Virus record (IMG/VR): IMGVR_UViG_3300011934_000017
Span: 62,001-126,000 of that record
Length of the DNA: 64,000 nucleotides
Direction: 5' to 3' (one strand)
Part shown: piece by piece, positions 1 to 64,000 of the stretch
Layout: each line of letters starts with the position of its first letter
How positions within the stretch are numbered: position 1 is the stretch's first letter
Notes under the pieces: model-generated
Database searches by the model: none
Told to the model about the DNA's origin: nothing
What the model saw: the letters and a program-made list of their open reading frames with translations, nothing else
Made by a program: the position numbers and the translations under genes

Positions 1-231
1 AACGTTAAAGGTTGTCGAATCTAGCACATAGTTAGGAGCACTAAACAACGAGTCTTCGGGAACAGGAGCGTTGATCACTTCGATGGTTTCAAGAACACCG
101 TCCCATAAACGCCAACCGCGTTGTATTAACTCCTTATACATTTCCAAAAACAAAGCACTGTGAGAGTCTTCCCCAGCTATATACGAAAACTTTAAAGAGT
201 TCTCGCCTTGCGGTTCAATTTCAATGGCCAT
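1..231 (-). CDS. Partial virion/tail-associated protein (runs off window start); probable paralog of 241..1242
   Basis: Not in the ORF track. Read manually from ATG at 231: MAIEIEPQGENSLKFSYIAGED..., open to base 1. N-terminus resembles MKVIPYGPNSYRFEY of the neighbouring gene. Confidence 0.6.
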   Translation of the reverse strand, partial: MAIEIEPQGENSLKFSYIAGEDSHSALFLEMYKELIQRGWRLWDGVLETIEVINAPVPEDSLFSAPNYVLDSTTFNV

Positions 232-240
232 ATTCTATCC

Positions 241-1242
241 TCACACAGGGATTAAAAAGCGGTCAGAAGTGGAGCCGACAAACATGTGATCTTTGTATTC
301 TCCCTTCTTAGAAGGAAAATAATCATCTTTTGTTTTATATGGAATTATAGACGTTACAACACCATATCGAGACTGTACGCTTTTTATTCCATATACATTA
401 CCCACTAAGTCTATACCGTTGTTTATTTCAATCAAAGAAATAGGTGACACCATAGGTGCTCGGGACAATCGATTTCGAGACTCGAAGAAACGAATAGGTC
501 CTCCATACCAGAATGAACGGTATCTTGTAGTATAGCGAGAACTATTCCAGTTACAAGATGTGATTCTTTCTACTTGATACCAGTGAGGTTGTGCCATAGG
601 GTCATTAACACTGACATAATAATATCTATAACTGGAGTTGGTAGACCCTGATAGCGACAGCGGAAAAGAGGCGCTTTGCGTCTTATTTATATCGATATCG
701 TTTCCAGTCATTCTACCTGACAAATGATGACCGTCTGTCCAACAAAACTTGGAAGTGCCTCGCGTCTGAAGCTCGAAGCAACCGCTCCATGTGCTTCTGC
801 GATTACCGTACGTTTGGTAGCCAGAATCATTCGATATGTCGGAGAACATTGCTAGCCAACGAGAATGCACGAAAACAAACATCGCACCACCGTAACCAGA
901 AGTGTCTATAACTTGCTGATGGTAGTTCCAACTGTCTAAAGCACAGACGTTTTGAAGTGACGTGGAACCTTCTGCTGCACCGTCTCCTACTTCCAAGCGT
1001 AACATATTAGCACCGCTATTAACGACGCTTAGCCTTACATATTTATAGGTTTCACCGTCGGCGCAAAGAGCTTTTAGAATTTTGGGATTGTTATTGCCCG
1101 GAGAGCTATCGTGATGCATGACCCAACCGTGTTCACCTTCAATAATAACACGACATATCTCAGGTAAAAGTAAATCATTTCCCTCTTGTGGATCAGCGTA
1201 TTCGAAGCGATACGAATTAGGACCGTAGGGAATTACTTTCAT
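241..1242 (-). CDS. Virion structural/tail-associated protein
   Basis: 333 aa, aromatic-rich and beta-type; 4-nt overlap with the upstream tail-fibre gene. Confidence 0.5.
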   Translation of the reverse strand: MKVIPYGPNSYRFEYADPQEGNDLLLPEICRVIIEGEHGWVMHHDSSPGNNNPKILKALCADGETYKYVRLSVVNSGANMLRLEVGDGAAEGSTSLQNVCALDSWNYHQQVIDTSGYGGAMFVFVHSRWLAMFSDISNDSGYQTYGNRRSTWSGCFELQTRGTSKFCWTDGHHLSGRMTGNDIDINKTQSASFPLSLSGSTNSSYRYYYVSVNDPMAQPHWYQVERITSCNWNSSRYTTRYRSFWYGGPIRFFESRNRLSRAPMVSPISLIEINNGIDLVGNVYGIKSVQSRYGVVTSIIPYKTKDDYFPSKKGEYKDHMFVGSTSDRFLIPV

Positions 1243-2726
1243 GTGCCGTCTCCTAGAATCTGCTCACGGTCTGCGATGTAATCGATACGCACACTAAGAT
1301 CGCTTCCACCGCCTGAAAGAACGCTAAGTGTTATAAAGTCGGACGTATCTAACTTCACACCAATAACATTGTTTCCACTATCGTGTTCTTGAATGGGAAT
1401 GGTAGGCTTTGGGTCTTCTCCAAACAAACTGGTCGTATTGTTCAACAGAACGTCGATGACAATGGGTTGAACGTCAGACGGAGTGTTTACGAAGCAGCGA
1501 ACGTTCGTGAACTCAACAGGGAAAGGAGGATACCAACGAACACCTCCGCTGAACGTGACGATCTGCCCAGGTACACTAGAGAAGATACTGCGAGGCATAG
1601 GTGCTACCATAGACACCTGTTCATCAACATATTTTCTATTTACAATATCAGTAGGTGTAGTAGGTGCATTAGGCTGTTGTACACTACCTGTTAACTCACC
1701 ACCTGATTTGTCTAGTTTCTCATTTAACTGATCTTGAGCGTTAGACGTAAGCCCTGAAATATTACCCAGATCATCAACATTCGCTTCAGATGCTGCCAGC
1801 TTGCCTAAATCTGTTGATACGACTACTTTATTGCCTGTAAGGTTAGCATTAGTTACGGTACTTGCTGCACCTGTAATAGCGTCTTGTTTAGCGGCCAGAG
1901 CCGTGTCGAAGTTACTGATAGCGCTGTTTATTTCATTCAGACGCTCCGTAGTGATATCGCTTTCCCGAATTTTCCCCTGCGTATCGGAAATAACAAGACG
2001 ACCTGGAAGCATGTTTGCGACGGTAAATCCGGACACTGCGCCCGTTACAACGCTTTGACCGTCTGTAATACCATGACCTGCCAAAGTAGAAGGGTTGGTG
2101 CCTCCAATAACGCGCCCAAAGCGATCTACAGTGATACGTCCGTAAGTACCTGACGTAATGCTCTGAACTTCGGCAAGCGCAATAGCATCACCTGTACGTA
2201 CAAGACCAGTACCTACGTTGATCATGCCTTCACCGCTGAAGATAGCAAAATACATGAAGGTTTGACCCAACACCATATTTGAACCGTCTTCAGGGGCACG
2301 TAAAATCCAAGAGCTATTGGAGTTGTGCTCACCATCTTCTACGTAAGTAAACATACCCGGAGTAATATTGCGATCCGAGTTTGCGTCAGAAGGCCGCGTC
2401 CACACTTCTTCTTGTACGACATAGATACCGTTGGTTCTTGGATCGTCCTGATCTTTAAGTAGAACCCTGTCACCAATTTCAACGGTCACTTTATCAATGA
2501 TCTGTTGCCCGTATCGAACATAAGAGGCGCCGTTGGACGCGACTTTAACAGAATCTTTTGCGTCAATGCCGCGCTTGTCTACACCGTCGGACCACTCTTC
2601 ACCTGTCCAATAGTAAAGACCCTTGTTGTAGTTTCCGTACGGCTTTTTCAGATACACGACTTGACCGACTTCCGGCTCTAAAGGAAATGTTTCACGTCCA
2701 ATAAAGACTAGACTATCATAAAGCAT
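1239..2726 (-). CDS. Tail fibre protein
   Basis: DAKDSVKVAS...GDRVLLKDQDDPRTNGIYVV module, YGRITVDRFGRV...TLAGHGITD motif and KLDKSGG..TG fibre motif; all typical of phage fibres. Confidence 0.75.
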   Translation of the reverse strand: MLYDSLVFIGRETFPLEPEVGQVVYLKKPYGNYNKGLYYWTGEEWSDGVDKRGIDAKDSVKVASNGASYVRYGQQIIDKVTVEIGDRVLLKDQDDPRTNGIYVVQEEVWTRPSDANSDRNITPGMFTYVEDGEHNSNSSWILRAPEDGSNMVLGQTFMYFAIFSGEGMINVGTGLVRTGDAIALAEVQSITSGTYGRITVDRFGRVIGGTNPSTLAGHGITDGQSVVTGAVSGFTVANMLPGRLVISDTQGKIRESDITTERLNEINSAISNFDTALAAKQDAITGAASTVTNANLTGNKVVVSTDLGKLAASEANVDDLGNISGLTSNAQDQLNEKLDKSGGELTGSVQQPNAPTTPTDIVNRKYVDEQVSMVAPMPRSIFSSVPGQIVTFSGGVRWYPPFPVEFTNVRCFVNTPSDVQPIVIDVLLNNTTSLFGEDPKPTIPIQEHDSGNNVIGVKLDTSDFITLSVLSGGGSDLSVRIDYIADREQILGDGT

Positions 2727-2738
2727 AGGGTTCTCCCG

Positions 2739-3713
2739 TTAACTGTTGTAATGCACGTAATATGTTTTGCCTGTTTCAGGATTCAAAATGATTCGAGGCG
2801 GTTCGATAATGTCTGTTAAAGAAATTCCCGTACCTACTTGAACCCATTCACCATTTTCACTTTTCCAGACAGTATTTGACGAAACATCAACGATTCTAGC
2901 GCCAGCAAAAGGTTGATTTATATTCAGGTAGGTAGACCCGGATTGACTGTACGTATAAAAACCGTAGCGTGTAGGTCCTTTAAAGACGCTAAGCTCCGGA
3001 TAATCATTCAGGTCGAGAACTATCTCTTCAAAGGATCCTGGCGCAAACTTCGTTGTGTTTACTCTGAAAATATCTTGATCTCGGTTGATCTTAACGTGAG
3101 TCTCTACGCCTGACCAGCGGCGAGTAACAGATTCTCCAGGAACATCGATTATAATGGAATGACTGTTGGTTTCTCCGTTGTAATACGCGATAGCGTAAGA
3201 GTCTATACCAAATACACCGCCTCTTGTCCGAACTGCGGTCAGTAAGTGAGGTCTATCGTTCACAAAAGAAGCCGACATTACTAGGCCGATGGCATCATCA
3301 TCGCTGTGATGTGAAGTTAAAGTAGCCTCAAATTCAAAAGAGGAATACACGTTAGGGCTTACAATAGTGTTATGCCTGCTAGTGTTATCCGGCATAACAA
3401 AAGAATCACTTGTAGAGTTGAAGTACCAAGAACGGGCATGTCCTGATGCGTTCTCCGCACTATAGATGTTTTGTCCATCTGTTCTCGGCCAGGTATTGAA
3501 AATATCTTTGTTGGACAATGCTGGTGCCGTGTTTACGTGATTCAGCGCCTCTTCCGGAGTATCGAAAAACAACTCTTCGATTACAGGGGTTGTATCTACT
3601 CCGTATCTAGGCAATCCATTGATAAAAGCCATTCTTTCACTCAGAACAGACGTGTCTGAGGTCACAGGTGGCTTAGTTGATGCAGAAGAAGTAGTTACAC
3701 CTTCGATTATCAT
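2739..3713 (-). CDS. Lectin-like (TSP_C/L-lectin-like) fibre-tip protein; paralog of the C-terminus of 11726..15148
   Basis: DIFNTWPRTDG...FEATLTSHHSDDDAIGLV...YGFYTYSQ aligns by eye with DVFNTWPRVDG...LEAVLTSSNNDDDSIGLV...FGFYTRSQ. Confidence 0.55.
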   Translation of the reverse strand: MIIEGVTTSSASTKPPVTSDTSVLSERMAFINGLPRYGVDTTPVIEELFFDTPEEALNHVNTAPALSNKDIFNTWPRTDGQNIYSAENASGHARSWYFNSTSDSFVMPDNTSRHNTIVSPNVYSSFEFEATLTSHHSDDDAIGLVMSASFVNDRPHLLTAVRTRGGVFGIDSYAIAYYNGETNSHSIIIDVPGESVTRRWSGVETHVKINRDQDIFRVNTTKFAPGSFEEIVLDLNDYPELSVFKGPTRYGFYTYSQSGSTYLNINQPFAGARIVDVSSNTVWKSENGEWVQVGTGISLTDIIEPPRIILNPETGKTYYVHYNS

Positions 3714-3726
3714 ATTCTTCTCCTGA

Positions 3727-3936
3727 TTAAACCTGATTGTTAGATTGAGTGTTGTTTAGAGGAGCCTCGTACATGATAGACCTCCAACCTTCTTGAAATA
3801 CATAAAGTCCGGGTGCGTACTCTCCATACGTGGTTAGAAGATAGACAATGCGGTTCTCGTAAGGATTGTCCAGTGCGTGGACGTTTTCAGCTATTAGGGT
3901 GGTATTGCCTTTTAAAGAAGGATCATCGACTAACAT
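3727..3936 (-). CDS. Small fibre-associated protein
   Basis: IVYLLTTYGEYAPGLYVFQEGW matches VVYLKKPYGNYNKGLYYWTGEEW at the N-terminus of 1239..2726. Confidence 0.55.
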   Translation of the reverse strand: MLVDDPSLKGNTTLIAENVHALDNPYENRIVYLLTTYGEYAPGLYVFQEGWRSIMYEAPLNNTQSNNQV

Positions 3937-3945
3937 GTTCTTACC

Positions 3946-4185
3946 TCATGTGATAAAGACTTTCCGCCAATTACCGTCATGACAAAACACACACAGGCCA
4001 TGATAGTCATGATAAAAGAAGGCGCCTATACTAATATTTTTATCAGGAAAAGTATCTCCGCTTTTAGGTACTATATCAAATATTTCTTTTCCACCAACTT
4101 CTCGCATCTGATCGAAAAACATAGTTACGTTCCAAAAAAAAAATGGGGAGTGAGAATTAACCCACACCCCATCGTTATACATCAT
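3946..4185 (-). CDS. Small fibre-associated protein
   Basis: 79 aa; TFP...G..FY....GL....G.W motif like its neighbours; 4-nt overlap coupling. Confidence 0.5.
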   Translation of the reverse strand: MMYNDGVWVNSHSPFFFWNVTMFFDQMREVGGKEIFDIVPKSGDTFPDKNISIGAFFYHDYHGLCVFCHDGNWRKVFIT

Positions 4186-4403
4186 CGAACAGCGGCAACA
4201 CCAGCGCGAGGAACGGTGAAGGTAACTTTGAGAGAAAGGTTATCGATAAGCTCTACACCTAGCGGAATAATCTTTTGTCTCTTTCCTTCGTGATCGACGT
4301 ACACATCAACAACTGGCGCCATAGTTCCAAGATTGTGATATACAATCCATTCTGCCGCAGGCTCGGACTGGGTATGTGTGTGACTATAGAAACCTATAGG
4401 CAT
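4182..4403 (-). CDS. Small virion protein, single EWxxxHNL domain (start adjusted to MPIGFY at 4403)
   Basis: AEWIVYHNLG...IIP...LKVTF motif; start at 4403 avoids overlap with the upstream gene. Confidence 0.65.
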   Translation of the reverse strand: MPIGFYSHTHTQSEPAAEWIVYHNLGTMAPVVDVYVDHEGKRQKIIPLGVELIDNLSLKVTFTVPRAGVAAVR

Positions 4404-4410
4404 AGTATTC

Positions 4411-5010
4411 TCACAAGCAACGTACAAAACCAGTGCGCGGCGAACTGAATGTCACAATAGCCGTGTTTAGGTCTTGGTGGTGAATGGAAAGCGGTTGCAC
4501 TTCTTGGTTGCCAACAAACACTCGAACTAACGGCTCTTGACCCAGAAGATGATTCACTTCCCAAATAGCAGAAGCCGTGTCGAAATTCTGTTCGTAAGTG
4601 TAGTTAGCACGAGGAACACCGTCTGTATTACCAATCATAAGAACGGCACGACCTGCCTGCTCTTTCGAAAAGTGAATGGTGGTATTATTGAAATCACATT
4701 GAACTTCGTCAGGAATAATGTGCTTGCCTTCTGTACTAATAACCTGAGCAAGAAGGTGAGAAGTGTTTAGATTGTGATCAATTACCCACTCCGTAGAGGC
4801 CGCAGCTTGATCATGAATGAACGTGTTCATTGGAGGCGTCAAAGGTATCCAAATGGGAAGACCTTCATCAACTTCGATACAGATCATTACACGTTGACCT
4901 TTGAAGATAAACTGACCTACTTTAGGGCTTTCAGGAAAGTTTTCTTGCTGATCAAGCACGGGATTCAAGAGCAGGTTATTTAGCAAGTTTAGATTGCCGT
5001 GTACCTTCAT
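4411..5010 (-). CDS. Virion protein with two W-x-x-x-H-[NL]-L domains
   Basis: TEWVIDHNLN and IWEVNHLLG repeats; AGGAG RBS upstream. Confidence 0.7.
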   Translation of the reverse strand: MKVHGNLNLLNNLLLNPVLDQQENFPESPKVGQFIFKGQRVMICIEVDEGLPIWIPLTPPMNTFIHDQAAASTEWVIDHNLNTSHLLAQVISTEGKHIIPDEVQCDFNNTTIHFSKEQAGRAVLMIGNTDGVPRANYTYEQNFDTASAIWEVNHLLGQEPLVRVFVGNQEVQPLSIHHQDLNTAIVTFSSPRTGFVRCL

Positions 5011-5034
5011 TGTTTAACTCCTATGTTGAGAGAA

Positions 5035-5052
5035 TTGGGGCCGAAGCCCCAA
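5035..5052 (-). terminator. GC stem with cUUCGg tetraloop (terminator or mRNA-stabilising hairpin)
   Basis: Minus strand TTGGGGC-TTCG-GCCCCAA just after the stop of 5057..6763; U-tract is weak. Confidence 0.6.
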
Positions 5053-5056
5053 CTAT

Positions 5057-6763
5057 TTATTCCGGAGCCACGGCTTTGAGACCTGTTACAATAACGCGAC
5101 AAGTTGCAGCTTGGGTGAACGTAACGCTCAAGCTATTATCGTCGGTGTATGTAATGCTTTCAGGAATGATAACTTCATCCGAAGAATCTACTACGGTTAC
5201 TTGGACGTACTTATTGCCCAAGTTGTGAGTAACAACGTGAGATACAGCAGCGGTTACTTGCTCCGAATAAACAAAGTAGCCATTTTCCATGCGAGTTGTC
5301 AGCGCTGTGATAGTATCATTTACGCCTGTAATCTGTGTGCCTAAATAACCTTTAGATACAGCAGCAACACCAGTGGAAGCGGACTGATCTTCACTATGAA
5401 GCAGAAGCTCACCCGTCATCGCTTCTGCGCCGTCACGTCCTAAGAATGTATTGCGAAGCTCTGCGCGGTCAACCAACACACCAGTTTCATCTACTGTGAT
5501 ACCGGATTGTGCAGGAGTCTGTACGCTCAGCTTGATACCATCACCGCCTTGCAAGCCGTTAGCAAGGGTTGTGGCATTCAGGTGCGTTTCGTTCAGACCA
5601 GAAGCTTTGGCACGCAAACCTGATTCAGAGTTTTCAAGTGTAGCATTGTCAGCTTTTACAGCAACTTTGGCATCAATGGAGGTGCTGGCGTTAACGCCAT
5701 CTTCAGTCAGGAAAATACCGCCGTTGAGGAGCGCATCAACACCTAACGCATCGTCGTTAGTAGAAGCAACACCAGGACCCATATCAATCTGAATGTTGTT
5801 GCCGTCTTTTTCAAGACCCGTTCCAGCAGTTACACCCGATAGACCACCAAAGTCAGCCCACATAGCGCCATTGTAGAACTGGAAAGATGAACGATTACGA
5901 TTCCAAACCAGAGCACCTACACCGACTTCACTTACATCATATGCAATAACGAACTGAGTACCGTCGTACTGTACAATATCTCCAGCACCAAGTTCTGCAA
6001 TGGTACCGAAGTTAGTGTGAAGAGCTACAGGCGTACCGATAATGTAACGGTCGCCCTCTGCAGGTGTTTCACCAGGGTCGAGAGTATCATCGGTCTGACG
6101 ATCAAGAACGTCAGCTTGGAAATCAAGACCCAGAACAGCAGTCTCAAGGTCTACTTGACGAACGGCATCTGTAGGACCTTCAGGAGAACCTAAACCTTGA
6201 ACGCGAAAACCACTCAAGTTTAGATTGCCGGTCATAGAATCGCCAGCTTTATCTACAGGCACATAACCCAGAGTAGCTTCTTTTCCATCAAGCTGAGTTT
6301 GTACGTTAGCTGTCACACCTGCCAGATGCTCTACTTCGGTAGACTTAGCAGAGGTAGTTGCTGCAATTTTACCAGTTCCGTCTGTAATAGCAATCATGTT
6401 GAATGCTAGATCGTCTACTAGAATAGATGTTGCCGCACCGGTAACGTTGTCTTGCTTTGTGTCGGCTACTGTACTCAGATAGCCTTTAGATACCGCAGTA
6501 GTTGGATCAGAAGACGATTGGTCAGAGCTATTAAGGGTAAGCTCCCCGACCATCGCGTTAGTACCATCCAGGGCCAAATAGTCACCGAGATTACCACCTT
6601 TCGCAATGTTCTGTACTTCGGAACCATCGAAGTATTTCAAAGAGCCGTCTGTAGTGTTAAACCACACACGACTTACAACAGGATCAAGAGGATCTGTAGC
6701 AAGTTGTTCTACTTTAAGGTCTTTGATAAGACCAGCTACACTTAGATTACCATTAACATGCAT
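5057..6763 (-). CDS. Tail fibre/virion appendage protein
   Basis: Fibre motifs (YLALDG..AMVG.L, VDKAGDSMTGNL, TAGTGLEKDGN), an internal duplication (DQS.S..AVSKGYL twice) and a C-terminal HNLG domain. Confidence 0.7.
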   Translation of the reverse strand: MHVNGNLSVAGLIKDLKVEQLATDPLDPVVSRVWFNTTDGSLKYFDGSEVQNIAKGGNLGDYLALDGTNAMVGELTLNSSDQSSSDPTTAVSKGYLSTVADTKQDNVTGAATSILVDDLAFNMIAITDGTGKIAATTSAKSTEVEHLAGVTANVQTQLDGKEATLGYVPVDKAGDSMTGNLNLSGFRVQGLGSPEGPTDAVRQVDLETAVLGLDFQADVLDRQTDDTLDPGETPAEGDRYIIGTPVALHTNFGTIAELGAGDIVQYDGTQFVIAYDVSEVGVGALVWNRNRSSFQFYNGAMWADFGGLSGVTAGTGLEKDGNNIQIDMGPGVASTNDDALGVDALLNGGIFLTEDGVNASTSIDAKVAVKADNATLENSESGLRAKASGLNETHLNATTLANGLQGGDGIKLSVQTPAQSGITVDETGVLVDRAELRNTFLGRDGAEAMTGELLLHSEDQSASTGVAAVSKGYLGTQITGVNDTITALTTRMENGYFVYSEQVTAAVSHVVTHNLGNKYVQVTVVDSSDEVIIPESITYTDDNSLSVTFTQAATCRVIVTGLKAVAPE

Positions 6764-6805
6764 GTTAATTCTCCGAAATTGAGGAAGCGTTATGCTCGTT
6801 TAAAA

Positions 6806-7612
6806 TTAGCTTGTTTGTTCACAGTTAGGATTAACAATCTCCAAATCTTCCAACCAAGTACGGGATTCGATGAAAGTTTGAAGTTCTTCGATGATCTGGG
6901 ATCTTGGTTTAATTCCATCTGATCGTACAACATAATCACGTACTTTAACGTGAATCTTGGAGCGTCTGTCCAGCAGTTTAGACTCATAATACTGGATACG
7001 TTCCACTTCTGCGGACACCTCTCTGTTAGATGAATATTGAAGAGAGATATCGTCCAGATGTAACATCAAAGTCTGCGGATGTTTATTGTTGGTCGAGAGT
7101 TTCTTACGGACAACATCGGAACCTAACAGGCTGTCCAATTCATAAAGCTCAAACAGCGTAGAGTTTAGATATTCTACCAAACATTCTGTAATGTAGGGAA
7201 AGGCAATAATCTGCGTCATACCTTCGACGTCCAAGATCATTCCGCTCAACACTTCCAGCTTTTGTTGATGTATGAACGTCCAATGTTCTACAAATTCTTC
7301 GGTGAACACATCGGCATTGTTAGATAGAATTGTTTCAATCTCTTCCGACATTTCTACCAGGTTAAGTCTTATCTCATTCGCATCTTCAGTTGATATCTCC
7401 TTTTTATCTAGTAGAAAGGTTTCCGTATAGAAAAGCCAATCGGCATAGCGATTGAACATTAGAAGAAGAATTTCCTTTGCTTCTTCACCAAACCCATTAT
7501 CGGACGTGACAAGCTGATTTAAGATGAAAGCTTTGGAATTATAGTAACCCTCCAATGCTTTCGATGCTGCTGACCGGTAACGAATGTTGTTACGTACAAA
7601 GGCCATTATCAT
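6806..7612 (-). CDS. Hypothetical all-helical protein
   Basis: 268 aa, L/E-rich, coupled to the upstream gene by a 4-nt overlap. Confidence 0.55.
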   Translation of the reverse strand: MIMAFVRNNIRYRSAASKALEGYYNSKAFILNQLVTSDNGFGEEAKEILLLMFNRYADWLFYTETFLLDKKEISTEDANEIRLNLVEMSEEIETILSNNADVFTEEFVEHWTFIHQQKLEVLSGMILDVEGMTQIIAFPYITECLVEYLNSTLFELYELDSLLGSDVVRKKLSTNNKHPQTLMLHLDDISLQYSSNREVSAEVERIQYYESKLLDRRSKIHVKVRDYVVRSDGIKPRSQIIEELQTFIESRTWLEDLEIVNPNCEQTS

Positions 7613-8169
7613 ATTCCTCTATTTCGATCCTGAAGCCTTCCCATACCCAACAAAGCACCCAGGATCTGGTTTTGCTTCTCGTTTAAGTTAGTCATGCTGC
7701 GAGTCAATTCAACAATCTGTCTTTCCAAAGAATCCTCTCGCGCATTTGTATCTGCATTATGAGAAGTTAAGTTGTCGGTTAATTTTGAGACCGCGAAACT
7801 CAAAGCTTCAATCTTAGGCATAAGTTCAGCGGTATCTTTATTCGATGCAGAGGCCTTGATTGTGTCTGAAATTACTTTCTCTACCTGTTGGAGCTTTTCC
7901 CCGCTTTCTGTTGAACCGATTTCCAAAGCTTGTCGCAGTTTGTGAAGCGCAGTTTCCATTTCTTCAAGTTGTTTCGCCAACAGAGAAAAAGAACTTTCGC
8001 CTGCAGCATTTACTCTATCTTGGAGCTCTTCATGCTTTTCCTTTAGGTCCTTGTGAGACTCAATGAGAGGAATTACAAAGAAATAATAGCCCAAAATAGC
8101 GCTGATGCTTAACAACACTGCAATGGATGTCGGAAGGGGATTGCCCGCTAAAGCTGATATGATATCCAT
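7609..8169 (-). CDS. N-terminal transmembrane + coiled-coil protein (holin-like topology)
   Basis: Hydrophobic SIAVLLSISAILGYYFFVIPLI followed by ~140 aa of heptad-like sequence. Confidence 0.5.
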   Translation of the reverse strand: MDIISALAGNPLPTSIAVLLSISAILGYYFFVIPLIESHKDLKEKHEELQDRVNAAGESSFSLLAKQLEEMETALHKLRQALEIGSTESGEKLQQVEKVISDTIKASASNKDTAELMPKIEALSFAVSKLTDNLTSHNADTNAREDSLERQIVELTRSMTNLNEKQNQILGALLGMGRLQDRNRGI

Positions 8170-8180
8170 TTTGATTCCTA

Positions 8181-8459
8181 TTAACAGTCAGCGTTAGTTG
8201 GTTCGACCAAAATCGTTCTATGGTCCGAGTTATCTTGATCAACCGTGATAAAAATTTTCGATACTCCAGGATTAACAAAGTAGCATTCCTTTCCCGTACT
8301 CTTATCTTCAACGCATACTTTAGAGATGCATTGGAGACTTTCTAGGACAACAGATTCTTTTTCACGGTAGTTGTTGGCTTTGAATATAGGAAAGAGTACG
8401 AGGAACACCATTAAAGCTAAAAGACATAGAAGTAGAAACCGTGCTACCTTTCCATTCAT
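8181..8459 (-). CDS. Small single-pass membrane/exported protein
   Basis: RFLLLCLLALMVFLVLFPIF hydrophobic segment; four Cys in the short soluble part. Confidence 0.55.
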   Translation of the reverse strand: MNGKVARFLLLCLLALMVFLVLFPIFKANNYREKESVVLESLQCISKVCVEDKSTGKECYFVNPGVSKIFITVDQDNSDHRTILVEPTNADC

Positions 8460-9355
8460 CTGCTGGTCTCCACATAAGAGATTTTATTTCCCTCGAAAAG
8501 GACGAACTGAGTTAGATTAAGTTGAGATACTCGACTGAGATTGATTCCTATTTCAGCAGGCAAAGCACTTGTAGGATTACCATCTATTGCTTCTAAAATA
8601 ACAGAAGCAATAGATTCTGTTCCAATGCCTACACCTACCGCTAAAGTTTGATTCGACCTTAATGTTCCTATCTCCACGTGTTTACTGTTGATTCTTGTTA
8701 TTATTGAATCTATTTGTTCGGAATATATAACAGAAAAAGAGTCACCATCTACTATACGAAAAGCATTGTTGATGATAACACCTGAATATTTTTCGCTGTT
8801 TATTTCCAACAAAGCTGCTCGAAGTTCCGTTGCTCTGCTAACGTCGTAAGTTTTAAAATCTACGCCTTTTTCTTTGGAAATTCGCGCAAACTCACGAAGT
8901 CTTCTCTGGCTAAAGTCCGACGTATCGCTTATTAGATAGTATTGAGGACGTATTCTCGATACATGTTCCCGAACAAGACTGCTGACTTCCATTATCGCAG
9001 AAGGAGTAGCAGCCCCTTTATTTCGTATACCTATTACATAAGGAATGTGAGTATAGTTATGATTATTTTGAAAACCAAGATCGGATAAATCTCTTCCTAG
9101 TACAACTAAATTAGAGAAGGAATTCACTCTATCTTTCAAACCTTCGGCTACCAAAACATCTGACTGCGAATAGTTGTCCAGAGAAAAATCACGCAAACTC
9201 AAAGAACTTACTGTCCATTCAGGTCGTTCCCTCTTTATGGCATTTCCTATCGACGTTCCATAAAGATCAGACACGTTTTTAGACTGGATAATATACAAAT
9301 CTGAATAGACAGGGTAAGACAACAACAATAGAACGGTAAAAATAAACTTTAACAC
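8456..9355 (-). CDS. Secreted protein resembling an ABC-type periplasmic substrate-binding protein (GTG start at 9355)
   Basis: AAGGAGG RBS 5 nt before GTG; signal peptide VLKFIFTVLLLLSYPVYS; YYLISD..., IGINLSRVSQLNL tail like the INLxxAxxLGL end of ABC_sub_bind proteins. Confidence 0.45.
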   Translation of the reverse strand: MLKFIFTVLLLLSYPVYSDLYIIQSKNVSDLYGTSIGNAIKRERPEWTVSSLSLRDFSLDNYSQSDVLVAEGLKDRVNSFSNLVVLGRDLSDLGFQNNHNYTHIPYVIGIRNKGAATPSAIMEVSSLVREHVSRIRPQYYLISDTSDFSQRRLREFARISKEKGVDFKTYDVSRATELRAALLEINSEKYSGVIINNAFRIVDGDSFSVIYSEQIDSIITRINSKHVEIGTLRSNQTLAVGVGIGTESIASVILEAIDGNPTSALPAEIGINLSRVSQLNLTQFVLFEGNKISYVETSR

Positions 9356-9365
9356 TGAAACCTCC

Positions 9366-10238
9366 TTATGATATAGGTAGCACTTTTGCACCTCCTGCAA
9401 CATCGATAGCAAATGTGACCTTAACGTTGTTTTCATCTTGAACGATAATGTCGGCAGGCCATACAATAGTGTTGCCTTCAAATACTTGCACAATAATATT
9501 GTAAGTATTCAAATTATGAGCAATGTTCCATTCAGAAGTCGGAGTCTCCTGAACGTATGCAAATCCCTTTGCAGCAGAATTGAGCAACGTTTCTTCCAAT
9601 GTTGTCATACCCGTCTGCACTGTATCTAGTCGTCCTTCAACAACCGTCGTTCTGTTTCGAACGCTCCGAATCTGGTTGTTTAGATTGCCAAAGAACATCT
9701 GAAGGGAGCTGGTAAGATAACGTAGAGGTCCGAGACTAAATTCGAGAAAAGAGCGAGGAAACGCCTCATCATCTGCATACTCTTCACCTGCTTCCAATGT
9801 GCGTGTCTTCAATGCCCCTGTTAGCTGACCGCCCGATAGAGGTAGGACTTCCATGTCTTCCGCTGTAGTAGAGTGTGGATTACCTATCAACGCGATATGA
9901 TCGTATAGTTCTTGATGTTCTGGCTCGGGCAAGTCCCAAACCTGATTAACATAGAAGTTGCTTTCCTCTAACACTTCTGACCAAGCGTGAAGATACGTAC
10001 CGGAATTGCTGCGGGAAGACCGACGAAGCACCTTTCCAAAATCCGCGCTATTAGGATCAGTCACTATCCACATAACGTTTAGCGGTGAGGTAACATCATG
10101 TGGTTCATTTTGTGATACAACGAAACGAACATTATTATAATTGGTATTCTGATTACTTAAAGCCACAATAACAGGTAACGAGGCAGAATGCCCGCGCGCT
10201 TCTGCCGCTGACAGAACACGTTCTTTGACATTAATCAT
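9366..10238 (-). CDS. Fibre-associated protein with coiled coil and C-terminal EWNIAHNL domain
   Basis: GNPHSTTA..LPLSGGQLTG fibre motif; SEWNIAHNLN domain. Confidence 0.65.
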   Translation of the reverse strand: MINVKERVLSAAEARGHSASLPVIVALSNQNTNYNNVRFVVSQNEPHDVTSPLNVMWIVTDPNSADFGKVLRRSSRSNSGTYLHAWSEVLEESNFYVNQVWDLPEPEHQELYDHIALIGNPHSTTAEDMEVLPLSGGQLTGALKTRTLEAGEEYADDEAFPRSFLEFSLGPLRYLTSSLQMFFGNLNNQIRSVRNRTTVVEGRLDTVQTGMTTLEETLLNSAAKGFAYVQETPTSEWNIAHNLNTYNIIVQVFEGNTIVWPADIIVQDENNVKVTFAIDVAGGAKVLPIS

Positions 10239-10719
10239 TTTTCTCTCCTGTTACTTTGAATTGGCTAGCTTTGTTGTCTATAATCTTTTTCATTACAGTG
10301 AGAAGATCGTCTTTTTTAACATCAACAGACAAAGGTTTGCCGTCTTTATAGGCAAGCGCTTTAAAAACTGTCTTAGGTTCAAAAGAAGCTACAGACAAGC
10401 ACTCCATTAGATAGAGTTGAGCCTCTTTGTCTGCAACAAAGTACACATCATTATGAAAAACACCAGCATCCAGTGGATTGACTGGAGTAGGACGTTCTTC
10501 ACTTACCTCTACAGGAACGCGAGTAAGTTGCTTATGTTCGAGGTCTACCTGAAAAGCAAAAGGTGTTCGAACAACAGCATTTCTCAAATCTTCAGTAATC
10601 TCAATGACAGGTTCGGGAATTTCAGAATGTCGCAAGCTGTTATAAAGTCCTTCTACTTTTCCTGTTGAAGGTTCGTAATGCGCATAGTGAACTGGTTTGT
10701 CTGTGCGTCTACGCTTCAT
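10231..10719 (-). CDS. Probable tail-fibre assembly chaperone
   Basis: YAHYEPSTGKVEGLY..H.EIP...IEIT pattern as in Tfa-like chaperones; lies downstream of a fibre gene. Confidence 0.45.
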   Translation of the reverse strand: MKRRRTDKPVHYAHYEPSTGKVEGLYNSLRHSEIPEPVIEITEDLRNAVVRTPFAFQVDLEHKQLTRVPVEVSEERPTPVNPLDAGVFHNDVYFVADKEAQLYLMECLSVASFEPKTVFKALAYKDGKPLSVDVKKDDLLTVMKKIIDNKASQFKVTGEKND

Positions 10720-10720
10720 A

Positions 10721-11527
10721 TTAATCTCCCAAAAGAATCCAATAAAAGTCCCAGCCCGAAGCCGTTACGTTTTGAGTACCGCCAGAACCGTCCGGCTCAA
10801 CATCAAGAAGATTGGTAACGACAGAAAGATTGGCTTTGCCTGTCTCTATAGACGTAACGCGCACTTTGTTCGCTACGTTGGAAGCAGGATTCACCCAAAA
10901 CAGAACTATAGAATGAGGATTAGACACGTCATTCAGCGCTTCAGGAAAAATAATCTCTTTAGTAAGTCCCGGAGTAGGATCAGTAAAACGTCCCCACTGT
11001 AATGAACGTCCAGAAGACACACTTTCCGAAGAAGCTGCATCAGTAGACACAAGAACAGGTGACTCACCATCATAACCTGAGGCACCTTCACCCCCAGCAG
11101 GCCCTTGCGGACCTGTTGCGCCTCTTTCACCTCTTTGCCCAGCGGGACCACGCGGGCCTGCGGGTCCCTGAGGACCCACATCACCTTTCGGACCAGCACA
11201 CCCTGGTACACCAGAACGACCATCGCGACCATTACGCCCACTGTTACCTGGAGCACCTCTAGGTCCTGTAGCGCCACGAGGACCCACACCAATATTGTGT
11301 ACTGTCATGAAGCCTGGGACTTGAACAATCGTTGAGTCGGCGCGATACAGATTTAGAACACCGATTTCCGGATCAAAATCGCCGCGCGTAACATAATTGT
11401 CCTCATCGCTACTATCTCCAGGTGTCTGTACTTCAATTTCACTTCCGTTGTAAACAACATCATCGTTTGGAGACGCATTGTTTCCAGGATCCAGCATGCC
11501 TAGCGGCACTCGTGTTAACTTACCCAT
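10721..11527 (-). CDS. Collagen-like fibre protein (paralog 6) with C-terminal QWG domain
   Basis: 25 contiguous Gly-X-Y triplets; shared N-domain GDFDPEIGVLNL...GF. Confidence 0.8.
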   Translation of the reverse strand: MGKLTRVPLGMLDPGNNASPNDDVVYNGSEIEVQTPGDSSDEDNYVTRGDFDPEIGVLNLYRADSTIVQVPGFMTVHNIGVGPRGATGPRGAPGNSGRNGRDGRSGVPGCAGPKGDVGPQGPAGPRGPAGQRGERGATGPQGPAGGEGASGYDGESPVLVSTDAASSESVSSGRSLQWGRFTDPTPGLTKEIIFPEALNDVSNPHSIVLFWVNPASNVANKVRVTSIETGKANLSVVTNLLDVEPDGSGGTQNVTASGWDFYWILLGD

Positions 11528-11537
11528 AATCTATCCT

Positions 11538-11714
11538 CTAGCGTACTGGAAGCCAAGATGTATTATCAGCGCTTCGTACTTTTGTATTTTCTGGAAACAT
11601 TTGAACCCACGAGCTATTGCCGTTTGTTCTTACTTTCCATCCCCAGTTAGAGAAATTTTGTACCCAGTTCGCGTCAGGATTTTCTCTAACACGTAATGTA
11701 ACAACAGTAGCCAT
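11538..11714 (-). CDS. 58-aa Trp-repeat protein missed by the ORF track
   Basis: Manual translation MATVVTLRVRENPDANWVQNFSNWGWKVRTNGNSSWVQMFPENTKVRSADNTSWLPVR*; AAGGAG RBS; fills the gap; resembles the N-terminus of 11726..15148. Confidence 0.75.
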   Translation of the reverse strand: MATVVTLRVRENPDANWVQNFSNWGWKVRTNGNSSWVQMFPENTKVRSADNTSWLPVR

Positions 11715-11725
11715 CTGTATACTCC

Positions 11726-14700
11726 TTAAGCAGGTCGAGTGACTTTTCTGTAGACGTAGAATCTATCATTTGTATTCGGATTTACGGCAACTCTCGGCCA
11801 GTTAAGCCAGTCGCTGAATGGACGTGTTGTTCCTTGATTTACCCAGCTTCCACTTTCTGCTATCCATGCTCTACCGCTGGATGCACTAAACACCCGCCCT
11901 GCTGTAAACGGCCAAACGACATTTTCGTAGGTAGATTCAGATTGACTGCGAGTGTAGAAACCAAAACGTTGGTCGCCTGAGAATCGAGTCGTTTCTGAAT
12001 AGTCATTTATATTGAAATTACGTGCAGTGAACGAACCTCCGTTAAACTTCTCAGTATCAACTGTAAACGCATCACCGTTTTTACGTACTCTTACTTTGGT
12101 TCTAGCGCCAGACCAACCGCCGGATACATCATCGCCTTCGCCACCCCAGCTCTCTAGCACAGTCACAGAGCTTCCTTCGAGATACAGAAGACCATAACCA
12201 GAAGAAGGTGCATTTCCTCCTTTGTTTCGTACAACAACAAGCTGATAAGGAACACCTCCTTGTACTTGAGCAGCTACCACCAAACCTATACTATCGTCAT
12301 CATTATTGCTAGAGGTTAAAACGGCCTCTAACTCATAATCAGCTACAGCATCAGGACTGATAATGCTGTTGGAGCTACCTGTATTTGTAGGCATTACAAA
12401 GCGATTGTTCGAAGTGTCGTAATACCAATCAGCAGCTTCACCTCCAGCAGAACTTGCCGAAGCATAGTAGTTATCACCATCTACACGCGGCCAAGTGTTA
12501 AACACGTCTTGTAGTGTAGGTGCAGGATTCGCAGCAATAAAGCTTTGGGCTTCTGTATCGGAGTTGAACATGTAAGCTTCAACTTCGGGCATAAAGACAG
12601 AATTTCCAGAACCCAGTGAAACAGTAGGTTCGAAATAAGCACCGCGCCAATCAGATGATGTGATACTGATAACTTCACCTGTATCAATATCGGTGATTTT
12701 CATAATCAGCCAGCTTGGAGTGTTGTGAGGAATGTTCTCACAAAGAACGTATAAGAAATGAACTCCTGGACTGATTGTTACATCTGTCGGCGTAAAATCA
12801 AGCATATCAAGGTCAGCGACGTGCAACCAAGGGCCACCATCTGGCATTACCATAACAGAAGCAAAATCGTCACACTCACCTTGTATACGAATATTACCGG
12901 ATTCTGTGTTGAACATACTTACAGCCATAAATGCTCTGTTACCTTGTACAATCGTATCGCTGGTCAAAGCTATTTGGTAACCATTAAAGCCGTTTGCGTC
13001 GGGTCCTGAAGTCTCTACCATTTTAGGCAGACCTTTAGAGAAGTTGGTAAAGCGTGTTCCTGAATTAGGATGTACAGTAGGACAGTGCGTTCTAAACTGC
13101 CACCAGCTTGCAGAATCATTTATGACTCTTACGTTTTGCAGCCCTGTAGTGGGAGTTATTAAAGCACCAGCACCAACAGCAGGCCAGCGATATACTTCAG
13201 CAACGGTGTCTTCTAAAACAGTACCATCACTTTCAATGCTGATTCTATTAGGTGCACCAGCCGGATACGCAACACTTGGAGCTATTGTGTAGTATTCTGT
13301 TAGAGAGAAGCTATCGTCAGGAGCTATTCCGTCAAATTCAATACGTGTAGCTGCCGCCGAAGTACCTTGATGCTCTTCACTGCAATCCCTTACGCCTTCT
13401 ACACAGTCCATTATATACGACCAATCTGAAACTTCACCTTCTGCTCCATCTACGCGCACTTCGATAAGATCACCAGAAGAAGGATCGTATTCGAACGTGA
13501 GAGAGCCGTTGCCTGACACAGAACCCGATGCTTGAAGTAAATCACCACCTTGAAATACTTGAACATTATCAGGAGAACTGAATGTGTTGAAGCGTATTTT
13601 ACCTTCACCTCCATCAGAACCAAGATCGTGATACATGATAGTAGAAGGTGCACCAACAGAATCTACGCGGCCAGCTTCATCCCCGCAAGTTTTAGGATCG
13701 CTTTCGCTACCACTGCCTATATACGGATCAGAACCACTACCGGATCCACCTCCGCTACTTCCGCCACTTCCACTTCCTCCATGCGGACACCACAAATGAT
13801 ATGTCCATGACTGCATGACTTCTGTAGAGGTGATACGTACAACGACGATAGTATCACCGTCAGCATTCGCAGGATCGTATGGAATTTCTAATAGCCCGTG
13901 ATGATAGCCGGATGCTGCGGTACCTGTTTCAGTAAATCCAGGAGAGGATGCAATTAAGCTGCCTCCATGAAACACTTCACACTTAGCAGCGACCCAAGGA
14001 AACAAATACAGAAGCTCAATCGTTCCAGGTGTAGGTCCCATATCGTGGAACATATCTTGAACCATCGTAGAGGTCGTAGTGACATACGGACCACCACTAT
14101 AAACGCCGCCACATGGATGTATTCTATCCCAAAAGTAGTCACCAGGACAGTAAAGCTTGTAGAGCCAAATAGAGTTCATTGAACCTTCTACTTCTACTCG
14201 AACTTTGCCGTCGCCTCCGTTTCTTCCAGGCCAGAAAAAGTATTCAACTTCACGAGGTGCGATTTCACCCGAGTCTCGTGCAGGAAGCTGAGTCGTAGTG
14301 TGTAACAGTTCGTCACCGTAATAGATTCTATAGCGTTGTGTACCTTCGGTAGACACCCAACGAATATGAACGTTACCTTCAACATCAGGCAAAGTATGAT
14401 AATAACTGCGTCTTTCGGTGTAAGTAGGGTCTTCCTCTAAATGCAAATGTTGATCTACTACAAGCTCGCTACAACCATAAGAATCAGAGTAGTTACCGGA
14501 GCCTGTGGGACTTGTAGAGCTTCCCCCGCCTGTAGTGCCCGGTGGATTTCCGGGACCACCCGATCCTACACTTCCTCCTGTACCGCCACTTCCCGATCCT
14601 CCTGTACCGCCACTTCCCGATCCTCCTGTACCGCCAGAACCTGATCCACCGCTGCCGCCTGTACCTGCACTGCCTCCGCTACCACTTCCACCACTTCCGC

Positions 14701-15148
14701 TTCCTGTGCCTCCATTGTAGTAGCCGTCGTTGTATCCAGAATTTCCAGGACCCCAAGGATATCCTCCAGATGCTCCGTTTCCTGGCCAAGGTGAGCCACC
14801 TCCAGCAGGGCCACCTGTTCCCCAATAACCAGAGTCCCCATCTTCTTCTGCCCAACCCGGCCACGGATCAGTCTCTCCTGGAATTGAGTCAGGTCCACCA
14901 AGATCAGGACCTGAGCCGTTTTCGCCTGTGCCGTCAGGTGTACCACCCATAGCGTCAGACCCACAAAGATCATCAGTAAGACAGTCAATGTTAATCCAAT
15001 AATTATTCGTACCGTGACGCGCTTTCATTCCATTGGAAGGTAACATGCGTCGCCATCCAGAATTTGCTGCATTCCTTACGTACCATTCTGACTGACAGAT
15101 ATCTAGCCAAAGTGAGTTTTCAGGATTTCTTATACGTAAACGACCCAT
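11726..15148 (-). CDS. Large adhesin-like fibre protein: Trp-repeat N-terminus, Gly/Ser linker, ~4 Cys-bounded beta repeats, lectin-like C-terminus
   Basis: 1140 aa; repeats of [YF]H.[LM]...G...VR[VI]...W.Y.[LM].C; C-terminal DDDSIG domain paralogous to 2739..3713. Confidence 0.7.
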   Translation of the reverse strand: MGRLRIRNPENSLWLDICQSEWYVRNAANSGWRRMLPSNGMKARHGTNNYWINIDCLTDDLCGSDAMGGTPDGTGENGSGPDLGGPDSIPGETDPWPGWAEEDGDSGYWGTGGPAGGGSPWPGNGASGGYPWGPGNSGYNDGYYNGGTGSGSGGSGSGGSAGTGGSGGSGSGGTGGSGSGGTGGSGSGGTGGSVGSGGPGNPPGTTGGGSSTSPTGSGNYSDSYGCSELVVDQHLHLEEDPTYTERRSYYHTLPDVEGNVHIRWVSTEGTQRYRIYYGDELLHTTTQLPARDSGEIAPREVEYFFWPGRNGGDGKVRVEVEGSMNSIWLYKLYCPGDYFWDRIHPCGGVYSGGPYVTTTSTMVQDMFHDMGPTPGTIELLYLFPWVAAKCEVFHGGSLIASSPGFTETGTAASGYHHGLLEIPYDPANADGDTIVVVRITSTEVMQSWTYHLWCPHGGSGSGGSSGGGSGSGSDPYIGSGSESDPKTCGDEAGRVDSVGAPSTIMYHDLGSDGGEGKIRFNTFSSPDNVQVFQGGDLLQASGSVSGNGSLTFEYDPSSGDLIEVRVDGAEGEVSDWSYIMDCVEGVRDCSEEHQGTSAAATRIEFDGIAPDDSFSLTEYYTIAPSVAYPAGAPNRISIESDGTVLEDTVAEVYRWPAVGAGALITPTTGLQNVRVINDSASWWQFRTHCPTVHPNSGTRFTNFSKGLPKMVETSGPDANGFNGYQIALTSDTIVQGNRAFMAVSMFNTESGNIRIQGECDDFASVMVMPDGGPWLHVADLDMLDFTPTDVTISPGVHFLYVLCENIPHNTPSWLIMKITDIDTGEVISITSSDWRGAYFEPTVSLGSGNSVFMPEVEAYMFNSDTEAQSFIAANPAPTLQDVFNTWPRVDGDNYYASASSAGGEAADWYYDTSNNRFVMPTNTGSSNSIISPDAVADYELEAVLTSSNNDDDSIGLVVAAQVQGGVPYQLVVVRNKGGNAPSSGYGLLYLEGSSVTVLESWGGEGDDVSGGWSGARTKVRVRKNGDAFTVDTEKFNGGSFTARNFNINDYSETTRFSGDQRFGFYTRSQSESTYENVVWPFTAGRVFSASSGRAWIAESGSWVNQGTTRPFSDWLNWPRVAVNPNTNDRFYVYRKVTRPA
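14573..14636. repeat. 24-bp tandem repeat (~2.7 copies) encoding a GSGSGGTG linker
   Basis: Unit TCCTCCTGTACCGCCACTTCCCGA read directly from the sequence. Confidence 0.85.
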
Positions 15149-15174
15149 GACACCTCCTAATAGGCATTAATAAA

Positions 15175-15678
15175 TCAAGGACGAATCCAAAGAGCGCCCG
15201 CACCTACAGCACCGGGATCAGCAGACTGAATGTAGATATCTACTTTACCGTCTTCACCTTTAGGGCCTGTAGCACCGGTCGCACCCATAGGCCCCATCTC
15301 GCCTTGAGCACCCATCTCACCTTGCGGACCAGTAGCACCCGGAGTTCCAGGAGGTCCTTCACAGCCCGGAGGCCCTTGTAAGCCGTCTTCACCTAGCAGT
15401 CCGTCAGTCCCGTCAACGCCACCTATACCTTGAGCGCCTGCAGGGCCGACACCTATATCACCCTGAGTCATGAAGCCGCGAATCTCTATACTCTGACCAT
15501 TCACTAACGTCAGCTTTAGAGTGCCTGTAACGTCGTTAAAGCTGCCACCAATAACGCCTGTGTTATTGATATCTTCATCTTCTTGGGTGCCGACTTCTTT
15601 ACCGTCGTATCGAACGTCAGAATTAGGACGACCACGAGCTTCAAGCATCGAAAGCGGTGTTCTAGTTAAGCCTCCCAT
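15175..15678 (-). CDS. Short collagen-like fibre protein (paralog 5)
   Basis: 23 Gly-X-Y triplets; ends QSADPGAVGAGALWIRP. Confidence 0.8.
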   Translation of the reverse strand: MGGLTRTPLSMLEARGRPNSDVRYDGKEVGTQEDEDINNTGVIGGSFNDVTGTLKLTLVNGQSIEIRGFMTQGDIGVGPAGAQGIGGVDGTDGLLGEDGLQGPPGCEGPPGTPGATGPQGEMGAQGEMGPMGATGATGPKGEDGKVDIYIQSADPGAVGAGALWIRP

Positions 15679-15851
15679 TACACATCCTCCAGTTTTCTTC
15701 GCATACGCTGTTGCTGTTCTTTTAAAACCTTTTCAATATCGGAAGAGGTCAACTTTGATTTTTTACACGACAAACAAGCACCAAACAATTCAACGCTTAT
15801 TGCTTGAGAAGAGTCGTAAGGCCATATTGCTTTGCATTTTGGACATTTCAT
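15678..15851 (-). CDS. 57-aa CxxC...CxxC zinc-finger protein missed by the ORF track
   Basis: Manual translation MKCPKCKAIWPYDSSQAISVELFGACLSCKKSKLTSSDIEKVLKEQQQRMRRKLEDV*; TAATG stop/start overlap with the next gene. Confidence 0.7.
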   Translation of the reverse strand: MKCPKCKAIWPYDSSQAISVELFGACLSCKKSKLTSSDIEKVLKEQQQRMRRKLEDV

Positions 15852-15863
15852 GTTTTGTTCTCT

Positions 15864-16526
15864 CTAAGGCCAAGGTGTTCCACCGCTTGAGCTGGAAGAA
15901 TACATAGAAGGAGGATTAGCATTGGGATTTATCCATAAGCCACCTCCGCCGATAGAGCCGGGGTCTGAAGTAGATACGACAATGTTTATTGTACCGTCTT
16001 CACCTGGCGGTCCTGGTGGCCCCATATTTCCAGGTTCACCTTGAGGACCAGTAGGGCCAATAGGTCCAATCTCACCAGTAGGACCCATTCTTCCTACAGG
16101 GCCTTTAGCGCCTTTTGTGCCTCGAACTCCGGGAGGGCCTTGCATACCTCTACGTCCTGATCTTCCCTTAGGTCCTTGAGGTCCACGCTCACCTTGAGGT
16201 CCTGCACATCCTTGTTCTCCGGGCAGACCATTTTTTCCGGGTTTACCCGGCTTACCATCTTTTCCTCGCGGTCCTTCGGGGCCAGTAGGTCCTTTTGGGA
16301 TAGTGTCTGCTCTGTGAAAGCCAGAAATGCGAATCCTTTCGCCGTTCTTCATGTGTAAAATTAGACTACCTGTAACAGCATCTAGGTGCCCGTAATCAAT
16401 CTCTGAAATAAGCGCTTCTTTAGGTTGATCAAAATTCAATCTTTCTTGCTGCGCCACTATATCTGTATCAGGTTCTTGTTTTCGAGCACTGATCTGATTT
16501 AATATTGGCTTTGTTAGTCCTGCCAT
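15864..16526 (-). CDS. Collagen-like fibre protein (paralog 4), strongly basic helix
   Basis: ~34 Gly-X-Y triplets; STSDPGSIGGGGLWI motif. Confidence 0.8.
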   Translation of the reverse strand: MAGLTKPILNQISARKQEPDTDIVAQQERLNFDQPKEALISEIDYGHLDAVTGSLILHMKNGERIRISGFHRADTIPKGPTGPEGPRGKDGKPGKPGKNGLPGEQGCAGPQGERGPQGPKGRSGRRGMQGPPGVRGTKGAKGPVGRMGPTGEIGPIGPTGPQGEPGNMGPPGPPGEDGTINIVVSTSDPGSIGGGGLWINPNANPPSMYSSSSSGGTPWP

Positions 16527-16555
16527 ATCAAGTCTCCTTGTTTAAACATACGTAT

Positions 16556-19300
16556 CTATTTTACCAACGTTAGTGTTGCAGGAGTAGTTGATGAACCACC
16601 GTCTATAAATAAAGTATTATTCCATTTCCAGCGAGGATCGCTCATATCAAGTAGCATCTCCGCATATCCTGAAGAGTCAGCGGTAACGCTTTGATAGAGT
16701 GCACCTGCCGGAACATCGAAGTGCAGTTTCATGGTCAAAGTGGCACCTGAACTCCAAATTCTTATTTTTGTGAGGGGGTCAGTACAGCATCCTATCGGTA
16801 TTGTGTAAATCATTCCGTTCGTGCTAGAATCGTATTGCGCAGTTGACCACATACTATGCATCATATCCGAACCTGCAATGATGAATCCATTACAGTTGAA
16901 TGCAATGCCAGATGCTGGACTACCGCTACTTGGATCCGCACAGTGCTCCGGCGGTGGTTCTGGAGGAGGTGGCGGCGGTGGTTCTGGAGGAGGTGGCGGC
17001 GGTGGTTCTGGAGGAGGTGGCGGACTCAATGAGGTATCTTCAATGGAAATATCCGAACTCGTAGCCAACGCGCTAGTACCAGAACACTCATGTAACTTGA
17101 CCTTAAATTTCTCCGTACCTTCGGTTAAGGCATCGTTACGAATACCTATGATAAAACTGCCACTATCTCCAGAAACACTAACACTTCCATTCATGCTATT
17201 TGTAAAGTCATTAGAGTTTATGCTGCCTGATACTGACATTATTGTCCAACAAAGCGTGCCAGAACCGTAATTAGTTGTAGTCACGGACATAATAACTGAC
17301 CCACCTTCACTAACGCTTGTAATGTGCGGCACAATACTGAAGGTAGGCGGAGGCGGAGGTGGAGGTGGAGGTGCCGGGGTTAAAGATGTATCGTTAATAG
17401 AAATAGCCGAGGTTGTGGCGAGAGCACTGGTATTAGAGCACTCGTGCAACTTAACCTTAAACTTTTCTGTACCTTCTGTTAGACTGTCACTTTTAATACC
17501 GATGCCGAATGAAGCGCTGTCGTTAGAAACGTAAATGCTTCCACTCATGGAACTTGTAAAATCGTCAGAGTTTAAGCTACCGCTTACAGGAAGAATCGTC
17601 CAACATAATGTTCCTGATCCAAAGTCAGTAGTATCGACGGACATAATAACTGACCCACCTTCATTCACACTGGTGATGTTAGGTGTTATGGAGTACGTAG
17701 CAGGAGTAGTCGAGGTATCTACAATGGAAATGTCTGAACTCATTGCCAAAGTAGCTGTGCTTCCAGAGCATTCGTGTAGCTTGACTTTGAACTTCTCTAA
17801 CCCTTCTGTTAGGCTGTCCTCTCTTATTCCTATGTTAAAACTTCCACTGTCGTTAGATACGCTGACACTTCCACTCATAGAACCGGTGAAATCATTAGAG
17901 TCTACACTGCCACTAACTGGCATTAGCGTCCAGCATAAAGTGCCCGATCCATAATGCGCGGTAGTCACTGTCATTGTGACTGTGCCGCCTTCATTTATGC
18001 TGGTAGTATTCGGCGCTATAGCATACGTAGGAGGTGTTAACGAGGTGTCGCCAATAGTTACTTCGGAACTCATAGCTAAAGAGGCTGTGCTTCCTGAGCA
18101 CTGGTGAAGTTTCACTTTAAACTTCTCGGTACCTTCAGTGGAATTGTCTTCTCTTATTCCTATGTCAAAAGAGCCGCTGTCATTAGAAATGAACACGCTG
18201 CCACTTATAGGTCCTGTAAAGTCGTCGGAGTTTATGTCACCGTCGGCCGGAAGTATTGTCCAGCACAAAGTACCTGTACCGTAATCAGTGGTATCAACGG
18301 TCATTGTGACAGACTGACCTTCATTCACGTTGTTAACGTTTGGTGTTATTGAGTATGTAGGAGGACTGCGAGAGGTGTCATTTATAGTGATCGCAGCACT
18401 GGTGTCCAAAACAGACCCACTATTCGAACAAGGGTGCAATCGAACTTTAAATTTTTCCGTTCCTTCCGTAAACGTATCCTCACGCACAGCTATATCGAAG
18501 CTACCACTGTTGTCTATAATAGACACGCTGCCTGTCATAGCTGAGTTGAAGTCGTCTTCATCTATATCACCCGAATCTGGCACAATAGTCCAACACAATG
18601 TACCTGAGCCAAACATTGTAGTGGTAACTGTCATAGTCACTATATTGCCTTCATCTACGTTCGTAGAATCGGGTTCAATGCTGTAACTAGGTGGAGTAGG
18701 GTCAACCCACAACACTCCGGGACCTACTGCTCCAGGGTCTGTAGCAGAGACTACAATACTAGGCAGCACTTCTTCGCCTTGTTCTCCGGGAACTCCTACG
18801 CCGCCATCTACACCTCGCGGACCTGTAGGGCCGATTGGCCCTATGTCACCTTCAGATCCCGCAGCTCCTCTTGGTCCTTGAGGTCCTGTAGCACCTCTAA
18901 TTCCGGCAGGACCTCGCATACCTTTTCTTCCATCAAGTCCTGTCTTTCCTCTTGCACCTGTGTCGCCTCGTGTTCCTTCACATCCAGGTTCTCCTACAAG
19001 ACCATCTCTTCCCGGAACGCCTTGCTTACCTGGTGCACCATCATCTCCTTTAGGGCCTGTAAGTCCCATAGGAATTTCATCTTCTACGGGAAAGCCTTCA
19101 ACTTCAATGCGCTCTCCGTTATACAGTTGGAGAACGAGCGACCCTTTCAGTTCATCATAAAAGCCGTACTCAACTTCAGAAACAGTGGATTCTCTAGGAA
19201 TATCTAAAGAGAGTTTTTCATCGCTAACAATGATTTCTGTTTCTTTTTCTGAACCCTTTGCTTTTACTTGTTCTATAACAGGTCTGGTTAATCCTGTCAT
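16556..19300 (-). CDS. Collagen-like fibre (paralog 3) with 5 Calx-beta/Ig-like repeats, poly-Pro and a Cys-rich tip (start adjusted to MTGLTRP at 19300)
   Basis: 33 Gly-X-Y triplets; five ~110-aa repeats [YF]xIxP..T.V.EG...LCWT...D..TEG.EKFKV.LH.CS; AGGAGA RBS before 19300. Confidence 0.8.
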   Translation of the reverse strand: MTGLTRPVIEQVKAKGSEKETEIIVSDEKLSLDIPRESTVSEVEYGFYDELKGSLVLQLYNGERIEVEGFPVEDEIPMGLTGPKGDDGAPGKQGVPGRDGLVGEPGCEGTRGDTGARGKTGLDGRKGMRGPAGIRGATGPQGPRGAAGSEGDIGPIGPTGPRGVDGGVGVPGEQGEEVLPSIVVSATDPGAVGPGVLWVDPTPPSYSIEPDSTNVDEGNIVTMTVTTTMFGSGTLCWTIVPDSGDIDEDDFNSAMTGSVSIIDNSGSFDIAVREDTFTEGTEKFKVRLHPCSNSGSVLDTSAAITINDTSRSPPTYSITPNVNNVNEGQSVTMTVDTTDYGTGTLCWTILPADGDINSDDFTGPISGSVFISNDSGSFDIGIREDNSTEGTEKFKVKLHQCSGSTASLAMSSEVTIGDTSLTPPTYAIAPNTTSINEGGTVTMTVTTAHYGSGTLCWTLMPVSGSVDSNDFTGSMSGSVSVSNDSGSFNIGIREDSLTEGLEKFKVKLHECSGSTATLAMSSDISIVDTSTTPATYSITPNITSVNEGGSVIMSVDTTDFGSGTLCWTILPVSGSLNSDDFTSSMSGSIYVSNDSASFGIGIKSDSLTEGTEKFKVKLHECSNTSALATTSAISINDTSLTPAPPPPPPPPPTFSIVPHITSVSEGGSVIMSVTTTNYGSGTLCWTIMSVSGSINSNDFTNSMNGSVSVSGDSGSFIIGIRNDALTEGTEKFKVKLHECSGTSALATSSDISIEDTSLSPPPPPEPPPPPPPEPPPPPPPEPPPEHCADPSSGSPASGIAFNCNGFIIAGSDMMHSMWSTAQYDSSTNGMIYTIPIGCCTDPLTKIRIWSSGATLTMKLHFDVPAGALYQSVTADSSGYAEMLLDMSDPRWKWNNTLFIDGGSSTTPATLTLVK
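16950..17021. repeat. 24-bp tandem repeat x3 encoding PPPPPEPP
   Basis: Unit GGCGGTGGTTCTGGAGGAGGTGGC. Confidence 0.85.
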
Positions 19301-19330
19301 ATCGTATCTCCTTAACAAGCATAGAAGCGC

Positions 19331-21127
19331 CTATTTCACTAGCGTCAATGTAGCAGGTGTAGTTGATGAACCTCCATCAATAAACAAAGTATTATTCCAT
19401 TTCCACCCTGGGTTACTCATATCTATAGGCATTTCTAAAAAGCCAGTAGAAGGATCCGCAGTCATACTCATATAAAGAGAACCCGGAGGAACATCAAAGT
19501 ATATTTTCAACGTTAATGTCGCACCTGAACTCCAAAGACGGATAGCCGTAAGAGGATCGTCGCAACACCCGATAGGTATTGTGTAGATCATTCCGTTCGT
19601 GCTAGAGTCGTACTGTGCTGTTGACCACATAGAGTGTTGCATATCCGAACCTGCAATGATGAATCCATTACAGTTGAATGCTATACCTGAGGCTGGACTA
19701 CCACTACTCGGATCCAAACAATGCGCCGGAGGAGGCGGTGGAGGTGGTGGACTCGGAGGTGGTGGTTCTGGTGCCGGAGGAGGTGGTGGTTCTGGTGCCG
19801 GAGGAGGTGGTGGAGGTGGTGGTGGAGGTGGTGGAGGTGGAGGTGGTGGTGGTGGCGCGGGACTCAAAGACGTGTCGCCAATCGTTATAACAGAACTCAT
19901 AGCGAGCGTCGCACTGCTTCCTGTACACCTGTGAAGCTTAACTTTAAATTTCTCCGTTCCTTCTGTACTACTGTCGTTACGAATACCTATGTTAAAACTG
20001 CCGCTATCGTTAGATATATCCACACTTCCACTCATAGACCCTGTGAAGTCGTTAGAGCTTATTGAGCCTGCTACGGAAAGAATCGTCCAACAAAGGGTAC
20101 CCGATCCATAATCTGTCGTGTTTACAGTCATGGTAACGGAAGAACCTTCATTCACACTTGTACTACTTGGAGAAATCGAATAAGTAGCAGGACTTCGGGA
20201 GGTATCATTGATCGTTATTGCTGAGCTTGTAGCTAAAACAGAACCACTATCAGAACAAGGATGCAGTCGCACTTTAAATCTTTCAGTGCCTTCTGTTAAG
20301 CTATCATCCCGAATAGGTATATTAAAAGAACCGCTATTATCTGTTATCGATACACTACCTGTCATAGATGAATTAAAATCGTCTTCGTTTATAGTGCCAG
20401 AGTCTTGCACAATAGTCCAACACAACGATCCTGATCCGAACATCGTTGTAGTGACCGTCATCGCGACAGACGATCCTTCATCCACGTTAGTAGAGTCTGG
20501 TTCAATATCATAGCTAGGAGGTGTAGGATCGACCCACAGAACTCCAGGACCAACAGCACCAGGATCGGTAGCAGAGACTACAATACTGGGAGACGCTTCT
20601 TCACCGGTCTCACCCGCAGGGCCCATTTCACCATCTTCGCCTCTAGGTCCTGTTGGCCCAATCGGTCCTATATCACCCTTCGGGCCTGTAATGCCTCGGG
20701 GCCCTTGAATGCCTGTTCTGCCTCGGATTCCAGGTTCTCCTTCTACACCTTCTCTTCCGTCAGGTCCAATTTCTCCTTGCGAGCCTGTATCACCTCGCAT
20801 TCCTTCACAGCCCGGCTCACCTGTTAAACCGTCTCTACCTAGTAGACCGGGTTGTCCGTCTTTTCCATCACCTCCTTTAGGGCCTGTGACACCTGCAGGT
20901 ACTTTAGAAGCCGTAGGAAAACCCTTTACCTCAATACGCTCTCCATTATATAGCTGTAGAACAAGTGCGCCTTTTAACGGGTCAAAGAATCCGTACTCAA
21001 CTTCAGAAACAGTAGACTCTCTAGGAATATCTAAAGATAGCTTGTCTTCTTGTACGACAATCTCCGTCTCTTTTTCCGACCCTTTCGCATGTACTTGTTC
21101 TATAACAGGTCTGGTTAATCCTGCCAT
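19331..21127 (-). CDS. Collagen-like fibre (paralog 2) with 2 Calx-beta/Ig-like repeats, long poly-Pro and a Cys-rich tip; near duplicate of 16556..19300
   Basis: 33 Gly-X-Y triplets; same N- and C-terminal domains as paralog 3; start set to MAGLTRP by homology. Confidence 0.8.
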   Translation of the reverse strand: MAGLTRPVIEQVHAKGSEKETEIVVQEDKLSLDIPRESTVSEVEYGFFDPLKGALVLQLYNGERIEVKGFPTASKVPAGVTGPKGGDGKDGQPGLLGRDGLTGEPGCEGMRGDTGSQGEIGPDGREGVEGEPGIRGRTGIQGPRGITGPKGDIGPIGPTGPRGEDGEMGPAGETGEEASPSIVVSATDPGAVGPGVLWVDPTPPSYDIEPDSTNVDEGSSVAMTVTTTMFGSGSLCWTIVQDSGTINEDDFNSSMTGSVSITDNSGSFNIPIRDDSLTEGTERFKVRLHPCSDSGSVLATSSAITINDTSRSPATYSISPSSTSVNEGSSVTMTVNTTDYGSGTLCWTILSVAGSISSNDFTGSMSGSVDISNDSGSFNIGIRNDSSTEGTEKFKVKLHRCTGSSATLAMSSVITIGDTSLSPAPPPPPPPPPPPPPPPPPPPAPEPPPPPAPEPPPPSPPPPPPPPAHCLDPSSGSPASGIAFNCNGFIIAGSDMQHSMWSTAQYDSSTNGMIYTIPIGCCDDPLTAIRLWSSGATLTLKIYFDVPPGSLYMSMTADPSTGFLEMPIDMSNPGWKWNNTLFIDGGSSTTPATLTLVK

Positions 21128-21148
21128 ATTAAACTCCACAAAGTCTGT

Positions 21149-21907
21149 TCAAACTTGTTCTGGCTTACCCCAGATTACTGCATTTCCTCCGGGATTAGAT
21201 TCAGATATGATTACGGTAGATTCTATTGTTGCGCCAGCAGGACCGGCAGGACCGTCTTCGCCTCCAATACACTCAGGTCCAGGCTGACCTCGAGCACCTT
21301 CATGCCCGTATCTTCCTTTTTCACCTACAGGGCCTTGAATACCCACATCACCTTCTGGTCCCATAGGTCCTTTACGTCCTTGTATACCGTCTTCGCCAGG
21401 ATCACCCTGCTCGCCAGGAAGTCCAAGCGGACCAGGAGGTCCTTCACAACCTACTGCACCGTCTGGACCATCGTCGCCGGTGTCACCATCGTCGCCGTCG
21501 TTACCTCTTTCACCTCTAGGTCCTGTAGGGCCTCTGCCGAAGTCACTCTGTATCAGAAAGTCTTTTATTTGAACTACTTCGCCATTTCTTCGGACAAGAT
21601 TAAGCGTACCATCTTTAGACTCGAATGCGGCTTCTACAAGCAATCCGTCGTTTTTTACTTCCCGTGTATTAAAATCAACGGTATCGGTATTGACGTTACG
21701 CTTTGCGGCTTTTGATTCTCTATCGTCCCCAAAAACATCAAACTGTTCCATGTGCAACGATGTTAAAGGGGAACCAGAAGAGTGAGGAAGCAGCTTTTTA
21801 TCTACCTGAGAAGCCGTATTAGTCAGAATGTTCTTTCCTACTGGAACACTATGATCATTCCCTTCATATAGGTTAGATAGCAGCTTACTTTCTTTAATGC
21901 CTTTCAT
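21149..21907 (-). CDS. Collagen-like fibre protein (paralog 1), acidic helix
   Basis: 29 triplets, a CIG interruption, then 4 more; ends SESNPGGNAVIWGKP. Confidence 0.8.
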   Translation of the reverse strand: MKGIKESKLLSNLYEGNDHSVPVGKNILTNTASQVDKKLLPHSSGSPLTSLHMEQFDVFGDDRESKAAKRNVNTDTVDFNTREVKNDGLLVEAAFESKDGTLNLVRRNGEVVQIKDFLIQSDFGRGPTGPRGERGNDGDDGDTGDDGPDGAVGCEGPPGPLGLPGEQGDPGEDGIQGRKGPMGPEGDVGIQGPVGEKGRYGHEGARGQPGPECIGGEDGPAGPAGATIESTVIISESNPGGNAVIWGKPEQV

Positions 21908-22476
21908 GATACCCTCCGTATCCTTTGTACGGCCTTTTGAGCAATATCTGAAATTTCGTTTGAAGTCTTAGCGGAGCCTAATAGATCAAAAGTACGCTTC
22001 ATATCAAGGCTTAGCGTGTTGTGTTTTTCCACCAACAGAGCGAGAACCTTCTTAACATCGGACGGAATGAGAAGAATAGGACCTTCTGAACTCTTAACAA
22101 AGAAGTCTTTATCTAGCGCAACTGCGGCTACCATGAGAGTAATGTCTTTATCTTCTACAAATACAGTTAGGTTTTTACGGTTATCCAGTAAAACTTCTTT
22201 TTTAGACTCGTCGCAAAGCTTTTGGAGCTTCTCTTTTGTCTCACGTAAGAATCTATTAGGATTCGGACCTTCGCACACCAAATCGCCGTGAACATATCGA
22301 TACAAAAGTCCATCTTCTAGTCCACTAATGATCTGCACGTAAATAAATTCTGAAACAACTACTTCAAAATCACTTAGAGGCACAGATGAAGTTGCGGTGT
22401 GTTCATTGGCTCCTGAAACAATACCGTTCGAGTCGATCTGTAGTGTATAAACAATGCTCTTATCGGAAGTATCCAA
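21904..22476 (-). CDS. Hypothetical, possibly tail-fibre assembly protein
   Basis: 190 aa, directly after a tail-fibre gene; helical C-terminus. Confidence 0.4.
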   Translation of the reverse strand: MDTSDKSIVYTLQIDSNGIVSGANEHTATSSVPLSDFEVVVSEFIYVQIISGLEDGLLYRYVHGDLVCEGPNPNRFLRETKEKLQKLCDESKKEVLLDNRKNLTVFVEDKDITLMVAAVALDKDFFVKSSEGPILLIPSDVKKVLALLVEKHNTLSLDMKRTFDLLGSAKTSNEISDIAQKAVQRIRRVS

Positions 22477-22488
22477 TTTAACACCTCG

Positions 22489-24807
22489 CTATCGAATCAA
22501 AGGAGTACCAATGATATTGAAATTCATACCAAGCTTCGAGCCGTACTTGGAAATACTGGCATGACGAACTCGCATACGTGCAACAACATCAATATAACCT
22601 GCTGGAATGTTGTCTTTGAGTACATCAAACACCTGAGTCAAGGAAGCATTGCTAAAAGCACGTTCATTGTTGCTGCCGCTCAGACTGCTAAAGCCTGCTT
22701 CGCCTGTGCCTTTGATATCACGTCCGTATTCAGGTTCTTTGCTTGACGTAGTTCGGAAGCCGATTACGTATTGCATTACTTCAATACCTTCAGGACTGAT
22801 AAAGCCGGGACCCAACATCGAAGAAAAGTCTACGGATACCTGAAGCATAACATCGCTTGTTAGGTTCACGCGGTACGTATAGATAATCTCTTCGGAATCA
22901 TCTTGGCGACGCAATGTGCTAAACTTAAAGCTGGTGTTTTCGTTAAACCGTTGAGCGAACGTACTTTCTACTTTGTATGAAGGATGCTGGCCTGTGATTC
23001 GTATTCCATTGCCTGCTGTTAGATCAATACCTGGAATGGGAAGAACAACAGGATGATCGTCATGACGCAAAAGCTTCAGCGACCGTGATGTGAGAACAGC
23101 ATCGGTCACAACACCTCGCAGATTAGTTTGCGGTGTACCCTCACTTTTAACATTGTGAAAAACAACAGCTTCAATCTCAAGACCACCGGATGCGGGAGCA
23201 CTTAAAATTATTTTGTTGTCCACCACAGAGTACAGATTGCGGTGAATATGGGTACCACTAACAGAAACAAACGTCTGATCTTTAGTCTGTGGTTCTACAG
23301 GAAGCTCAATGAAAAGCGTATCGCCTACTGTAATGTTAGTCGTGCTCAGAACAGTTGTACTATAGCCTTCTTCTCTTCGACCTGCAATAGAGGATATCTC
23401 AATGTCAAGACCTTCATTAGGCGGACTTACAAAGACAATCTCCTGAGTAGCAGAATCGTATGTGTAAGCGGTCGTTGACTGAAGAAGTCCTCGAACGTAG
23501 ACAAAGGCATACTCGGAGCTTTCTACAGGCTGAGAAAGACCAAAGCGCCGTTGCATTCCATCGCCTGTATAAGCGTCTGTCATTATCTCAGTGAACGAAC
23601 CACTTCCTGGCTCTTTTGTGATAAGACGAAAATCAATCGAAGCATGAGGAGGAATGCTGTCTGCAAACTCTAGTTCTGAACCTGCGATATCATACGCTGA
23701 TTTATGCTGTGTAACACCCCCAACTGCCGTTATACAATGGTTAACGTCTTTAAGCACAACAGAACCAAGAGGATAGCGGCGCGTTTGGCCGGTACCGGCA
23801 TCATTCATAGCAGATATGCGAAGCTTGCCCGGAGACGTGAACAACGTGTTAGTAGCGCCTCCACCTTTTGCTGGCGGCGCCCAAACAGGCATGCTGCCAA
23901 CCCCGCGTGTCAATACCCAATCACGAGGAACGTTAGCCATAGAAGGTGGATATTCTGAACTACAGTTACCACCTCCTTCAAGTCTGCGCCAGACTGAAAC
24001 AGTATCACCAGGAGCAAGCCCTGTTACAGGCTTACCGTCTTTTTCGTGAAAGCATTCGGTGCCATTATCATAGTAAAACTTTCGAACAGCGCCGCGAGCA
24101 GCGCCTGTCATAACGAAGATAATTACCACTTCGCCATTACGAAAGCGAACAGCATCGGTCAAAGCTTTAACACAAACTTTGGTAGACGATACGCTTCCTG
24201 GTTCTCCTGAATAAACACGATCAAAGCCGGGAAACGCCCATTGTAAACCACCAGCACCAAAACGAACAGCAAAGCCGGGAGACTGTGTGCCGTCTGAATT
24301 GTCGAATAAGTTGTTAACGACAATCACATTGAAGTCGCCTTCTTCGGGTAGAGGAAGACGATCAACAGAAGGCGTAGCAGGCATACTACAGGAATCACCG
24401 ATGCTTACATTGATAACGCTCGGATCAATTCTTGACGTAACGAGGATCGCATGAATACGAGAACCTCTACCTTCGTGCAGATAGTAGGGGTCTGCAAACA
24501 CACAACGACCAAACATCACGCCGTTGTCCATAAACAAGCCCACTTCTTTCATGTACAGACCAGCATCAGGAACTACATGGTCAGGTACTTCGAACGTGAA
24601 CTTAACGGCATGCGTGTCGAGCACTTCAACCAGATGAATATTTCCTTGGTACAATGTACTTCCAATTATATCATCATCTGTGTCTTTTGTTGCAATGTTA
24701 GAATCACCGATCTTGAAAGAAACAATATTTACCAAAAAGCCGCCAGCTTCAGCATTATTAGCAGCTTGAAGGCCAAGATCGGTGATATGAATTACATTAT
24801 CAGCCAT
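22489..24807 (-). CDS. Baseplate-attached tail fibre (tail-collar/DUF3751-like N-terminus)
   Basis: ITDLGLQAA...FKIGD...MKEVGLF..G.MF N-terminal baseplate-anchor motif; repeated G.G..RR[YF].L modules. Confidence 0.7.
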   Translation of the reverse strand: MADNVIHITDLGLQAANNAEAGGFLVNIVSFKIGDSNIATKDTDDDIIGSTLYQGNIHLVEVLDTHAVKFTFEVPDHVVPDAGLYMKEVGLFMDNGVMFGRCVFADPYYLHEGRGSRIHAILVTSRIDPSVINVSIGDSCSMPATPSVDRLPLPEEGDFNVIVVNNLFDNSDGTQSPGFAVRFGAGGLQWAFPGFDRVYSGEPGSVSSTKVCVKALTDAVRFRNGEVVIIFVMTGAARGAVRKFYYDNGTECFHEKDGKPVTGLAPGDTVSVWRRLEGGGNCSSEYPPSMANVPRDWVLTRGVGSMPVWAPPAKGGGATNTLFTSPGKLRISAMNDAGTGQTRRYPLGSVVLKDVNHCITAVGGVTQHKSAYDIAGSELEFADSIPPHASIDFRLITKEPGSGSFTEIMTDAYTGDGMQRRFGLSQPVESSEYAFVYVRGLLQSTTAYTYDSATQEIVFVSPPNEGLDIEISSIAGRREEGYSTTVLSTTNITVGDTLFIELPVEPQTKDQTFVSVSGTHIHRNLYSVVDNKIILSAPASGGLEIEAVVFHNVKSEGTPQTNLRGVVTDAVLTSRSLKLLRHDDHPVVLPIPGIDLTAGNGIRITGQHPSYKVESTFAQRFNENTSFKFSTLRRQDDSEEIIYTYRVNLTSDVMLQVSVDFSSMLGPGFISPEGIEVMQYVIGFRTTSSKEPEYGRDIKGTGEAGFSSLSGSNNERAFSNASLTQVFDVLKDNIPAGYIDVVARMRVRHASISKYGSKLGMNFNIIGTPLIR

Positions 24808-24818
24808 GCCGAACTCCC

Positions 24819-25043
24819 TTACTCGCCAGTTGAAAGAGGAAGGGATACACGGCAGTTATCGCAGTAGTATACTTCTTCCGAGCCTGCGATAGCTGTTCCC
24901 ATCTGCTGTTGACATTTAGGGCACTGACCTTCAATCTCTAAAGACATAGCACCAGCAGTTGCTTCCATAGAAGCAGACTTACTAACGGATGTGTTGTCCA
25001 ACTTCCAAAGATTTACAGGTGTTTCTCTGTTTGAGTTTTTCAT
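24819..25043 (-). CDS. Small zinc-ribbon protein
   Basis: CPKC...YCDNCRV; AAGGAG RBS. Confidence 0.65.
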   Translation of the reverse strand: MKNSNRETPVNLWKLDNTSVSKSASMEATAGAMSLEIEGQCPKCQQQMGTAIAGSEEVYYCDNCRVSLPLSTGE

Positions 25044-25082
25044 TTTAATCTCCTTTAATACTCTAAATTAGATGATAGACCG

Positions 25083-28000
25083 TTAGCTATAATCAACGCG
25101 GAAGGTAATCTCGCCAATACCGGGAAAGTCTGAACGATACAGGTACCAATCTTCATCGACACCGCCTATAGTGCGTGTCACTGTAAGAGGTCCGTAAGTT
25201 GAACCTATACCACCTGCTGGCCATGTTGCTCCATCCATACCGCCTGATAGACCCAGCGAAGGTTCTGTGAACGTAGCAGTTCCTAACGCCGCAGGATGCG
25301 CATAATAAATGTAATTGCTTCCTGTCGTTTCTGTAGTGAAAGAATTACCGGACGATGATGTAGACATAGTATCATTCAGATACGTGCCAAGTGAAGCAAA
25401 GTCACTTAATCCTTCTGGTCCAACACCATACATAGGAGCATACGAAGGTGCAGAGGGCGGAGGCGGTGGAGTAGGAGCGGCACTACCTGCTGTGATATTG
25501 ATAAGCTTAGTTGCTTCTACCGAATGCAAGCCGTCTTCATATCGCGCTTTAATCGTTATACTGGTACCGGTCGGTACGTTACCTATATAAAGCACACCAT
25601 CATCTTCGATACTCACATTAGGAATTATAGTTTGAACAGACCACTCGATAGATTCGTTCGGAAGCACAGTGCCTGTTCCAGGAGAAACAATGTCACCTAC
25701 ATAGAAAAGCTCCGTGTTGTATGACTCGAACGAATTAGCAGGCACAGAACTTTCACCTAGAATGATCAACGTTTGTAACGGTGAAGCTTCTGCGAGCAAT
25801 GTTACCTGCATTGTGTCTGTAGCGGTATGTCCGTCACACGCCCAGTCTGCCGTAATGTTAACAACCGTTGTCTGGTTGTTCATGGAACGCAAGAAACCAT
25901 TGCGATCTATAATAGCAACATCGGGCGATACATCGATACTCCAGTCATTCGAAACTGCCAGCTCTTGATTGCATCCGTTGTCAAACTCAATCATAAACAC
26001 GTATGAACCCATACGACTCACAGGAATCACGGACGGTCCTGAAATACGCGAACTAATAGGAACAGAAGGTCCCGGTCGATCATGCCTTTTTACTACAACA
26101 GGAAACTCTGCTACTTCGCGGAAATAACGCGCAACGACAATTACCAGTGTGTCCTCTTCAACAGAACGACCTTGCATTATGCCCGGACTAACGATATCAG
26201 CTTCAGCTTCTGGGTTATTCAGAGGATCGGGACTACGCACTGTCCAAACAGGTTCTACAAGCTCGTCGCTTCCATCTTCATACCAAGCCCGTGCCTCAAA
26301 AGTCACTCTTCGATTTTCAAGAACTTCTGAATCACCTAGAATGCGTAGACCTGTAATCAAGTTAACATCAGGTATGAGAACAATAGGTTTAGTCTGGACG
26401 TGTCTTTTAGCTCCGCTATCGAAGACAGCACGTATTTCAACAATGCCTGCATTCCCAGAAGTAAACGTTAGCTCACCTGCAGGTGTCATGGTAACACCGG
26501 GATACGAACCATTGAGTGACCACACAGGACTAACTTCTATCTCACGACCGTCAGAATAGCGAGCAAATGCACGATAGTTAGCGGCTATTCCTTGTCTTAC
26601 GTTCTCTTGCCCTACAATGTTTATGCTTTCGATGTTTATAGGCGTCGTGTATACCGAAACCACTTTCGACACAGTAATATCTAGCGCTCTAGCTGTTAGC
26701 TCTACGGAAATAGATGTGCTTACAGAACCTGTCGTGAAAACACCTGATTCTGATATGGAGAAACGATCTGACATCCACACAGGATCAACTTGAGTGGTAA
26801 CGCCGTTTGACCATTCGATAATAGCGACAAAACGATGATTGGAAAGCTCTACTACACTGCTTGGTCCTTGAATCGTTAACGTCTTAGGTGTTATATAGTC
26901 TCTCTTTATCTCTACGACTTTTACCGCAATATGTTTTTGTCCTTGGTGTTGATACGTAGCTTTCAGCTCAGCTAAATAATCGGCATCAGGAATACCAGCA
27001 GATGCTCTGCCGCCTTGATCTACATAAAGTCCAGGAGAAGAGGACTCCCATAGCGCAAGCACGTCTTCTTGCGAACCGTCTGAATAAAATACGTGAGCGC
27101 GATAGGTATGCGAAGTATTTTCAGAAAGTTCTGGAGGTCCGATTATATGAATGGAATCGACTTTGATGTTTGTACTGACGGCTTTTATAATAACAGGTCG
27201 AACCGACTTTAGATGATAGCTATCAGCAGTGACGTAGCTGGCTTCAACATACACCACTTTATCTTCTTCCGGATTCCCTGTAAAAACTTCGTAGCCTTTG
27301 ATTCCGGTCACGTAAGGCGAAAGCACTTTTATCGTTACGTCGTTGAGCGCTTTGGTAGTTCTGTCATCGAAGTAACCTTCTACAGTCACCTTGAAAGAAT
27401 TTCCACCTGACACAGAAGTCGGAGCGTTCAACAGTATGCTTTCAAGTACAGCGCCAGCACCTTTGACTATTACGGTTTTAGTGTTACTCATTCCACCGAA
27501 CGTCGATGTGATATTTACTGTGGTATCACGGTAAACAGGAGCGAATACTGCAACACCGCTCGCCGTGAACGACACAATATCAGGACGGTCTGTAGTCATC
27601 ACAGGAGAAGGAACGCGAACAAGTCTACGGCCTGCTGTACTTGGAGGAGCGGAGTCAAATTTCACGGAGAATGTATGAGAACCTACGCCCGGAAGTTGAG
27701 TACGATATATGTACCAAGTCTGAAGCTTTCCATCTACGCGGCGATACAAATACATGGGAAGAGGGCTGCTATCGCCTTCCCACTTCACTGTGTTGCTTGG
27801 GTTTTGAATAGTAGCGTAACCAAGATACGCAGGATAAGCGAAGTAGCCGTAATGCCCGGCCGGTACGTTAAGTGAAAAAGACGGTGAAGCGAGGCTAGAT
27901 ACACTGCTTGTTAAAAACGTGTTCACATCAGCATTGTTTTCAACAGGAGTATCGGCAGAGCCATATACAGGCATCGTGCTTGTCGTAGTGTATCCCGACC

Positions 28001-30989
28001 AAGCAGCTAAAGGTGCGGGAACACCTTTGACAGTACAAGGTACCGAGTCTCCAATAGACAGTCCAGGAGCATCAAAGAATATCTGAAAAGTGCTGTTTCC
28101 TATAGACGGCAGATCAGTACGATACAGATACCAAGGCGAAGGTACACCACCTACGTTCACGTTAACAAGCACAGGACCTGTAGAGAACTCAATAGAACCT
28201 TCAGGCCATGTAGCGCCATCCCAACCGCCTTCGATGCCTGTAGCTTTAGATACAAATCGAGCGAAGCCCATTGCAGCAGGATACGCAAACCAACCATATT
28301 TGTCAGTATCAACGTCGATTGTCAGGTCTTGATGACTTGTGGATGCTACAGGAGATAGATCGAGGATGTCAGACGCTTTCCACAAATTGTTCCCAGTACC
28401 GAATCTGGGATATCCATTCACAGTACATGATACAGAAGCAACGTAAGGTACTGACTTTGTACTCATTCTAGTTGGTGCAGACATAGAACCATGATCAAAT
28501 TCAGGTGCTGAACCCGTATCGCAAGAGTCCATTGTATACCCGACGGTTAGTCCTGCGTTCTCGAACGAAACACGAAACTCTTGATTACCTAGCGAAGGCC
28601 AATCAGTACGATACACATACCACTTAGATGTTAATGATCCTACAGTGTGCTCAATCAAAGCTGGACCGAAGCTAGTTCCAATGCTTCCATCTTCTTCCCA
28701 AGTAGCACCACCCCATCCTCCTACAAGATTGCTATTCACTTCAATGAATGTAGCTTGGCCCAAAGAGGCAGGATAAGAGAAGTATCCGTACTTTCCGTTT
28801 TCTACGTTGATTGAAAAAGTCTGATTGTCCGTAGAAGGCAGTTCGTTAGGTAAGACAGCAGGTGTACTTCCTTTCATTGAAGTCAAAGAACCAAAGCGCG
28901 GAAGGGCGTTCAAGTGACAAGGAAGAGAGGCGACAGAATCATCGACAGGTGCAGTAGGATCACCTTCAGTTGGAGGAAATGCAATTAGCGTGTCTACGCA
29001 TCTTCCAGCTTCGGGAAACTCTACTGAGAAACCTGTCTCAGGCATCGTATGTGTGTTAGTACGATGCAAGTACCAGTCATACAGTCTACCTGATATCTGT
29101 CGTTGAATAATTATCGGGCCGGTATTCGTACCTACAGAACCATCTACAGGCCAACTCGCACCGTTCCAAAGCTCTGTGTCACCGGTTGAAAGCTCAGTGA
29201 TTGTAGCAACACCTAACTCTACAGGGTATGCGAAGTATCCGTATTCATATTCGTCTAACTCACCCACTAACGAGGTGTTTTCAGTAGAACCCAGCACGAA
29301 ACCGTAGTCTTCCAAAGCTGTGTCTATGTCAACGTCGATAGGACCTAAAGTAAAAGTAGGATAGCCGCTTACGCAAGTCTCTTCCTCTTCGTCTTCATCA
29401 CCTTCTACAGGAAGCACCAGTCCTGGGTGTCCGAATGAAACATCGAACGTTTGCGATCCAATACCTGAAAAATCAGTACGATAGATAAACCATTCAACAG
29501 CAGTACCGCAGATATTACGAACGACTTTTATAGGTTCTTTACTGTCACCTACTTCACCGTCTGCCCAAGTAGCTCCTTCCCAGCCGCCTTCAAGACCTGA
29601 AGATGCTTCTACAAATCGTGCATACCCAAGGTCAACAGGATAAGCAAAGTAGCCATATTTACCTGAAGGCACGTCTACTGTGAAGCGACGATCATTATTG
29701 TCGGGAAACGAGTTGGGTAGAAATTCAATCTCTGCGTCTGTGTTTAATCCGTAGTTGAACGAACCATACTGTGGTGTCATGTTAGGCACGCAAGGCACAG
29801 TCACATCGTTATCATCATCAGGCTCTTCCGGTGCAGGTTCAGCAGACGGAGAAGAATGTTCGAATTTAACATCACAGGAGTTCTGAATGCCTGGGTTATC
29901 AAACTGAATTTCAAAAGTCGTTTCGTCTACTAGCTTGGCATCAGTACGATAGACGTACCAATCTTGGTCTTTGCCTGCTATGTTGATTACAGTCAGCTTA
30001 GGGCCGTTGTCTTCTAAGCCTTCCCAACCACCTTCAAGCTTTGAATCTTTTTCTATAAACAAGGCTTTTCCAAGAGCAGCAGGGAACGCGAAGAAAACAT
30101 ACTTTCCTCTACTAAAGGCTACAGTGGCATTGTTTGTTGTGTCCAGTTCCTCTGTGAGCACAGAAAAAGCGGATGCCGCTGTCATAGAAGGTGAGTTCGA
30201 ATACCCGTATCGCGGTGTGAGTAGGTCGTAACAATCACCAGAGTAAAGAAGTGCATCTGTATGAACAGGAAACGATGAACCCGAAACCACGCTGTCTGGT
30301 AGCTTGACTTGAACGTTGCGTAAAACTTCACCGCCTAAACCTATAGTAATGAAATCTATAGGGTAGAAGATGACTTTACCTGCAACTCCCAAAGATATCT
30401 GGGACTTCACCATGAAGTAAAATTCACGCACAACATGGTTAATAGGAGCAAACTCGAAATAAGCATCCATAAGACGATCAGACAGATTCTTTCCGACAGG
30501 TAAGATCATGTTAACGTCAGACGGGATCAGCTCCATACCAAGATCAACATGTGTAGTCTTGTACCAGTCGCCGCCCTCTTTAATCATGGGACCAGCAGGC
30601 TTTCGATAGAAATTTTCGTAGTCTTGAGTATATGTGTGGCTTACTTCTATGTCACGACCCAAAACGAACCTAACGCCTTTCACAAAGTCTTCCGTTCCAC
30701 TTTTTTCATGGATCAAAGACAGCATGTAGACAGACTTGGCTAGACGTTGAGCGTTGTGTCTAATCAAATCAGCAGGAATATCAAAGCCAAGTTGCTTGAT
30801 TGTACGCGCTATGATTTCAGGGTCTGTAGTTTCGACTATGTGGCGAATGTCTTCTATTTCACCGATAGGTTCACGAATCTGCTCCTGAATAACATCAGCC
30901 AGACCTTCCATGAACTCAGACCATGTAGGTTCGTTCGCAAAGAACTCTGGCTGAAGACTCGTTAAGTCGATTTTAGCTTTATCCGACAT
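25083..30989 (-). CDS. Giant baseplate wedge protein (P2 gpI/T4 gp7-like N-terminus) with 7 YGYFAYP repeats and Ig-like repeats
   Basis: Follows baseplate J; N-terminal QLGF...SGT..F..F.LG...F.EFAPIN motif; repeats counted by eye. Confidence 0.7.
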   Translation of the reverse strand: MSDKAKIDLTSLQPEFFANEPTWSEFMEGLADVIQEQIREPIGEIEDIRHIVETTDPEIIARTIKQLGFDIPADLIRHNAQRLAKSVYMLSLIHEKSGTEDFVKGVRFVLGRDIEVSHTYTQDYENFYRKPAGPMIKEGGDWYKTTHVDLGMELIPSDVNMILPVGKNLSDRLMDAYFEFAPINHVVREFYFMVKSQISLGVAGKVIFYPIDFITIGLGGEVLRNVQVKLPDSVVSGSSFPVHTDALLYSGDCYDLLTPRYGYSNSPSMTAASAFSVLTEELDTTNNATVAFSRGKYVFFAFPAALGKALFIEKDSKLEGGWEGLEDNGPKLTVINIAGKDQDWYVYRTDAKLVDETTFEIQFDNPGIQNSCDVKFEHSSPSAEPAPEEPDDDNDVTVPCVPNMTPQYGSFNYGLNTDAEIEFLPNSFPDNNDRRFTVDVPSGKYGYFAYPVDLGYARFVEASSGLEGGWEGATWADGEVGDSKEPIKVVRNICGTAVEWFIYRTDFSGIGSQTFDVSFGHPGLVLPVEGDEDEEEETCVSGYPTFTLGPIDVDIDTALEDYGFVLGSTENTSLVGELDEYEYGYFAYPVELGVATITELSTGDTELWNGASWPVDGSVGTNTGPIIIQRQISGRLYDWYLHRTNTHTMPETGFSVEFPEAGRCVDTLIAFPPTEGDPTAPVDDSVASLPCHLNALPRFGSLTSMKGSTPAVLPNELPSTDNQTFSINVENGKYGYFSYPASLGQATFIEVNSNLVGGWGGATWEEDGSIGTSFGPALIEHTVGSLTSKWYVYRTDWPSLGNQEFRVSFENAGLTVGYTMDSCDTGSAPEFDHGSMSAPTRMSTKSVPYVASVSCTVNGYPRFGTGNNLWKASDILDLSPVASTSHQDLTIDVDTDKYGWFAYPAAMGFARFVSKATGIEGGWDGATWPEGSIEFSTGPVLVNVNVGGVPSPWYLYRTDLPSIGNSTFQIFFDAPGLSIGDSVPCTVKGVPAPLAAWSGYTTTSTMPVYGSADTPVENNADVNTFLTSSVSSLASPSFSLNVPAGHYGYFAYPAYLGYATIQNPSNTVKWEGDSSPLPMYLYRRVDGKLQTWYIYRTQLPGVGSHTFSVKFDSAPPSTAGRRLVRVPSPVMTTDRPDIVSFTASGVAVFAPVYRDTTVNITSTFGGMSNTKTVIVKGAGAVLESILLNAPTSVSGGNSFKVTVEGYFDDRTTKALNDVTIKVLSPYVTGIKGYEVFTGNPEEDKVVYVEASYVTADSYHLKSVRPVIIKAVSTNIKVDSIHIIGPPELSENTSHTYRAHVFYSDGSQEDVLALWESSSPGLYVDQGGRASAGIPDADYLAELKATYQHQGQKHIAVKVVEIKRDYITPKTLTIQGPSSVVELSNHRFVAIIEWSNGVTTQVDPVWMSDRFSISESGVFTTGSVSTSISVELTARALDITVSKVVSVYTTPINIESINIVGQENVRQGIAANYRAFARYSDGREIEVSPVWSLNGSYPGVTMTPAGELTFTSGNAGIVEIRAVFDSGAKRHVQTKPIVLIPDVNLITGLRILGDSEVLENRRVTFEARAWYEDGSDELVEPVWTVRSPDPLNNPEAEADIVSPGIMQGRSVEEDTLVIVVARYFREVAEFPVVVKRHDRPGPSVPISSRISGPSVIPVSRMGSYVFMIEFDNGCNQELAVSNDWSIDVSPDVAIIDRNGFLRSMNNQTTVVNITADWACDGHTATDTMQVTLLAEASPLQTLIILGESSVPANSFESYNTELFYVGDIVSPGTGTVLPNESIEWSVQTIIPNVSIEDDGVLYIGNVPTGTSITIKARYEDGLHSVEATKLINITAGSAAPTPPPPPSAPSYAPMYGVGPEGLSDFASLGTYLNDTMSTSSSGNSFTTETTGSNYIYYAHPAALGTATFTEPSLGLSGGMDGATWPAGGIGSTYGPLTVTRTIGGVDEDWYLYRSDFPGIGEITFRVDYS

Positions 30990-32458
30990 TAGTAACTGCT
31001 CCTTACACCGAGAGAGCGCTCAGAATAAACAACATCAATAATAGGTTGCCCATCTAAAACAGCGTAATGTGTGCGATCTGGCATTAGAATGTCTTCTTCT
31101 GGGCTAGCCAGTACCACATAATCCACACCTTCGATCTTGCGAATAGCGTCCGTAATGTCAGACTGTGAAAGGCGACGTCCAAGTATTCCGGGCTTCTTTT
31201 GAAACAGCTTCAGAATATTCTCCATCGCCACAATTCGAATCTCACCGTCTTTCGCGCTTGGGACGATAGCAATCTTAATACGAACCTTGACGAAGACTTT
31301 AACAGGATTCCAAGTCTGCACGTCATACGCATCGTGCAAGTGTGGAATGAGCCATCGTGAAAACTGATTCCACGAGCTAGACTGCGGATTAGGATTAGCG
31401 CCACCAAACGTGTCCGACTCTTCTGGCAAAACACACATACGCATCATGTTCATCCAGCGAAGATCGTTTGGTGCAATATCTCTCTGACCTAAAGGCGAAC
31501 AGTCAGCAACACCTGGATAACGCATCACAGTAGCACGAATGTCGGCACCGCTAATCGCCCGACGCTTCGTTCGGAACATGTTAGGTGCAAACATTTTGTA
31601 GTACAGGGCACTCTTTTGATCCGAACCTCCAGCGATTGTAGTGATTGTTTCACCCTTTAGCTCGCTATCACTGCGAACACGTAAGGCAATACCAGGAAGA
31701 CCGCTATTGTCTGCGCTACCGTCTGTTGTGACATACCGAATGATCAACGTAGAATCTCGGTCAAGTATCTTACCGTTCTCTCCGTCTCCAAAGAAGAAAG
31801 ACGTATCCCCGTCCCGTGCGGTGCTTTCGAAGTAAATTGCCTCTTCACCGTGATGTTCAAATACAGCCTTATCAGTCGGTTCCCAAATCTGCGTGGTGCC
31901 CGTGTCGTTATTTTGCGTATACACAAGCACATCTTCAGACGAAACGATAAATCTAGGTTCATCCAAGTAAAACTCTCGCAACGCTACATCAGGATACGCT
32001 TTTAGATCAAAGCGCTTCTCTGCAACGTTGCCAGAGTAGAGGGATACGTTTGAAATAGTGGAACCCGGAGGAATAACGTACTGCTGGCGATTGAAAAACG
32101 TGCGACCAGATAGATCGAACATAGAGTACGGAGGAATGTACTTTGTGCGTGTCGAGTAGTTAGACACTTCGGCGACACAGGACGCACATGTTTTCCTAGA
32201 TATCTGGACACCCAACATGCGAGTGCCTGCAAAGATCGAGCTGTCACGCACAGCAGTCGGAAGAAAAGCTTCACGAAAAGCCATATCCAGATAAAACTGA
32301 TTTGATACATGCGAGCCTGCAAACGTGTCAAGAATGGTAGTACCTACAGAAGTAGGCATCATATCTACCCACGTGCGCTTCTGTTCAAGCTTACGCTGTA
32401 GCTCATTAAACAGAAGTTGGAAATCAGGTGTTACTTTGCTAATAGGTACGGAAGCCAT
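30989..32458 (-). CDS. Baseplate wedge protein (baseplate J / T4 gp6-like)
   Basis: EAFLPTA.RDSS, FFGDGENG, GGSD...RAIS..D motifs. Confidence 0.85.
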   Translation of the reverse strand: MASVPISKVTPDFQLLFNELQRKLEQKRTWVDMMPTSVGTTILDTFAGSHVSNQFYLDMAFREAFLPTAVRDSSIFAGTRMLGVQISRKTCASCVAEVSNYSTRTKYIPPYSMFDLSGRTFFNRQQYVIPPGSTISNVSLYSGNVAEKRFDLKAYPDVALREFYLDEPRFIVSSEDVLVYTQNNDTGTTQIWEPTDKAVFEHHGEEAIYFESTARDGDTSFFFGDGENGKILDRDSTLIIRYVTTDGSADNSGLPGIALRVRSDSELKGETITTIAGGSDQKSALYYKMFAPNMFRTKRRAISGADIRATVMRYPGVADCSPLGQRDIAPNDLRWMNMMRMCVLPEESDTFGGANPNPQSSSWNQFSRWLIPHLHDAYDVQTWNPVKVFVKVRIKIAIVPSAKDGEIRIVAMENILKLFQKKPGILGRRLSQSDITDAIRKIEGVDYVVLASPEEDILMPDRTHYAVLDGQPIIDVVYSERSLGVRSSY

Positions 32459-32847
32459 TAACTAAATCCTCGCGCTAGGTTAAATTGAAAAGTGAATTGG
32501 CGAGCTTCAAGCTCTGGCGCCCTGTATCGAATGTTCACAAAATACTGACTGTTTTGCGGATCAGGAATAACGATGATTTGATCAAAGACAATTCGAAACT
32601 CACCATTGTCTTCTAAGGCACGTTCCATATCGTATTGAATGCGACTCGCTGTAACGTCGTCAATAGGTTCAAAAAGGTGCTTGCCTACATCGCTTCCTAA
32701 ACGCGGTCGAAACCACTTTGATCGCTTCGGTGTCTCGAAGATACAGGCAATATTTTGGTTAAGGCTGTGCTCATTCTTAACCAGTTCGTTCTGCGTTACA
32801 CCTGCATACAGGTTAACGTCTGAATATAAAACATCAATGATAGCCAT
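32458..32847 (-). CDS. Baseplate wedge gp25/GpW-like (start adjusted to MAIIDV at 32847)
   Basis: T.K.S.WFRP.LGS....LFEPID motif; the longer ORF extension overlaps the PAAR-like gene. Confidence 0.85.
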   Translation of the reverse strand: MAIIDVLYSDVNLYAGVTQNELVKNEHSLNQNIACIFETPKRSKWFRPRLGSDVGKHLFEPIDDVTASRIQYDMERALEDNGEFRIVFDQIIVIPDPQNSQYFVNIRYRAPELEARQFTFQFNLARGFS

Positions 32848-32849
32848 AA

Positions 32850-33140
32850 TTAACCTGCAAAAACGTCTGGAGAACCGGTAGCCGCACTGTCGCCACAGCC
32901 CATCATATCGCCGATTCTTTGTTTGTTGAGTTGATCCGCGTAGACAGAAGAGCTTCCTTGAACAGTGACAGGAACGTGACACGAAAAGCAGCAATGCACA
33001 ACCCACTTGTCAGTAAGCCGAACCTGCGCCATTTGATCTGTAAACACGGTAGTCGATGCGGTAGCAGGTCGTGTAGGTGGAAAGCACCCGTGTCCTGTAG
33101 ACATATCGATAGGAAGTCGCACACAAGGTATACCAGCCAT
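32850..33140 (-). CDS. PAAR-like spike tip protein (T4 gp5.4-like)
   Basis: D.STGHGCFPP...H...GSSSV....RIGD...CG...TGSPDVFAG. Confidence 0.85.
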   Translation of the reverse strand: MAGIPCVRLPIDMSTGHGCFPPTRPATASTTVFTDQMAQVRLTDKWVVHCCFSCHVPVTVQGSSSVYADQLNKQRIGDMMGCGDSAATGSPDVFAG

Positions 33141-33181
33141 AATTTATCTCCTTTGATCTGTTGAAATTATTACGACTAAAC

Positions 33182-33215
33182 TGTAAATAAGTGTCGTTAT
33201 TATCGGTTATTTACA
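33182..33215. promoter_or_regulatory. Inverted pair of TGTAAATA boxes in the divergent intergenic region
   Basis: TGTAAATAA at 33182-33190 and TTATTTACA at 33207-33215; the same octamer lies upstream of genes at 51667-51674 and 61682-61689. Confidence 0.55.
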
Positions 33216-33229
33216 CAAAAAGGTAACGT

Positions 33230-34369
33230 ATGAAAGCTTATTTGAAGACCGCAAAAGAACTGTTGTCTGTGTCGGCGAAGCGGAAAATGGATCGCACAGG
33301 TGTCGGCACTTCGTTCAAAGTGTTCAACGAAGAAGAGTTTAATCTAAAGTTTGGTGGGCAGTTTCCTATTGTCACCACAAAGCAAGTAGCAATCCGAGCT
33401 GTAATAGGTGAACTACTTGGCTTCATTCGTGCTGCCGACAGTGCTGCTACATTCCGAGAACTTGATTGTAACGTATGGAACGCAAACGCGAATCAAGAAA
33501 ACGAAACAGGTTCGAAAAATGCGTGGTTGCGCAGCCCGTGGCGTAAAGGTGAAGACGATCTCGGTAGAATCTATGGCGTACAGTGGCGTGAATGGGACGA
33601 CACGCGGATAAGCAATGCTGAAGATCATCAGCGCTTTTTGCGTGATGGGTACAAAGCTGTTGCTCAGTTCGATCAAGACGGTCAGCGAAAAGTGGTTTGG
33701 AACAGAAAGGTAGATCAGCTACAACAAGCTGTCAATCTAATCCAGAAAAACCCAGAAAGCCGGCGCATAATCATCAGTGGTTGGAATCCTTCTGATCTGG
33801 ACAAGGGCGCTCTACCTCCATGTCATATTCTACAGCACTTTATCTGCGAACCCTTAGGCGAACAGGAAAGAATCGAAGCACACATAAAGAATATGGAAAA
33901 CGAGGCAATCTGGAACGGAGCAGAAAGAGAAATAATTGCGACCAATGTTAGAAATCATATTCTACACCTGTTTAATACGGATAGTCCTTCGCACGAACAG
34001 CTAGACGAGTACAATCTTCCACGGTACAAGCTAAATCTGGTGGTCTATCAACGTAGTGCTGACTGGTTGCTTGGCGTTCCATTCAATATCTCCAGCTATG
34101 CGACGATGATAAACATAATGAGTAGAATCACAGGCACAGCGCCCGGTACTCTGCACTATTGCACAGGCGACACGCACCTGTATAACAATCATCGGAATGC
34201 GATGAAAGAACAGACTACAAGAACACCTTCGTCTGAAATAACAAGGCTATTAATTAATCCACAGTTGAAGACGTTGGAAGACTTTGAACAAGCAAGCCCT
34301 TCTGACTTTCGATTGTTTAACTACCAACATCAAGGCAAGCTGAAGAACCCAGCACCTATGGCAATTTAA
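33230..34369 (+). CDS. thyA: Thymidylate synthase
   Basis: DRTGVGT, LGRIYGVQWR, SRRIIISGWNP, ALPPCH (catalytic Cys), YQRSAD.LGVPFN, GDTHLY.NH. Confidence 0.97.
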   Translation: MKAYLKTAKELLSVSAKRKMDRTGVGTSFKVFNEEEFNLKFGGQFPIVTTKQVAIRAVIGELLGFIRAADSAATFRELDCNVWNANANQENETGSKNAWLRSPWRKGEDDLGRIYGVQWREWDDTRISNAEDHQRFLRDGYKAVAQFDQDGQRKVVWNRKVDQLQQAVNLIQKNPESRRIIISGWNPSDLDKGALPPCHILQHFICEPLGEQERIEAHIKNMENEAIWNGAEREIIATNVRNHILHLFNTDSPSHEQLDEYNLPRYKLNLVVYQRSADWLLGVPFNISSYATMINIMSRITGTAPGTLHYCTGDTHLYNNHRNAMKEQTTRTPSSEITRLLINPQLKTLEDFEQASPSDFRLFNYQHQGKLKNPAPMAI

Positions 34370-34379
34370 AGGCAGCACT

Positions 34380-34766
34380 ATGGACATGAAAAGAAAGAGG
34401 GTGTATGTAGAAGAAATAGACACAACGCTTCAAGGCTATATGATAGACAAGCCTTACGTATCAGCAGCGATGTTCATCAAAAGCCTGAGTGACCTACCTA
34501 TTGTTGTTTGCAGGCAGATAACGAATACTTATTCTATAAGGAACGTATTCAAGCGAATCGAAATTGGAAGCGAGGAGATTCCTTTATTTCCTTTAGACTC
34601 CTTCGAACCTCTGTCCGATGTACTATCAGAAATAGAAAACAGAAAATTCAGGGAACTCCGTAAACATAAAAAGCGTTGTGAACCAAGCGATTATCAGATC
34701 GACGAAAATCTGGCCGAATTGGTAATGATGAAACTTGCACAGTCAATAGGAAAAGAAAATGATTGA
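34380..34766 (+). CDS. Hypothetical protein
   Basis: 128 aa, tightly packed behind thyA. Confidence 0.55.
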   Translation: MDMKRKRVYVEEIDTTLQGYMIDKPYVSAAMFIKSLSDLPIVVCRQITNTYSIRNVFKRIEIGSEEIPLFPLDSFEPLSDVLSEIENRKFRELRKHKKRCEPSDYQIDENLAELVMMKLAQSIGKEND

Positions 34767-35247
34767 TATTGAAAAAAGTAAATGGTGTTTGGAGCCGGAC
34801 ACTCTGTACAAGCTTGCCTTAGACATGGAGAAAAACAGGAAGCTTTCTTTCACTGAAACAGAAACGGGCATAAAGGAATGTACTGTACCTCTTCGAAGCG
34901 CTGCTGTAAAGGACGTATTTTATTCAATAGAAATTCGTAGAGGTCCGAGTGGTGGTGAAATAACAATAAATATGACAGATGGAGATTCAGGAGAAAAGGT
35001 AAAAGTATACGAGAACGGAAGGATATTACGATGGGGAGCTTGGGCATTAGAGCTTATGCAAGCGTTACCTCCTCTCATTGCAAGGGAAAGTAACGCTGCT
35101 GCCCATATCAAGGAAGGAAACGCTCGAATTGAAAGCGTTTTGTTTGACACATTGGACGGAAGAATTGGAGTATTCTTCGGTAAGGAAGAGCATCAACGCA
35201 TTTTGGAAGAAGACAAAAGCGGTATGCTAGTTCGTTCTCTATACTAG
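34759..35247 (+). CDS. Hypothetical protein
   Basis: 162 aa; 8-nt overlap with the preceding gene. Confidence 0.55.
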   Translation: MIDIEKSKWCLEPDTLYKLALDMEKNRKLSFTETETGIKECTVPLRSAAVKDVFYSIEIRRGPSGGEITINMTDGDSGEKVKVYENGRILRWGAWALELMQALPPLIARESNAAAHIKEGNARIESVLFDTLDGRIGVFFGKEEHQRILEEDKSGMLVRSLY

Positions 35248-35588
35248 AGTTTACCTTTAGGACCTCCAACAATCGTGCGTCCTTTGGGAGGAGCAGAATC
35301 GCGTTCGTGTCTGCCCTCCCATATTTCACGTTTAACATGGACGTCACGCGCAGAACCTGGATCCTGTGCATCTGTTCCCGATCGAGGAAGCGCAAGATCA
35401 CGCTTAGGTTTCTTGCCTTTCTTTTTGTGGCGATGTTTAAACTCTTCGACAGTTTCATCCCAAAGATCGCCATTATCTTCCTGCCTCGGCAATCTTTGCC
35501 CTTCCCCTCTGCTACCCGAATTATCTGGTGTAGTAGCAGCCTCTTCTTCTGAATCAGTGTAAGACCTTTCAACGAAAATCTTAGCCAT
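35244..35588 (-). CDS. Low-complexity charged protein (likely start MAKIFVERS at 35588)
   Basis: Begins 1 nt after the topoisomerase stop; acidic then Lys/Arg-rich. Confidence 0.5.
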   Translation of the reverse strand: MAKIFVERSYTDSEEEAATTPDNSGSRGEGQRLPRQEDNGDLWDETVEEFKHRHKKKGKKPKRDLALPRSGTDAQDPGSARDVHVKREIWEGRHERDSAPPKGRTIVGGPKGKL

Positions 35589-35589
35589 A

Positions 35590-37308
35590 TTATGCACCTT
35601 TTACAGAATCGATAGCTTTCTGAATCTTAGCGGGAGGACGAATACCTAGGTTCGTATAGAACTCTGCTAAGATTTCAGGACTAATATAGTTTCCGATCGC
35701 CGTGCTTGTTGTGACTTTTTCTCCGCTGGTATGACCAAGCTCATTACCTACATCCATAATCTGTTCTTCTACCCACTGGTTTACCTCTCGCTCAGTCCAA
35801 TCTCCGCCTTTCTTGAACGGACTCTTCTTCAGAATGTCTGCGACCATCTTAGTAGCTTTAGATGTTCTGAATTTATGAACAGTGAAGTCGGGATGACCAC
35901 CAAGCGTTCTAAGATACTTAGTGACTAGCGTACTCGTAGGTGTCTTTTGGACACCGCCTTGACCTTTCACCAAAAATATACTATCAGTAGCTTTTTTACC
36001 TTTCATGTACCGCTTAAGGTTCTTAACCAGCAGCTTTAATGCAGGGGAGCTATTATAATGAATAACGTGGTGTTGTTGGGCACCTGTATTACTGGACTGA
36101 GACTTACCTTTGTATTTAACGATGACCTTGGTTTCGTCTATCTTGACGTGACGAACTTGAAGCTGGGTAGTGGCGTAGGTGGTTTCACCTTTTGACGCGG
36201 TACCTGGGTTACCTGGACGTGCAGAAGTAGTGTATATAAACTCCAGGATAGTAGCAAGCTTTCCATTCAATGTGTCCGGCTGCTTCATATCCAAGCGCCA
36301 TTTACGCGCCATTGCAGGTAGCTTGGGCATAGTTGCAGTAACGGCGGCAAACTTTTTATTTTTGGAAGCTGCACGATAATCTTCGGTATAAGCTTTAGAA
36401 GAATCTGTTGCACCGAAAGGAGTGAATCGGCAGACATACGTGTTATCTAGTTTCGGGTCGTACTCTGGGTTCATACGAACTTCACCGGAAGGTGCCGTTA
36501 GAAGTTTCTTGCCTTTGGTTGTATAGAACTTGCCCGCGTCATCTATCATACCGATAAAATCTTTAGGCAAAGTGTTAGGGATGCCTTCATCTTTTAAAGC
36601 TTGAACAACTTCTCCAACAGGTAAGTACGGCTTACCGCTGCTGCGGACCAAAGATTTCAAACGAGTCTTCATTGTGTTTCGAAGCGTTGTTTGCAGCTTC
36701 AAGTATCGAACATGGTCGTCCAGTTTCTTACCTTTAACCTTAGCTATTTTTTGCCACTGTTGAAGAGTGTCTAGCGGAAGTGTTAGACCCGGAGTACCTG
36801 CATACTTCTCTACTAGAGTTTCTAACTCAGAAGTCTCGCCCGAAATGTCATCATGCTCTTCGATAAACATTTCATTAACATCTGGATCTTGAAAGCGTGT
36901 CACAACCTTAGAAAGCCTAGACGACGCAGCACCACTTCCCTTCGTTTGTATGAGGCGCAAATCATTAAGAAGAGCAAGGTCTTCTTTAGTTAGATCCAGC
37001 TCTTCCTTTAGATCAGGTGTCTTACTTTTTAAATCCATAACAACGTCGGTTATAGATTGCTCAAAGTCTTCATCTTCGTTAGGATCCGCACCAGCGACTA
37101 ACTGCTTATGCGCTTTTGTAAGCAGGGTTTTCTTGAGCTTAAAGCGCTTTACGAACGGTTCCATTCGAGCCATCCAGAGATTTACCTTGCGCATATAAGA
37201 AGGTTTATACTCAAACTCCTTAGACATTACAAGAGACATTATAACTTTCATATAAGCCTCAGCACTGTCCTTTTCTACTGCACTAAGTGAAACGAAACCT
37301 CGAAGCAT
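35590..37308 (-). CDS. Type IB DNA topoisomerase with N-terminal extension
   Basis: Catalytic pentad in order: SARPGN (R), YKGK (K), HKFRT (R), LGHT (H), AIGNYI (Y). Confidence 0.85.
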   Translation of the reverse strand: MLRGFVSLSAVEKDSAEAYMKVIMSLVMSKEFEYKPSYMRKVNLWMARMEPFVKRFKLKKTLLTKAHKQLVAGADPNEDEDFEQSITDVVMDLKSKTPDLKEELDLTKEDLALLNDLRLIQTKGSGAASSRLSKVVTRFQDPDVNEMFIEEHDDISGETSELETLVEKYAGTPGLTLPLDTLQQWQKIAKVKGKKLDDHVRYLKLQTTLRNTMKTRLKSLVRSSGKPYLPVGEVVQALKDEGIPNTLPKDFIGMIDDAGKFYTTKGKKLLTAPSGEVRMNPEYDPKLDNTYVCRFTPFGATDSSKAYTEDYRAASKNKKFAAVTATMPKLPAMARKWRLDMKQPDTLNGKLATILEFIYTTSARPGNPGTASKGETTYATTQLQVRHVKIDETKVIVKYKGKSQSSNTGAQQHHVIHYNSSPALKLLVKNLKRYMKGKKATDSIFLVKGQGGVQKTPTSTLVTKYLRTLGGHPDFTVHKFRTSKATKMVADILKKSPFKKGGDWTEREVNQWVEEQIMDVGNELGHTSGEKVTTSTAIGNYISPEILAEFYTNLGIRPPAKIQKAIDSVKGA

Positions 37309-37318
37309 TTTAATTCTC

Positions 37319-37747
37319 CTACAAGAACAATCGGTTGAATTTATTTAGGTATAAAAAGTTTTTGTGCTCAGAACGAGGCACTGGATATCCAATGTAGCGC
37401 ACAGTAGGCGTCCATTGTATTCCAGCAGTAGGCTCTACAACTTGATCGTTCTGCACACAAAAAGAATGAGTGATAATGCGAGGATCGGGATCCCACTCGT
37501 CAGGTACAATAAGATACCCAACGTACACAGGAAGATCGTTCTCTTCAGCAAAAGCTACAGCATTATCATGAGGTGTGGTTCTTGAAAGCGCCCCTATGTT
37601 CTTTCCTTTAGGAATTGATTGTAATGTCCGAAGACGCATCAGTATATCTGGCATATACATGTACTTTCGAGACAGCTTTTGAATAATCAATTCGGGCAAA
37701 GGATTAACATTGGTTTTAGGCGACATTCTGGATATTGATATAAACAT
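37319..37747 (-). CDS. Papain/transglutaminase-like fold protein, catalytic Cys apparently replaced
   Basis: PHDNA...VYVGY...ITHSFC....VVEPT resembles the C-x-x-NA...GY...HxW...DxT pattern. Confidence 0.4.
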   Translation of the reverse strand: MFISISRMSPKTNVNPLPELIIQKLSRKYMYMPDILMRLRTLQSIPKGKNIGALSRTTPHDNAVAFAEENDLPVYVGYLIVPDEWDPDPRIITHSFCVQNDQVVEPTAGIQWTPTVRYIGYPVPRSEHKNFLYLNKFNRLFL

Positions 37748-37755
37748 TACGAATC

Positions 37756-38325
37756 CTATATGTCTTGAAGCCCTAGAAGTCTCGCAGCGTGGAAAGGACG
37801 ATCTTCTAAAGAAATGTTGTAAGGAAGAACAGGAGCACCTAACATAATTCCCATGCTGGACATTGTGTTTTCTAGCAGGCGCATGTGCTGTGCGTCTTTA
37901 CGTCCCTTATAAGGCTCGTCTTTATGTTCCAGATTAGCGTGGGACTGAACAACCAACACCTTATCAAACCTATCTACCAGACTTTTGGCGTTTTGCATAT
38001 ATTCGACAAAAGCCTGATGATCATGGTCACCACGTTCTACAACTGTTGTCATAGTATAACCAATCAGGTCTATTGTGGTTCGATCAAATATCGTGCTCTG
38101 TTGACGGCCTAAACAAAGGTCTAGCGCTTCGTGCATTTTATGAAGTGCTGTATTCTGCACGGCAATACGTTGATTCCAAGGTAGAATCTGATCAGGCAAT
38201 AGACCGTGATGTTCGAAGCTGGCGCGAATAACAGAGGGTTGAAAGTATAGATCGTACTTTTCAGCCAAGGTCATGGCTAAATAGGTTTTACCGCAACGAT
38301 GTACTCCTGAAAGACCGTAAATCAT
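37756..38325 (-). CDS. Nucleotide (dNMP) kinase-like P-loop protein
   Basis: GLSGVHRCGKT Walker A; IFDRTTID motif. Confidence 0.7.
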   Translation of the reverse strand: MIYGLSGVHRCGKTYLAMTLAEKYDLYFQPSVIRASFEHHGLLPDQILPWNQRIAVQNTALHKMHEALDLCLGRQQSTIFDRTTIDLIGYTMTTVVERGDHDHQAFVEYMQNAKSLVDRFDKVLVVQSHANLEHKDEPYKGRKDAQHMRLLENTMSSMGIMLGAPVLPYNISLEDRPFHAARLLGLQDI

Positions 38326-38816
38326 TTTTGTTCCTTATCTATGTATAGACGTTTGCGACGCTTATGTATACGCTTAGACTCTCCTCCACGCCAAGCCATG
38401 CGTAGTATAAGGGCTTGGACAATAGTAGGGTCAACTTCTTTACGCTTTGCGTTCAAAGCTACCTTGATATATCCACTTCTTTCGCAGAGAATCATAACGC
38501 CGACGCCGTGCTCTTTTAACTCGGCACGCACCTTCTTTTGGAACTTGGGTTTGCTCCAAAGCGCTTCAGTGAACACCATATAAAGACGATTGGTGTAAGG
38601 CAAATAGGTCTTCCACTTGTTGTCAGCATTATAGTCTGCAACACAGCTTTTGACTTCGCAGCCTATAAGATCGCCTTTTGTATTCAAGGCAAGTATATCA
38701 AGGCGTTTCTTTCCCCAGCTTTCAACTCCAAGCTCTATATGGCAGGAGTAGCGCTTATGACTCAGGTAGTACACGGCAGCCTTCGTCAGGACGCTGGTTG
38801 TGTGTTTTCTCGACAT
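38322..38816 (-). CDS. mmcB: MmcB-family DNA repair endonuclease (start adjusted to MSRKH at 38816)
   Basis: RLDILAL..KG.LIGCEVKS...DY.AD.KW..YLPY.NRLY. Confidence 0.8.
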   Translation of the reverse strand: MSRKHTTSVLTKAAVYYLSHKRYSCHIELGVESWGKKRLDILALNTKGDLIGCEVKSCVADYNADNKWKTYLPYTNRLYMVFTEALWSKPKFQKKVRAELKEHGVGVMILCERSGYIKVALNAKRKEVDPTIVQALILRMAWRGGESKRIHKRRKRLYIDKEQK

Positions 38817-38874
38817 AACTTTTCCACGCTGAAACAATAACATAAATTATATCGAATTTTGAGGCTGGAGACCG

Positions 38875-38908
38875 AAAAAAGGGCTAGAGTCGAATGACCC
38901 CAGCCCTT
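38875..38908 (-). terminator. Rho-independent terminator
   Basis: Minus strand AAGGGCTGGGGTCA-TTC-GACTCTAGCCC-TTTTTT downstream of 38927..39256. Confidence 0.75.
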
Positions 38909-38926
38909 GAGTATAAAGCTTCTGCG

Positions 38927-39256
38927 TTATTTACCCAATGAGGTTCTACGTGCAACCTTTTCAGCCATACGCTTTTTACGCGGAGCTTCGGAAGCTTCTT
39001 GGCCAATGTCTGCCAGCTTGTCGTTGATATCGTCCACAGCATCACTCAGTTTTCGATATTCAGGAAGCAATTTTCTAATCGCTGCCTTATCTCCTTTATC
39101 TTCGGCTCTATCCATTTTAAGCTTAATGCCGTTCAATTTGGACATCAAAGGCTTTTTCTTTTCTTTCAGCTTGTCAGCTTTTGGGCCTTTAGCTTTGCGC
39201 CTTAGACCAGCATAAGGATCGTCTTGGCTTTTGCTTGTAGAAATAAATACTTGCAT
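38927..39256 (-). CDS. Basic coiled-coil protein (possible DNA-associated internal head protein)
   Basis: 109 aa, very Lys/Arg-rich; begins MQVFISTS. Confidence 0.55.
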   Translation of the reverse strand: MQVFISTSKSQDDPYAGLRRKAKGPKADKLKEKKKPLMSKLNGIKLKMDRAEDKGDKAAIRKLLPEYRKLSDAVDDINDKLADIGQEASEAPRKKRMAEKVARRTSLGK

Positions 39257-39266
39257 TGTGTTTCTC

Positions 39267-39647
39267 CTAGAATTTTTTCAGATATACTGCGGAATTTTCT
39301 TTGCGTATCTGCAAAGCATCGTTAATAGTGCCACCTTGAACTAAACGAAAGCCGTTTTTCCAAAACAAGCGAACGCTAGTATCACTACTACATTGCGCTC
39401 CAATATCACGAGGATAAACGGAGAGCACTTCTTTCAGAAGCTTATCTGCTACACCCTTGTTACGCATTTCAGGGCTTACGAAAGTCTCAACCACAGAATA
39501 CTTAGCAGGAGCATACGGCGGCTTTATGGCTACCACAATTCTGCTTTTAGGGTCTTCATCGTGCTCGAATACATGACCCTTTACATTATCGAACAGGTGT
39601 ATCATTTTTGCAGGTTTGTCGGAAGCACTGGATATGAAAATTTTCAT
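39267..39647 (-). CDS. GNAT-family acetyltransferase
   Basis: FVSPEMRNKGVADKLL acetyl-CoA motif A; S..LFWKNGF motif B. Confidence 0.8.
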   Translation of the reverse strand: MKIFISSASDKPAKMIHLFDNVKGHVFEHDEDPKSRIVVAIKPPYAPAKYSVVETFVSPEMRNKGVADKLLKEVLSVYPRDIGAQCSSDTSVRLFWKNGFRLVQGGTINDALQIRKENSAVYLKKF

Positions 39648-39656
39648 ATGATTCTC

Positions 39657-40166
39657 TTATGTTTCAAACAGACCCACGCGCTCTTCTACAGGGTTCAGTT
39701 CAGGCATTATAGAAAGCAACTCTTCTTTCTTCATGTAAGGCCAATTTTTAGGCATGCGCAGTCTATTACCTTTCTTGTCCATTAAAAGCAGCATGAACCT
39801 GAAACCCTTTTTATGGCAAGCAATAGCCTTAGCGCAAGTCATACTCCAACCACGCTGCTTATTTCCATGGAGTCCTAACGTGTGTGTAGACTTTACTTCT
39901 ACCACGAGACGTTTTGAAATTACAAATAGGTCTGGATAGTAAGTACGCATTTTCTTCCGGTACTTATAACGAATGTTCAATGCGTTTCCAAACTCTTCTT
40001 CACATCGAATATCAGAAGCTTCAAGTCCCAGTTCGTCCGTTAAGTAGCGTATGGCTTGCGGCTCATAGCCTTGAACCTTTACGTGTCTGTCACCTATTGT
40101 GGTTTCATACTGTCTAAACTTTTTTGTCTTTCTTCGCCGTCGCTTATGTTTGTGTGCGGAAAGCAT
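39657..40166 (-). CDS. PD-(D/E)XK endonuclease-like protein
   Basis: VQGYEP...RTYYPDLF.....VVEVKS. Confidence 0.7.
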   Translation of the reverse strand: MLSAHKHKRRRRKTKKFRQYETTIGDRHVKVQGYEPQAIRYLTDELGLEASDIRCEEEFGNALNIRYKYRKKMRTYYPDLFVISKRLVVEVKSTHTLGLHGNKQRGWSMTCAKAIACHKKGFRFMLLLMDKKGNRLRMPKNWPYMKKEELLSIMPELNPVEERVGLFET

Positions 40167-40173
40167 GGTACAC

Positions 40174-40419
40174 CTATAGATCGAGAGAAATCTGGACCAT
40201 GTGAGAAGATGATTCGGAAGCAGTTTCGTATCCTGACATTCGCTTCCAAATTCCCATCACATAGGCATAAAACTCGTTAGAGTCTAGCTCAAGTCCTTTT
40301 TTCTCCGCTATAGTCTTAGCGCGTTCCCAAAGAGCTTCTAGCTCTTCAAAAGCCTCTTCCTCTTCGATATCGTGGCGTTCAGCGTAGGTTTTGGCAAAAG
40401 AACGAATAACGGCAGGCAT
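40174..40419 (-). CDS. Small conserved-type phage protein (ChaB-like helical pattern)
   Basis: MP..I.SFA...E.LWERAK......FYAYVMGIWKRM. Confidence 0.5.
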   Translation of the reverse strand: MPAVIRSFAKTYAERHDIEEEEAFEELEALWERAKTIAEKKGLELDSNEFYAYVMGIWKRMSGYETASESSSHMVQISLDL

Positions 40420-40472
40420 AAGTAAACTCCTAAAGTGCTCTTAGGGTAAATTATATGCCTACCGTCGAATAT

Positions 40473-40949
40473 TCAAACAGTTTCTTCTAGCTTATCTAGC
40501 ATAGGAGATAGCGCAGAAGGCAGTTTCTTTCGTGCTTTTTCAATAGTGAACCACTTTCGTTGGCGTCGTTCGGCTTCTGGCCATTCTGTCAGTCGTTCTT
40601 TTACTTCCATTGCATACACATCAACTTTCTGCGGACGACCTGTAGCACCCTTGATATAAGCATACTTTCCAAGCTTCTTTTTAGCTTTGCCTAGAAGACC
40701 TGCCTCTTCGTATGCTTCTGTCTCAGCAGACTTGCGCTTGGTCATATCGGGCTCTACGCCGCCTTTGGGAAGTCCCCACTTTTCAGAGTGGGAGCTGGAG
40801 ACCAGTAGAACTTGAAGCTCTCCATGTTTGTTGAAACGATAGGGAATAACGCCCGATTGCTTGCGAGGCTTTCGAGACGCATTCTTTCTTCGAATCTTTT
40901 TAGGCAGTTTTTGAGTAGGCCCTGATGCTAATGAAACAGTGATTTCCAT
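40473..40949 (-). CDS. Nudix hydrolase
   Basis: WGLPKGGVEPDMTKRKSAETEAYEEAGL Nudix box; W.E...RQRKWF as in diadenosine/diphosphoinositol polyphosphate hydrolases. Confidence 0.9.
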   Translation of the reverse strand: MEITVSLASGPTQKLPKKIRRKNASRKPRKQSGVIPYRFNKHGELQVLLVSSSHSEKWGLPKGGVEPDMTKRKSAETEAYEEAGLLGKAKKKLGKYAYIKGATGRPQKVDVYAMEVKERLTEWPEAERRQRKWFTIEKARKKLPSALSPMLDKLEETV

Positions 40950-40959
40950 CGTATTATCC

Positions 40960-41457
40960 TCACCAGTTTTGAACTACACTTGCTACAGCGTAGCGTGGTT
41001 TACCGGGTCGTTTGAAAAATTCGTGATTACCGATCTTGCCTAAAAATTCGTATTCAAAATACCAATCTGGCAGCAAATGATCTGGAATGACGCTTGGGTT
41101 TAAGTAATGAGTAGCGCCTTTGACAGGCGAGTCTGGTAGACCGTCGTAAAGGAAGCTATAGACTATTCGCGCTACTGCAAGCTCCTCTTCCTCTGAAGGG
41201 TCCCCAATAGGATGACCTTCAATAGTCCAAGAAAACTGATAGGGCTGGTATATCACTTTAGACACACCTTCAGGAAAGTCTGTTCTTAGCGATCTTTCGT
41301 GAACAACTTCAAGAACAGCCAGTTGGCCCAAAAGAGGTTCACCACGCGCCTCATGTAATACGTTTTCGATCAGGTTAGCGTGTGAAGGATATTGCATATC
41401 GGAATTATGAAGATCAACAACAACCGCCATAGGAAGTAGCAAGGATTCGAGTAACAT
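40960..41457 (-). CDS. Cell-wall hydrolase (SleB/Hydrolase_2 family)
   Basis: HEARGEP..GQLAV..V...R...FP..V..VIYQPYQFSW; GATHY.NP; IGNH.F. Confidence 0.9.
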   Translation of the reverse strand: MLLESLLLPMAVVVDLHNSDMQYPSHANLIENVLHEARGEPLLGQLAVLEVVHERSLRTDFPEGVSKVIYQPYQFSWTIEGHPIGDPSEEEELAVARIVYSFLYDGLPDSPVKGATHYLNPSVIPDHLLPDWYFEYEFLGKIGNHEFFKRPGKPRYAVASVVQNW

Positions 41458-41542
41458 AAAAGCTCCTAGATAAAATGTGCAAACTTTTCAAGTTTAACAA
41501 AGTGCGTAACCACTTTTCTGAATACATCAGGGTTACTCTTTC

Positions 41543-41551
41543 ATTATATCA
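41543..41551 (-). promoter_or_regulatory. Possible host sigma70 extended -10 promoter
   Basis: Minus strand TGATATAAT in the intergenic gap upstream of the cell-wall hydrolase. Confidence 0.35.
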
Positions 41552-41568
41552 TAGGTAGCTTTTAAAAT

Positions 41569-43086
41569 CTAGTCCCAGCGCTTGTGTAGCGCTTCTATCA
41601 GTCCCTTCTCTATTGCCTTGTCCGTCATAACAATAATATCGCCGAACGCTTCCAAGCATAGGTCCACATATCTTTGGTACTCGATACGGCCTTCGTAGGC
41701 GTTCTTATCATAACCTTTCGATAACCACTGGATAGCCTCTTCGCCGTCCAATTTGCGTAAAAGCATTTCCTTACGCAACATCTTAAAGTGGTCGCTTTTG
41801 AGTAAGTGACGATCTTCAATAGAGGCCCACTTTTTCTCAGCAGCCTGATACTCTGCCTGTGAAAGCTTATCCCGCGCTATGTCCAAAGCGCGAAGCATGG
41901 CATTACCATCAGCGTGTCCAGAAATGCGGGCAAAAGACAAAATACCGTGCATAAACCGGTTCAGATTCTGATCTATGATGACTGTGGCTGCATCTATAGC
42001 TCCTTTAATTTCAGGGCGAATATCCCCACGCACTGGAGTCAAGTCGCCTTCGTCCTTAATCGTCATGTTTTTAACAAGGGATTCTACATGCCTTTTAGGG
42101 AACAGTAAAAGACGCCGATTTTTGCTAATAGCGTTTCGGGCAGTCAGTTTAAGTCCTTCGAACGCATAAGAGCTGGTTGTAGTGCCATACTTGTAGCTTA
42201 TGAAAGACATTTTTACGTCTATACGATAGCGAAGTTCTTCCAAAAGATCAGGAATATTTTTCTTGAAATCTTTGGACGAATGGAGAACCAAATACTTATC
42301 ACCTTCAAGTTCCAATAACATTGTAGGTTCGGGACTAGCTAAGGTCGCTTCTGTTAGATCGTACTCCTTAGTGTCAATCTTATACCCGTGCTTATTGAGC
42401 CGGTGCATATCTTCCAAGAACAACGGGCCGTGACCTGCTTGATTGTACAGTGCGTTTCCATCTTCGTAGAAACGCTTATAGTGAAGCAAGTGTATCATTT
42501 CATGCAATACAACTTCGCACACACGCGGAATATCGGTCAAAGCGTGTTTAGCCAGCTTCAATGTGTAGTTAAGCTGACCGCCTTTCATCTTTAACATGGC
42601 TTGTCCGGAAAACTTGGACGCTTCTGAAAGCAGAAAGCGCACTTGGGTCGGACACTCATTCTTGAAATGTAGCTTATTGAAATAGTTATAGAGCCTAGCT
42701 ATGTCCTGCTTCTTAGGCGGCATAGGAATACTGGGAAAGAATTTCTCAGGTAAACCAGCGTCAGGATTGTGAACACGTTCACCTGTCTTAACGTCTTTGC
42801 CTCCAATGCCTGCTTTCAGACTTACACCCTTAACACGTCCCGAATATCCTGTAGAAAGACGAATAATCTTTTTGACTTCTGCTTCGGTCATAGTGAAGAC
42901 AATGCTTGGATCCGCAAGAACCGCGAGCTTCAGCTTGCCTGCATAAGTACGAATGCCATACTTCATCTTAGGTGCTAAGTCTAAATCATATTTCGGATTG
43001 TGATTTTCAAACGAAAGAGTTTTCTTACCTTGATATTGGTACCACTGGTATTTATCAATGGATACAGCAGCTAATGAAGTAAACAT
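41569..43086 (-). CDS. SprT-like zinc metalloprotease with an extra N-terminal domain
   Basis: LYNYFNKLHF...VVLHEMIH...GHGPLF...M..LN SprT signature. Confidence 0.8.
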   Translation of the reverse strand: MFTSLAAVSIDKYQWYQYQGKKTLSFENHNPKYDLDLAPKMKYGIRTYAGKLKLAVLADPSIVFTMTEAEVKKIIRLSTGYSGRVKGVSLKAGIGGKDVKTGERVHNPDAGLPEKFFPSIPMPPKKQDIARLYNYFNKLHFKNECPTQVRFLLSEASKFSGQAMLKMKGGQLNYTLKLAKHALTDIPRVCEVVLHEMIHLLHYKRFYEDGNALYNQAGHGPLFLEDMHRLNKHGYKIDTKEYDLTEATLASPEPTMLLELEGDKYLVLHSSKDFKKNIPDLLEELRYRIDVKMSFISYKYGTTTSSYAFEGLKLTARNAISKNRRLLLFPKRHVESLVKNMTIKDEGDLTPVRGDIRPEIKGAIDAATVIIDQNLNRFMHGILSFARISGHADGNAMLRALDIARDKLSQAEYQAAEKKWASIEDRHLLKSDHFKMLRKEMLLRKLDGEEAIQWLSKGYDKNAYEGRIEYQRYVDLCLEAFGDIIVMTDKAIEKGLIEALHKRWD

Positions 43087-43096
43087 GGCGTACTCC

Positions 43097-43525
43097 TTAA
43101 ACGAAAATCACGTTTGCGACTCCCGCCTGAGGAGTATGAAAACTAATAGTAACAGCATTAAAATCTACGGAAAGAGTGTCGTACAAAACACCTTCAAAAT
43201 TTTCATCTAGGATTGTAACAACGACATTCCTACTGTTCTTGTCATGCTCTATTACCCATTCAGAAGCAGGTTCGCCCATTACAAAAGAGACACCTTCCGC
43301 AGTACCTGTAGCACCTCCTCCAAGCTCAACAAAGTCAGCGAGACTGATTGAGGACAGTGCGCCGTCTACCATAGCGAGCATCTGTCCGTCTTCCAGTACA
43401 AGACCTGATAACTGTCTAGGTCCCGCACCGCGTCTCACTATGACAGATTCTTTTGGAGCATCCTCTTCTAAATAAGGACGTTTGGGAAGCTCTAGTTGTA
43501 TAAACGACTCAAATTGGTTTGCCAT
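43097..43525 (-). CDS. Virion protein with C-terminal EWVIEH domain
   Basis: SEWVIEHDKN...VTI.F..PQAG.A paralogous to the 4-10 kb domains. Confidence 0.65.
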   Translation of the reverse strand: MANQFESFIQLELPKRPYLEEDAPKESVIVRRGAGPRQLSGLVLEDGQMLAMVDGALSSISLADFVELGGGATGTAEGVSFVMGEPASEWVIEHDKNSRNVVVTILDENFEGVLYDTLSVDFNAVTISFHTPQAGVANVIFV

Positions 43526-45579
43526 TATGATAGCTCCTCTATATCTAGTTCAAGTGTTCCCGAAGTGTTAGCGCTGGCAAAATCAACGTCGCTCAACCAA
43601 ATATGAGTACCCATGGAAGCCTTGTAATTACCTTCGCTGTCTACCACAGAATAAGAAGCGCGAGCATCCCGAGTGTCGGTTCTTAACGTTAAAAGAGAAT
43701 CGGAGCCAGCATAGTTTACACGAGTATTTGTGACGTTGTAAACGGGAACGCCGATAGGAGCAATGCGAGAAAGTGCGGGCATGGTTATCGTTGTCTTCGT
43801 AAAACCAGCAACAGCATAACTTAGATCAGGTTTTTCAGTTACAGGCATACCAGAAAGACCTTGTGCTGCTAGGTCCGAAAATACTGTAACACCACGAACA
43901 TCAGAGTTCGTGATTTTCAAGTTTCGAGACCAAACTGTATCGCTTTCTTTAGTCCAAACTCCTGTCCAAGAACCTACAGGAGGCGTTAAGAATGGAGAAG
44001 CATGTAATTCTTGATCAAACTCAAGTCTTACCTTATAATCAATCCCATCGGGCGAAGAGCGTAGGTGTGGAATTGGCGTAGCTTCACCTACTTCAAGTCC
44101 TGGATTTTGGAAAGACACTAAAAAGGGCGAAATAATTCCTTGAAAGTCTGTGCGATACACATACCAATTTTCACCGTTCTTAGATAGAGGAGCGGGACCA
44201 GTCGTTGAGCCTACAGAACCATCAGAAGGCCATGTTGCCCCATCCCAACCACCAACACTTCCCGTAGATAGATCAATAAACGTCGCTCGGCCTAACGCAG
44301 CAGGATAAGCAAAATATCCGTAACCCGCCGGAGCTTCTAAGAAGAAGTCCTGATCGTTTGTAGAGGAAAGTGTCTGTGCTAAAGAATCGATACCGGAGAC
44401 AGAAAGATTAGGAGACGTAGATGCTCCATAAACAGGAAGACTGGATATCTTCTGAGAACTGCCTCGAAGCACAGAATTTTCTATAACGAGAGACAGCATT
44501 GAAGGTGCGATACTGGAGATAGGAATATCAAAGACCCCTTCAAAGTAGGTATCGTTAGAGTCTTTCCAAGCACGAATTGTTATGCCTCCGGAAAGACTAT
44601 AAGTTGCCACATCCACAGTCAACGTGCGCGAAGAAAGAATAGCAGAAGGAGAACCGTCAAAAGTACCATGATCGAAAGAAAACTCGCTACGCTCTGCGTT
44701 CAGGTACGAAATAGTAGCCAAACACGTATCGTTAAGACCCAGAGCATCCTTGTTGTTACTGAAAGCTGAAAGTGTCACGGTCACTTGCGGAACTGTTTGA
44801 TCAAGGCGTATTGGATCCGACTCGAAGCTAGTTCCTTTTGTTCCTAATTGATTTTCAGCATACAGTGAGATCCTATTTAAACCAGAAGCATTGGATGCCT
44901 CAACAACACCGCTAAAGACTCTGTATCCATCAGAAGAACTATTAGCGGCACCTAAAGTTAAAGTATAGTTGCGAGAAGTGGCAGCACCTAAGTTTAAAGC
45001 TTTTATTTCGACAGCAGAGTTCTCAACAGAACCCTCGACAGAAATAAGGTCGCCAGCCTTAACTGCGGTCTGTACTCCGGGAAAAGCTGTCACGCTCAAG
45101 CTTGTAATAACAGGTCCGCTACCTTCGACGCTAATACTAATAGAAGCTTCAGTCCCTTGAGAGGACTTTAACGTTAAAGTACCACTTTCAGACATTTCAA
45201 TAGGTACGCTACCTGTAAACGAGTTCGGACTTCCTTCTACCCCTTCTACATTTGCGTAGCTTAATAAAACATCATTCATCCATACCGACACTTCAGGTGC
45301 ATCAAACGCGATTTTACTATCGCAGATAAAACCTACAGTAATAAAAGCAGTGTCCGAAACACAACTGTTGATTATTTTGTTAGGCGGTGTGGTGTCTTTA
45401 TACTGTTTGTTACCTACATTGCCTTCAGAAGTGGGCATAACGCTAGTGATGAATATTGGACGCTGTGAGGTATCGTTAAATACTTTATCCAAGTCCTCTT
45501 TTCGAATAGCATGATCGGGTTCCGTAGGAGCATAATGCAGACGTAAGAAGCCTAATGCTTCCAAATTGTGTGCTTTCAC
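43525..45579 (-). CDS. Virion structural protein, Ig-like, with one YGYFAYP domain (GTG start at 45579)
   Basis: GGAGAG RBS before GTG; AGYGYFAYPAALGRATF...GGWDGATWP...WYVYRTDF shared with 25083..30989. Confidence 0.65.
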   Translation of the reverse strand: MKAHNLEALGFLRLHYAPTEPDHAIRKEDLDKVFNDTSQRPIFITSVMPTSEGNVGNKQYKDTTPPNKIINSCVSDTAFITVGFICDSKIAFDAPEVSVWMNDVLLSYANVEGVEGSPNSFTGSVPIEMSESGTLTLKSSQGTEASISISVEGSGPVITSLSVTAFPGVQTAVKAGDLISVEGSVENSAVEIKALNLGAATSRNYTLTLGAANSSSDGYRVFSGVVEASNASGLNRISLYAENQLGTKGTSFESDPIRLDQTVPQVTVTLSAFSNNKDALGLNDTCLATISYLNAERSEFSFDHGTFDGSPSAILSSRTLTVDVATYSLSGGITIRAWKDSNDTYFEGVFDIPISSIAPSMLSLVIENSVLRGSSQKISSLPVYGASTSPNLSVSGIDSLAQTLSSTNDQDFFLEAPAGYGYFAYPAALGRATFIDLSTGSVGGWDGATWPSDGSVGSTTGPAPLSKNGENWYVYRTDFQGIISPFLVSFQNPGLEVGEATPIPHLRSSPDGIDYKVRLEFDQELHASPFLTPPVGSWTGVWTKESDTVWSRNLKITNSDVRGVTVFSDLAAQGLSGMPVTEKPDLSYAVAGFTKTTITMPALSRIAPIGVPVYNVTNTRVNYAGSDSLLTLRTDTRDARASYSVVDSEGNYKASMGTHIWLSDVDFASANTSGTLELDIEELS

Positions 45580-45595
45580 TTTTGACTCTCCAAAT

Positions 45596-45621
45596 AAAAA
45601 AGGGGCCAAAAGAGGCCCCTT
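45596..45621 (-). terminator. Rho-independent terminator
   Basis: Minus strand AAGGGGCC-TCTTTT-GGCCCCTT-TTTT. Confidence 0.8.
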
Positions 45622-45629
45622 ACGATAAA

Positions 45630-45896
45630 TTACGGTGCATAGTGTCGAAACATTTCTTCCGTGTCGTCGCAAGTGATGACTTGCTCACCGTTCAACACAG
45701 CAGCTTTTACAGATGCTCCAGCATTTTTGCATTTGTACCTGTAATCCGCATCATGTTGTAAGGGGATGAACATTGCGGTATTTTTAGGTCCAGAAGCGAG
45801 CACGTACACATGCTTTTCGCCAAGAAAAGAAACCACACGTTGTGAAATCTTAACTTCATTCAAATTTTCTTTTGTTAAATTAGTTACCATATCCAC
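45630..45896 (-). CDS. Hypothetical protein
   Basis: 88 aa; AAGGA RBS; operon spacing. Confidence 0.55.
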   Translation of the reverse strand: MDMVTNLTKENLNEVKISQRVVSFLGEKHVYVLASGPKNTAMFIPLQHDADYRYKCKNAGASVKAAVLNGEQVITCDDTEEMFRHYAP

Positions 45897-45906
45897 TGAT
45901 TCCTTG

Positions 45907-46269
45907 TTATTGCATAGTCACTTTAAAAGAGATATTACCTTCTCGGATCACCTTGGGGAGTTGATTCAAGGCTTGCTGCTCTGCTTGCTCTAACGTGTCC
46001 ATCTTATCGAAAAACGGCTGCTTCTCACGATCCGACAATGTGTTTCCATTTACCATGGGACGTACTTTACGCATCTGATCGCGGATGTGCGCAAGACGTT
46101 TTTCCCGCTCATTTACAAATCTAGGAAATACGTCAGAAGCATCGGGATGTTGAAGGCAAGCCTTTAACTCGTTTGAAGTTAACGCTATATAACTAACCGA
46201 AGAAGATTGCTCTGCCTTCGAAATTAAACTTTTTAATTCTAGTAACGGGTCGTCATAAACGATACGCAT
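45907..46269 (-). CDS. Hypothetical protein
   Basis: 120 aa; operon spacing. Confidence 0.55.
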   Translation of the reverse strand: MRIVYDDPLLELKSLISKAEQSSSVSYIALTSNELKACLQHPDASDVFPRFVNEREKRLAHIRDQMRKVRPMVNGNTLSDREKQPFFDKMDTLEQAEQQALNQLPKVIREGNISFKVTMQ

Positions 46270-46278
46270 AGGTTCCCC

Positions 46279-46476
46279 TCAGTGTAGGTAGGTGGAAGCG
46301 TTCTCTGAAAGAAAACGCGAGTTAGGAGGCTTAGGAAATATTCTAAAGCCTCGATACAGATGGCGATCAAACAAAGGATCGACAGACTTTATATTCTCAG
46401 TCATGGCAGGATCGTTTTGTTTGGCTCCCCAAATAGATAACGTATTCAAATAACGTCTTTCTTCGAAAAGCTTCAT
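46279..46476 (-). CDS. Hypothetical protein
   Basis: 65 aa; TAATG coupling to the gp5-like gene. Confidence 0.5.
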   Translation of the reverse strand: MKLFEERRYLNTLSIWGAKQNDPAMTENIKSVDPLFDRHLYRGFRIFPKPPNSRFLSENASTYLH

Positions 46477-47288
46477 TAACCGTTAGTCTCCGAGCGCGTA
46501 CATTGGATGCGATGCAACAGGTCTATCGTTTCCCAACGATTCTTTTTAACGCGAACCCAGTCGTTTCCATCAATAACAGTCTTTCGATTGCCTTTGATAT
46601 GAGTAGTCTGGTCGCCTGTTATATAGGTGTGCTGATTACCTGAATATCCTTTAGCTAATAGACCTTTAAAAGGCACACGCTTTGCTGGCTTGGCACTCAA
46701 ACCACTTAGAACGGTCTCTGGAGCATTTAGCAGATAGCCCGGAATGTCGCCTTTCGAACCTGACACAGTTAGCTGTTGGTTACCGATGATGTACTGATTC
46801 ACATCACCAAGAAAGGTCATGTTCAGATCGCCAGGATTATTGAAAAACACCTCATTGGTGCGAGTATCAATAATCATGTAGCAGCCGTTAGAGAACTTGA
46901 ATACGGCACGATCTGGATAGTTCACGTCTTGGTGTTCAGGAAGTGCAGTCTGATCATCGACAGTGTAAGTAGTCCACACAGGTCGATGTGGATCACCAGT
47001 AGGAAACTTCAGTCCCACTTTATGATCTTTCTTAGGAACCCACGCCATGCCGGAACGTTCGGTAGAGTTGCCTCCAGGATTATATGCGCCATCGGGATGA
47101 TTAAACTCCGGTATCGCCCACGGTAAATCACCGTCTGGAATACCATCGAACACGCCCTCAATGCGAGCTTGAATACGACAGATTTTTCTCTGGTCAAAAT
47201 TGTTTACGACTTTTGCTTCGTAAACCATGCGAGGATCAAGCCCTTGTTTTGACAGGTACTTCGTCGCATTTATTGTTCCTCCTGCCAT
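46476..47288 (-). CDS. Baseplate central spike, T4 gp5/VgrG-like (OB fold + beta-helix, no lysozyme domain)
   Basis: KVVNN.D....RIQARI.G......LPWA...VP....V...F..GDP.RP; C-terminal I.G[ND] repeats. Confidence 0.8.
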   Translation of the reverse strand: MAGGTINATKYLSKQGLDPRMVYEAKVVNNFDQRKICRIQARIEGVFDGIPDGDLPWAIPEFNHPDGAYNPGGNSTERSGMAWVPKKDHKVGLKFPTGDPHRPVWTTYTVDDQTALPEHQDVNYPDRAVFKFSNGCYMIIDTRTNEVFFNNPGDLNMTFLGDVNQYIIGNQQLTVSGSKGDIPGYLLNAPETVLSGLSAKPAKRVPFKGLLAKGYSGNQHTYITGDQTTHIKGNRKTVIDGNDWVRVKKNRWETIDLLHRIQCTRSETNG

Positions 47289-47291
47289 GAT

Positions 47292-47501
47292 TCACTCCAG
47301 AATTATTTGAACGAGTTCTTTTAGCTCTGAAATGGAGCTAGCCGAAGAATAATGGAAAAGACTTTCCATAACGCTATCCACATCAACTTGGTCTTGCTGT
47401 TTTAGCAGTAAAGAGGCTGCGGCGCTGATAGAGCCTGAGTTTAACAGATTAGCGGTTGAACGCACTACTTCCAATTCTAAGTGAGCATTTTTAGGTGTCA
47501 C
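47292..47501 (-). CDS. Hypothetical protein
   Basis: 69 aa; 4-nt overlap coupling. Confidence 0.45.
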   Translation of the reverse strand: MTPKNAHLELEVVRSTANLLNSGSISAAASLLLKQQDQVDVDSVMESLFHYSSASSISELKELVQIILE

Positions 47502-47863
47502 ACTTTTTCGCCTTTCGCTGTCCAGTACAAGGCTAAAGCTCGATTTTCAATAGGTAACATCAACAGGTTTTTGTAATACTTAGAAGCGGCTTCACCTGTC
47601 TGTCTTAGAGACCTGCTCATGCCTACGTAAGTTAGCGCTCCTGTTTCTGACATAGCGTTGGTAACATAAAGCTTGAGAGAATCTTCAGGCAAAGAAGTTT
47701 CGCAAGCGGCAATTAAGTTACTGTCTAAAACAGCAGGTTGCCCTTCTACGTGAATAATAGAGCCTTGTTGTTCCAATTCTTTATTCAGAATAAACTTGGA
47801 TAACCAGGCAGCTTTTTCATTATCGCTCATTACTCCCCAGCCCATTATTTCAAAATCTTCCAC
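47498..47863 (-). CDS. Hypothetical protein
   Basis: 121 aa; AGGAG RBS. Confidence 0.55.
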   Translation of the reverse strand: MEDFEIMGWGVMSDNEKAAWLSKFILNKELEQQGSIIHVEGQPAVLDSNLIAACETSLPEDSLKLYVTNAMSETGALTYVGMSRSLRQTGEAASKYYKNLLMLPIENRALALYWTAKGEKV

Positions 47864-47874
47864 AATGCTCTCCT

Positions 47875-48270
47875 CTAACTGAAAGAAAAACGTTCACCAC
47901 CTCTGCGAGTCAACGTCTCTTCGATATCTAGGTCATGCTTTTCCATTTCGCGTATATCAAACTTAACAGCATCGCAGCTATTTTTCTCTAGCTCTGTAAA
48001 ATTGTTTATGTCAATCGCTAAGAAGCCGCCGTCTTGGCCTCGATGTAACACAGATACCGTCCAAAGAACGTTCAGTTTGTTTTCATCTACGAAAGTCACA
48101 GGTTTAACACCTATGAAGAAATCGCATACCTCCGTAATATAGACACAGGAGTTTAAAAGATCATTGCGATGTTTTTTCAGATCGATTTTAGCAGCAGGAT
48201 CGTCTGTGGCTACACCTTGTCTAATCATAACGCCAAGATTTAGATGGCGTAGAAATTCAGAATGAAGCAT
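47875..48270 (-). CDS. Hypothetical protein
   Basis: 131 aa; AGGA RBS. Confidence 0.55.
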   Translation of the reverse strand: MLHSEFLRHLNLGVMIRQGVATDDPAAKIDLKKHRNDLLNSCVYITEVCDFFIGVKPVTFVDENKLNVLWTVSVLHRGQDGGFLAIDINNFTELEKNSCDAVKFDIREMEKHDLDIEETLTRRGGERFSFS

Positions 48271-48280
48271 GACTATTTCC

Positions 48281-51200
48281 TTAGAAAGATCGCGTATTTT
48301 TCTTTGACTGTTTTGGAGTCACAGAGCCGTGAGTAAGAGGAGTTTTCTTATTCGCTGTGATATCACCAAGTGCTCGGGCTATTTCACGATTCGACCGCTC
48401 ATTAGCTTTCTTCTGATCTGGCACAAACTTCTTTTTACCTGTTTTGGTGCGACCTACAATCTCTTCGTCTTCACCAAAGTCACGATTCAACATTGAAGGT
48501 CTACGGCCCATCTTTTGAGCAAGCACAGAGGAGCGCGTTCCTTCAGAGTAGTTCATAAGCTCGCGTAGGTCTTCATTGCCGCCAGAAGCGAAAGCACTTC
48601 CGTCATCACCACCTTCTTTGGGTCCGTACTTCGATTTAATCTCACCTACTTTCTTACTGTACTCTGACACCTTCTGCAAAAGCTCTAGGTCATCATCAGC
48701 ATCGGAAAGCAACGTGTCCAAGTTAAAGCCACCTGCCGCTGCAATAGCGCGAAGAGGAACGGGTACACCTTTTTCGGATAACGTAGTAAGCATTTCCATG
48801 TACTGCGTATCACCTTCAGGCTTTAGCTGCTTAGACCAGTGAACGTTAGGTATCAACAATCGAGTACCATCAGCCATCTTATCCAGATTAGCTTGCATGT
48901 TATCTGTATCAAGCAAGCCGTCTTTTCGAATCAGTTTACCACGTTCGTTGATTGTGTAGCCATTAACAAGGCTAACAAGCGGGAAAATCTTGTTGTAGAA
49001 AAGCTTGCGTGTCAGCATATCGCGGAATGCACGGATACTTTCAATGAATACCGTCAAGCTTGAGTCAGCAGTGTTGTGAACCACGAGACCATTCGCTACA
49101 AATGCAGGCTCTACTCCCGGCTGCATGGATATGTCGTAAACGTGTTGTTTACCGTTATCGTTGATAGATTTGATAGGAACAACCATATAACGAAGAGCAA
49201 CTAAGTCCATTACTCTACGATACATGGAAGGCGAAATTTGCTCCAATCTCTCAAGCAGACCGTTGTAATCGCCATTGTCGTATTTATCGTACATGAAGTT
49301 TTTACCGCACATGGAGTACATGTTTTCTCGGCAATTACGAAGTACGATAACTTGACCAGAATCATTCAAATAAGCTACACCTCCTCCGGCTGGACCGACT
49401 TTTCGTGCTTCCAAGAAGTCTTTAAGGAAGCGGTTAGGAAAACCATAGTCTTGTCTTGGTTTAACTCCGCGGTATTTACTCATATCCAGCTTTTTGGAAC
49501 ACAGATAAGTCTCAATCTTATTCCAGAATAGACGACTATCCGTGAAACTAAGCTCTACAAAAGATTTCCTACGGTGAGACAGAACACCGTGCGCAAGCAA
49601 CATGACCTGCACTTGTTCCATAAGTGTCGGGCTAGCAGAAGAAAAGGCAATTCTATCGCTGACATGTGCATCACCTTCCATGTACGCAGCCAAGAAAGCT
49701 AGTTGACTTTTCTCGTCGGCCTGCAAAACCGTCCAAGGTATTTCCTGATTATAGCTAGGCAGTTCACTTCCTTTTCGAGTATAAATAAAACCAAGTTCTT
49801 TGATCCAATGAACGATAGTTTTACTTCCTACTTCAAGAACATAGCAGTCTGCGTTTGCAACACCTGTCTTACCTTGAATATCGTAGTCGTCTGCTTTGGA
49901 AATACGTTTACGTACAGTAGCTTTGACTCCGAACAAATCTTTGAAGAATTTGGCTGTACGCTTGAGGAGCTTTTTGTCTGAGTTGGTGATAGCAAGCTTT
50001 TTGTCGCCTATTAGGTTACCTTCACTCACTAGCAAACCTAATAAGTACGCAAGCTTTGGTGTCATTTCAACAGGTTGCTTTAGATGTTTGCGCTTTCCAC
50101 GACGTCCTACTAAAGAGGTCTGATCTGTTAACTCGACAAGCAAACGATCGGAACGAACAAGTCCTTTTGTAGGAATACAAAGCGGATCTCCTAAGTTTAA
50201 GCTACCTGCTTGGATCCATTCTGTAGTTCCAGTGTCGTTAAAAACTAGGAATGGATGATTAGCAGTAGAAGCAAGTTCGTTTCCTTTTGAAGTAACGACC
50301 TTCAAAGTGTCGGCATAACCACTATACTTCCAAGAAGAGGTCTTCTCGTTTGCGTAGCGAGACTGCACAGTAGCGTCTAAGGGTACTTCAATGTCTTTTA
50401 AGGACTCGGAAGTATCTTTAGGTAGATGTTTTTCACCTACCATTTGATCAATACGAAGTAACCCCTTATTAGTAGGGATCAAAGAGTCGCCTGTTAAGCA
50501 AGCGTAGTTAGCCTCACCTGAGAGGAATGACTCACTGATACCGAGGGCGCGTAGCTTAAATGTAGCGGTGCTGTCCCATGTGTCTGTTACTTTCCAGAAG
50601 TCACCGCCTTGGCGAATTTCATCGGTTGTTACACCGAGGCGTGTTGCGATGATTGCGCCAAGCGGATCACTGTCAGCATTCATGAACAGGTCAGTCATGA
50701 ACTCCATGTCCGCTACAGTAGGTTCCCACTGGTCTCCATCACCCAAAGAAATATGAAGTATACCGCGCTGCCTACGACTAGATTCAACAAGCGTACCGCG
50801 AAACAGATTCTTTTCAATCAGGTAAAGAGGCAGTACGCGACGATAGAACGATACGCCTTCACCACTCGTGAAAGTCTTACGTGGAATATACACTGTAGTC
50901 AGCGGATCCAACTCAAGTGCATCTTGTTGGAGAAGCTGAACAACGTCTTCACCTAAACGGCTCTTCAAGTTTTGCATTCGAGGTCCGTCAGAACTCAACG
51001 ACGCTTGAACGCTCTCTGGAATTGATACTGTGATGATAGGGTCTTGACCGTAGAACGGCAGACTATCTATCTTGGCGTTATCATTACGATGCGGCATCAT
51101 ATCGAAGAAACGCTTGGAGCTTTTGTTGTATAACAGACTTCCGATGAATGCACCGTCTACCAAGTGGTCAGTAGATAGGTGAGGAAGAATAGTACGAATG

Positions 51201-51613
51201 TTAAGGCGTTCTACGGTTTCCCGAAAAGAACGCATGGCGCGTTTGTCTGTAACACCGCCGATTGTGAAGTCGGAGAACGGAAGCGTAGACAGCATATCGA
51301 CCGCACTTCCGCATACCGCATCGTTGTAATAAATATCTCGGTAAAGACGGTTAACTAGCTTCTTTTGTTCGAGGTCTTCCGAGAACACAATGTCTTTCAG
51401 AAGAGGATCAACGTCTACCTCAATAGGCATTTGGCTGACACTGGTGTTTTGCATACTTGTACCGGCGGCAGTTGCAGACCAATCTTTAGCCTCTGCGGGA
51501 ACACGGCTCTTACCTGAGCTATTTGTTCCTAGACTAGCTTTTTTGCCTGGAGGTGCCACCTCTTGCTGATCCGAAGAAGTTGCATACGTGGGTTTTCGCT
51601 TAAAGCGCATCAT
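48281..51613 (-). CDS. Probable portal protein containing an intein (~634 aa after splicing)
   Basis: Two genes downstream of the large terminase; YRDIY..D..CGSAVD, GVSFYRRVL and LRALGISESFLSG patterns are portal-like. Confidence 0.6.
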   Translation of the reverse strand: MMRFKRKPTYATSSDQQEVAPPGKKASLGTNSSGKSRVPAEAKDWSATAAGTSMQNTSVSQMPIEVDVDPLLKDIVFSEDLEQKKLVNRLYRDIYYNDAVCGSAVDMLSTLPFSDFTIGGVTDKRAMRSFRETVERLNIRTILPHLSTDHLVDGAFIGSLLYNKSSKRFFDMMPHRNDNAKIDSLPFYGQDPIITVSIPESVQASLSSDGPRMQNLKSRLGEDVVQLLQQDALELDPLTTVYIPRKTFTSGEGVSFYRRVLPLYLIEKNLFRGTLVESSRRQRGILHISLGDGDQWEPTVADMEFMTDLFMNADSDPLGAIIATRLGVTTDEIRQGGDFWKVTDTWDSTATFKLRALGISESFLSGEANYACLTGDSLIPTNKGLLRIDQMVGEKHLPKDTSESLKDIEVPLDATVQSRYANEKTSSWKYSGYADTLKVVTSKGNELASTANHPFLVFNDTGTTEWIQAGSLNLGDPLCIPTKGLVRSDRLLVELTDQTSLVGRRGKRKHLKQPVEMTPKLAYLLGLLVSEGNLIGDKKLAITNSDKKLLKRTAKFFKDLFGVKATVRKRISKADDYDIQGKTGVANADCYVLEVGSKTIVHWIKELGFIYTRKGSELPSYNQEIPWTVLQADEKSQLAFLAAYMEGDAHVSDRIAFSSASPTLMEQVQVMLLAHGVLSHRRKSFVELSFTDSRLFWNKIETYLCSKKLDMSKYRGVKPRQDYGFPNRFLKDFLEARKVGPAGGGVAYLNDSGQVIVLRNCRENMYSMCGKNFMYDKYDNGDYNGLLERLEQISPSMYRRVMDLVALRYMVVPIKSINDNGKQHVYDISMQPGVEPAFVANGLVVHNTADSSLTVFIESIRAFRDMLTRKLFYNKIFPLVSLVNGYTINERGKLIRKDGLLDTDNMQANLDKMADGTRLLIPNVHWSKQLKPEGDTQYMEMLTTLSEKGVPVPLRAIAAAGGFNLDTLLSDADDDLELLQKVSEYSKKVGEIKSKYGPKEGGDDGSAFASGGNEDLRELMNYSEGTRSSVLAQKMGRRPSMLNRDFGEDEEIVGRTKTGKKKFVPDQKKANERSNREIARALGDITANKKTPLTHGSVTPKQSKKNTRSF
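49073..50500 (-). mobile_element. Intein with LAGLIDADG homing endonuclease (476 aa)
   Basis: YA|CLTGDSLI block A; T.NHPF block B; LAYLLGLLVSEG and FLAAYMEGD motifs; VYDISM block F; FVANGLVVHN|T C-terminal junction. Confidence 0.93.
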
Positions 51614-51666
51614 TTAAATAAACCTCCAAGGCTTTCCTGTACTTTTTGAATGAACGTGATACTCAT

Positions 51667-51674
51667 TATTTACA
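51667..51674 (-). promoter_or_regulatory. TGTAAATA box upstream of the portal gene
   Basis: Intergenic; one mismatch from the T4 late promoter TATAAATA. Confidence 0.45.
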
Positions 51675-51676
51675 CC

Positions 51677-52564
51677 TTATACCCAGTCAGCGCTTAGCTC
51701 CCACGCTTTGCAACTCCAATAACCCGGTGTTGTTTTGTCTTTCTTGGTGCTACATTGATGGCGTGCCATGAAAGACTTTCGACGCGCAGGATCGTCACGT
51801 TTAATCGACATATTAGGATCGCCGAACTTGACTTGAATGATGTTTCCCTTATCGTTTTTCACGTACACGCCAAACTTCTTTTTGCTTCCCTTAGGCAGAC
51901 GAAACGGCTTTTCTAGCGTTACTTGCTTTCCCTTGTATTCACCAGAACTTGCTTCAACTGAACTTGCGGTCGATTCGTCTATACGCATTGCAGGCTTTAG
52001 AGGTTTGATCTTACGTGCAAAATAACTGCCTTGAGAAGCGGCTCTTTCGAGCGACGTAGCCTCTTTCTTCGACACTAGCTGATATTCCCAATGCGCTCCA
52101 TTGTGGAACGTTACATACAATATCTCTTTCTTCGGGTCGTGCACCAGTCGAGAGAATACGGAGCTATCCGCAGTAAGGACTGTGTGGCCTTCAGTTGTTT
52201 TCCTAGACTTGCGCTTTTCCTTAGGGTCTTTGCCTCCTATAAAAGGAAGTACCTTGTACCGGCTAATCTTTCCTTCGTACCCCTTAGAGTTCGCAATGAT
52301 ACGTCTAGCATCCGTGATATCGAGCCGAAATTGAACAGACAGATTAGACTCGTCCAGAATATAAGTAAAGCCACGGAAGTTTTTAACACCAAACTTCTCG
52401 CCTTTTGTTATCTCTAGCTCATACTCTTTTCTGTCAGAACCTACAACGTCAAGAACAAACTTTCGGCCTACGTATTCCAACCAACGGTACTTTCTTGGGT
52501 CCCTCTTTTCAGAAGCTAGTGCTTCAAATTCAGGTAATTGTGAAAAGGATCGCATATTAAGCAT
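51677..52564 (-). CDS. Three-domain protein: unnamed N-domain + KTSC + DUF6321-like basic C-domain
   Basis: KTSC: SSVF..L.HDP....LYVTFHNG..WEY..V......S.GSYF; C-domain YKGKQVTL.KP...KKF.VYVKN.KG....V.FGDPNM...RRKSF.ARH.C....GYWSC.AW. Confidence 0.7.
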   Translation of the reverse strand: MLNMRSFSQLPEFEALASEKRDPRKYRWLEYVGRKFVLDVVGSDRKEYELEITKGEKFGVKNFRGFTYILDESNLSVQFRLDITDARRIIANSKGYEGKISRYKVLPFIGGKDPKEKRKSRKTTEGHTVLTADSSVFSRLVHDPKKEILYVTFHNGAHWEYQLVSKKEATSLERAASQGSYFARKIKPLKPAMRIDESTASSVEASSGEYKGKQVTLEKPFRLPKGSKKKFGVYVKNDKGNIIQVKFGDPNMSIKRDDPARRKSFMARHQCSTKKDKTTPGYWSCKAWELSADWV

Positions 52565-52597
52565 AGTGAATTCCTGTTGAGAATATAATGGTTAAAA

Positions 52598-54787
52598 TTA
52601 GCGACCCCTCTTCCACGTGCCTAGTTGTCCATCAAATGACGTTCCGGTACCGCTACCTACCGACTTTCCTCCTCCAGAACCTAGCTTAGACACGGCGAAT
52701 GCTTGAGGACGAAAGCGTTCATCTTCTTCATCGGCTTCTGGAACTGACATATACTCATAATAGCGTTCATTGGTGAGTCCCCATACAAGAAGACAAGTAG
52801 CGCGCCACAGATCGTCTGTTAGACCATCACCTTTGTTTACTTGGGTCCCTGTATCTTGTACCGTCAAAGTCTGTAGGATAAAATGCTCGACAGGCTTTCC
52901 CTTGTAGCAAAGCGGGTAATTGTCTGTGTCAATGATAGCCATAGCATCATCAACAGAAGAACCTTTAACAGAAGGGCGAGGCAACTTAATTGCGCCCGAC
53001 TCTAAAAAAGAACGAGTTAATCCTATGTCTTTGTACTTTAATGAATACTGTTCCGCAAGTATGTCAAGACCTTGTTCAATATCTTGTAGGATTTTGATGC
53101 TATTCCAACGATCAGCAAGAACGACCTGAGTGTTCTGGGCTAGGCACACTTCTTCCAAAATCTCTTCATTGATCATGGTATAGTTAAGAGGAATACCTGG
53201 CTCCGGCATAATCTCAAATAACAGGTTGATAACAATAGTGCCTTCATCATCCAGGCGCCCTACAGCACAGGCAAAGCTGTTATTGGTATAACCAGCATCA
53301 ATCGCAAGCATAGTAGGTTTACGACATTTACCTACACGATCCGCTTCAGCCCACTTAGTAGCACTGCCTTGCCTCTTTCTGTTCTTCACTATGTCCCGAA
53401 GAATGATCTTGTTCGGCTTATCTGTCAATGCGTTTTTCAACCACACCTTATTTGTGATGTAAGGATTAGCTGAAAGTGGAGGATTAGCACCGTAATCTCG
53501 CTCCGCGTCAAGAGGGTTCTTTTGATACTCTGACACGATGACTTTACTGTTACGAGGCAGTGTCGGATTCACTTCCCATGTAGGACGCAAAATGCCGTAC
53601 ATAGACTCGGAATCCATAGACTGTCGAACCAGCTCACATATCTTGTCTCGCTGACTGGACGGAGACGATACGTTCATGGAATAACCAGTCAGTATGTTAT
53701 CAAAGCCTGCTGCGATAAGCCTATCTGCGGCACCTCTCACAGTCAACAAAGAGCGATCCAATGCCGTGTAGACCTCCCGCGCACTGGTCTTTACTTTCTT
53801 ACTGTCTGCTGCGTTGTCGAACCAGCCTATTTCATCAATGCCTGCAAAGATACGTGTACGACCACGAAGAACTCGTTTGTCAGGACCTGCAGGGTAAAAC
53901 ATCAGACTACGTGGGCGATAAACAACGAAGGTATCATTGAATTTTAGAAGTTGTTGTCCATAACGTTCTTCGTAGTATTTTAAAAGGCCGTGGTACTGCT
54001 GGAACCATTTTGATTCTACCAGAGTACCGTAGTAGAACTCCCACAGTGTTTCTTTTGCTTGCGCGTATGTCAGAGCTACGAACGTACCGTGAAGCATGGT
54101 AGACCCAGCAATGCCGTATACGTCGTTAGGCTTCTGCATTTTCAGTACGCGATGGGTCAAATACGGAGTCAGCAGGCCGCCAGTAGCAGCGGACTTACCA
54201 GAACGCTGACCTGCACACACCGCAAGCTCTTGGTAGAAAGGCATCAGACCACTACGTACAAAGTCAGACTTTCGACCCTTGCACGATGGACATATACCGT
54301 GTTCTAGCAGGCATACTTTCTTTTCAAAGTGGACAAACGTATCATCCGGCTTGTGAGTCTCAAGCAAGTATGAATTATCCGAACATACAGGACACCACTC
54401 ACCAAAGACCACTATACCCCAGACAAGCTGCTCCAGAAAAGGTGTCATAACCGTTCCTGCAAACTCGTCTTTCATTACCCATTCATAAAAGTTTTTAGCT
54501 AACGGCATATCCCCGTCATCAATTTTGATATCTTTAGGTACGAGGTTGTTTTCATCTAGCACACCTCGCACCATGGAAGCGATATCAACTTCCTTCATCA
54601 TCATATCTTCACTGAAGTTCGCTATGCCGCGTCTTGCTTTACCGCTTCCCAGGGATTCTGGATCAAACTCTTCCATATTTCCGCTTTTTGCTTCTTTTAG
54701 CTGACGCAGAAAATCAAACGGATCTTCACCAGGATCGGGAAGTCTTTCGTAGTTCAGCGTTTTTGGTTCTCGATTTTTTATCTTCAT
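52598..54787 (-). CDS. Terminase large subunit (start adjusted to MKIKNRE at 54787)
   Basis: GQRSGKS Walker A, FAGIDEIG Walker B, LAIDAG nuclease motif, C-terminal DDL; CxxC...CxxC insert. Confidence 0.85.
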   Translation of the reverse strand: MKIKNREPKTLNYERLPDPGEDPFDFLRQLKEAKSGNMEEFDPESLGSGKARRGIANFSEDMMMKEVDIASMVRGVLDENNLVPKDIKIDDGDMPLAKNFYEWVMKDEFAGTVMTPFLEQLVWGIVVFGEWCPVCSDNSYLLETHKPDDTFVHFEKKVCLLEHGICPSCKGRKSDFVRSGLMPFYQELAVCAGQRSGKSAATGGLLTPYLTHRVLKMQKPNDVYGIAGSTMLHGTFVALTYAQAKETLWEFYYGTLVESKWFQQYHGLLKYYEERYGQQLLKFNDTFVVYRPRSLMFYPAGPDKRVLRGRTRIFAGIDEIGWFDNAADSKKVKTSAREVYTALDRSLLTVRGAADRLIAAGFDNILTGYSMNVSSPSSQRDKICELVRQSMDSESMYGILRPTWEVNPTLPRNSKVIVSEYQKNPLDAERDYGANPPLSANPYITNKVWLKNALTDKPNKIILRDIVKNRKRQGSATKWAEADRVGKCRKPTMLAIDAGYTNNSFACAVGRLDDEGTIVINLLFEIMPEPGIPLNYTMINEEILEEVCLAQNTQVVLADRWNSIKILQDIEQGLDILAEQYSLKYKDIGLTRSFLESGAIKLPRPSVKGSSVDDAMAIIDTDNYPLCYKGKPVEHFILQTLTVQDTGTQVNKGDGLTDDLWRATCLLVWGLTNERYYEYMSVPEADEEDERFRPQAFAVSKLGSGGGKSVGSGTGTSFDGQLGTWKRGR

Positions 54788-54802
54788 TTTTGCCACCAAA
54801 CG

Positions 54803-54825
54803 AAAAACCCGACACAAGGCCGGGT
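54803..54825 (-). terminator. Probable terminator hairpin immediately before the terminase gene
   Basis: Minus strand ACCCGGC-CTTGT-GTCGGGT-TTTT. Confidence 0.6.
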
Positions 54826-54833
54826 AAGAATTT

Positions 54834-55766
54834 CTATTCAAAACGAACGCCAGCATTCTGAGCTTCATTAAATGCGTGTTGGTCGTTCACGGCGCTGCCT
54901 TTAGGTGAGTTACCGTCGGATCGGTGCTTAACGACACCGAGTTGTGAAGCAATTTCTCCGGCAGCACTGTCGGGAGAGTTCTTCATGCGAGCCTGAAGAT
55001 TTTTTAGAACGGCATTGTATTTTTCGGATGTTATGGTCTTCTGAATTGAGGTATGTGTATCTTCTGCAATCTTCTCAGTCAACACCCGAAGGTACCGATC
55101 TTTAATCTTCTGGGGCAGTGACATTTGATCCATGTATGCGGATATCATGTTGAGCCGCATCATGTGGCTTATTGCTTCTGAAACCGAACTATCTATCTCA
55201 ACTGATATTCCAAGACCGTCTTTAAGGACAGCTTCGGCAAAAGAGGAAGCATCATCGTAGGATATCAAAAGAGCGGCGCCTTCTTCCAGCAATCTCTTCT
55301 GTATCTCTTTTGTGGCTGCTTCTGCTTTTGCTTCCACCTTGTCTATATCTTCTTTCTCATACGTGACTAGATTATCTATAGGAATTCGGGATTCTGCGTC
55401 ACGCTCTGGCGAATAATCTTCATCATCAACAATGTCAGGATTGATACCAAATACAGGATGACGCTTGGGTACTTCTCGATCAGGAATCTCAGTGTACGTA
55501 TGATAGTCCCACTCTTTCTTCGAAGGAACAGCAAAAGGAAGCGGATTCTTATTTGATTTTCCTGTAAGCTCGTTTATTTTCTGAGAAAACTTTCGCAACT
55601 CTTTTTTGCTTTTAGCTCGCTTGAACGGTCTGTGGCGAACAGGACGACTAGCAGTAGGCAGAAAGTCTTCAGAAGAGGAAGTAGTGTTACCGAAGATATA
55701 GTCGGGACCTATTGGTTCGCCATCTTCAATATCTTCAAGAGAGTGCATAATCGTCGTCCTCTTCAT
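54834..55766 (-). CDS. Hypothetical protein upstream of terminase
   Basis: 310 aa; position fits a packaging accessory role but no motif recognised. Confidence 0.5.
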   Translation of the reverse strand: MKRTTIMHSLEDIEDGEPIGPDYIFGNTTSSSEDFLPTASRPVRHRPFKRAKSKKELRKFSQKINELTGKSNKNPLPFAVPSKKEWDYHTYTEIPDREVPKRHPVFGINPDIVDDEDYSPERDAESRIPIDNLVTYEKEDIDKVEAKAEAATKEIQKRLLEEGAALLISYDDASSFAEAVLKDGLGISVEIDSSVSEAISHMMRLNMISAYMDQMSLPQKIKDRYLRVLTEKIAEDTHTSIQKTITSEKYNAVLKNLQARMKNSPDSAAGEIASQLGVVKHRSDGNSPKGSAVNDQHAFNEAQNAGVRFE

Positions 55767-57105
55767 CGCCAGACTGTTCAGAATTTTCGCTCAGGTCAAT
55801 TTCTTCTTCATCAGTGTCGTCGTTGCCGTAGCCTGAGTCACCTTCAATATTCTCAGCAGTCATAATATCGAAGCGCTCTCCCAGCTCAAAGGTAAACAAT
55901 TCACCATCACGCGCTTTATCAACACCTACAGGAATAATACGAAGTTCGCGCTGTTCTTTCTTGGTGTAGTTCCATGCCCACATAACGTCGGCGTGTTCTT
56001 TCATGCCGCGAGAGTAACGAATGCGATCAGTATCGGCATCAAGCTGCGCAAGTACAATGACCAAACATTTATTCTCACGACTGAATACCTTACAGTCACG
56101 CACGATGGAACTCAACACACGCCATTGGTTTTCATCATCAACACCTTCAAGCAGGGATACATAGTCAATACCTACAACGTCAAAACCGAATGGCTTGACC
56201 ATACGTAAAGCATCATCTATACGAACACCGCGAGTAGGACTGATAGAGGTGAATACACAATCGTTGTCTTCGCCGAACTGCTTAAATTTGTTGTAAGCTT
56301 GGTTGATTCTCTGCTTTTCTTTTGGACTCAGCTTGTTTTGCTTGATCTTCCAGAAAGGTACAGAAGAAAGACGCGATAACAAACGTTGCATTTCCTGTCT
56401 GTCGCCCATCTCCAAAGAAATACGACACACACGCTTCTTGGACAACATGTACAGGTTAACAAGCAGGTTCATCAGTATGGCAGACTTACCACCAGAAGTG
56501 GTAGCTGCCATTATCATGACACCTTCTTCAGGCAGACCGCCATTCTTTTCATCGTACTTGGTGAAGCCTGTCTTCATCATCTGCTCAACAACGGAGTTAA
56601 GCACATCGTTTACTATATCATCGGCGTTGTTGTTTTTACCGATAACAACAAACTGATCTTCTTCGTTTATGTTACGTCTGGCACGTGTAAGCTTTTCGCC
56701 TATGGTGTCCAAAAGATTATCAACGTCTAAAGCATCACCTTCGATGTTCTCTAGCGCTGTATTCGCCACATCGTAAACAATCCGAATCTTTCTATACGAA
56801 TCCAGACTGTCTAACATTCGCTCTATGGCTTTCTTATTCTTGCACGACTTTACATCGGTATCGCGCAATATGTCACGGAAGTCTTCTTCTAGTGCAGGGT
56901 CTTCCAGTAAGTCTGAAAAATCCATAAGCTCGAATCTTTTTCGAGCAAGTACGTCGATACGGTTAAAAGCGGCTGCGCATGGAGGATAATGAAAAAATTC
57001 TTTACTCAACTTGCCTAGTAACGTACTTCGAATATTTTCGGGTACCTTCGAGTTAGTCAACGTCACTATGCAGCGCACCTCCATATCTTGGGAATAAAGC
57101 TGCAT
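55735..57105 (-). CDS. dnaB: DnaB-like replicative helicase
   Basis: AATTSGGKS Walker A, ISLEM, GIDY, LAQL, KAR.GE motifs. Confidence 0.88.
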   Translation of the reverse strand: MQLYSQDMEVRCIVTLTNSKVPENIRSTLLGKLSKEFFHYPPCAAAFNRIDVLARKRFELMDFSDLLEDPALEEDFRDILRDTDVKSCKNKKAIERMLDSLDSYRKIRIVYDVANTALENIEGDALDVDNLLDTIGEKLTRARRNINEEDQFVVIGKNNNADDIVNDVLNSVVEQMMKTGFTKYDEKNGGLPEEGVMIMAATTSGGKSAILMNLLVNLYMLSKKRVCRISLEMGDRQEMQRLLSRLSSVPFWKIKQNKLSPKEKQRINQAYNKFKQFGEDNDCVFTSISPTRGVRIDDALRMVKPFGFDVVGIDYVSLLEGVDDENQWRVLSSIVRDCKVFSRENKCLVIVLAQLDADTDRIRYSRGMKEHADVMWAWNYTKKEQRELRIIPVGVDKARDGELFTFELGERFDIMTAENIEGDSGYGNDDTDEEEIDLSENSEQSGDEEDDDYALS

Positions 57106-57120
57106 TACAATTCTCCAAAA

Positions 57121-57522
57121 TCAGGCGCTGGAAATATTCTTATACTCTGGAAATGTCTCTAGTAACTGATCAATCCAGTGCGATATAACGTGTTGATTAT
57201 CCTTTCGAAGGCGTAAATGGATAATCTTCTTTCGCTTGTTCTCACCTTTCTTGACTGCCATATTGAACTTAGAAACGGCATAGAAAAGTCTAGGATTACA
57301 TAGGGCCTGAAGAGCAATATCAATATCTTCGCTACTCATAGCTAATTCAGTCTTCAGGATCCATTTAAGTTTATTTACAGTAATACCTTCAGAAGCCTTG
57401 ATCTTGGAGTAAACAGTAAGCAGCAAGAGACGCTTAAACTCGGTAGGTCTTTCCATAGGAAACAAACTGAAGTAAAGGGTCTCCGCGATCTGTGCTTGGC
57501 GCTCGGTATCTTCGGTGTACAT
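57121..57522 (-). CDS. Hypothetical, possible winged-helix protein
   Basis: 133 aa; IKASEGITVNKL..IL...DI..AL..L helix pattern. Confidence 0.45.
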   Translation of the reverse strand: MYTEDTERQAQIAETLYFSLFPMERPTEFKRLLLLTVYSKIKASEGITVNKLKWILKTELAMSSEDIDIALQALCNPRLFYAVSKFNMAVKKGENKRKKIIHLRLRKDNQHVISHWIDQLLETFPEYKNISSA

Positions 57523-57523
57523 A

Positions 57524-58666
57524 TTAACTCTCCGCTGAAAAGTCAGGATACGCCTTGTTAGCTAAATGCTGCAAAAAGCGTTTCGCTTTCCAACTACGAA
57601 TATTCAGGTGACGACATACAGCCTCAAGATACGTTTCCGAATCAACCTCGTCGCTGTAGTCTACGTTGTCTTGGTCATGGTTTATTCTTTTAGTGTCAGC
57701 CAAATACTTAGAAAAACATTTACTTTCTTGTCCTGCCATAAGACGAATAAAGGCTCTACGTTTTCGAGTAATTCCAAACTTCTTTATGACAGACTGTAGG
57801 TTCAAGCTATCTTCAGCACTTTTGGTGCTGTCTTGAATTTGATTGGCGCCTAACATAGAGTCGTAAGTAGGGTGCTCAATGCCGAAGGTCTTGAATAACT
57901 GATTCTCCGACATAACAGGTATTTCATACTTGTAACCACCGAAGCCGTCTGCTGCGCCTTGAACCATGCGCTTTCTTTTCTGAGACGTATACGACTTGAT
58001 CATATTGGTCGTGTGGTTACTTACGGAAGTCCGTATGTAGTTCGTTATGTAAAGCTCCGACTTATCTGTGGGAATCATCTTCACATAGGTCTGCAAGGCT
58101 TTACACATGAGTTCCATCTGAAGATCATAGAACTCCATATTGGAACTCACGGATATGAAACGTAGTTTGGTGTATACCCTGCGCTTGATGTGTTGCATGA
58201 TAGCGGGGTATATTTTGTTGAATAAATTGAACACTTCTTGAAAGGCTTTTATGGAAACTTGGTTTCTCTCTATAGAACGGAGCCTTTCTGATTTTTGCAT
58301 TTCCGCACGGAAGCCTCTCTGCTTCAGTACCTTATTGATCAGCACAACATCATTGCGCCTCAGATTGAAATCTTCAACACCTTTCTTCAGCCGAGTTTCG
58401 TTTATACCATGCTTCAATAGGTGTAAGCAAAAGAATTTTAAGTTCAGTTGAAGGTATGACATATCAGAAATATAAAGTCGAAATTTCTGAGGGCTGAAAG
58501 GACTTTTGGTGAAGTCAAAAGCCTCTTTCAAGCTTTTCTGACAGTCGTAGGCACCGTCAACACCTACGAGGTGTCGAATAATGGAAGTAGCAGTACATAA
58601 GAACTCCGGAGAGTCCTTATCTACGCCAAGATCAATCAGTATTTCAAATAAGGAAGGTGATTGCAT
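57524..58666 (-). CDS. Possible phage sigma-factor-like protein
   Basis: YDLQMELMCKALQTY.K........ITNYIRTSVSNH..NMIK resembles sigma70 region 2 (DL.QE....L......F.TY....IRN). Confidence 0.4.
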   Translation of the reverse strand: MQSPSLFEILIDLGVDKDSPEFLCTATSIIRHLVGVDGAYDCQKSLKEAFDFTKSPFSPQKFRLYISDMSYLQLNLKFFCLHLLKHGINETRLKKGVEDFNLRRNDVVLINKVLKQRGFRAEMQKSERLRSIERNQVSIKAFQEVFNLFNKIYPAIMQHIKRRVYTKLRFISVSSNMEFYDLQMELMCKALQTYVKMIPTDKSELYITNYIRTSVSNHTTNMIKSYTSQKRKRMVQGAADGFGGYKYEIPVMSENQLFKTFGIEHPTYDSMLGANQIQDSTKSAEDSLNLQSVIKKFGITRKRRAFIRLMAGQESKCFSKYLADTKRINHDQDNVDYSDEVDSETYLEAVCRHLNIRSWKAKRFLQHLANKAYPDFSAES

Positions 58667-58701
58667 TACGACCTCGCAAGTAAAGAATTGAAGTGTAGCG
58701 T

Positions 58702-59526
58702 TTAGGAAACATCGAAGTGCTTAATGCCTCCTTTCTTCTCACCTTTAACTTGCTTTTTGGTCGTGCTCTTTCCTTTCTTAGGTCTTTCGGGCTTGACGGA
58801 ATAACCGCTTTCGATAGCGTTAACAATACTGACAAGATCATTTGACTTGGACTTCTTGACGCCATTTGTCTTGAATACCTTGTCAATCGTAGGTATCTCA
58901 CCGATATCAATCTTTTCAGATAGACCCAGTTCGTATTCTTCCAAAGTACGTAAATGCTTTGCTACATGTTTCTGGACATTAGGATCGGCGTAACGCTTTT
59001 TCTTCAGCATCTTCAGACGAATAGGCTCAAAGGCTTCATCATCATAGATAGCTTCTTGCGCACGACCTGAGAAGGTCATTGTGAGTTTACCATCACGACT
59101 ACAAATACGGATAACATCTTTGTCGGCATACATTATGTATGCCGTCATGAAATTGGATAAATAATCTGCGCGAGCCTGCCCCCTGTAACGTACATAAACT
59201 TTTTGCCCCATGTTAAAGCCTTCGGCACGGGTTTGCTTTTCGCGCATAAGCAAAGCACCAAGCTTCCGGAGTTGCGCATCGTCTACAGCATTCACAATGC
59301 GAGACAAGGCGATAAAGGTCTCTTCGTCTTCCACTAGCGAAGAGAGGGAATTTGTGTCTGGAACAAACTGACGGCATGGCTTTTGTGTTTCCATGATACC
59401 GCGCTCACAGCACAACTTTTTATCGCGTACAATTTCACATTCGAAGCCAACACAATCACCACAAGTCAGGCGTTGTTCTTTTAATGACTCGATGACCTTC
59501 GCTTCGATGTTTTTCTGCATTCCCAT
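58702..59526 (-). CDS. Hypothetical protein with N-terminal Cys cluster
   Basis: CGDC..F...LCC......PC..F; basic tail. Confidence 0.55.
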   Translation of the reverse strand: MGMQKNIEAKVIESLKEQRLTCGDCVGFECEIVRDKKLCCERGIMETQKPCRQFVPDTNSLSSLVEDEETFIALSRIVNAVDDAQLRKLGALLMREKQTRAEGFNMGQKVYVRYRGQARADYLSNFMTAYIMYADKDVIRICSRDGKLTMTFSGRAQEAIYDDEAFEPIRLKMLKKKRYADPNVQKHVAKHLRTLEEYELGLSEKIDIGEIPTIDKVFKTNGVKKSKSNDLVSIVNAIESGYSVKPERPKKGKSTTKKQVKGEKKGGIKHFDVS

Positions 59527-59965
59527 TTGTAAAACCCTTATGTTTGAGCGTTTCCGCTATACAATACAATACGGCGCCTTGCAGTGTAGTTACTCCATCC
59601 AAATCTTGCTTGAGCAAGTGAAGAGAGCTATGTACAGATGCAGGAACCTCCAACTGTAGTTTGTACCCTTTATCCTGTGGAAGAACGGGAGGATCAAGGA
59701 TAGCATCGACTAGAATGCCTAAATACTTTTGAGCATTTTCAGCCATTCTAGTGGTACGCCAATAGTGGCGCGTTATGGGTTTACCGCTACGAATCTTTGC
59801 TACAATGGCTTCTCCGTGAGCGTGGAGAACATTGTGACAGTCAGAGCATAAAGGAATTTGCAGACTGTCTTTTCCACCAAGCGCTTGTGGAACTGTATGA
59901 TGCCAGTGTAACAGAGAAAACATATTTTCGCAAATAGAGCATTTACCACTCTTGTATTTATCCAT
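59456..59965 (-). CDS. HNH endonuclease
   Basis: CSIC...HHTVPQALGG......LCSDCHNVLH. Confidence 0.8.
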   Translation of the reverse strand: MDKYKSGKCSICENMFSLLHWHHTVPQALGGKDSLQIPLCSDCHNVLHAHGEAIVAKIRSGKPITRHYWRTTRMAENAQKYLGILVDAILDPPVLPQDKGYKLQLEVPASVHSSLHLLKQDLDGVTTLQGAVLYCIAETLKHKGFTNGNAEKHRSEGHRVIKRTTPDLW

Positions 59966-59973
59966 GCGAACCT

Positions 59974-61050
59974 CTACAAGGTAGCGTTAGCTTCACGCGA
60001 CCAAGGCAAGCCCCAGGATAAATTCGCCATGTTAGCATTGCGTTCAAACATCGAATAGATACGACGAGGCATAATCCAAGCTAATGCGATATTGCCGTTA
60101 GAAGGGTTGCCTTGGAACTTAGAAGATACCAAAACATAATCTTCGTCCGATACCTCGTTGATCTGTTCAATCACGTCCAACACAAACTCTTCTTGCATAG
60201 TCTTATGTTTGGTGGAACGTTGACGTGCTTTCAGACCTTTGACATTGAGAGCCGCTTTACCTGACTTGCGACCCTTGTACTCTGTCGCTTTTATAGCGTC
60301 GAAAGCCAACAGGTATTGATCTTTTAGTACGACGAATGAAGACTCATCCACAATTTCGTACTTCAGACCGGTACGTCTTAAAAACTTAGGAGTTAATACA
60401 TGGAAATTGGATGTTACGAAAGGAACTACGGGCATTTGAATCATCTTGAACATCTTGCCGCGTAGAGAGGAAGGTAACTTGGATTTATGCTTCATGAGGC
60501 TGTTAACTTTCATCTTAGCCTCTTTGCTGACACCTTCAACGTTTCTGTTTGGTGTAGCTTCTTTTTCAGACTCTTTGCCAGCATTCTTTAAAATGCGTAA
60601 TGCATCTTTGTGACCTTGAGTCTGTGAAACATGCTTGATCTGCTCTTTAAGTTCTTCCGTTGAAACACCAGAAGGAAAATATTCTTGAGCAATCTTTACC
60701 AAGTTATTCTTAACAGGAAGGAGGTATGTTTTAACAGCGTCTCTGAATTTGGTTAAATTCATTTCACCGTTCTGAACTCCGGTACTAATAGAGTCCAATA
60801 CCTTTTGTGCTTCTTGCATAGGCTTTTTAACCGGGGATAGGGCGCCTACTGAGCCTGCTGAAGCGGGGGATGAAGAACGTCTCTTCAATTCGGATAGGAA
60901 TGTCTTTAAGGATGCTTCTAAGCCATCCACTTCTTCAAGTATAACAGAACGTTTTCGGAGTTCGTTCTTTGCAACTGCCGAAACAAAGCCTGAAACGGCG
61001 TTAACTTGTTCGACCAGCTTGTCGAATAGGTACTTCTCAACTTCTTTCAT
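59974..61050 (-). CDS. Hypothetical protein (start adjusted to MKEVEK at 61050)
   Basis: AGGTG RBS before 61050; helical N-half, basic C-half. Confidence 0.55.
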   Translation of the reverse strand: MKEVEKYLFDKLVEQVNAVSGFVSAVAKNELRKRSVILEEVDGLEASLKTFLSELKRRSSSPASAGSVGALSPVKKPMQEAQKVLDSISTGVQNGEMNLTKFRDAVKTYLLPVKNNLVKIAQEYFPSGVSTEELKEQIKHVSQTQGHKDALRILKNAGKESEKEATPNRNVEGVSKEAKMKVNSLMKHKSKLPSSLRGKMFKMIQMPVVPFVTSNFHVLTPKFLRRTGLKYEIVDESSFVVLKDQYLLAFDAIKATEYKGRKSGKAALNVKGLKARQRSTKHKTMQEEFVLDVIEQINEVSDEDYVLVSSKFQGNPSNGNIALAWIMPRRIYSMFERNANMANLSWGLPWSREANATL

Positions 61051-61179
61051 TGTCGCACCTGTTGATTGATACGTCCGAACATGGACGTATGATAGACACT
61101 TAATCAAATTAGTAAAGCGAAAATCGATTAAGAAGTGTCGAGCGCATTATACGCTAGGATGAAAAATTCACCACTTAGA

Positions 61180-61656
61180 CTACCAGTTATTTTCGCAGTA
61201 TCGAATAAACATTCTCTCCAACATACGTAAGGCGAGGTCATCAATCTTTTCTGACGACTCTATGATTCTGAATACAGGTTCACCTACTTCAGTTATAGCA
61301 TCAGGATCCAAAGAAGGTGGAATATAAAGAACAACAACACGACCTACAAAGCTGCCTTTGTGGCGTACATCAAAAAGGCATGTATTCTCTTCTAGCAACA
61401 CAATACCATGCTCGTGCGAGGTCCTGTGAACAAAGTTAGTGAAGCCTGTTACAAACTCTTTGATCACGGTGTGGTCGCAAGGCACGTCTTCAATGTCCAA
61501 CACAAACATTTCAGGAACATGAAGCGTGTTCTCAGGATCGGAAGAGCCTAAGCGTAACACTTCACCAGAAAGGACAGCCGTGTAGGGACTGGTGTAGAAC
61601 TTGCTGTAATAGGTGCCGTACTTTTGATCTTTGAGTAGATAGATGCGATCAGACAT
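61180..61656 (-). CDS. Hypothetical protein
   Basis: 158 aa; AGGAG RBS and TGTAAATA box upstream. Confidence 0.55.
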   Translation of the reverse strand: MSDRIYLLKDQKYGTYYSKFYTSPYTAVLSGEVLRLGSSDPENTLHVPEMFVLDIEDVPCDHTVIKEFVTGFTNFVHRTSHEHGIVLLEENTCLFDVRHKGSFVGRVVVLYIPPSLDPDAITEVGEPVFRIIESSEKIDDLALRMLERMFIRYCENNW

Positions 61657-61681
61657 AAAAATCTCCTATTTATCCCAATAG

Positions 61682-61689
61682 TATTTACA
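61682..61689 (-). promoter_or_regulatory. TGTAAATA box
   Basis: Intergenic, 25 nt upstream of the 61656 start. Confidence 0.45.
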
Positions 61690-62487
61690 CTATTTAAGTT
61701 TTCGATATTCTTTGATGGAGCGAATATTTTCTGTGAACCAGACACCTTTCGAATCGGCTTTGGTGAACAGAACAAAGTCTTCCAAAGTCACGTCATCGTA
61801 CACGTACTGGCTGTCATTGTGGAACGTTACAAGCAACTTTTCTTTTTCGATATTGTAAGCCACTCGCTTTATCGTAGAAGAGTGTACTTCCATTTTCCAT
61901 ACAGGCTTGTGCTTTCTTTTCTCTTTCATGGGCAACCTCTTTAAAGGTAGATGAATGGTACGGGACTTCTCTGCGTTGATGCGTCGCTGTCGTAACGTAT
62001 CGGGCAATACTGTATTATCAGGCCACCAATCAGGAGGTGGTCGCCTCGTCCACTTGGCAAACGTCTTATCACACAGGTAAAACACATGATATGCTTGAAC
62101 GGCATCATCGCATTTATAGGCTTCAGGCATTGCTTGTGCGAAGTCAGTAAGGCCAATATCAGAAAGATTCTTTGGAGGATTCTCTAAGGCTTCTCTACGT
62201 TCAAGGTACGTGTTGTGAACTTTGCCGTATCGATACTCGTACTCTGCACAAAGCTCCTCAAACAACTCAAACAACCAAATATAGTTAGACCGTGAAGCAT
62301 ACGACCAGAGAGAACAAGGATGCTTTGGATTAAACGACTTGCAAAGGCCATCATGCGTAGCGTTATCTAACAGCAGATGACCTTCGCTCAACATCTGTGC
62401 CGTCTCAATAGGCATCTTGATGATATGTTGGTCGCATTGCATTCGTGCGGCTACTTTAGGATTTCGATCCAGCACGAAGATGTTCAC
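61690..62487 (-). CDS. Pyrimidine-dimer DNA glycosylase-family protein fused to a C-terminal KTSC domain (GTG start at 62487)
   Basis: NIFVLD.NP..AA...CDQH..KM..E.AQMLS...HPC..W...S..NY.WL...EY..RYGK.H...AQAMP; then SSTIKRVAYN....L.VTF.N...Y.Y..V...S.G..F. Confidence 0.8.
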   Translation of the reverse strand: MNIFVLDRNPKVAARMQCDQHIIKMPIETAQMLSEGHLLLDNATHDGLCKSFNPKHPCSLWSYASRSNYIWLFELFEELCAEYEYRYGKVHNTYLERREALENPPKNLSDIGLTDFAQAMPEAYKCDDAVQAYHVFYLCDKTFAKWTRRPPPDWWPDNTVLPDTLRQRRINAEKSRTIHLPLKRLPMKEKRKHKPVWKMEVHSSTIKRVAYNIEKEKLLVTFHNDSQYVYDDVTLEDFVLFTKADSKGVWFTENIRSIKEYRKLK

Positions 62488-62644
62488 GATGCGTTCCTCT
62501 AAAGAATCTTGAGTCAGGCTTCTTAGGTGTTTCAACTAAAGCGTTAAGCTGTGCACCTAAGTCTTTGGACTGTTTCTGACCTGCCAGAAGTTCTTTGAGA
62601 AAATCGTCGTCGCTCATTGTCATAATGCGCTTGTTATTCGTCAT
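62456..62644 (-). CDS. Small hypothetical protein
   Basis: 62 aa; fills the gap between mgtC and the glycosylase. Confidence 0.4.
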   Translation of the reverse strand: MTNNKRIMTMSDDDFLKELLAGQKQSKDLGAQLNALVETPKKPDSRFFRGTHREHLRAGSKS

Positions 62645-63305
62645 ACTTTTCTTCCTTTCGTTCGCGTAAAAGAGTACGGCGTTTTTTAGCCATGCGGATC
62701 AAATCACCATCATACCGAGACTTATGGTAGAAAATAAGTTTGGTCGCATCGGCTAGAACATCGTCAAATGAATCTACAACAATCAAGATAATCGCACCGA
62801 GAGTTGAAACTTTTATAGCCGTAGCGATAGCACCTACACCAATACATACACCGATCGAGGCTAACAGCCAAACTGTCGCTGCGCTAGTCACACCGTTAAC
62901 GCTGCCTTTCTTCGTGAACATCACACCAGCACCAAGAAAGCCAATACCTGAAACGATCTGTCCAATTATGCGGCTTGGATCAGTAACGATAGTAGCATCG
63001 GACATAGGCATATTGTTAGCCATGTGAATTGATACAGCCACAAAGATGTACGAACCTAAAGAAATGAGCATTGACGTTCTCATGCCTATAGGCTTCTTGC
63101 GTAGCTGTCTTTCCCAACCTAAAATGCCGCCACAGAAGAGGGCAGCGAATACGCTTTTCCAGCTTAAAAGACCAAGCTCGGTTATTTGACTCCACACCTC
63201 TTCAATAGATTGACCTGATAAAAGAACCAGAGCAATCGAACCTAGAGCTAGAGGAATGACAGACAAAAAGATTGACGGCATTTTACGCCGTTTGAATATA
63301 ATCAT
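62634..63305 (-). CDS. mgtC: MgtC/SapB-family membrane protein
   Basis: GGILGWERQ...KPIGMRT..L..LG; DPSRI..QIVSGIGFLGAG; G.TSAATVW..A.IG..IG.G. Confidence 0.92.
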   Translation of the reverse strand: MIIFKRRKMPSIFLSVIPLALGSIALVLLSGQSIEEVWSQITELGLLSWKSVFAALFCGGILGWERQLRKKPIGMRTSMLISLGSYIFVAVSIHMANNMPMSDATIVTDPSRIIGQIVSGIGFLGAGVMFTKKGSVNGVTSAATVWLLASIGVCIGVGAIATAIKVSTLGAIILIVVDSFDDVLADATKLIFYHKSRYDGDLIRMAKKRRTLLRERKEEKYDE

Positions 63306-63317
63306 ACAAGATTGCCT

Positions 63318-63818
63318 TTAAGGAGTAGGAAAATCAATATCAAGAAGTTCAGCCGCCTCGATCAAGGTTGCTTCAACTCCTACTATAGTAAAGCGTTTAG
63401 CGCCTTTACCGTATAGAGGTGAGAGTAGAACATTGCTTTTCTCTTCTAAGGCGTTTTCAGTTATCACGCTTTTCTGTTTGCCGTCTAACCAATCAGTTAT
63501 CTGTCGGAATACAGGATAAGATATGCGGCATATTGTCGTTTCTTCCTCCTCTACAAAGTAGTCAACGGTCAACAAAACTCTGCTAATCTTTTCAGACTGA
63601 ACTATCCACGAGTACGTCTTAGGTTCACCTGTTTGTTTGTCAAACGTTTTAGGTGTTCTACGTGTAACGGCAGGGCAACCAAACAATTTAGGAACTTCGT
63701 CGAGTATGCCTATCACCGTGTCTTTCTTGGCTATCTGCTCTTTGATGTTTCGTGTGACGGACGGTGTTTTAACTTCATGACCGTTACGAAATCGAGGACC
63801 ATCTATAAGTCTAAGCAT
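63318..63818 (-). CDS. Hypothetical protein
   Basis: 166 aa; GGAG RBS. Confidence 0.55.
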   Translation of the reverse strand: MLRLIDGPRFRNGHEVKTPSVTRNIKEQIAKKDTVIGILDEVPKLFGCPAVTRRTPKTFDKQTGEPKTYSWIVQSEKISRVLLTVDYFVEEEETTICRISYPVFRQITDWLDGKQKSVITENALEEKSNVLLSPLYGKGAKRFTIVGVEATLIEAAELLDIDFPTP

Positions 63819-63831
63819 TACAAGGACTCCG

Positions 63832-63999
63832 TTATAAAATAACTTGGGGAAACTGTTGCAATCTTTTCAGATTAACGGCTTTTTGTTGGGGTGTATATTT
63901 CTTAGTGGAATTCCAAGCCCACTGAAGTAAGGCTTGTCGCTGTCTCATTCTTTTGCTTTCATCTTTTAAATTTCCGGACTTGGTAATCTGGCCTTGGTG
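63832..63999 (-). CDS. Partial CDS (3' end only)
   Basis: Manual translation ...HQGQITKSGNLKDESKRMRQRQALLQWAWNSTKKYTPQQKAVNLKRLQQFPQVIL*; open to the window end. Confidence 0.55.
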   Translation of the reverse strand, partial: HQGQITKSGNLKDESKRMRQRQALLQWAWNSTKKYTPQQKAVNLKRLQQFPQVIL

Positions 64000-64000
64000 A

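What the first reader, a model, noticed from the sequence alone, without database searches (positions are those of the whole stretch)
6806..9355. Periplasmic binding-like protein plus two membrane proteins embedded in the fibre operon: candidate sensing or lysis-control module
Seen: four tightly coupled non-fibre genes: a signal-peptide protein resembling ABC substrate-binding proteins, a small TM protein with 4 Cys, a TM + coiled-coil protein, and a helical soluble protein. No ABC ATPase or permease is present in the window. Established: T4 lysis inhibition uses a single-TM holin regulated by periplasmic and cytoplasmic antiholins. Inference: a late-expressed module that could link a periplasmic small-molecule signal to lysis timing or superinfection exclusion.
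Basis: inference. Interest (0 to 1): 0.6.

Follow-up and report, generated by a model that had tools for sequence, protein, structure and literature searches.

The report
Orphan binding-protein membrane module in fibre operon
Inside the tail-fibre operon of a 220-kb jumbo phage sit four tightly packed genes (an exported protein with a solute-binding fold, two single-pass membrane proteins and a soluble helical protein) that are inherited together across a whole phage clade, have no known function and are partly mislabelled in databases.

Summary
Window 6806-9355 (minus strand) holds four tightly packed genes.

- A: 299 aa, exported. High-confidence type-I periplasmic-binding fold, closest to PF04392 solute-binding proteins.
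- B: 92 aa, N-in/C-out single-pass protein. Its outer domain has four conserved cysteines.
- C: 186 aa, with an invariant membrane helix, a variable coiled coil and an invariant C-terminal tail.
- D: 266 aa, soluble, with a helical bundle plus a small alpha/beta domain. The fold has no known relative.

The cassette lies in the same place in all 15 loci examined from PaBG/Lu11/NCTB/Erwinia-type jumbo phages. Even the most distant A relatives sit in the same cassette. The whole genome has no ABC ATPase or permease, so A is an orphan binding protein. The database label "ABC transporter" on D is unfounded. A separate cassette elsewhere in the genome resembles the PaBG holin-like/lipoprotein/endolysin lysis cassette, so B and C need not be the primary lysis proteins.

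Function is unproven. My best inference (about 0.35) is a non-virion complex across the inner membrane that couples a periplasmic cue to a late envelope event such as lysis timing or a superinfection response. Rivals are receptor masking, a fibre-assembly role, nutrient uptake and accessory lysis effectors. The module is undescribed and can be tested in PaBG or Erwinia phages.

The parts
8456..9355 (-). Gene A: exported 299-aa protein with a type-I periplasmic-binding fold (PF04392-like). Orphan: no transporter partner in the genome.
   Evidence: AF2 model pLDDT 90.9. Foldseek gives 372 PDB hits at E<=1e-3, all of the PBP/LacI fold. VIA-align top hits are 6hni_A (Z 17.4, 245 aa) and 3lft_B (Z 16.3). 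2 of 24 relatives hit PF04392 weakly. 28 relatives of about 300 aa were found.
9302..9355 (-). Signal peptide of A (residues 1-18).
   Evidence: Short hydrophobic N-terminus. 23 of 24 family members have a basic n-region plus a hydrophobic h-region, many with Ala-x-Ala sites.
9361..9367 (-). Ribosome-binding site (AAGGAGG) of A, overlapping the stop codon of the upstream fibre-like gene.
   Evidence: Sequence read directly.
8181..8459 (-). Gene B: 92-aa bitopic membrane protein with predicted N-in/C-out topology. Start overlaps the end of A by 4 nt.
   Evidence: Hydropathy. N-flank K+R 25 against D+E 3 over 13 homologues. No PHROG, Pfam or NCBIfam family.
8184..8381 (-). Outer domain of B (residues 27-92) with four conserved cysteines, predicted to form two periplasmic disulfides.
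   Evidence: Exactly 4 Cys after the membrane helix in 13 of 13 homologues. The disulfides are inferred.
7609..8169 (-). Gene C: 186-aa bitopic protein with a membrane helix, a variable coiled coil and an invariant C-terminal tail.
   Evidence: Alignment A3 of 18 sequences. phrog_28931 at E 1e-16. Only generic coiled-coil matches in PDB, NCBIfam and PADLOC.
8062..8139 (-). Highly conserved membrane helix of C (residues about 11-36, rich in Pro, Tyr and Phe).
   Evidence: Invariant and near-invariant columns in A3. The N-flank lacks K/R (3 against 48 on the C-flank, 14 homologues), so N-out/C-in is favoured.
7612..7683 (-). Invariant C-terminal 24 residues of C (163-186), a candidate docking peptide.
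   Evidence: Invariant columns in A3. The docking role is inferred.
6806..7606 (-). Gene D: 266-aa soluble acidic protein. Residues 2-161 form five long helices and residues 179-258 form a small alpha/beta domain. Alternative start at 7612.
   Evidence: AF2 pLDDT 91.8. No significant PDB match. BFVD returns only orthologues and the Atlas nothing. No Walker A, ABC signature or membrane helix in 24 of 24 members. phrog_19088 at E 5e-55, labelled 'ABC transporter'.
9366..10238 (-). Upstream flank: 290-aa fibre-like protein. Its PHROG label 'HNH endonuclease' is a mislabel.
   Evidence: phrog_24148 plus tail and fibre PHROGs. Same position in all related loci.
5057..6763 (-). Downstream flank: 568-aa virion structural tail protein.
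   Evidence: phrog_16122 at E 1e-114. The PaBG homologue gp257 was detected in virions.

Best explanation
The four genes encode a phage-specific, non-virion complex centred on the inner membrane, made late together with the tail fibres.

Shown:
- A is an exported protein with a PF04392-like type-I binding fold and no transporter partner.
- B is a single-pass protein with four conserved cysteines after its membrane helix.
- C is a single-pass protein with an invariant membrane helix, a variable coiled coil and an invariant C-terminal tail.
- D is a soluble protein of unknown fold.
- The four are inherited strictly together.

Inferred:
- A and the outer domain of B (predicted to be disulfide-bonded) form the periplasmic half.
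- C is oriented N-out/C-in and, with D, forms the cytoplasmic half.
- The helices of B and C link the two halves within the membrane.
- Binding of a periplasmic ligand or partner by A is passed to D, which tunes a late envelope event. The most likely events are the timing of lysis or the response to superinfecting phage.

This resembles the way phage T4 brackets its holin with a periplasmic and a cytoplasmic antiholin.
For: - Fold of A. Export signals in 23 of 24 relatives.
- Nearly all conserved residues of A are polar (Q24, R55, D60, S65, N197, N223, H226, N272, R275; F199 is the exception). Several lie at or just after the C-terminal ends of beta strands, where type-I binding proteins line their cleft (my reading of the topology).
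- No ABC ATPase or permease in the genome.
- Charge bias and four conserved Cys in B. Opposite charge bias in C.
- Conserved ends and a variable middle in C.
- D has no signal or membrane segment.
- Gene spacing is 4-nt overlaps or spacers of at most 11 nt, with no promoter or terminator signal above chance inside the operon.
- Strict four-gene linkage in 15 of 15 loci, including the most distant A relatives.
- A has the highest dN of the seven genes tested and loses identity about as fast as the fibre genes fib1140 and p162. B, C and D also have higher dN than the fibre-like fib290 and the two virion proteins, as expected for parts that meet the host.
- In Lu11 and in metagenomic locus L018 the lysis genes lie just downstream of this operon.
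- From my own knowledge: the T4 holin gene t sits directly after tail-fibre gene 38.
Against: - No ligand, interaction or phenotype is known.
- No sequence or profile similarity to any holin, antiholin, spanin or exclusion protein.
- The topology of C rests only on charge counts. Net charge of the flanks is ambiguous.
- A cassette resembling the PaBG lysis cassette exists elsewhere, so a lysis role would be regulatory at most.
- The module is conserved across phages of very different hosts, which argues against a narrowly host-specific signal.
- D precedes a virion protein everywhere. In Vibrio phages a D homologue with a C-like partner occurs without A or B, so the core function may not need a periplasmic sensor.
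Confidence: 0.35

Rival explanations
1. Receptor masking or superinfection exclusion. The exported and membrane proteins alter or block an envelope component used for adsorption or DNA entry. This would protect progeny from cell debris or shut out competitors. The genes would sit with the fibre genes because they must match receptor specificity.
For: - The module lies inside the fibre operon in all relatives.
- A loses identity about as fast as the fibre genes fib1140 and p162.
- B is a small protein with a cysteine-rich periplasmic domain. This resembles small exclusion proteins such as T4 Sp or T5 Llp in architecture only (own knowledge).
- T5 llp and the lambdoid cor genes lie next to receptor-binding genes (own knowledge).
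Against: - No similarity to Imm, Sp, Llp or Cor families.
- B is anchored in the inner membrane with about 65 outer residues and could not reach outer-membrane receptors.
- Known exclusion genes are mostly early or prophage-expressed, not late.
- This model gives no role to the cytoplasmic D or to the conserved C-D pair.
Confidence: 0.2
2. Morphogenetic role. C and D form a membrane-tethered chaperone or assembly platform for the fibre and baseplate proteins encoded on either side, with A and B as accessory anchors.
For: - D always sits directly before the virion tail protein and after fibre-like genes.
- D is the best conserved of the four.
- In the Alcaligenes phage Afa-NA1 record, D alone lies between a fibre gene and the virion protein gene. 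That record looks unreliable.
Against: - A and the outer domain of B are exported, away from cytoplasmic virion assembly.
- No structural similarity of D to known fibre chaperones.
- In Vibrio phage pv27 the D homologue is not near fibre genes.
Confidence: 0.2
3. Accessory lysis effectors. C acts as an i-spanin-like or holin-like membrane protein and B as its partner.
For: - C has a membrane helix plus coiled coil, like i-spanins.
- The genes are late.
- Lysis genes lie just downstream in Lu11 and L018.
Against: - B has no conserved lipobox. Its one cysteine within the helix is not conserved.
- C has no cysteines and its charge bias points to a cytoplasmic coiled coil.
- A separate cassette of a membrane protein, a holin-like protein and a lipoprotein exists at genome 43.1-44.1 kb. 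It matches the PaBG cassette that ends in an endolysin.
- No holin or spanin family hits.
Confidence: 0.08
4. Auxiliary metabolic gene. A is a phage-supplied solute-binding protein that plugs into a host ABC importer to raise nutrient uptake, as cyanophage PstS does.
For: - Binding-protein fold with an export signal.
- No phage-encoded permease or ATPase, so any transport would need host parts.
Against: - A occurs only inside the four-gene cassette and never alone.
- A diverges to below 25% identity among related phages and has no close cellular homologue, so it was not acquired recently from a host.
- Late expression with the fibres is a poor time for nutrient uptake.
- B, C and D are left unexplained.
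Confidence: 0.07

Closest known systems
PF04392 (ABC_sub_bind) solute-binding proteins, e.g. C. difficile CD0873 (6HNI) and S. pneumoniae 3LFT
   Same: Two-lobed type-I periplasmic-binding fold over about 245 residues (Z 17.4 and 16.3). N-terminal export signal. Similar size of about 300 aa.
   Different: Sequence identity is 9-12%. The window protein has no Pfam hit, and only 2 of 24 relatives hit weakly. No ABC permease or ATPase is encoded nearby or anywhere in the genome. The protein is always linked to three unrelated phage genes. The ligand is unknown.
Phage T4 lysis-inhibition complex (holin T with periplasmic antiholin RI and cytoplasmic antiholin RIII)
   Same: The logic matches: late proteins on both sides of the inner membrane bracket single-pass membrane proteins. 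The T4 holin gene lies at the end of the fibre gene cluster (own knowledge).
   Different: No sequence or family similarity. The periplasmic part here is a 30-kDa binding-protein fold, not a small helical domain. A distinct holin-like gene exists elsewhere in the genome. No lysis-inhibition phenotype is known.
Binding-protein-dependent membrane sensors of bacteria (LuxP-LuxQ, TorT-TorS, ChvE-VirA)
   Same: A type-I binding protein without a transporter is paired with membrane proteins that reach the cytoplasm. LuxP was among the structural matches.
   Different: No kinase, HAMP or other known output domain is present. Signalling would have to pass through two separate single-pass proteins to a protein of unknown fold.
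Two-component spanins (i-spanin Rz and o-spanin Rz1)
   Same: C has an N-terminal membrane helix followed by coiled coil. It lies next to a small cysteine-containing partner gene.
   Different: B lacks a lipobox. C lacks cysteines and is predicted to be N-out/C-in. The genes are not next to an endolysin. A lipoprotein candidate lies elsewhere.

Membership tests
Type-I periplasmic binding protein fold / PF04392 ABC_sub_bind (gene A) | Two alpha/beta lobes joined by a hinge, superposable on solved family members | tested here: met
   Model pLDDT 90.9. 6hni_A gives Z 17.4 at rmsd 4.6 over 245 aa, and 3lft_B gives Z 16.3. 372 Foldseek hits at E<=1e-3.
Type-I periplasmic binding protein fold / PF04392 ABC_sub_bind (gene A) | Sequence-profile match above the Pfam gathering score | tested here: not met
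   No hit for the window protein. 2 of 24 relatives hit at best E 3.9e-4. The family profile finds nothing in PDB sequences.
Type-I periplasmic binding protein fold / PF04392 ABC_sub_bind (gene A) | Export signal | tested here: met
   23 of 24 family members have a basic n-region plus a hydrophobic h-region. The annotated Erwinia starts omit a conserved upstream signal. No dedicated signal-peptide predictor was available.
Type-I periplasmic binding protein fold / PF04392 ABC_sub_bind (gene A) | Cognate ABC permease and ATPase encoded with it | tested here: not met
   PF00005 gives only a 14-bit P-loop fragment, far away. PF02653 gives nothing in the 220-kb genome.
Type-I periplasmic binding protein fold / PF04392 ABC_sub_bind (gene A) | Binds a small ligand in the inter-lobe cleft | not testable with these tools
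   The only evidence is conserved polar residues at or near strand ends.
ABC transporter (database label on gene D, phrog_19088) | Walker A, ABC signature motif, or a multi-helix membrane domain | tested here: not met
   None in 24 of 24 members. Maximum 19-residue hydropathy is 1.68 or less. No Pfam hit. The fold is unlike any ABC domain.
T4-type holin/antiholin lysis-inhibition system | Profile similarity to T, RI or RIII families | tested here: not met
   No such family among PHROG, Pfam or NCBIfam hits.
T4-type holin/antiholin lysis-inhibition system | Delayed lysis on superinfection that depends on these genes | not testable with these tools
   Needs infection experiments.
Two-component spanin | o-spanin: small outer-membrane lipoprotein with a lipobox | tested here: not met
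   The N-terminal helix of B has no conserved lipobox cysteine. The PaBG homologue has no cysteine in the helix.
Two-component spanin | i-spanin: N-in membrane helix with a periplasmic coiled coil | tested here: inconclusive
   A membrane helix plus coiled coil is present. K+R counts are 3 on the N side and 48 on the C side over 14 homologues, which favours the opposite orientation. No experimental topology exists.
Virion structural protein | Detected in purified particles | tested here: inconclusive
   The PaBG proteome of 14 gel bands lists gp257, the homologue of the downstream neighbour, but none of gp253-256. In the Y3 record only the neighbour is called a virion protein. No deep proteome was found.
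Anti-phage defence or exclusion proteins (PADLOC) | Profile match to a known defence component | tested here: not met
   Only coiled-coil noise for C and nothing for A, B or D.

The most novel reading that the evidence does not exclude
A clade of jumbo phages carries its own periplasmic receptor. An orphan solute-binding protein senses a small molecule or envelope fragment outside the cytoplasm. Through two single-pass proteins it signals to a cytoplasmic effector of new fold, which sets when the cell lyses or how virions mature. This would be a phage-encoded transmembrane sensing pathway with no kinase and no bacterial counterpart.
Probability: 0.2. Interest if true: 0.85.

Novelty: new variant of a known kind. 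Interest (0 to 1): 0.55.

Why it matters
Phage decisions are known to use cytoplasmic receptors such as the arbitrium and quorum-sensing systems, and T4 uses small antiholins. A phage-encoded periplasmic binding protein wired to membrane partners has not been described.

- The module is conserved across phages of Pseudomonas, Erwinia, Dickeya and uncultured aquatic hosts.
- It evolves faster than the virion proteins around it.
- It can be studied in culturable systems (PaBG on PAO1, Erwinia phages Y3 and Alexandra).
- Working it out could reveal a new way in which large phages read the state of the envelope late in infection.

There is also a practical correction. The label "ABC transporter" on D is already quoted as an auxiliary metabolic gene in a published phage description and should be dropped. 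Gene B is missing from several GenBank records.

Tried and rejected
- Complex prediction of D with the soluble part of C (residues 38-186) gave no verdict, score 0.00. It is not evidence either way.
- Word-index search for A found only one relative. The exhaustive search was needed.
- Megablast of the region against phage records found nothing.
- D against PDB (Foldseek and VIA-align), the ESM Atlas by features and by shape, and the family profile against PDB sequences gave only generic helical-bundle noise. BFVD returned only four orthologues.
- The profile of C against PDB gave only coiled coils.
- NCBIfam and PADLOC gave nothing specific.
- Endolysin hunt in the genome with PF05838, PF00959, PF01464, the Lu11 endolysin and the PaBG muramidase was blank every time. 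The PF05838 control also failed, so that result shows nothing. LemA was blank too.
- The IMG/VR pattern scan with the D alignment gave only 3 loci.
- The promoter and terminator scan showed nothing above chance.
- Pairwise dS was saturated, so dN/dS is only qualitative.
No expression data were obtained.
- Spanin reading rejected: no lipobox, opposite charge bias and a separate lipoprotein cassette.
- Transporter reading of D rejected: no ABC motifs.
- The Salmonella Sen-NF and Alcaligenes Afa-NA1 records were not used as evidence. Sen-NF has exactly abutting CDS coordinates, and both are of unexpected size (108 and 78 kb) for this phage type.
- Literature searches found no description of the module.
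Full report
**What is in the sequence.** The finding lies on the minus strand of a run of same-strand genes.
- A, 8456-9355, starts at a GTG preceded by AGGAGG.
- B, 8181-8459, overlaps the end of A by 4 nt.
- C, 7609-8169, starts 11 nt after B.
- D, 6806-7606, starts 2 nt after the stop of C. An alternative ATG at 7612 overlaps that stop. Relatives and the database record support the 266-aa form.
- Upstream are collagen-like and other fibre genes (9366-16526). Downstream is a 568-aa virion tail protein (5057-6763), followed by more fibre-like genes.
- A consensus scan finds no promoter or terminator signal above chance inside this stretch. Co-transcription with the fibre genes is therefore likely but not shown.

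**What genome this is.** The window is bases 62001-126000 of a 220,237-bp virus record with terminal repeats. D and the flanking genes tie it to the jumbo-phage group of Pseudomonas phages PaBG and Lu11, phage NCTB, and the Erwinia and Dickeya Alexandravirus and Sasquatchvirus phages. PMC7412058 calls this the "Lupandier group".

**Synteny.** The same four-gene cassette lies between the same two neighbours in every locus of this type that I examined, 15 of 15:
- PaBG (PaBG_00253-256), NCTB, Lu11, Erwinia pEa_SNUABM_32 and Erwinia Y3;
- seven metagenomic contigs, L012-L018;
- two contigs found through the most distant A relatives.

A was never found outside the cassette. B is unannotated in Lu11 and Y3 and uncalled in L016, but the ORF is there with the same cysteine pattern. 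The annotated starts of the Erwinia A genes omit a conserved upstream signal sequence.

Vibrio phages of about 191 kb, such as pv27, carry a D homologue. It is preceded by a protein with a membrane helix plus coiled coil that resembles C in position and architecture only. These phages lack A and B, and the pair is not in a fibre operon.

**Protein A.** An exhaustive search found 28 relatives, nearly all 244-321 aa long.
- 23 of the 24 aligned relatives have an N-terminal signal-type segment.
- The AlphaFold model is confident, with pLDDT 90.9.
- Foldseek returns 372 PDB matches at E<=0.001. All are type-I periplasmic-binding or LacI-type folds.
- An independent all-against-all alignment ranks two PF04392 solute-binding proteins first: CD0873 (Z 17.4 over 245 residues) and 3LFT (Z 16.3). 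Sugar-binding and LacI proteins follow at Z 13-14.
- At the sequence level the link is below threshold. The window protein has no Pfam hit, 2 of 24 relatives hit PF04392 at best E 4e-4, and the profile finds nothing in PDB sequences.
- The conserved residues are nearly all polar, and several lie at or just after strand ends, where such proteins line their cleft. This is my reading.
- The whole genome has no ABC ATPase above cut-off and no permease of the matching family.

**Proteins B and C.** B has basic residues before its single helix (K+R 25, D+E 3 over 13 homologues). It has exactly four cysteines after the helix in all 13. This predicts an N-in/C-out protein with two periplasmic disulfides. 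B matches no family in any library.

C has an almost invariant, proline- and aromatic-rich membrane helix, a variable coiled coil and an invariant last 24 residues. Its short N-terminus has almost no basic residues: 3 K+R against 48 in the 15 residues after the helix, summed over 14 homologues. By the positive-inside rule the coiled coil is cytoplasmic. Net charge is ambiguous, so I put this at about 70%. All database matches of C are generic coiled coils.

**Protein D.** Twenty-four homologues gave a confident model, pLDDT 91.8, with five long helices and a small alpha/beta domain.
- Nothing in the PDB, the ESM Atlas or BFVD matches beyond its own orthologues.
- It has no Walker A, no ABC signature and no membrane segment in any member.
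- The label "ABC transporter" comes from phrog_19088. It has spread into RefSeq records and into a paper that lists it as an auxiliary metabolic gene. The label is unsupported.

**Rates of change.** Against the closest relative, dN is 0.28 for A, 0.23 for C, and 0.18 for B and D. It is 0.15 for the fibre-like fib290 and 0.07-0.11 for the two virion proteins. dS is saturated, at 1.4 or more or not calculable. Across more distant loci A loses identity about as fast as the fibre genes fib1140 and p162, and D is the best kept of the four. All four genes are under purifying selection, so they are real genes. They change faster than the virion proteins beside them.

**Lysis genes elsewhere.** A hydropathy scan finds few credible membrane proteins in the genome. 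Two of them, plus a lipoprotein with a lipobox (phrog_23384, E 1e-17), form a cassette at genome 43.1-44.1 kb. PaBG has the same order followed by an endolysin. In Lu11 and in locus L018 the equivalent small genes and endolysin lie just downstream of the fibre operon. I could not find the endolysin of this genome. The primary lysis machinery is thus probably separate, but it is sometimes adjacent.

**Interpretation.** The anatomy is well supported: an exported orphan binding protein, a protein with a periplasmic cysteine-rich domain, a protein with a probable cytoplasmic coiled coil, and a cytoplasmic protein, all inherited as one unit and packed for coupled translation.
- The most economical reading is a complex that spans the inner membrane and acts on the envelope late in infection. 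I favour ligand- or partner-gated control of lysis timing or of the response to superinfection (0.35). This is an analogy with the T4 holin bracketed by antiholins on both sides of the membrane, and T4 gene t also follows the fibre genes (own knowledge).
- Receptor masking or exclusion (0.2) explains the fibre-operon location and the fast change of A, but not D.
- A fibre-assembly role for C and D (0.2) explains position and conservation, but not two exported parts.
- Accessory spanin- or holin-like function (0.08) and nutrient uptake through a host transporter (0.07) fit poorly.
- The single complex prediction allowed gave no verdict and is not counted.

**Comparison with what is known.** A has the fold of PF04392 proteins but fails the sequence and transporter-context tests. 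I file it as a divergent orphan relative and not as a member. The system as a whole matches no described phage or bacterial system. It works most like a binding-protein-dependent sensor or the T4 lysis-inhibition complex, but shares no component with either. No paper in the library describes it.

**Verdict.** Interest is 0.55: a conserved, undescribed and experimentally tractable module whose mechanism is still open.

Noticed in passing
Outside the window: genome G000:C1 43095-44124 (locus L010:1096-2125), minus strand: Candidate lysis cassette: a 92-aa protein with an N-terminal membrane helix, a 98-aa holin-like protein and a 149-aa lipoprotein with a lipobox (phrog_23384). PaBG has the same gene order, gp213-gp211, followed there by an endolysin. 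No endolysin was found in this genome.
   Followed up: partly
window 62634-63305 (-): A 223-aa four-helix membrane protein of the MgtC family (PF02308, E 3e-33). This is an unusual gene for a phage and a possible host-physiology gene.
   Followed up: partly
window 9366-10238, 5057-6763, 4411-5010 and 4182-4427 (all -): Four proteins of the operon share a C-terminal domain of about 60 residues (phrog_21918/24148/16122/28944 cross-hits). phrog_24148 is labelled 'HNH endonuclease', but its members here are fibre-like proteins, so that label also looks wrong.
   Followed up: partly
L003:5208-5492 (Lu11), L019:about 4200-4490 (Erwinia Y3), L016:5171-5452: The gene B homologue is missing from the Lu11 and Y3 GenBank annotations and uncalled in a metagenomic contig. 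The ORF and its four-cysteine pattern are present in all three.
   Followed up: yes
L005:4115-4318 and L019 upstream of 3323: The annotated starts of the Erwinia-phage A homologues cut off a conserved upstream signal-type sequence that may also contain a lipobox-like motif. The true start overlaps the preceding gene.
   Followed up: partly
window 5035-5052: A GC-rich 7-bp hairpin lies in the 46-nt gap between the virion tail protein gene and the next gene. It may be an attenuator or an RNA-stability element.
   Followed up: no
window 33230-34369 (+): A thymidylate synthase of 379 aa aligns end to end with a 266-position Pfam profile, so it carries about 100 extra residues as insertions. It is on the opposite strand to most of the window.
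   Followed up: no
window 25083-30989 (-): A 1968-aa ORF with no Pfam match at E<=0.001.
   Followed up: no
L007 (Salmonella phage Sen-NF, PV359490) and L020 (Alcaligenes phage Afa-NA1, PV550095): These records carry parts of the same fibre operon. Sen-NF has exactly abutting CDS coordinates, and both have unexpected genome sizes (108 and 78 kb). In Afa-NA1, genes A-C are absent and D follows a fibre gene directly. They may be assembly or annotation artefacts.
   Followed up: no

What the first reader, a model, noticed from the sequence alone, without database searches (positions are those of the whole stretch)
10721..21907. Six collagen paralogs with Cys fixed in the 10th Gly-X-Y triplet and contrasting charges: candidate hetero-oligomeric collagen appendage
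Seen: 10721, 15175, 15864, 16556, 19331 and 21149 share an N-domain ([FL]D...G.L.L...NG..I.[IV].GF-like). Their uninterrupted collagen runs have 25, 23, ~34, 33, 33 and 29(+4) triplets. In all six the G-C-[EA] triplet is exactly the 10th, despite divergence elsewhere. Five then carry an S..[DN]PG....[LI]W motif. 15864 and 10721 helices are K/R-rich, while 21149 (GND GDD GDT GDD GPD) and 15175 are D/E-rich. Established: cysteine knots and K-D/E pairs set chain register and heterotrimer choice in animal collagens such as C1q, whereas described prokaryotic collagens are mostly homotrimers. Inference: these chains form registered heterotrimers or disulfide-linked bundles displaying interchangeable tips.
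Basis: partly seen in the sequence, partly recalled or inferred. Interest (0 to 1): 0.75.

Follow-up and report, generated by a model that had tools for sequence, protein, structure and literature searches.

The report
Cysteine-marked collagen fibre family, jumbo phage
A 220-kb uncultivated jumbo phage encodes six related collagen-stalk fibre proteins, each with one cysteine exactly ten Gly-X-Y triplets from a shared anchor domain; this layout is conserved across the whole PaBG/Lu11/Y3 phage clade, and two of the chain types swap charge in step through evolution, which suggests the fibres are tied together side by side.

Summary
All six minus-strand ORFs have the shared N-domain, uninterrupted runs of 25/23/34/33/33/29(+4) triplets, and a single Cys in the X position of triplet 10.

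The window is the baseplate/fibre module of a jumbo myovirus related to Pseudomonas phages PaBG and Lu11 and to the Erwinia/Dickeya "hairy" phages. That clade carries four ancient paralog types with fixed triplet counts: F 29+, C 34, B 23, A 24/25. Cys-10 is kept in 160 of 165 distinct sequences of these types. D and E are lineage-specific duplicates of the C type.

New findings:
- The charge of triplets 1-9 of the F and C types evolves in a compensatory way (phylogenetic-contrast r about -0.6; 9 contrasts opposite, 1 same).
- A second Cys at triplet 20 occurs in F exactly when it occurs in C.
- F always has Cys in place of the Gly of triplet 30, which makes its stalk as long as C's.
- A carries an R-pyocin/gp53-type trimeric knob.

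Best reading: these are homotrimeric fibres that share one anchor and are held in axial register, probably laterally bundled like a C1q stem, by complementary charges and surface cysteines. True heterotrimers are not excluded. Redox state and virion location are untested.

The parts
21149..21907 (-). F-type chain, 252 aa. It has a 47-aa N-extension, the N-domain, 29 triplets (DNA about 21272-21532), Cys213 in the Gly position of triplet 30, 4 more triplets, a beta-cap and no distal domain. The proximal stalk is very acidic (GND GDD GDT GDD GPD).
21446..21448 (-). Cys154 codon (TGT) of F: X position of triplet 10
21269..21271 (-). Cys213 codon of F. It replaces the Gly of triplet 30 and is invariant in 47/47 distinct F-type sequences.
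19331..21139 (-). E chain, 602 aa (likely start 21127). N-domain, 33 triplets (20597-20893), cap, 2 Calx-beta/Ig-like 110-aa units, a poly-Pro linker and a 130-aa C-terminal domain. Cys111 codon at 20807-20809.
16556..19318 (-). D chain, 920 aa (likely start 19300). Same plan as E but with 5 Calx-beta/Ig-like units. The C-terminal domain is 85% identical to E's. Collagen run at 18770-19066; Cys113 codon at 18980-18982.
15864..16526 (-). C-type chain, 220 aa. N-domain, 34 triplets (15987-16292), cap and a short tail, with no distal domain. The proximal stalk is basic (GKD GKP GKP GKN). Cys107 codon at 16206-16208.
15175..15678 (-). B-type chain, 167 aa. N-domain, 23 triplets (15241-15447) and cap only. 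Acidic. Cys106 codon at 15361-15363.
11726..15148 (-). 1140-aa Cys-rich fibre-like protein encoded inside the collagen cluster (orthologue of PaBG gp248). Cys18, Cys56 and Cys62 are conserved. It is a candidate partner or hub, not shown to be one.
11538..11714 (-). 58-aa ORF resembling the N-terminus of the 1140-aa protein (positional counterpart of PaBG gp249)
10721..11527 (-). A-type chain, 268 aa. N-domain, 25 triplets (11060-11284) and a C-terminal knob (residues 157-268) with the R-pyocin fibre foot / AP22 gp53 fold. Cys110 codon at 11198-11200.
21904..22476 (-). 190-aa ORF between the main fibre gene and F (position of PaBG gp244). No family match.
22489..24807 (-). 772-aa tail-collar-type fibre protein. 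It is the conserved syntenic marker of the clade (47% identical to PaBG gp243).
25083..33006 (-). Upstream baseplate genes: a 1968-aa tail protein, a gp6-like wedge protein (489 aa) and a gp25-like wedge protein (182 aa). They place the collagen cluster in the baseplate/fibre module.

Best explanation
Shown:
- The six genes belong to one family of collagen-stalk fibre proteins in the baseplate/fibre module of a PaBG/Lu11/Y3-like jumbo myovirus.
- Each chain has a family-specific 78-aa beta N-domain, then a gap-free proximal stalk of nine triplets followed by a G-C-x triplet, then a distal stalk of type-specific length, then a short beta cap.
- After the cap comes either nothing (B, C, F), a pyocin/gp53-type knob (A), or Ig-like spacers plus a C-terminal domain (D, E).
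- Four types (F, C, B, A) are ancient and keep their triplet numbers across genera. D and E are recent duplicates of C.

Inferred:
- Each type forms its own homotrimer.
- The shared N-domains dock on neighbouring, equivalent sites of the baseplate, so that the proximal stalks run parallel and in register for about 8.6 nm.
- There they pack laterally (F with C, possibly B with A) through complementary charges.
- They are tied by disulfides between the outward-facing X-position cysteines at triplet 10, and at triplet 20 in some lineages. These would form after release into an oxidising medium.
- Beyond the tie the stalks are free.
This would be a C1q-stem-like bouquet or braced fibre. In this window F has kept the acids and C the bases of an ancestral G[RK]D repeat.
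For: Family and context:
- Pfam Collagen and PHROG tail-fibre profiles that include the N-domain match.
- There is synteny with the PaBG gp243-gp250 'putative tail fiber' genes.
- Baseplate wedge genes lie upstream.

Conservation:
- Triplet numbers 29/34/23/24-25 and Cys-10 hold in 8 named phages, about 57 cluster representatives and 64 IMG/VR loci.
- The distance from the G[FL] motif to the first Gly is 10 residues in 156 of 167 distinct members.
- N-domains cluster by type, and D/E nest in the window-clade C type.

Hetero-association:
- For the charge of triplets 1-9, F versus C gives phylogenetic-contrast r = -0.59 to -0.63. None of 5000 permutations reached this, and 9 contrasts were opposite against 1 the same.
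- It is the strongest of 24 comparisons. The distal stalk is weaker (-0.32), and the pairs F-A, C-B and C-A are about 0.
- The charge is reversed in NCTB/L042 relative to the window.
- Cys-20 is present in both F and C in 14 loci, in neither in 43, and never discordant. There are three concordant changes on the tree.

Homotrimer default:
- The A knob matches homotrimeric R1/R2 pyocin fibres and AP22 gp53 (probability 1.0, E 7e-4 to 2e-2; Atlas TM 0.6).
- F has Cys in the Gly position of triplet 30 in 47/47 sequences.

Length and precedent:
- With triplet 30 counted, F's stalk is 33-34 units, equal to C's 34.
- In the C1q stem bundle, inter-helix disulfides form by proximity (PMC11869133).
Against: - No experiment or multimer model was available. 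Oligomeric state, redox state of the Cys and presence in virions are all untested.
- The PaBG gel-band proteome lists none of these proteins (PMC7412058, Table 1).
- Phages assemble in a reducing cytoplasm, and this genome encodes no Erv1/Alr oxidase.
- The Cys-20 co-occurrence rests on only three independent events, so a sign test cannot reach significance.
- The charge anticorrelation is driven by a handful of large contrasts.
- In Lu11-like phages both stalks are near neutral.
- A crude charge-pair count ranks the F and C homotrimers of this window among the worst of 216 chain combinations. That would favour mixed helices over homotrimers.
- JA/Salmondvirus-like phages lost Cys-10 in F only, so the tie is dispensable there.
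Confidence: 0.4

Rival explanations
1. True heterotrimers. F-type and C-type chains, and perhaps B with A, co-fold into one mixed triple helix. Its register and composition are set by complementary X-position bases and Y-position acids, as in designed ABC collagen peptides. Cys-10 then links neighbouring heterotrimers.
For: - F and C stalks are equal in length, 33-34 versus 34 triplet units.
- Proximal charge evolves in a compensatory way, with reciprocal loss of acids in one chain and bases in the other.
- The F and C homotrimers of this window score very poorly for charge pairs: FFF has 19 repulsive contacts and ranks 214 of 216, CCC ranks 185 of 216.
- In most genomes the F, C and B genes are adjacent.
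Against: - The invariant core Cys at triplet 30 of F has no counterpart in C, and it needs at least two F chains in one helix.
- F usually carries a 250-560-aa distal part and C none, so a mixed helix would give a lopsided tip.
- The A knob belongs to a homotrimeric fold, while B has 23 and A 24-49 triplets.
- N-domains of F and C are only about 28% identical.
- No heterotrimeric phage fibre is known to me.
- The charge-pair score is my own crude implementation.
Confidence: 0.15
2. Independent homotrimeric fibres with no fibre-fibre contact. The constant N-domain plus ten-triplet segment, including the Cys and the G[RK]D triplets, is a docking site for one common partner. That partner could be a baseplate protein or the Cys-rich 1140-aa protein encoded in the cluster, or an assembly factor, in the way MASP/C1r-C1s sites lie at a fixed place on collectin/C1q stalks. 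The charge changes would track the partner or be chance.
For: - All paralogs share the same module at a fixed spacing.
- G[RK]D at triplets 6-7 is conserved in all types.
- The 1140-aa protein inside the cluster keeps Cys18/56/62 in 14-15 of 14-17 orthologues.
- Homotrimer indicators are as above.
Against: - It does not explain why F and C charges change in opposite directions (9 of 10 contrasts).
- It does not explain why Cys-20 appears or disappears in F and C together.
- The main 772-aa fibre has no conserved Cys.
Confidence: 0.3
3. The cysteine is not a cross-link at all. It stays reduced and serves another role, for example a folding or nucleation checkpoint, metal binding between fibres, or a redox or host-surface contact. 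The fibres would be the loose 'hairs' seen on relatives' tails.
For: - Assembly takes place in a reducing cytoplasm, and there is no viral sulfhydryl oxidase.
- Relatives Lu11, Y3, JA and AD1 are 'hairy Myoviridae', and the proteins that form their hairs are unknown (PMC6143709).
- B, C and F are bare stalks without tips.
Against: - Near-absolute conservation of a solvent-exposed Cys is hard to explain without a bonding or binding role, as is the paired appearance of Cys-20 in two paralogs.
- The gene position is baseplate, not sheath.
Confidence: 0.1

Closest known systems
Collagen-like tail-fibre proteins of Pseudomonas phages PaBG (gp245, 246, 247, 250) and Lu11, and of Erwinia/Dickeya/Yersinia jumbo phages (Y3, AD1, JA11/13, pEa_SNUABM, fHe-Yen9-02), annotated 'putative tail fiber protein'
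   Same: They are direct orthologues. They share the N-domain, the gene order after the tail-collar fibre gene, the triplet numbers per type and Cys in triplet 10.
   Different: The window phage has two extra C-derived long chains (D, E). Its F chain has lost the distal domain, and its F/C proximal charges are far more polarised. None of the papers read mentions collagen repeats or the Cys (PMC7412058 and PMC6143709: 0 hits for 'collagen').
C1q and collectin 'bouquets' (animal defence collagens), in particular the C1q collagen stem bundle
   Same: Paralogous collagen chains are encoded by clustered genes. An N-terminal stem of roughly 9-10 nm has several triple helices packed in register. Inter-helix disulfides form by proximity, and the arms are free beyond the stem (PMC11869133). 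Partner-binding sites sit at fixed stalk positions (own knowledge).
   Different: There is no sequence or fold homology outside Gly-X-Y. There is no gC1q or lectin head. The Cys lies inside the helix (X of triplet 10), not in an N-terminal non-collagen peptide. The chains are probably homotrimers rather than ABC heterotrimers. Bundling here is inferred, not seen.
R-type pyocin fibres (PA0620, PALES_06171) and Acinetobacter phage AP22 gp53
   Same: The C-terminal knob of chain A has the same fold (Foldseek probability 1.0, E 7e-4 to 2e-2). The role as a distal receptor-binding tip of a contractile-tail fibre is the same.
   Different: Sequence identity is 13-20%. The shaft is a collagen triple helix rather than a beta-helical/coiled shaft, and the N-terminal attachment domain is different.
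Other prokaryotic and viral collagen-like proteins (streptococcal Scl1/2, Bacillus BclA, PRD1/PR772 P5 spike, staphylococcal phage 80alpha upper fibre gp68)
   Same: They have hydroxyproline-free Gly-X-Y stalks rich in charged residues, flanked by trimerising non-collagen domains (own knowledge; 6v8i gp68 hit; PMC6750898, PMC7048315).
   Different: As far as I know, those are single-gene homotrimers without a conserved in-helix Cys and without a paralog set that keeps a common register.
Designed charge-pair collagen heterotrimers (Lys/Asp ABC peptides)
   Same: One chain is enriched in bases and another in acids at matching triplets.
   Different: Here bases sit in X and acids in Y, the reverse of the optimal design. 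Co-folding is not demonstrated.

Membership tests
Collagen triple-helix repeat proteins (Pfam PF01391) | Long uninterrupted Gly-X-Y repeat that passes the curated profile threshold | tested here: met
   Runs of 23-34 triplets. All six score 50-64 bits against a cut-off of 27.2.
PaBG/Lu11/Y3-clade collagen fibre family (PHROG 8745 / 38766) | The 78-aa N-domain followed directly by the collagen run | tested here: met
   PHROG matches cover the N-domain plus helix, E 1e-22 to 1e-33. An N-domain HMM finds 212 members in relatives.
PaBG/Lu11/Y3-clade collagen fibre family (PHROG 8745 / 38766) | Position downstream of the tail-collar-type fibre gene in the baseplate module | tested here: met
   The order matches PaBG, Lu11, NCTB, HRDY3, AD1, JA13, Yen9-02 and SNUABM3 and 64 IMG/VR loci.
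PaBG/Lu11/Y3-clade collagen fibre family (PHROG 8745 / 38766) | Cys in the X position of triplet 10 | tested here: met
   6/6 in the window. In relatives: C 47/47, B 40/40, A 27/27, D/E 3/3, F 43/48.
PaBG/Lu11/Y3-clade collagen fibre family (PHROG 8745 / 38766) | Actual component of the virion (tail fibre) | not testable with these tools
   Only annotations exist. The PaBG gel-band MS lists none of them (PMC7412058, Table 1).
C1q/collectin-type defence collagens | Homologous globular head (gC1q or C-type lectin) | tested here: not met
   There are no such Pfam hits. The head of A is a pyocin/gp53 knob.
C1q/collectin-type defence collagens | Three paralogous chains of equal collagen length forming ABC heterotrimers | tested here: inconclusive
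   F and C are equal in length, whereas B and A are shorter. Chain composition of a helix cannot be determined here.
C1q/collectin-type defence collagens | Inter-chain or inter-helix disulfides tying an N-terminal stem bundle | not testable with these tools
   Conserved Cys-10 and co-occurring Cys-20 are compatible with this. Redox state is unknown.
Charge-coded heterotrimeric collagen | Complementary charges between different chains at matching triplets | tested here: met
   In the window F is -6 and C is +2 over triplets 1-9, and NCTB/L042 are reversed. Phylogenetic-contrast r is about -0.6.
Charge-coded heterotrimeric collagen | Different chains demonstrably in one triple helix | not testable with these tools
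   No multimer prediction or experiment was available. Indirect evidence (core Cys at triplet 30 of F, trimeric knob of A) argues against it.
R-pyocin / gp53-like fibre knob (PF21882), chain A only | C-terminal knob fold | tested here: met
   Model pLDDT is above 90 over residues 160-268. Matches: 6ct8, 6cxb, 6cl5, 6cl6 and 4mtm, probability 1.0. Atlas Gp53-like_C clusters give TM 0.57-0.62. There is no sequence-level Pfam hit.
'Hairy Myoviridae' tail hairs | These proteins form the whisker-like hairs seen on relatives' tails | not testable with these tools
   Relatives Lu11, Y3, JA and AD1 are described as hairy and the hair proteins as unknown (PMC6143709). No micrograph exists for this uncultivated phage.

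The most novel reading that the evidence does not exclude
Different collagen paralogs of a virus physically co-assemble in axial register. F with C (and perhaps B with A) would do so either as covalently tied bundles of homotrimers or as genuine heterotrimers. Pairing would be specified by complementary charges in the first nine triplets and fixed by cysteines at triplets 10 and 20. That would be an independently evolved, C1q-stem-like hetero-collagen assembly outside animals, and possibly the molecular basis of the unexplained appendages of 'hairy' jumbo phages.
Probability: 0.4. Interest if true: 0.8.

Novelty: new variant of a known kind. Interest (0 to 1): 0.62.

Why it matters
Collagen-like phage fibres are known, but they are treated as simple homotrimeric spacers. 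This clade keeps four or more paralogous stalks for a very long time. They have exact lengths, a common anchor, a surface cysteine at one fixed height and co-evolving charges. That is the signature of a multi-fibre machine with built-in register.

If confirmed, it would have three consequences:
- It would give a bacterial-virus model for how collagen triple helices recognise and pack against each other, which is an open problem even for C1q (PMC11869133).
- It would provide hydroxyproline-free, genetically encoded rules for hetero-association that are useful for collagen design.
- It would name candidate proteins for the uncharacterised appendages of PaBG/Lu11/Y3-type jumbo phages, several of which are studied for plant-disease biocontrol.

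Tried and rejected
- Megablast of the region against GenBank phages found nothing.
- The search for related loci with the single 772-aa protein found nothing. An alignment was needed.
- A word-indexed homologue search of the N-domain gave only 3 proteins.
- A profile search of PDB sequences returned only the Gly-X-Y part.
- Fold searches of the N-domain model found no solved relative (best E 0.44). They found only its own family among viral models.
- Atlas search of the D/E C-terminal domain gave only weak beta-sandwich/CBM-like leads, so its function is left open.
- A seventh 'collagen' hit elsewhere in the genome is a reverse-frame artefact of a Pro/Lys-rich gene.
- Module shuffling as the cause of the F/C charge swap is rejected, because N-domains cluster cleanly by type.
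- Gene conversion as the cause of the shared Cys-20 is rejected, because the flanking triplets differ between F and C.
- An intra-helix cystine knot at triplet 10 is rejected on geometry. This is my own reasoning and was not computed from coordinates.
- Viral sulfhydryl oxidase and glutaredoxin were not found. One thioredoxin was found, which is uninformative.
- The Y3 'hairy Myoviridae' paper is not held in the library.

Full report
**What is in the sequence**

The six minus-strand ORFs are referred to by letter:

| Letter | Coordinates | Length |
|---|---|---|
| A | 10721-11527 | 268 aa |
| B | 15175-15678 | 167 aa |
| C | 15864-16526 | 220 aa |
| D | 16556-19318 | 920 aa |
| E | 19331-21139 | 602 aa |
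| F | 21149-21907 | 252 aa |

- All six pass the Pfam Collagen model.
- A script found uninterrupted Gly-X-Y runs of 25, 23, 34, 33, 33 and 29 (+4) triplets.
- In every case the only Cys of the run is in triplet 10, always in the X position. The codon is TGT in all six.
- The roughly 78-aa N-domains align without gaps up to the first collagen Gly.
- Net helix charges are C +6, A +3, D -1, B -7, E -8, F -11.
- Five of the six carry a variant of the S..[DN]PG..LW cap after the helix. A lacks it.

**Where it comes from**

- The window lies in a 220,237-bp IMG/VR virus record with direct terminal repeats. That genome holds exactly these six family members. A seventh weak hit is a reverse-frame artefact.
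- The neighbouring 772-aa protein is 47% identical to the 'tail-collar fiber protein' gp243 of Pseudomonas phage PaBG. It is 30-38% identical to proteins of Lu11, HRDY3, phage NCTB and the Erwinia/Dickeya/Yersinia jumbo phages.
- Upstream lie gp25-like and gp6-like baseplate wedge genes and a 1968-aa tail protein.
- PaBG has the same gene order: gp243, gp244, then four collagen genes (gp245, 246, 247, 250) around a 1217-aa protein.
- Several of these relatives (Lu11, Y3, the JA phages, AD1) are described as 'hairy Myoviridae'. The proteins that form their hairs are unknown, and the annotated tail-fibre proteins are named as candidates (PMC6143709).
- Neither that paper nor the PaBG paper mentions collagen. 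The PaBG gel-band proteome does not list these proteins (PMC7412058, Table 1).

**Conservation**

I scanned three sets:
- eight named relatives;
- the 50%-identity cluster representatives found with an N-domain profile in 1.84 billion proteins;
- 64 IMG/VR loci found with an alignment of the 772-aa protein.

The clade has four orthologous types with fixed helix lengths:

| Type | Triplets |
|---|---|
| F | 29 |
| C | 34 |
| B | 23 |
| A | 24/25 (44-49 in Lu11-like phages) |

- N-domains cluster by type. D and E nest beside the C type of the window and its closest relative L016, which has one such copy. So D and E are lineage-specific duplicates of C.
- On distinct sequences, Cys-10 is present in C 47/47, B 40/40, A 27/27, D/E 3/3 and F 43/48. 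The exceptions are the JA/Salmondvirus-like F chains.
- In Lu11 an interruption shifts the count, but the Cys is still the tenth unit.
- The distance from the G[FL] motif of the N-domain to the first Gly is 10 residues in 156 of 167 members.
- The Cys is the only invariant non-Gly residue of the helices.

**New observations bearing on mechanism**

1. Ancestral charge pattern and its split.
   - All types share an ancestral G[KR]D G[KR]D GRD GRD pattern at triplets 4-8, with the base in X and the acid in Y.
   - In this window F has lost the bases (GND GDD GDT GDD GPD) and C has lost the acids (GKD GKP GKP GKN).
   - In NCTB and L042 it is the other way round.

2. Compensatory charge evolution across 55 loci.
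   - The net charge of triplets 1-9 of F and of C is anticorrelated after phylogenetic independent contrasts.
   - r is -0.59 to -0.63, no permutation of 5000 reached it, and among contrasts that change both by at least one unit, 9 are opposite and 1 is the same.
   - This is the strongest of 24 comparisons.
   - The distal stalk gives -0.32, B versus A gives -0.46 (p 0.009), and F-A, C-B and C-A are near zero.

3. A paired second cysteine.
   - A second Cys at triplet 20 is present in both F and C in 14 loci, in neither in 43, and is never discordant.
   - This corresponds to three concordant changes on the tree. That is too few for a significant sign test.
   - The flanking triplets differ, so this is not gene conversion.

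4. An invariant core cysteine in F.
   - In all 47 distinct F sequences the Gly of triplet 30 is replaced by Cys.
   - Counted this way, F's stalk has 33-34 triplet units, the same as C's 34.
   - A Cys in the core position can bond only to the same residue of another F chain in the same helix. This is my own knowledge, by analogy with Gly-to-Cys substitutions in type I collagen.

5. The A tip.
   - The AlphaFold model of A has a confident C-terminal domain (pLDDT above 90, residues about 160-268).
   - It matches the foot of R1/R2 pyocin fibres and AP22 gp53 (probability 1.0, E 7e-4 to 2e-2). Atlas Gp53-like_C clusters give TM about 0.6.
   - These are homotrimeric receptor-binding tips.

6. 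The N-domain.
   - It is a five-stranded beta domain (pLDDT 70-87).
   - It has no solved relative and matches only its own family among viral models.

7. D and E.
   - They differ in having five versus two 110-aa Calx-beta/Ig-like units.
   - They share a 130-aa C-terminal domain (85% identical) behind a poly-Pro linker.
   - B, C and F have no distal domain.

**Interpretation**

- X-position side chains of the same triplet in the three chains of one helix are related by about 103-108 degrees and 2.9 A. They point outward, roughly 8 A apart. This is my own estimate from standard helix parameters and was not computed from coordinates.
- They therefore cannot form a knot within one helix. A Cys kept at one fixed height in every paralog is best read as a contact between helices or with a common partner.
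- The F-C charge compensation and the paired Cys-20 add to this. I favour homotrimeric fibres whose shared N-domains dock side by side, with proximal stalks packing in register for about 8.6 nm and tied by disulfides that form after release.
- The closest known analogue is the C1q stem bundle, in which inter-helix disulfides form by proximity (PMC11869133).
- Confidence is 0.4, because nothing about oligomeric state, redox state or virion location could be tested.

The rivals are:
- True F/C heterotrimers (0.15). These are favoured by equal length and by my crude charge-pair count, in which the F and C homotrimers of this window rank 214th and 185th of 216 combinations. They are disfavoured by the core Cys of F, the unequal tips and the trimeric knob of A.
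- A common docking partner without fibre-fibre contact (0.3). The Cys-rich 1140-aa protein inside the cluster keeps Cys18/56/62.
- A non-bonding role of the thiol on loose 'hairs' (0.1).

**Comparison and novelty**

- The genes are orthologues of annotated but uncharacterised 'tail fiber' genes of PaBG-like phages. The kind, a phage collagen-like fibre, is known.
- Four things appear undescribed:
  - the multi-paralog architecture with exact stalk lengths;
  - the invariant in-helix Cys;
  - the core Cys of F;
  - the compensatory charge evolution.
- I rate this a new variant of a known kind, interest 0.62.
Heterotypic association has real comparative support, but as bundles rather than cysteine-knotted heterotrimers. 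'Interchangeable tips' applies only to A versus D/E.

Noticed in passing
window 16949-17023 and 19725-19855: The poly-Pro/Glu linkers of D and E are encoded by 24-nt tandem repeats. The D array is 3.1 copies at 100% identity, which suggests recent expansion and a linker of variable length.
   Followed up: partly
window 11538-11714 (-) and 11726-15148 (-): A 58-aa ORF repeats the Trp-rich N-terminal motif of the adjacent 1140-aa protein, as with PaBG gp249/gp248. The 1140-aa protein has a roughly 150-aa Gly/Ser-rich low-complexity stretch and several Cys conserved across the clade.
   Followed up: partly
window 9366-10238 (-) and 5057-6763 (-): The 290-aa ORF best matches a PHROG labelled 'HNH endonuclease'. 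However, it lies among fibre genes and shares a roughly 65-aa C-terminal module (phrog_21918/16122) with the 568-aa 'virion structural protein'. The nuclease label looks like a mis-annotation that has been propagated into relatives' records.
   Followed up: no
window 8456-9493 (-) vs 9366-10238 (-): The longest ORF, starting at a TTG, overlaps the upstream gene by 128 nt. The real start is probably further downstream.
   Followed up: no
L010 (phage NCTB) 12017-19276; L029 10001-13228: In NCTB three genes of this fibre cluster are annotated as containing intein domains. In IMG/VR locus L029 the 772-aa fibre match spans about 900 nt more than elsewhere, and its F-type ORF has no collagen run next to the N-domain. 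These may be inteins or insertions in fibre genes.
   Followed up: no
L013, L051, L052, L054, L057, L058, L073 (JA/Salmondvirus-like phages), F-type gene: This is the only lineage that lost Cys-10 (GNT instead), and it lost it in the F chain alone. It keeps the core Cys of triplet 30. Here F is strongly basic and B, not C, is the acidic partner.
   Followed up: partly
Lu11-like loci (L011, L033-L036, L043, L068), end of F helix: A cluster of three Cys (GLC GFS C...GPC) sits at triplets 28-32 of the F chain. It resembles the C-terminal cystine knots of animal collagens.
   Followed up: no
own genome G000:C1:198608-198901 (outside the window): A thioredoxin-family gene is present. No Erv1/Alr oxidase or glutaredoxin was found.
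   Followed up: no
own genome G000:C1:185398-185637 (L008): An apparent seventh collagen-like hit is the reverse frame of a gene encoding a Pro/Lys-rich (PKxP repeat) 542-aa protein.
   Followed up: yes
window 30989-32458 (-): The gp6-like baseplate wedge protein has one Cys (residue 342) that is invariant in 27/27 relatives.
   Followed up: no

What the first reader, a model, noticed from the sequence alone, without database searches (positions are those of the whole stretch)
11538..15678. Split fibre motif: collagen C-termini and Trp-repeat N-termini as plug-and-socket adaptors
Seen: 15175..15678 stops right after DPGAVGAGALWIRP, and the next gene starts MGRLRIRNPENSLW. In 5057..6763 the equivalent motif is continuous (TDPLDPVVSRVWFNTTDGSLKYFDG). 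The 1140-aa adhesin N-terminus has three [IVA]R-x(5-6)-W units, and the unannotated 58-aa ORF 11538..11714 consists only of three such units. Inference: one triple-repeat chain caps a trimeric collagen end, completing the motif once per chain. This would attach a monomeric adhesin, with the 58-aa protein serving as a blank cap.
Basis: inference. Interest (0 to 1): 0.62.

Follow-up and report, generated by a model that had tools for sequence, protein, structure and literature searches.

The report
Two-piece phage fibre with Trp-hairpin joint
A jumbo phage splits one of its fibres into a short collagen-like stalk and a large sugar-binding tip, and probably joins them through a conserved tryptophan-hairpin end and a three-hairpin domain; the same pair of parts recurs in many unrelated phages and has not been described before.

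Summary
The window is part of a complete 220-kb jumbo phage related to PaBG, NCTB, Lu11 and Erwinia phage Y3.

**Stalk.** The 167-aa collagen protein stops right after a Trp hairpin (..ALWIRP).

**Tip protein and small ORF.** The next gene, 1140 aa, starts with a 56-aa domain of three [IVA]R-x6-W hairpin units. The 58-aa ORF is a free paralogue of that domain. It is a real gene:
- dN/dS is 0.07-0.11.
- It has its own ribosome-binding site.
- It is annotated in PaBG as PaBG_00249.

**Conservation of the pairing.** [quoted passage not shown] holds in more than 15 loci. Two of these have pectate-lyase-like spikes instead of collagen. One metagenomic protein, P0115, fuses stalk, hairpin, triple-Trp domain and an adhesin module in one chain.

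**Binding test.** A 3:1 complex prediction gave weak support: ipSAE 0.58, against a best control of 0.02.

**Verdict.** A non-covalent joint is likely, about 0.7. Two claims stay open:
- The 3:1 stoichiometry is unproven, because the fusion implies that three triple-Trp domains per trimer are possible.
- The "blank cap" role of the 58-aa protein was never tested.

The "split motif" idea is only partly right, because the stalk hairpin is complete on its own. I rate this a new variant of a known kind (fibre joints).

The parts
15175..15678 (-). Short collagen-like stalk protein, 167 aa. It has an N-terminal virion-attachment-type domain (residues 1-75, shared in type with the other collagen fibre genes), GXY repeats (about residues 76-145) and a C-terminal Trp hairpin.
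   Evidence: ORF. Pfam Collagen, E 3.2e-13. Orthologues of 163-173 aa in every relative examined.
15178..15243 (-). C-terminal 'socket' hairpin of the stalk, residues 146-167 (VDIYIQSADPGAVGAGALWIRP). The stop codon follows directly.
   Evidence: I148, I150, D154, P155, G161, A162, W164 and P167 are invariant in 8 orthologues. Across lineages the protein ends 0-5 residues after the Trp. It is one of only two collagen ORFs in the genome that end this way.
11726..15148 (-). Large distal fibre protein (putative adhesin), 1140 aa. It consists of the triple-Trp domain, a Gly/Ser-rich tether, several Cys-bracketed beta-sandwich modules and a lectin-like C-terminus.
   Evidence: ORF and sequence. AGGAGG lies 5 nt before the ATG. 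PHROG tail-fibre and virion-protein matches over residues 864-1131. Homologues of 750-1590 aa share the N-terminal domain.
14975..15148 (-). Triple-Trp 'plug' domain of the adhesin, residues 1-58: three hairpin units of about 19 aa, with two conserved Cys (C18, C56).
   Evidence: Units found. Alignments A1, A5 and A6. Profile hit at E 2.7e-30. Complex prediction with the stalk end gave 0.58 against controls of 0.02 or less.
14453..14974 (-). Low-complexity Gly/Ser/Pro-rich tether, about residues 59-232, between the plug and the globular modules.
   Evidence: Read directly from the translation.
11729..13051 (-). C-terminal two-domain glycan-binding-like module, residues 700-1140: a CBM-like beta-sandwich plus a concanavalin A-like jelly roll.
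   Evidence: AlphaFold2 single-chain model, mean pLDDT 83.7. Foldseek matches to an alginate lyase with a CBM, legume lectins, CBM66 and a mycobacteriophage central fibre, E 1e-7 to 1e-4, probability 1.0. The Atlas search gave a lead to the 3-keto-disaccharide hydrolase / ConA-like group.
11538..11714 (-). 58-aa free triple-Trp protein, a paralogue of the adhesin's plug domain without the two Cys.
   Evidence: AAGGAG lies 7 nt upstream. dN/dS is 0.07-0.11 against relatives. 83% and 74% identical homologues in metagenomes; 55% identical to PaBG_00249. Matches phrog_29040. AlphaFold2 mean pLDDT 81.7. The gene order adhesin, small ORF, collagen gene is conserved.
10721..11527 (-). 268-aa collagen fibre protein with its own globular C-terminal domain. 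It is the constant downstream neighbour of the small ORF in the PaBG-like and Y3-like phages.
21149..21907 (-). 252-aa collagen protein that also ends just after a Trp hairpin (..NAVIWGKPEQV). It is a possible second socket in this genome.
   Evidence: Genome-wide scans. The orthologue in L014 ends the same way. The PaBG orthologue gp245 has a C-terminal domain instead.
15864..16526 (-). 220-aa collagen protein: the same hairpin (..GGGLWINP) followed by a 19-aa tail ending TPWP.
   Evidence: The (T/P)WP end is conserved in PaBG gp246, L014, L023, JA29, Y3 and L038.

Best explanation
The 167-aa collagen protein and the 1140-aa protein are the proximal and distal halves of one fibre of a 'hairy' jumbo myovirus.

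- The stalk trimerises through its collagen repeats. It is held on the virion by the N-terminal domain type that all the collagen fibre genes share.
- At its free distal end it presents three copies of a Trp hairpin (strand, DP loop, G-A-L-W-I-R-P, then the C-terminus). This is the 'socket'.
- The distal protein has no such virion-attachment domain. Instead it begins with a 56-aa domain of three similar hairpin units (h-R-h-R-N-x-x-N-x-x-W). This is the 'plug'.
- The plug binds the socket non-covalently. A flexible Gly/Ser tether then carries beta-sandwich and lectin-like modules that bind a host surface glycan.
- I favour one plug chain per stalk trimer, with the three units acting as a pseudo-threefold copy of the trimeric hairpin layer.
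- The 58-aa protein is a free plug that occupies the same kind of socket. It may act as a cap or competitor on stalks without an adhesin, or as an aid to stalk trimerisation.

Shown: gene structure, conservation, homology of the two plug copies, purifying selection, the natural fusion, and the lectin-like fold.
Inferred: the physical contact (weak support from prediction only), the stoichiometry, and every role given to the 58-aa protein.
For: - **Both termini are fixed in position.** Stalk orthologues in at least 10 lineages stop 0-5 residues after the hairpin Trp. The next gene starts 2-4 residues before unit 1.
- **The pairing recurs without collagen.** It is found behind pectate-lyase-like spikes in L041 and L087.
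- **There is a Rosetta-stone fusion.** P0115, seen on two contigs from two samples, is made of a stalk-type N-terminal domain (E 6e-11 to the 167-aa protein, against 4e-4 or worse for the other paralogues), collagen, the hairpin, a 10-aa linker, the triple-Trp domain and an adhesin-type module.
- **Complex prediction.** Three copies of stalk residues 117-167 with adhesin residues 1-62 gave a median ipSAE of 0.58 (runs 0.67, 0.58, 0.47). The best of 3 controls was 0.02. The runs agree in at least 89% of contacts and the partner's pLDDT is at least 74. The tool's verdict is 'weak support': the mark was reached by 58 of 80 solved complexes and 2 of 110 mismatched pairs, but at a score of 0.60 or under by only 7 of those 80 solved complexes and by both mismatches that passed. 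These counts hold only roughly here, because my own alignments and a 3+1 chain set-up were used.
- **The domain sits at the extreme N-terminus** in 75 of 111 representative proteins, where phage fibre proteins usually attach.
- **It behaves as a separate small domain.** P0074 has it between Pro/Thr-rich linkers, and the window's adhesin follows it with a low-complexity tether of about 170 aa.
- **There are always exactly three units.** In the esterase-type proteins the units are nearly identical to each other, as pseudo-symmetry would require.
- **Every genome examined has exactly two significant copies**, one on a large protein and one small or free.
- **The small ORF is under purifying selection**.
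- **The adhesin's C-terminus folds as a single chain** into a CBM plus ConA-like lectin fold.
Against: - The complex score falls in the band that the tool itself calls more often wrong than right unless the guess was likely beforehand. No interface was reported.
- Only the 3:1 arrangement was tested. The small protein was never tested against any partner.
- The P0115 fusion puts one plug on each of three chains, so a trimer can carry three plugs.
- In L038 and three related representatives the plug lies behind a 255-aa N-terminal extension. In SGNH-esterase proteins and in P0075 it is internal with no socket hairpin in front. A free N-terminus and a socket are therefore not universal requirements.
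- The AlphaFold2 model of the domain alone is only moderately confident (pTM 0.46), leaves unit 1 unstructured, and matches no known fold.
- There is no virion proteomics for these proteins: the PaBG MALDI study identified 14 bands, none of them gp247-250. No RNA data exist for this phage.
Confidence: 0.4

Rival explanations
1. The same joint, but not 3:1. The triple-Trp domain is a homotrimerising neck, or a domain that binds one per chain. The adhesin then attaches as three chains per stalk (3:3), giving a three-armed tip, and the 58-aa protein forms a trimeric end-cap.
For: The natural fusion P0115 has only a 10-aa linker between the hairpin and unit 1, so it must place three plugs at one trimer end. 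The domain is also found after SGNH-esterase and between Calx-like domains in proteins of the kind that are often trimeric spikes. The stalk hairpin has the same strand-loop-Trp-strand pattern as a unit, so layers of three hairpins could stack coaxially (reading).
Against: The unit number is fixed at three in all clear family members. A few weak multi-stretch hits (such as P0060 and P0095) were not resolved. Open-ended shaft repeats usually vary in number. Near-identity of the three units in the esterase-type proteins suggests equivalent roles for all three. The long Gly/Ser tether and the single-chain lectin-like domains do not look like an intertwined trimer. The 3:1 model scored well above its controls.
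Confidence: 0.3
2. There is no direct contact. The triple-Trp domain is a small Trp-rich glycan- or cell-surface-binding module, or a generic spacer, that belongs to the adhesin. The neighbouring stalk is an independent bare 'hair', and the adjacency only reflects a shared fibre operon.
For: The domain occurs internally and C-terminally in enzymes and lectin-containing proteins with no socket in front (P0071, P0074, P0075, P0100, HRDY3, L089). Trp-rich beta-hairpin repeats are typical of sugar- or choline-binding modules, and the only (non-significant) fold neighbours were choline-binding repeats. Contact is supported only weakly.
Against: This does not explain why the upstream gene stops right after the Trp hairpin in every lineage, including unrelated pectate-lyase-like spikes. 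It does not explain the stalk-adhesin fusion, or how an adhesin without any attachment domain would reach the virion. No Pfam CBM or cell-wall-binding family matches.
Confidence: 0.2
3. The 58-aa protein is not a virion part. It is an assembly factor, comparable in gene position to tail-fibre assembly chaperones. It transiently occupies or templates the stalk end, or shields the adhesin's plug, during assembly.
For: It lies directly downstream of the large fibre gene, as tfa / gp38-type chaperones do. It mimics the adhesin's plug. PaBG, Lu11 and JA29 have only one socket-ended protein for two plug proteins. Collagen helices generally need a C-terminal nucleation site (established knowledge).
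Against: It has no similarity to any chaperone family in Pfam or PHROGs. In Lu11 and HRDY3 the small copy lies far from the fibre genes, and in HRDY3 it is fused to a 340-aa domain annotated as a virion structural protein.
Confidence: 0.1

Closest known systems
Phage T4 long tail fibre joints (gp34 trimer, gp35 monomer, gp36 and gp37 trimers)
   Same: A fibre built from separately encoded proximal and distal proteins that are joined end to end without covalent bonds. One joint passes from a trimer to a single chain (established knowledge of T4).
   Different: No sequence or fold relation was found. The stalk here is a collagen triple helix, and the proposed single-chain element is a 56-aa three-hairpin domain at the start of the distal protein, not a separate hinge protein. 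Stoichiometry here is unproven.
N-terminal anchor or docking domains of branched tailspike systems (CBA120 TSP1-4, G7C gp63.1/gp66, RaK2 / phiKp24 fibres; see PMC10253068 and PMC9700779, listed)
   Same: Receptor-binding proteins carry a small N-terminal module whose only job is to hang them on another fibre or spike protein. The module is shared between proteins with different distal domains.
   Different: Those anchors are trimer-on-trimer and belong to other families (T4 gp10-like domains). The module here has no Pfam family, is a triple internal repeat, and pairs with a defined C-terminal Trp hairpin.
phrog_29040 (phage protein family of unknown function)
   Same: The 58-aa protein matches it over residues 12-52 (E 6.6e-4).
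   Different: The family has no assigned function, so the match names the protein but explains nothing.
Collagen-like phage tail fibre proteins (PF01391-bearing; phrog_8745, 5073, 366, 6320)
   Same: The stalk and five paralogues in the window have GXY repeats followed by a ..DP..G..LW..P hairpin, as these families do.
   Different: The 167-aa member has lost everything after the hairpin, and the next gene supplies the distal part.
Concanavalin A-like lectin / CBM folds (legume lectins, CBM66, PL7 alginate lyases)
   Same: The adhesin's residues 700-1140 are predicted to adopt a beta-sandwich plus ConA-like jelly roll.
   Different: The likeness is at fold level only, at 9-14% identity. No catalytic or sugar-binding residues were checked.

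Membership tests
Collagen triple helix repeat (PF01391) | A run of Gly-X-Y triplets that scores above the Pfam gathering threshold. | tested here: met
   167-aa protein: 49.7 bits against a cut-off of 27.2, E 3.2e-13. The 268-, 220- and 920-aa paralogues also pass.
phrog_29040 (small phage protein, unknown function) | A profile match over most of the 68-position model. | tested here: met
   E 6.6e-4, 21 bits, residues 12-52 on profile positions 12-55. The match is borderline but is backed by clear orthologues.
Triple-Trp plug domain (defined here; no public family) | Three consecutive units of about 19 aa with the pattern h-[RK]-h-R-x6-W, matching the A6 profile. | tested here: met
   Adhesin N-terminus E 2.7e-30 and small ORF E 9.6e-26 in the own genome. 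100 representative proteins at E 1e-3 or better in 1.84 billion.
Socket/plug pairing (defined here) | The gene directly upstream of an N-terminal triple-Trp protein ends within 5 residues after a ..[DE]P..W[IV]x hairpin. | tested here: met
   Met in the window, PaBG-type loci, NCTB/L024, L014, L023 (with a 525-nt insert between the genes), Sen-NF, JA29, Y3, Lu11, HRDY3, L039, L042, L088, L041 and L087. In L038 the stalk also ends this way but the plug is internal. For L043 the upstream gene was cut off, so it could not be judged.
Socket/plug pairing (defined here) | Physical binding of the plug to the socket. | tested here: inconclusive
   Prediction only: ipSAE 0.58 against controls of 0.02 or less, and the tool's verdict is 'weak support'. 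No experiment is available.
Tail fibre assembly chaperones (Tfa, T4 gp38 / gp57-type) | Sequence membership in a known chaperone family. | tested here: not met
   The 58-aa protein has no Pfam hit at E 0.1 or better, and its only PHROG hit at E 0.01 or better is phrog_29040. Only the gene position resembles these chaperones.
Choline-binding / cell-wall-binding beta-hairpin repeats (CW_binding_1) | A Pfam match, or a significant fold match to C-LytA-type solenoids. | tested here: not met
   No Pfam match. Foldseek E is 7 or more and TM 0.3 or less. VIA-align gave no chain with Z of 2 or more.
Concanavalin A-like lectin/glucanase fold (adhesin C-terminus) | A jelly-roll fold superposable on lectins, CBMs or PL7 lyases. 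| tested here: met
   Model pLDDT 83.7. 196 PDB matches at E 1e-3 or better, led by alginate lyase with CBM, legume lectins and CBM66. No Pfam family matches.
Single gene joined by readthrough or frameshift (stalk + adhesin) | An open path from the stalk frame into the adhesin frame. | tested here: not met
   TGA is followed 6 codons later by an in-frame TAG. The adhesin ATG is in another frame and has its own Shine-Dalgarno site. The spacer varies from an overlap to 525 nt among relatives.

The most novel reading that the evidence does not exclude
A single polypeptide with three hairpin repeats acts as a pseudo-trimeric template. It both nucleates and caps a collagen-like (or beta-helical) trimer end. 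This would give phages a universal trimer-to-monomer connector. The free 58-aa version would set how many stalks carry an adhesin, or would start stalk folding. The same socket/plug pair is exchanged between jumbo myoviruses and small podovirus-like phages as a portable way to swap receptor-binding proteins.
Probability: 0.25. Interest if true: 0.8.

Novelty: new variant of a known kind. Interest (0 to 1): 0.6.

Why it matters
- **Open question in this phage group.** These phages belong to the 'hairy Myoviridae' (Lu11, Y3, JA phages, PaBG). PMC6143709 states that the proteins forming the hairs are unknown. A defined stalk-plus-tip architecture with a recognisable joint gives concrete candidates and a testable assembly rule.
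- **Annotation.** The joint has no Pfam family. Its N-terminal half was even cut off by the public gene call of this genome (P0019 starts at Met35). Its gene neighbourhood is nevertheless conserved from 220-310-kb jumbo phages to contigs of 35-45 kb. If binding is confirmed, it would let annotators predict which protein hangs on which fibre.
- **Structure.** It would add a trimer-to-single-chain solution to the known repertoire of fibre joints.
- **Laboratory use.** It would offer a small module for attaching chosen receptor-binding domains to a fibre in laboratory phages.

Tried and rejected
- **Readthrough or frameshift joining the stalk and adhesin: rejected.** There is a second in-frame stop, a different frame, a separate ribosome-binding site, and a variable spacer in relatives.
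- **The 58-aa ORF as a duplication scar or pseudogene: rejected.** dN/dS is 0.07-0.11, it is conserved out to Lu11, and it has its own ribosome-binding site.
- **One socket per plug protein: rejected as a general rule.** The own genome has two bare-ended collagen proteins and two plug proteins. PaBG, Lu11 and JA29 have only one such end.
- **Fold and sequence searches with the 58-aa model: nothing usable.** Foldseek E was 6.5 or more, VIA-align gave no Z of 2 or more, and the PDB profile search gave only chance-level hits.
- **A PDB sequence search with the adhesin returned only low-complexity noise**.
- **Megablast of the region against GenBank phages: no match**.
- **The search for related loci with the mixed alignment A1 failed** because it had no conserved stretch. 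It was repeated with sub-alignments.
- **Expression could not be tested.** Only two DNA metagenome runs (stromatolite) hold the sequence and no RNA run does.
- **The PaBG virion proteome (14 MALDI bands) does not cover gp247-250**. The Y3 paper is not held.
- **Promoter and terminator scans of 10500-16600 gave fewer sites than shuffled sequence**.
- **Complex prediction.** Only the 3:1 stalk/adhesin job could be run, because the cap is one job. The result was 'weak support'. The 3:3 arrangement and the 58-aa protein were not tested.

Full report
**Where the window comes from**

The window is G000:C1:62001-126000 of a complete 220,237-bp virus record with direct terminal repeats. The sequence is held in two stromatolite metagenome runs. 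It has no near-identical GenBank phage. Its proteins tie it to the jumbo phages PaBG (Baikalvirus), NCTB, the Erwinia Y3-like phages, the Dickeya JA phages and Lu11. PMC6143709 groups these as 'hairy Myoviridae' and says that the proteins forming the hairs are unknown.

All genes discussed here are on the minus strand and lie in one fibre cluster:
- collagen genes of 252, 602, 920 and 220 aa;
- a 57-aa CxxC ORF;
- the 167-aa collagen gene;
- the 1140-aa gene;
- the 58-aa ORF;
- a 268-aa collagen gene.

Promoter-like and terminator-like sites in 10500-16600 are no more frequent than in shuffled sequence. This fits one transcription unit.

**The observation**

Every sequence fact in the finding is correct.
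- The 167-aa protein (15175..15678) is a collagen-repeat protein (PF01391, E 3.2e-13). It ends ..SADPGAVGAGALWIRP, followed by TGA.
- The 1140-aa ORF starts 26 nt further on, in a different frame, behind AGGAGG. A second in-frame stop follows the TGA, so the two are separate polypeptides.
- Its first 51 residues hold three [IVA]R-x6-W units.
- The 58-aa ORF (11538..11714) holds three more and has an AAGGAG site.
- Three clustered units occur in no other real ORF of the window. A profile of the domain finds exactly these two places in the genome.
- The two copies are homologous (about 31% identity, conserved W17, W36 and W54).

**The small ORF is a real gene**

- Orthologues exist at 83% and 74% identity in metagenomes and at 55% in PaBG, where it is annotated as PaBG_00249.
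- More distant copies are found in NCTB, Sen-NF, JA29, Y3, Lu11 and HRDY3.
- Where synonymous sites are not saturated, dN/dS is 0.07-0.11.
- It matches phrog_29040, a family of unknown function.
- In a search of 1.84 billion representatives, about 14 clusters of free 55-82-aa proteins form their own subfamily.

**The pairing is conserved far beyond this phage**

In every relative a collagen protein of 163-173 aa stops 0-5 residues after the hairpin Trp. The observed endings are ALWVKP, AFWVRP, ALWIKP, ALWIKPV/R, AIWVRP, ALWIRV, AIWVKA, AIWVKQ and SIWVRTSS. The next fibre gene begins M-x-R-h-R.. with the triple-Trp domain.

This holds in:
- PaBG and five PaBG-like IMG/VR lineages;
- NCTB and L024;
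- L014, L023 and L039;
- Sen-NF, JA29 and Y3;
- Lu11 and HRDY3.

Two further collagen cases, L042 and L088, end ..GIWINPKA and ..GIWINPNA.

The same pairing also appears with no collagen at all. In L041 a 735-aa pectate-lyase-like spike ends ..SASEPASPYPGMAWVQP. In L087 a 478-aa one ends ..TAEPTVGIQPGDIWVQP. In both, an overlapping gene follows that starts with three near-perfect hRNAxNTGW units.

In whole-genome scans such an ending is rare. It occurs in one fibre protein each in PaBG, Lu11 and JA29, and in two in the own genome.

**A Rosetta-stone fusion**

P0115 (647 aa) was seen on two contigs from two samples. It is a single chain made of:
- a stalk-type N-terminal domain (E 6e-11 to the 167-aa protein, against 4e-4 or worse for the other five collagen paralogues);
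- collagen repeats;
- the hairpin ..YTDPGAVGAGVMWVNP;
- a 10-aa linker;
- the triple-Trp domain;
- a module similar to adhesin residues 503-582.

Gene fusion of two neighbours is classical evidence that they work together.

**Direct test of binding**

I ran one complex prediction: three copies of stalk residues 117-167 with adhesin residues 1-62, using my own 8-row alignments.
- The median ipSAE was 0.58 (runs 0.67, 0.58, 0.47).
- The best of three controls was 0.02.
- The runs agree in at least 89% of contacts, and the partner's pLDDT is at least 74.
- The tool's verdict is 'weak support'. The mark was reached by 58 of 80 solved complexes and 2 of 110 mismatched pairs. At a score of 0.60 or under, only 7 of those 80 solved complexes reached it, as did both mismatches that passed.
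- These counts hold only roughly for this 3+1 job.

The prior from comparative genomics is high, so I take this as modest positive evidence. No interface was reported.

**What the domain is**

- It has no Pfam family, no relative among PDB sequences and no fold match.
- The AlphaFold2 model of the small protein (pLDDT 81.7, pTM 0.46) shows hairpins for units 2 and 3 and leaves unit 1 unstructured.
- Of 111 family members, 75 carry the domain at the extreme N-terminus, 19 are small and free (some are contig-end fragments), 16 carry it internally and 1 at the C-terminus.
- The adhesin-type copies have two conserved Cys (C18, C56) that the free copies lack.
- In P0074 the domain is flanked by Pro/Thr-rich linkers on both sides. 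In the window's adhesin a Gly/Ser-rich tether of about 170 aa follows it. This is the behaviour of a small independent anchoring domain.
- The unit number is three in all clear members. In the esterase-type proteins the three units are nearly identical to each other. That fits a closed pseudo-threefold domain better than an open stack of shaft repeats.

**The distal protein**

Residues 700-1140 fold as a single chain with pLDDT 83.7. Foldseek matches include an alginate lyase with a CBM, legume lectins, CBM66 and a mycobacteriophage central fibre (E 1e-7 to 1e-4). The Atlas search gave the same lead. The label 'adhesin' is therefore reasonable, though a PL7-like lyase activity cannot be excluded. 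The public gene call (P0019) starts at Met35 and so removes most of the plug.

1. 'Split motif'. The stalk hairpin is a complete strand-loop-strand. In the 920-aa and 602-aa paralogues the chain continues after ..LWVDP with Calx-like domains, not with a Trp unit. The continuous stretch in the 568-aa protein resembles 'hairpin plus one unit' only in pattern.
2. Stoichiometry. The fusion carries one plug per chain, so three plugs per trimer are possible. I could not test 3:3.
3. 'Blank cap'. Binding of the small protein was not tested.
   - PaBG, Lu11 and JA29 have two plug proteins for one socket-ended protein. This fits competition or capping.
   - In Lu11 and HRDY3 the second copy lies far from the fibre genes. 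In HRDY3 and L089 it ends a protein of about 400 aa.
   - In the own genome the 252-aa collagen protein offers a second bare end.
4. Exceptions. In L038-type phages the plug follows a 255-aa N-terminal extension. In SGNH-esterase fusions no socket precedes it.

**Conclusion**

I put the probability that the stalk end and the triple-Trp domain form a physical joint at about 0.7. Of this, about 0.4 goes to the 3:1 pseudo-trimer version and 0.3 to other stoichiometries. About 0.2 goes to 'no contact, the domain is a glycan-binding or spacer module'. The role of the 58-aa protein (cap, competitor or assembly aid) is inference only.

The kind of system, a non-covalent fibre joint or anchor domain, is known from T4 and from branched tailspike phages. 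This particular socket/plug pair, its triple-repeat design and its wide distribution are not described in the libraries or papers I could search.

The standard bacterial code was used throughout.

Noticed in passing
window 15678-15851 (-): A 57-aa ORF with two CxxC pairs (zinc-ribbon-like) sits between the 220-aa and 167-aa collagen genes. Its stop overlaps the start of the 167-aa gene. PaBG has no gene at this position, and L013 and L023 have other, unrelated inserts there. The spot looks like an insertion hot-spot.
   Followed up: partly
window 15047-15148 (-): The public gene call for the 1140-aa protein (P0019, 1106 aa) starts at Met35. It therefore cuts off unit 1 and most of unit 2 of the triple-Trp domain. 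The longer start has a strong AGGAGG site and is conserved in all homologues.
   Followed up: yes
window 21149-21907 (-): A 252-aa collagen protein also ends just after a Trp hairpin (..NAVIWGKPEQV), but a triple-Trp gene does not follow it. Its PaBG orthologue gp245 carries a C-terminal domain of about 200 aa instead.
   Followed up: partly
window 15864-16526 (-): The 220-aa collagen family ends with a short flexible tail and a conserved (T/P)WP at the C-terminus in the window, PaBG, L014, L023, JA29, Y3 and L038. It has a hairpin plus an extra terminal Trp, and its role is unknown.
   Followed up: no
window 16556-19318 and 19331-21139 (-): Two paralogous collagen fibre proteins (920 aa and 602 aa) have 5 and 2 copies of a Calx-beta/Ig-like module, long poly-Pro tracts, and the same C-terminal domain of about 130 aa. 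This is copy-number variation of a repeat module between neighbouring genes.
   Followed up: no
L002 (NCTB), L024, L038: Several fibre proteins of relatives, including the NCTB and L038 adhesins, end in Hint/intein-like modules (..VVHN.. at the C-terminus). The window's proteins do not.
   Followed up: no
P0071, P0077, P0100, P0111; L029 (HRDY3) 2948-4153; L089 1870-3138: The triple-Trp domain is also found after SGNH-esterase-like domains and at the C-terminus of proteins of about 400 aa. The N-terminal part of the HRDY3 protein resembles a central region of the PaBG adhesin gp248.
   Followed up: partly
window 11726-15148 (-), residues about 233-700: The adhesin holds at least three repeated beta-sandwich modules of about 110 aa, each closed by Cys residues (..C..CP..). 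PaBG gp248 and P0115 have the same module type.
   Followed up: no
window 4411-5010, 5057-6763, 9366-10238 (-): Three further structural proteins share a C-terminal domain of about 65 aa (phrog_21918, 24148 and 16122 cross-matches). The 568-aa one is the orthologue of PaBG gp257, which was detected in virions by MALDI (PMC7412058, Table 1).
   Followed up: no
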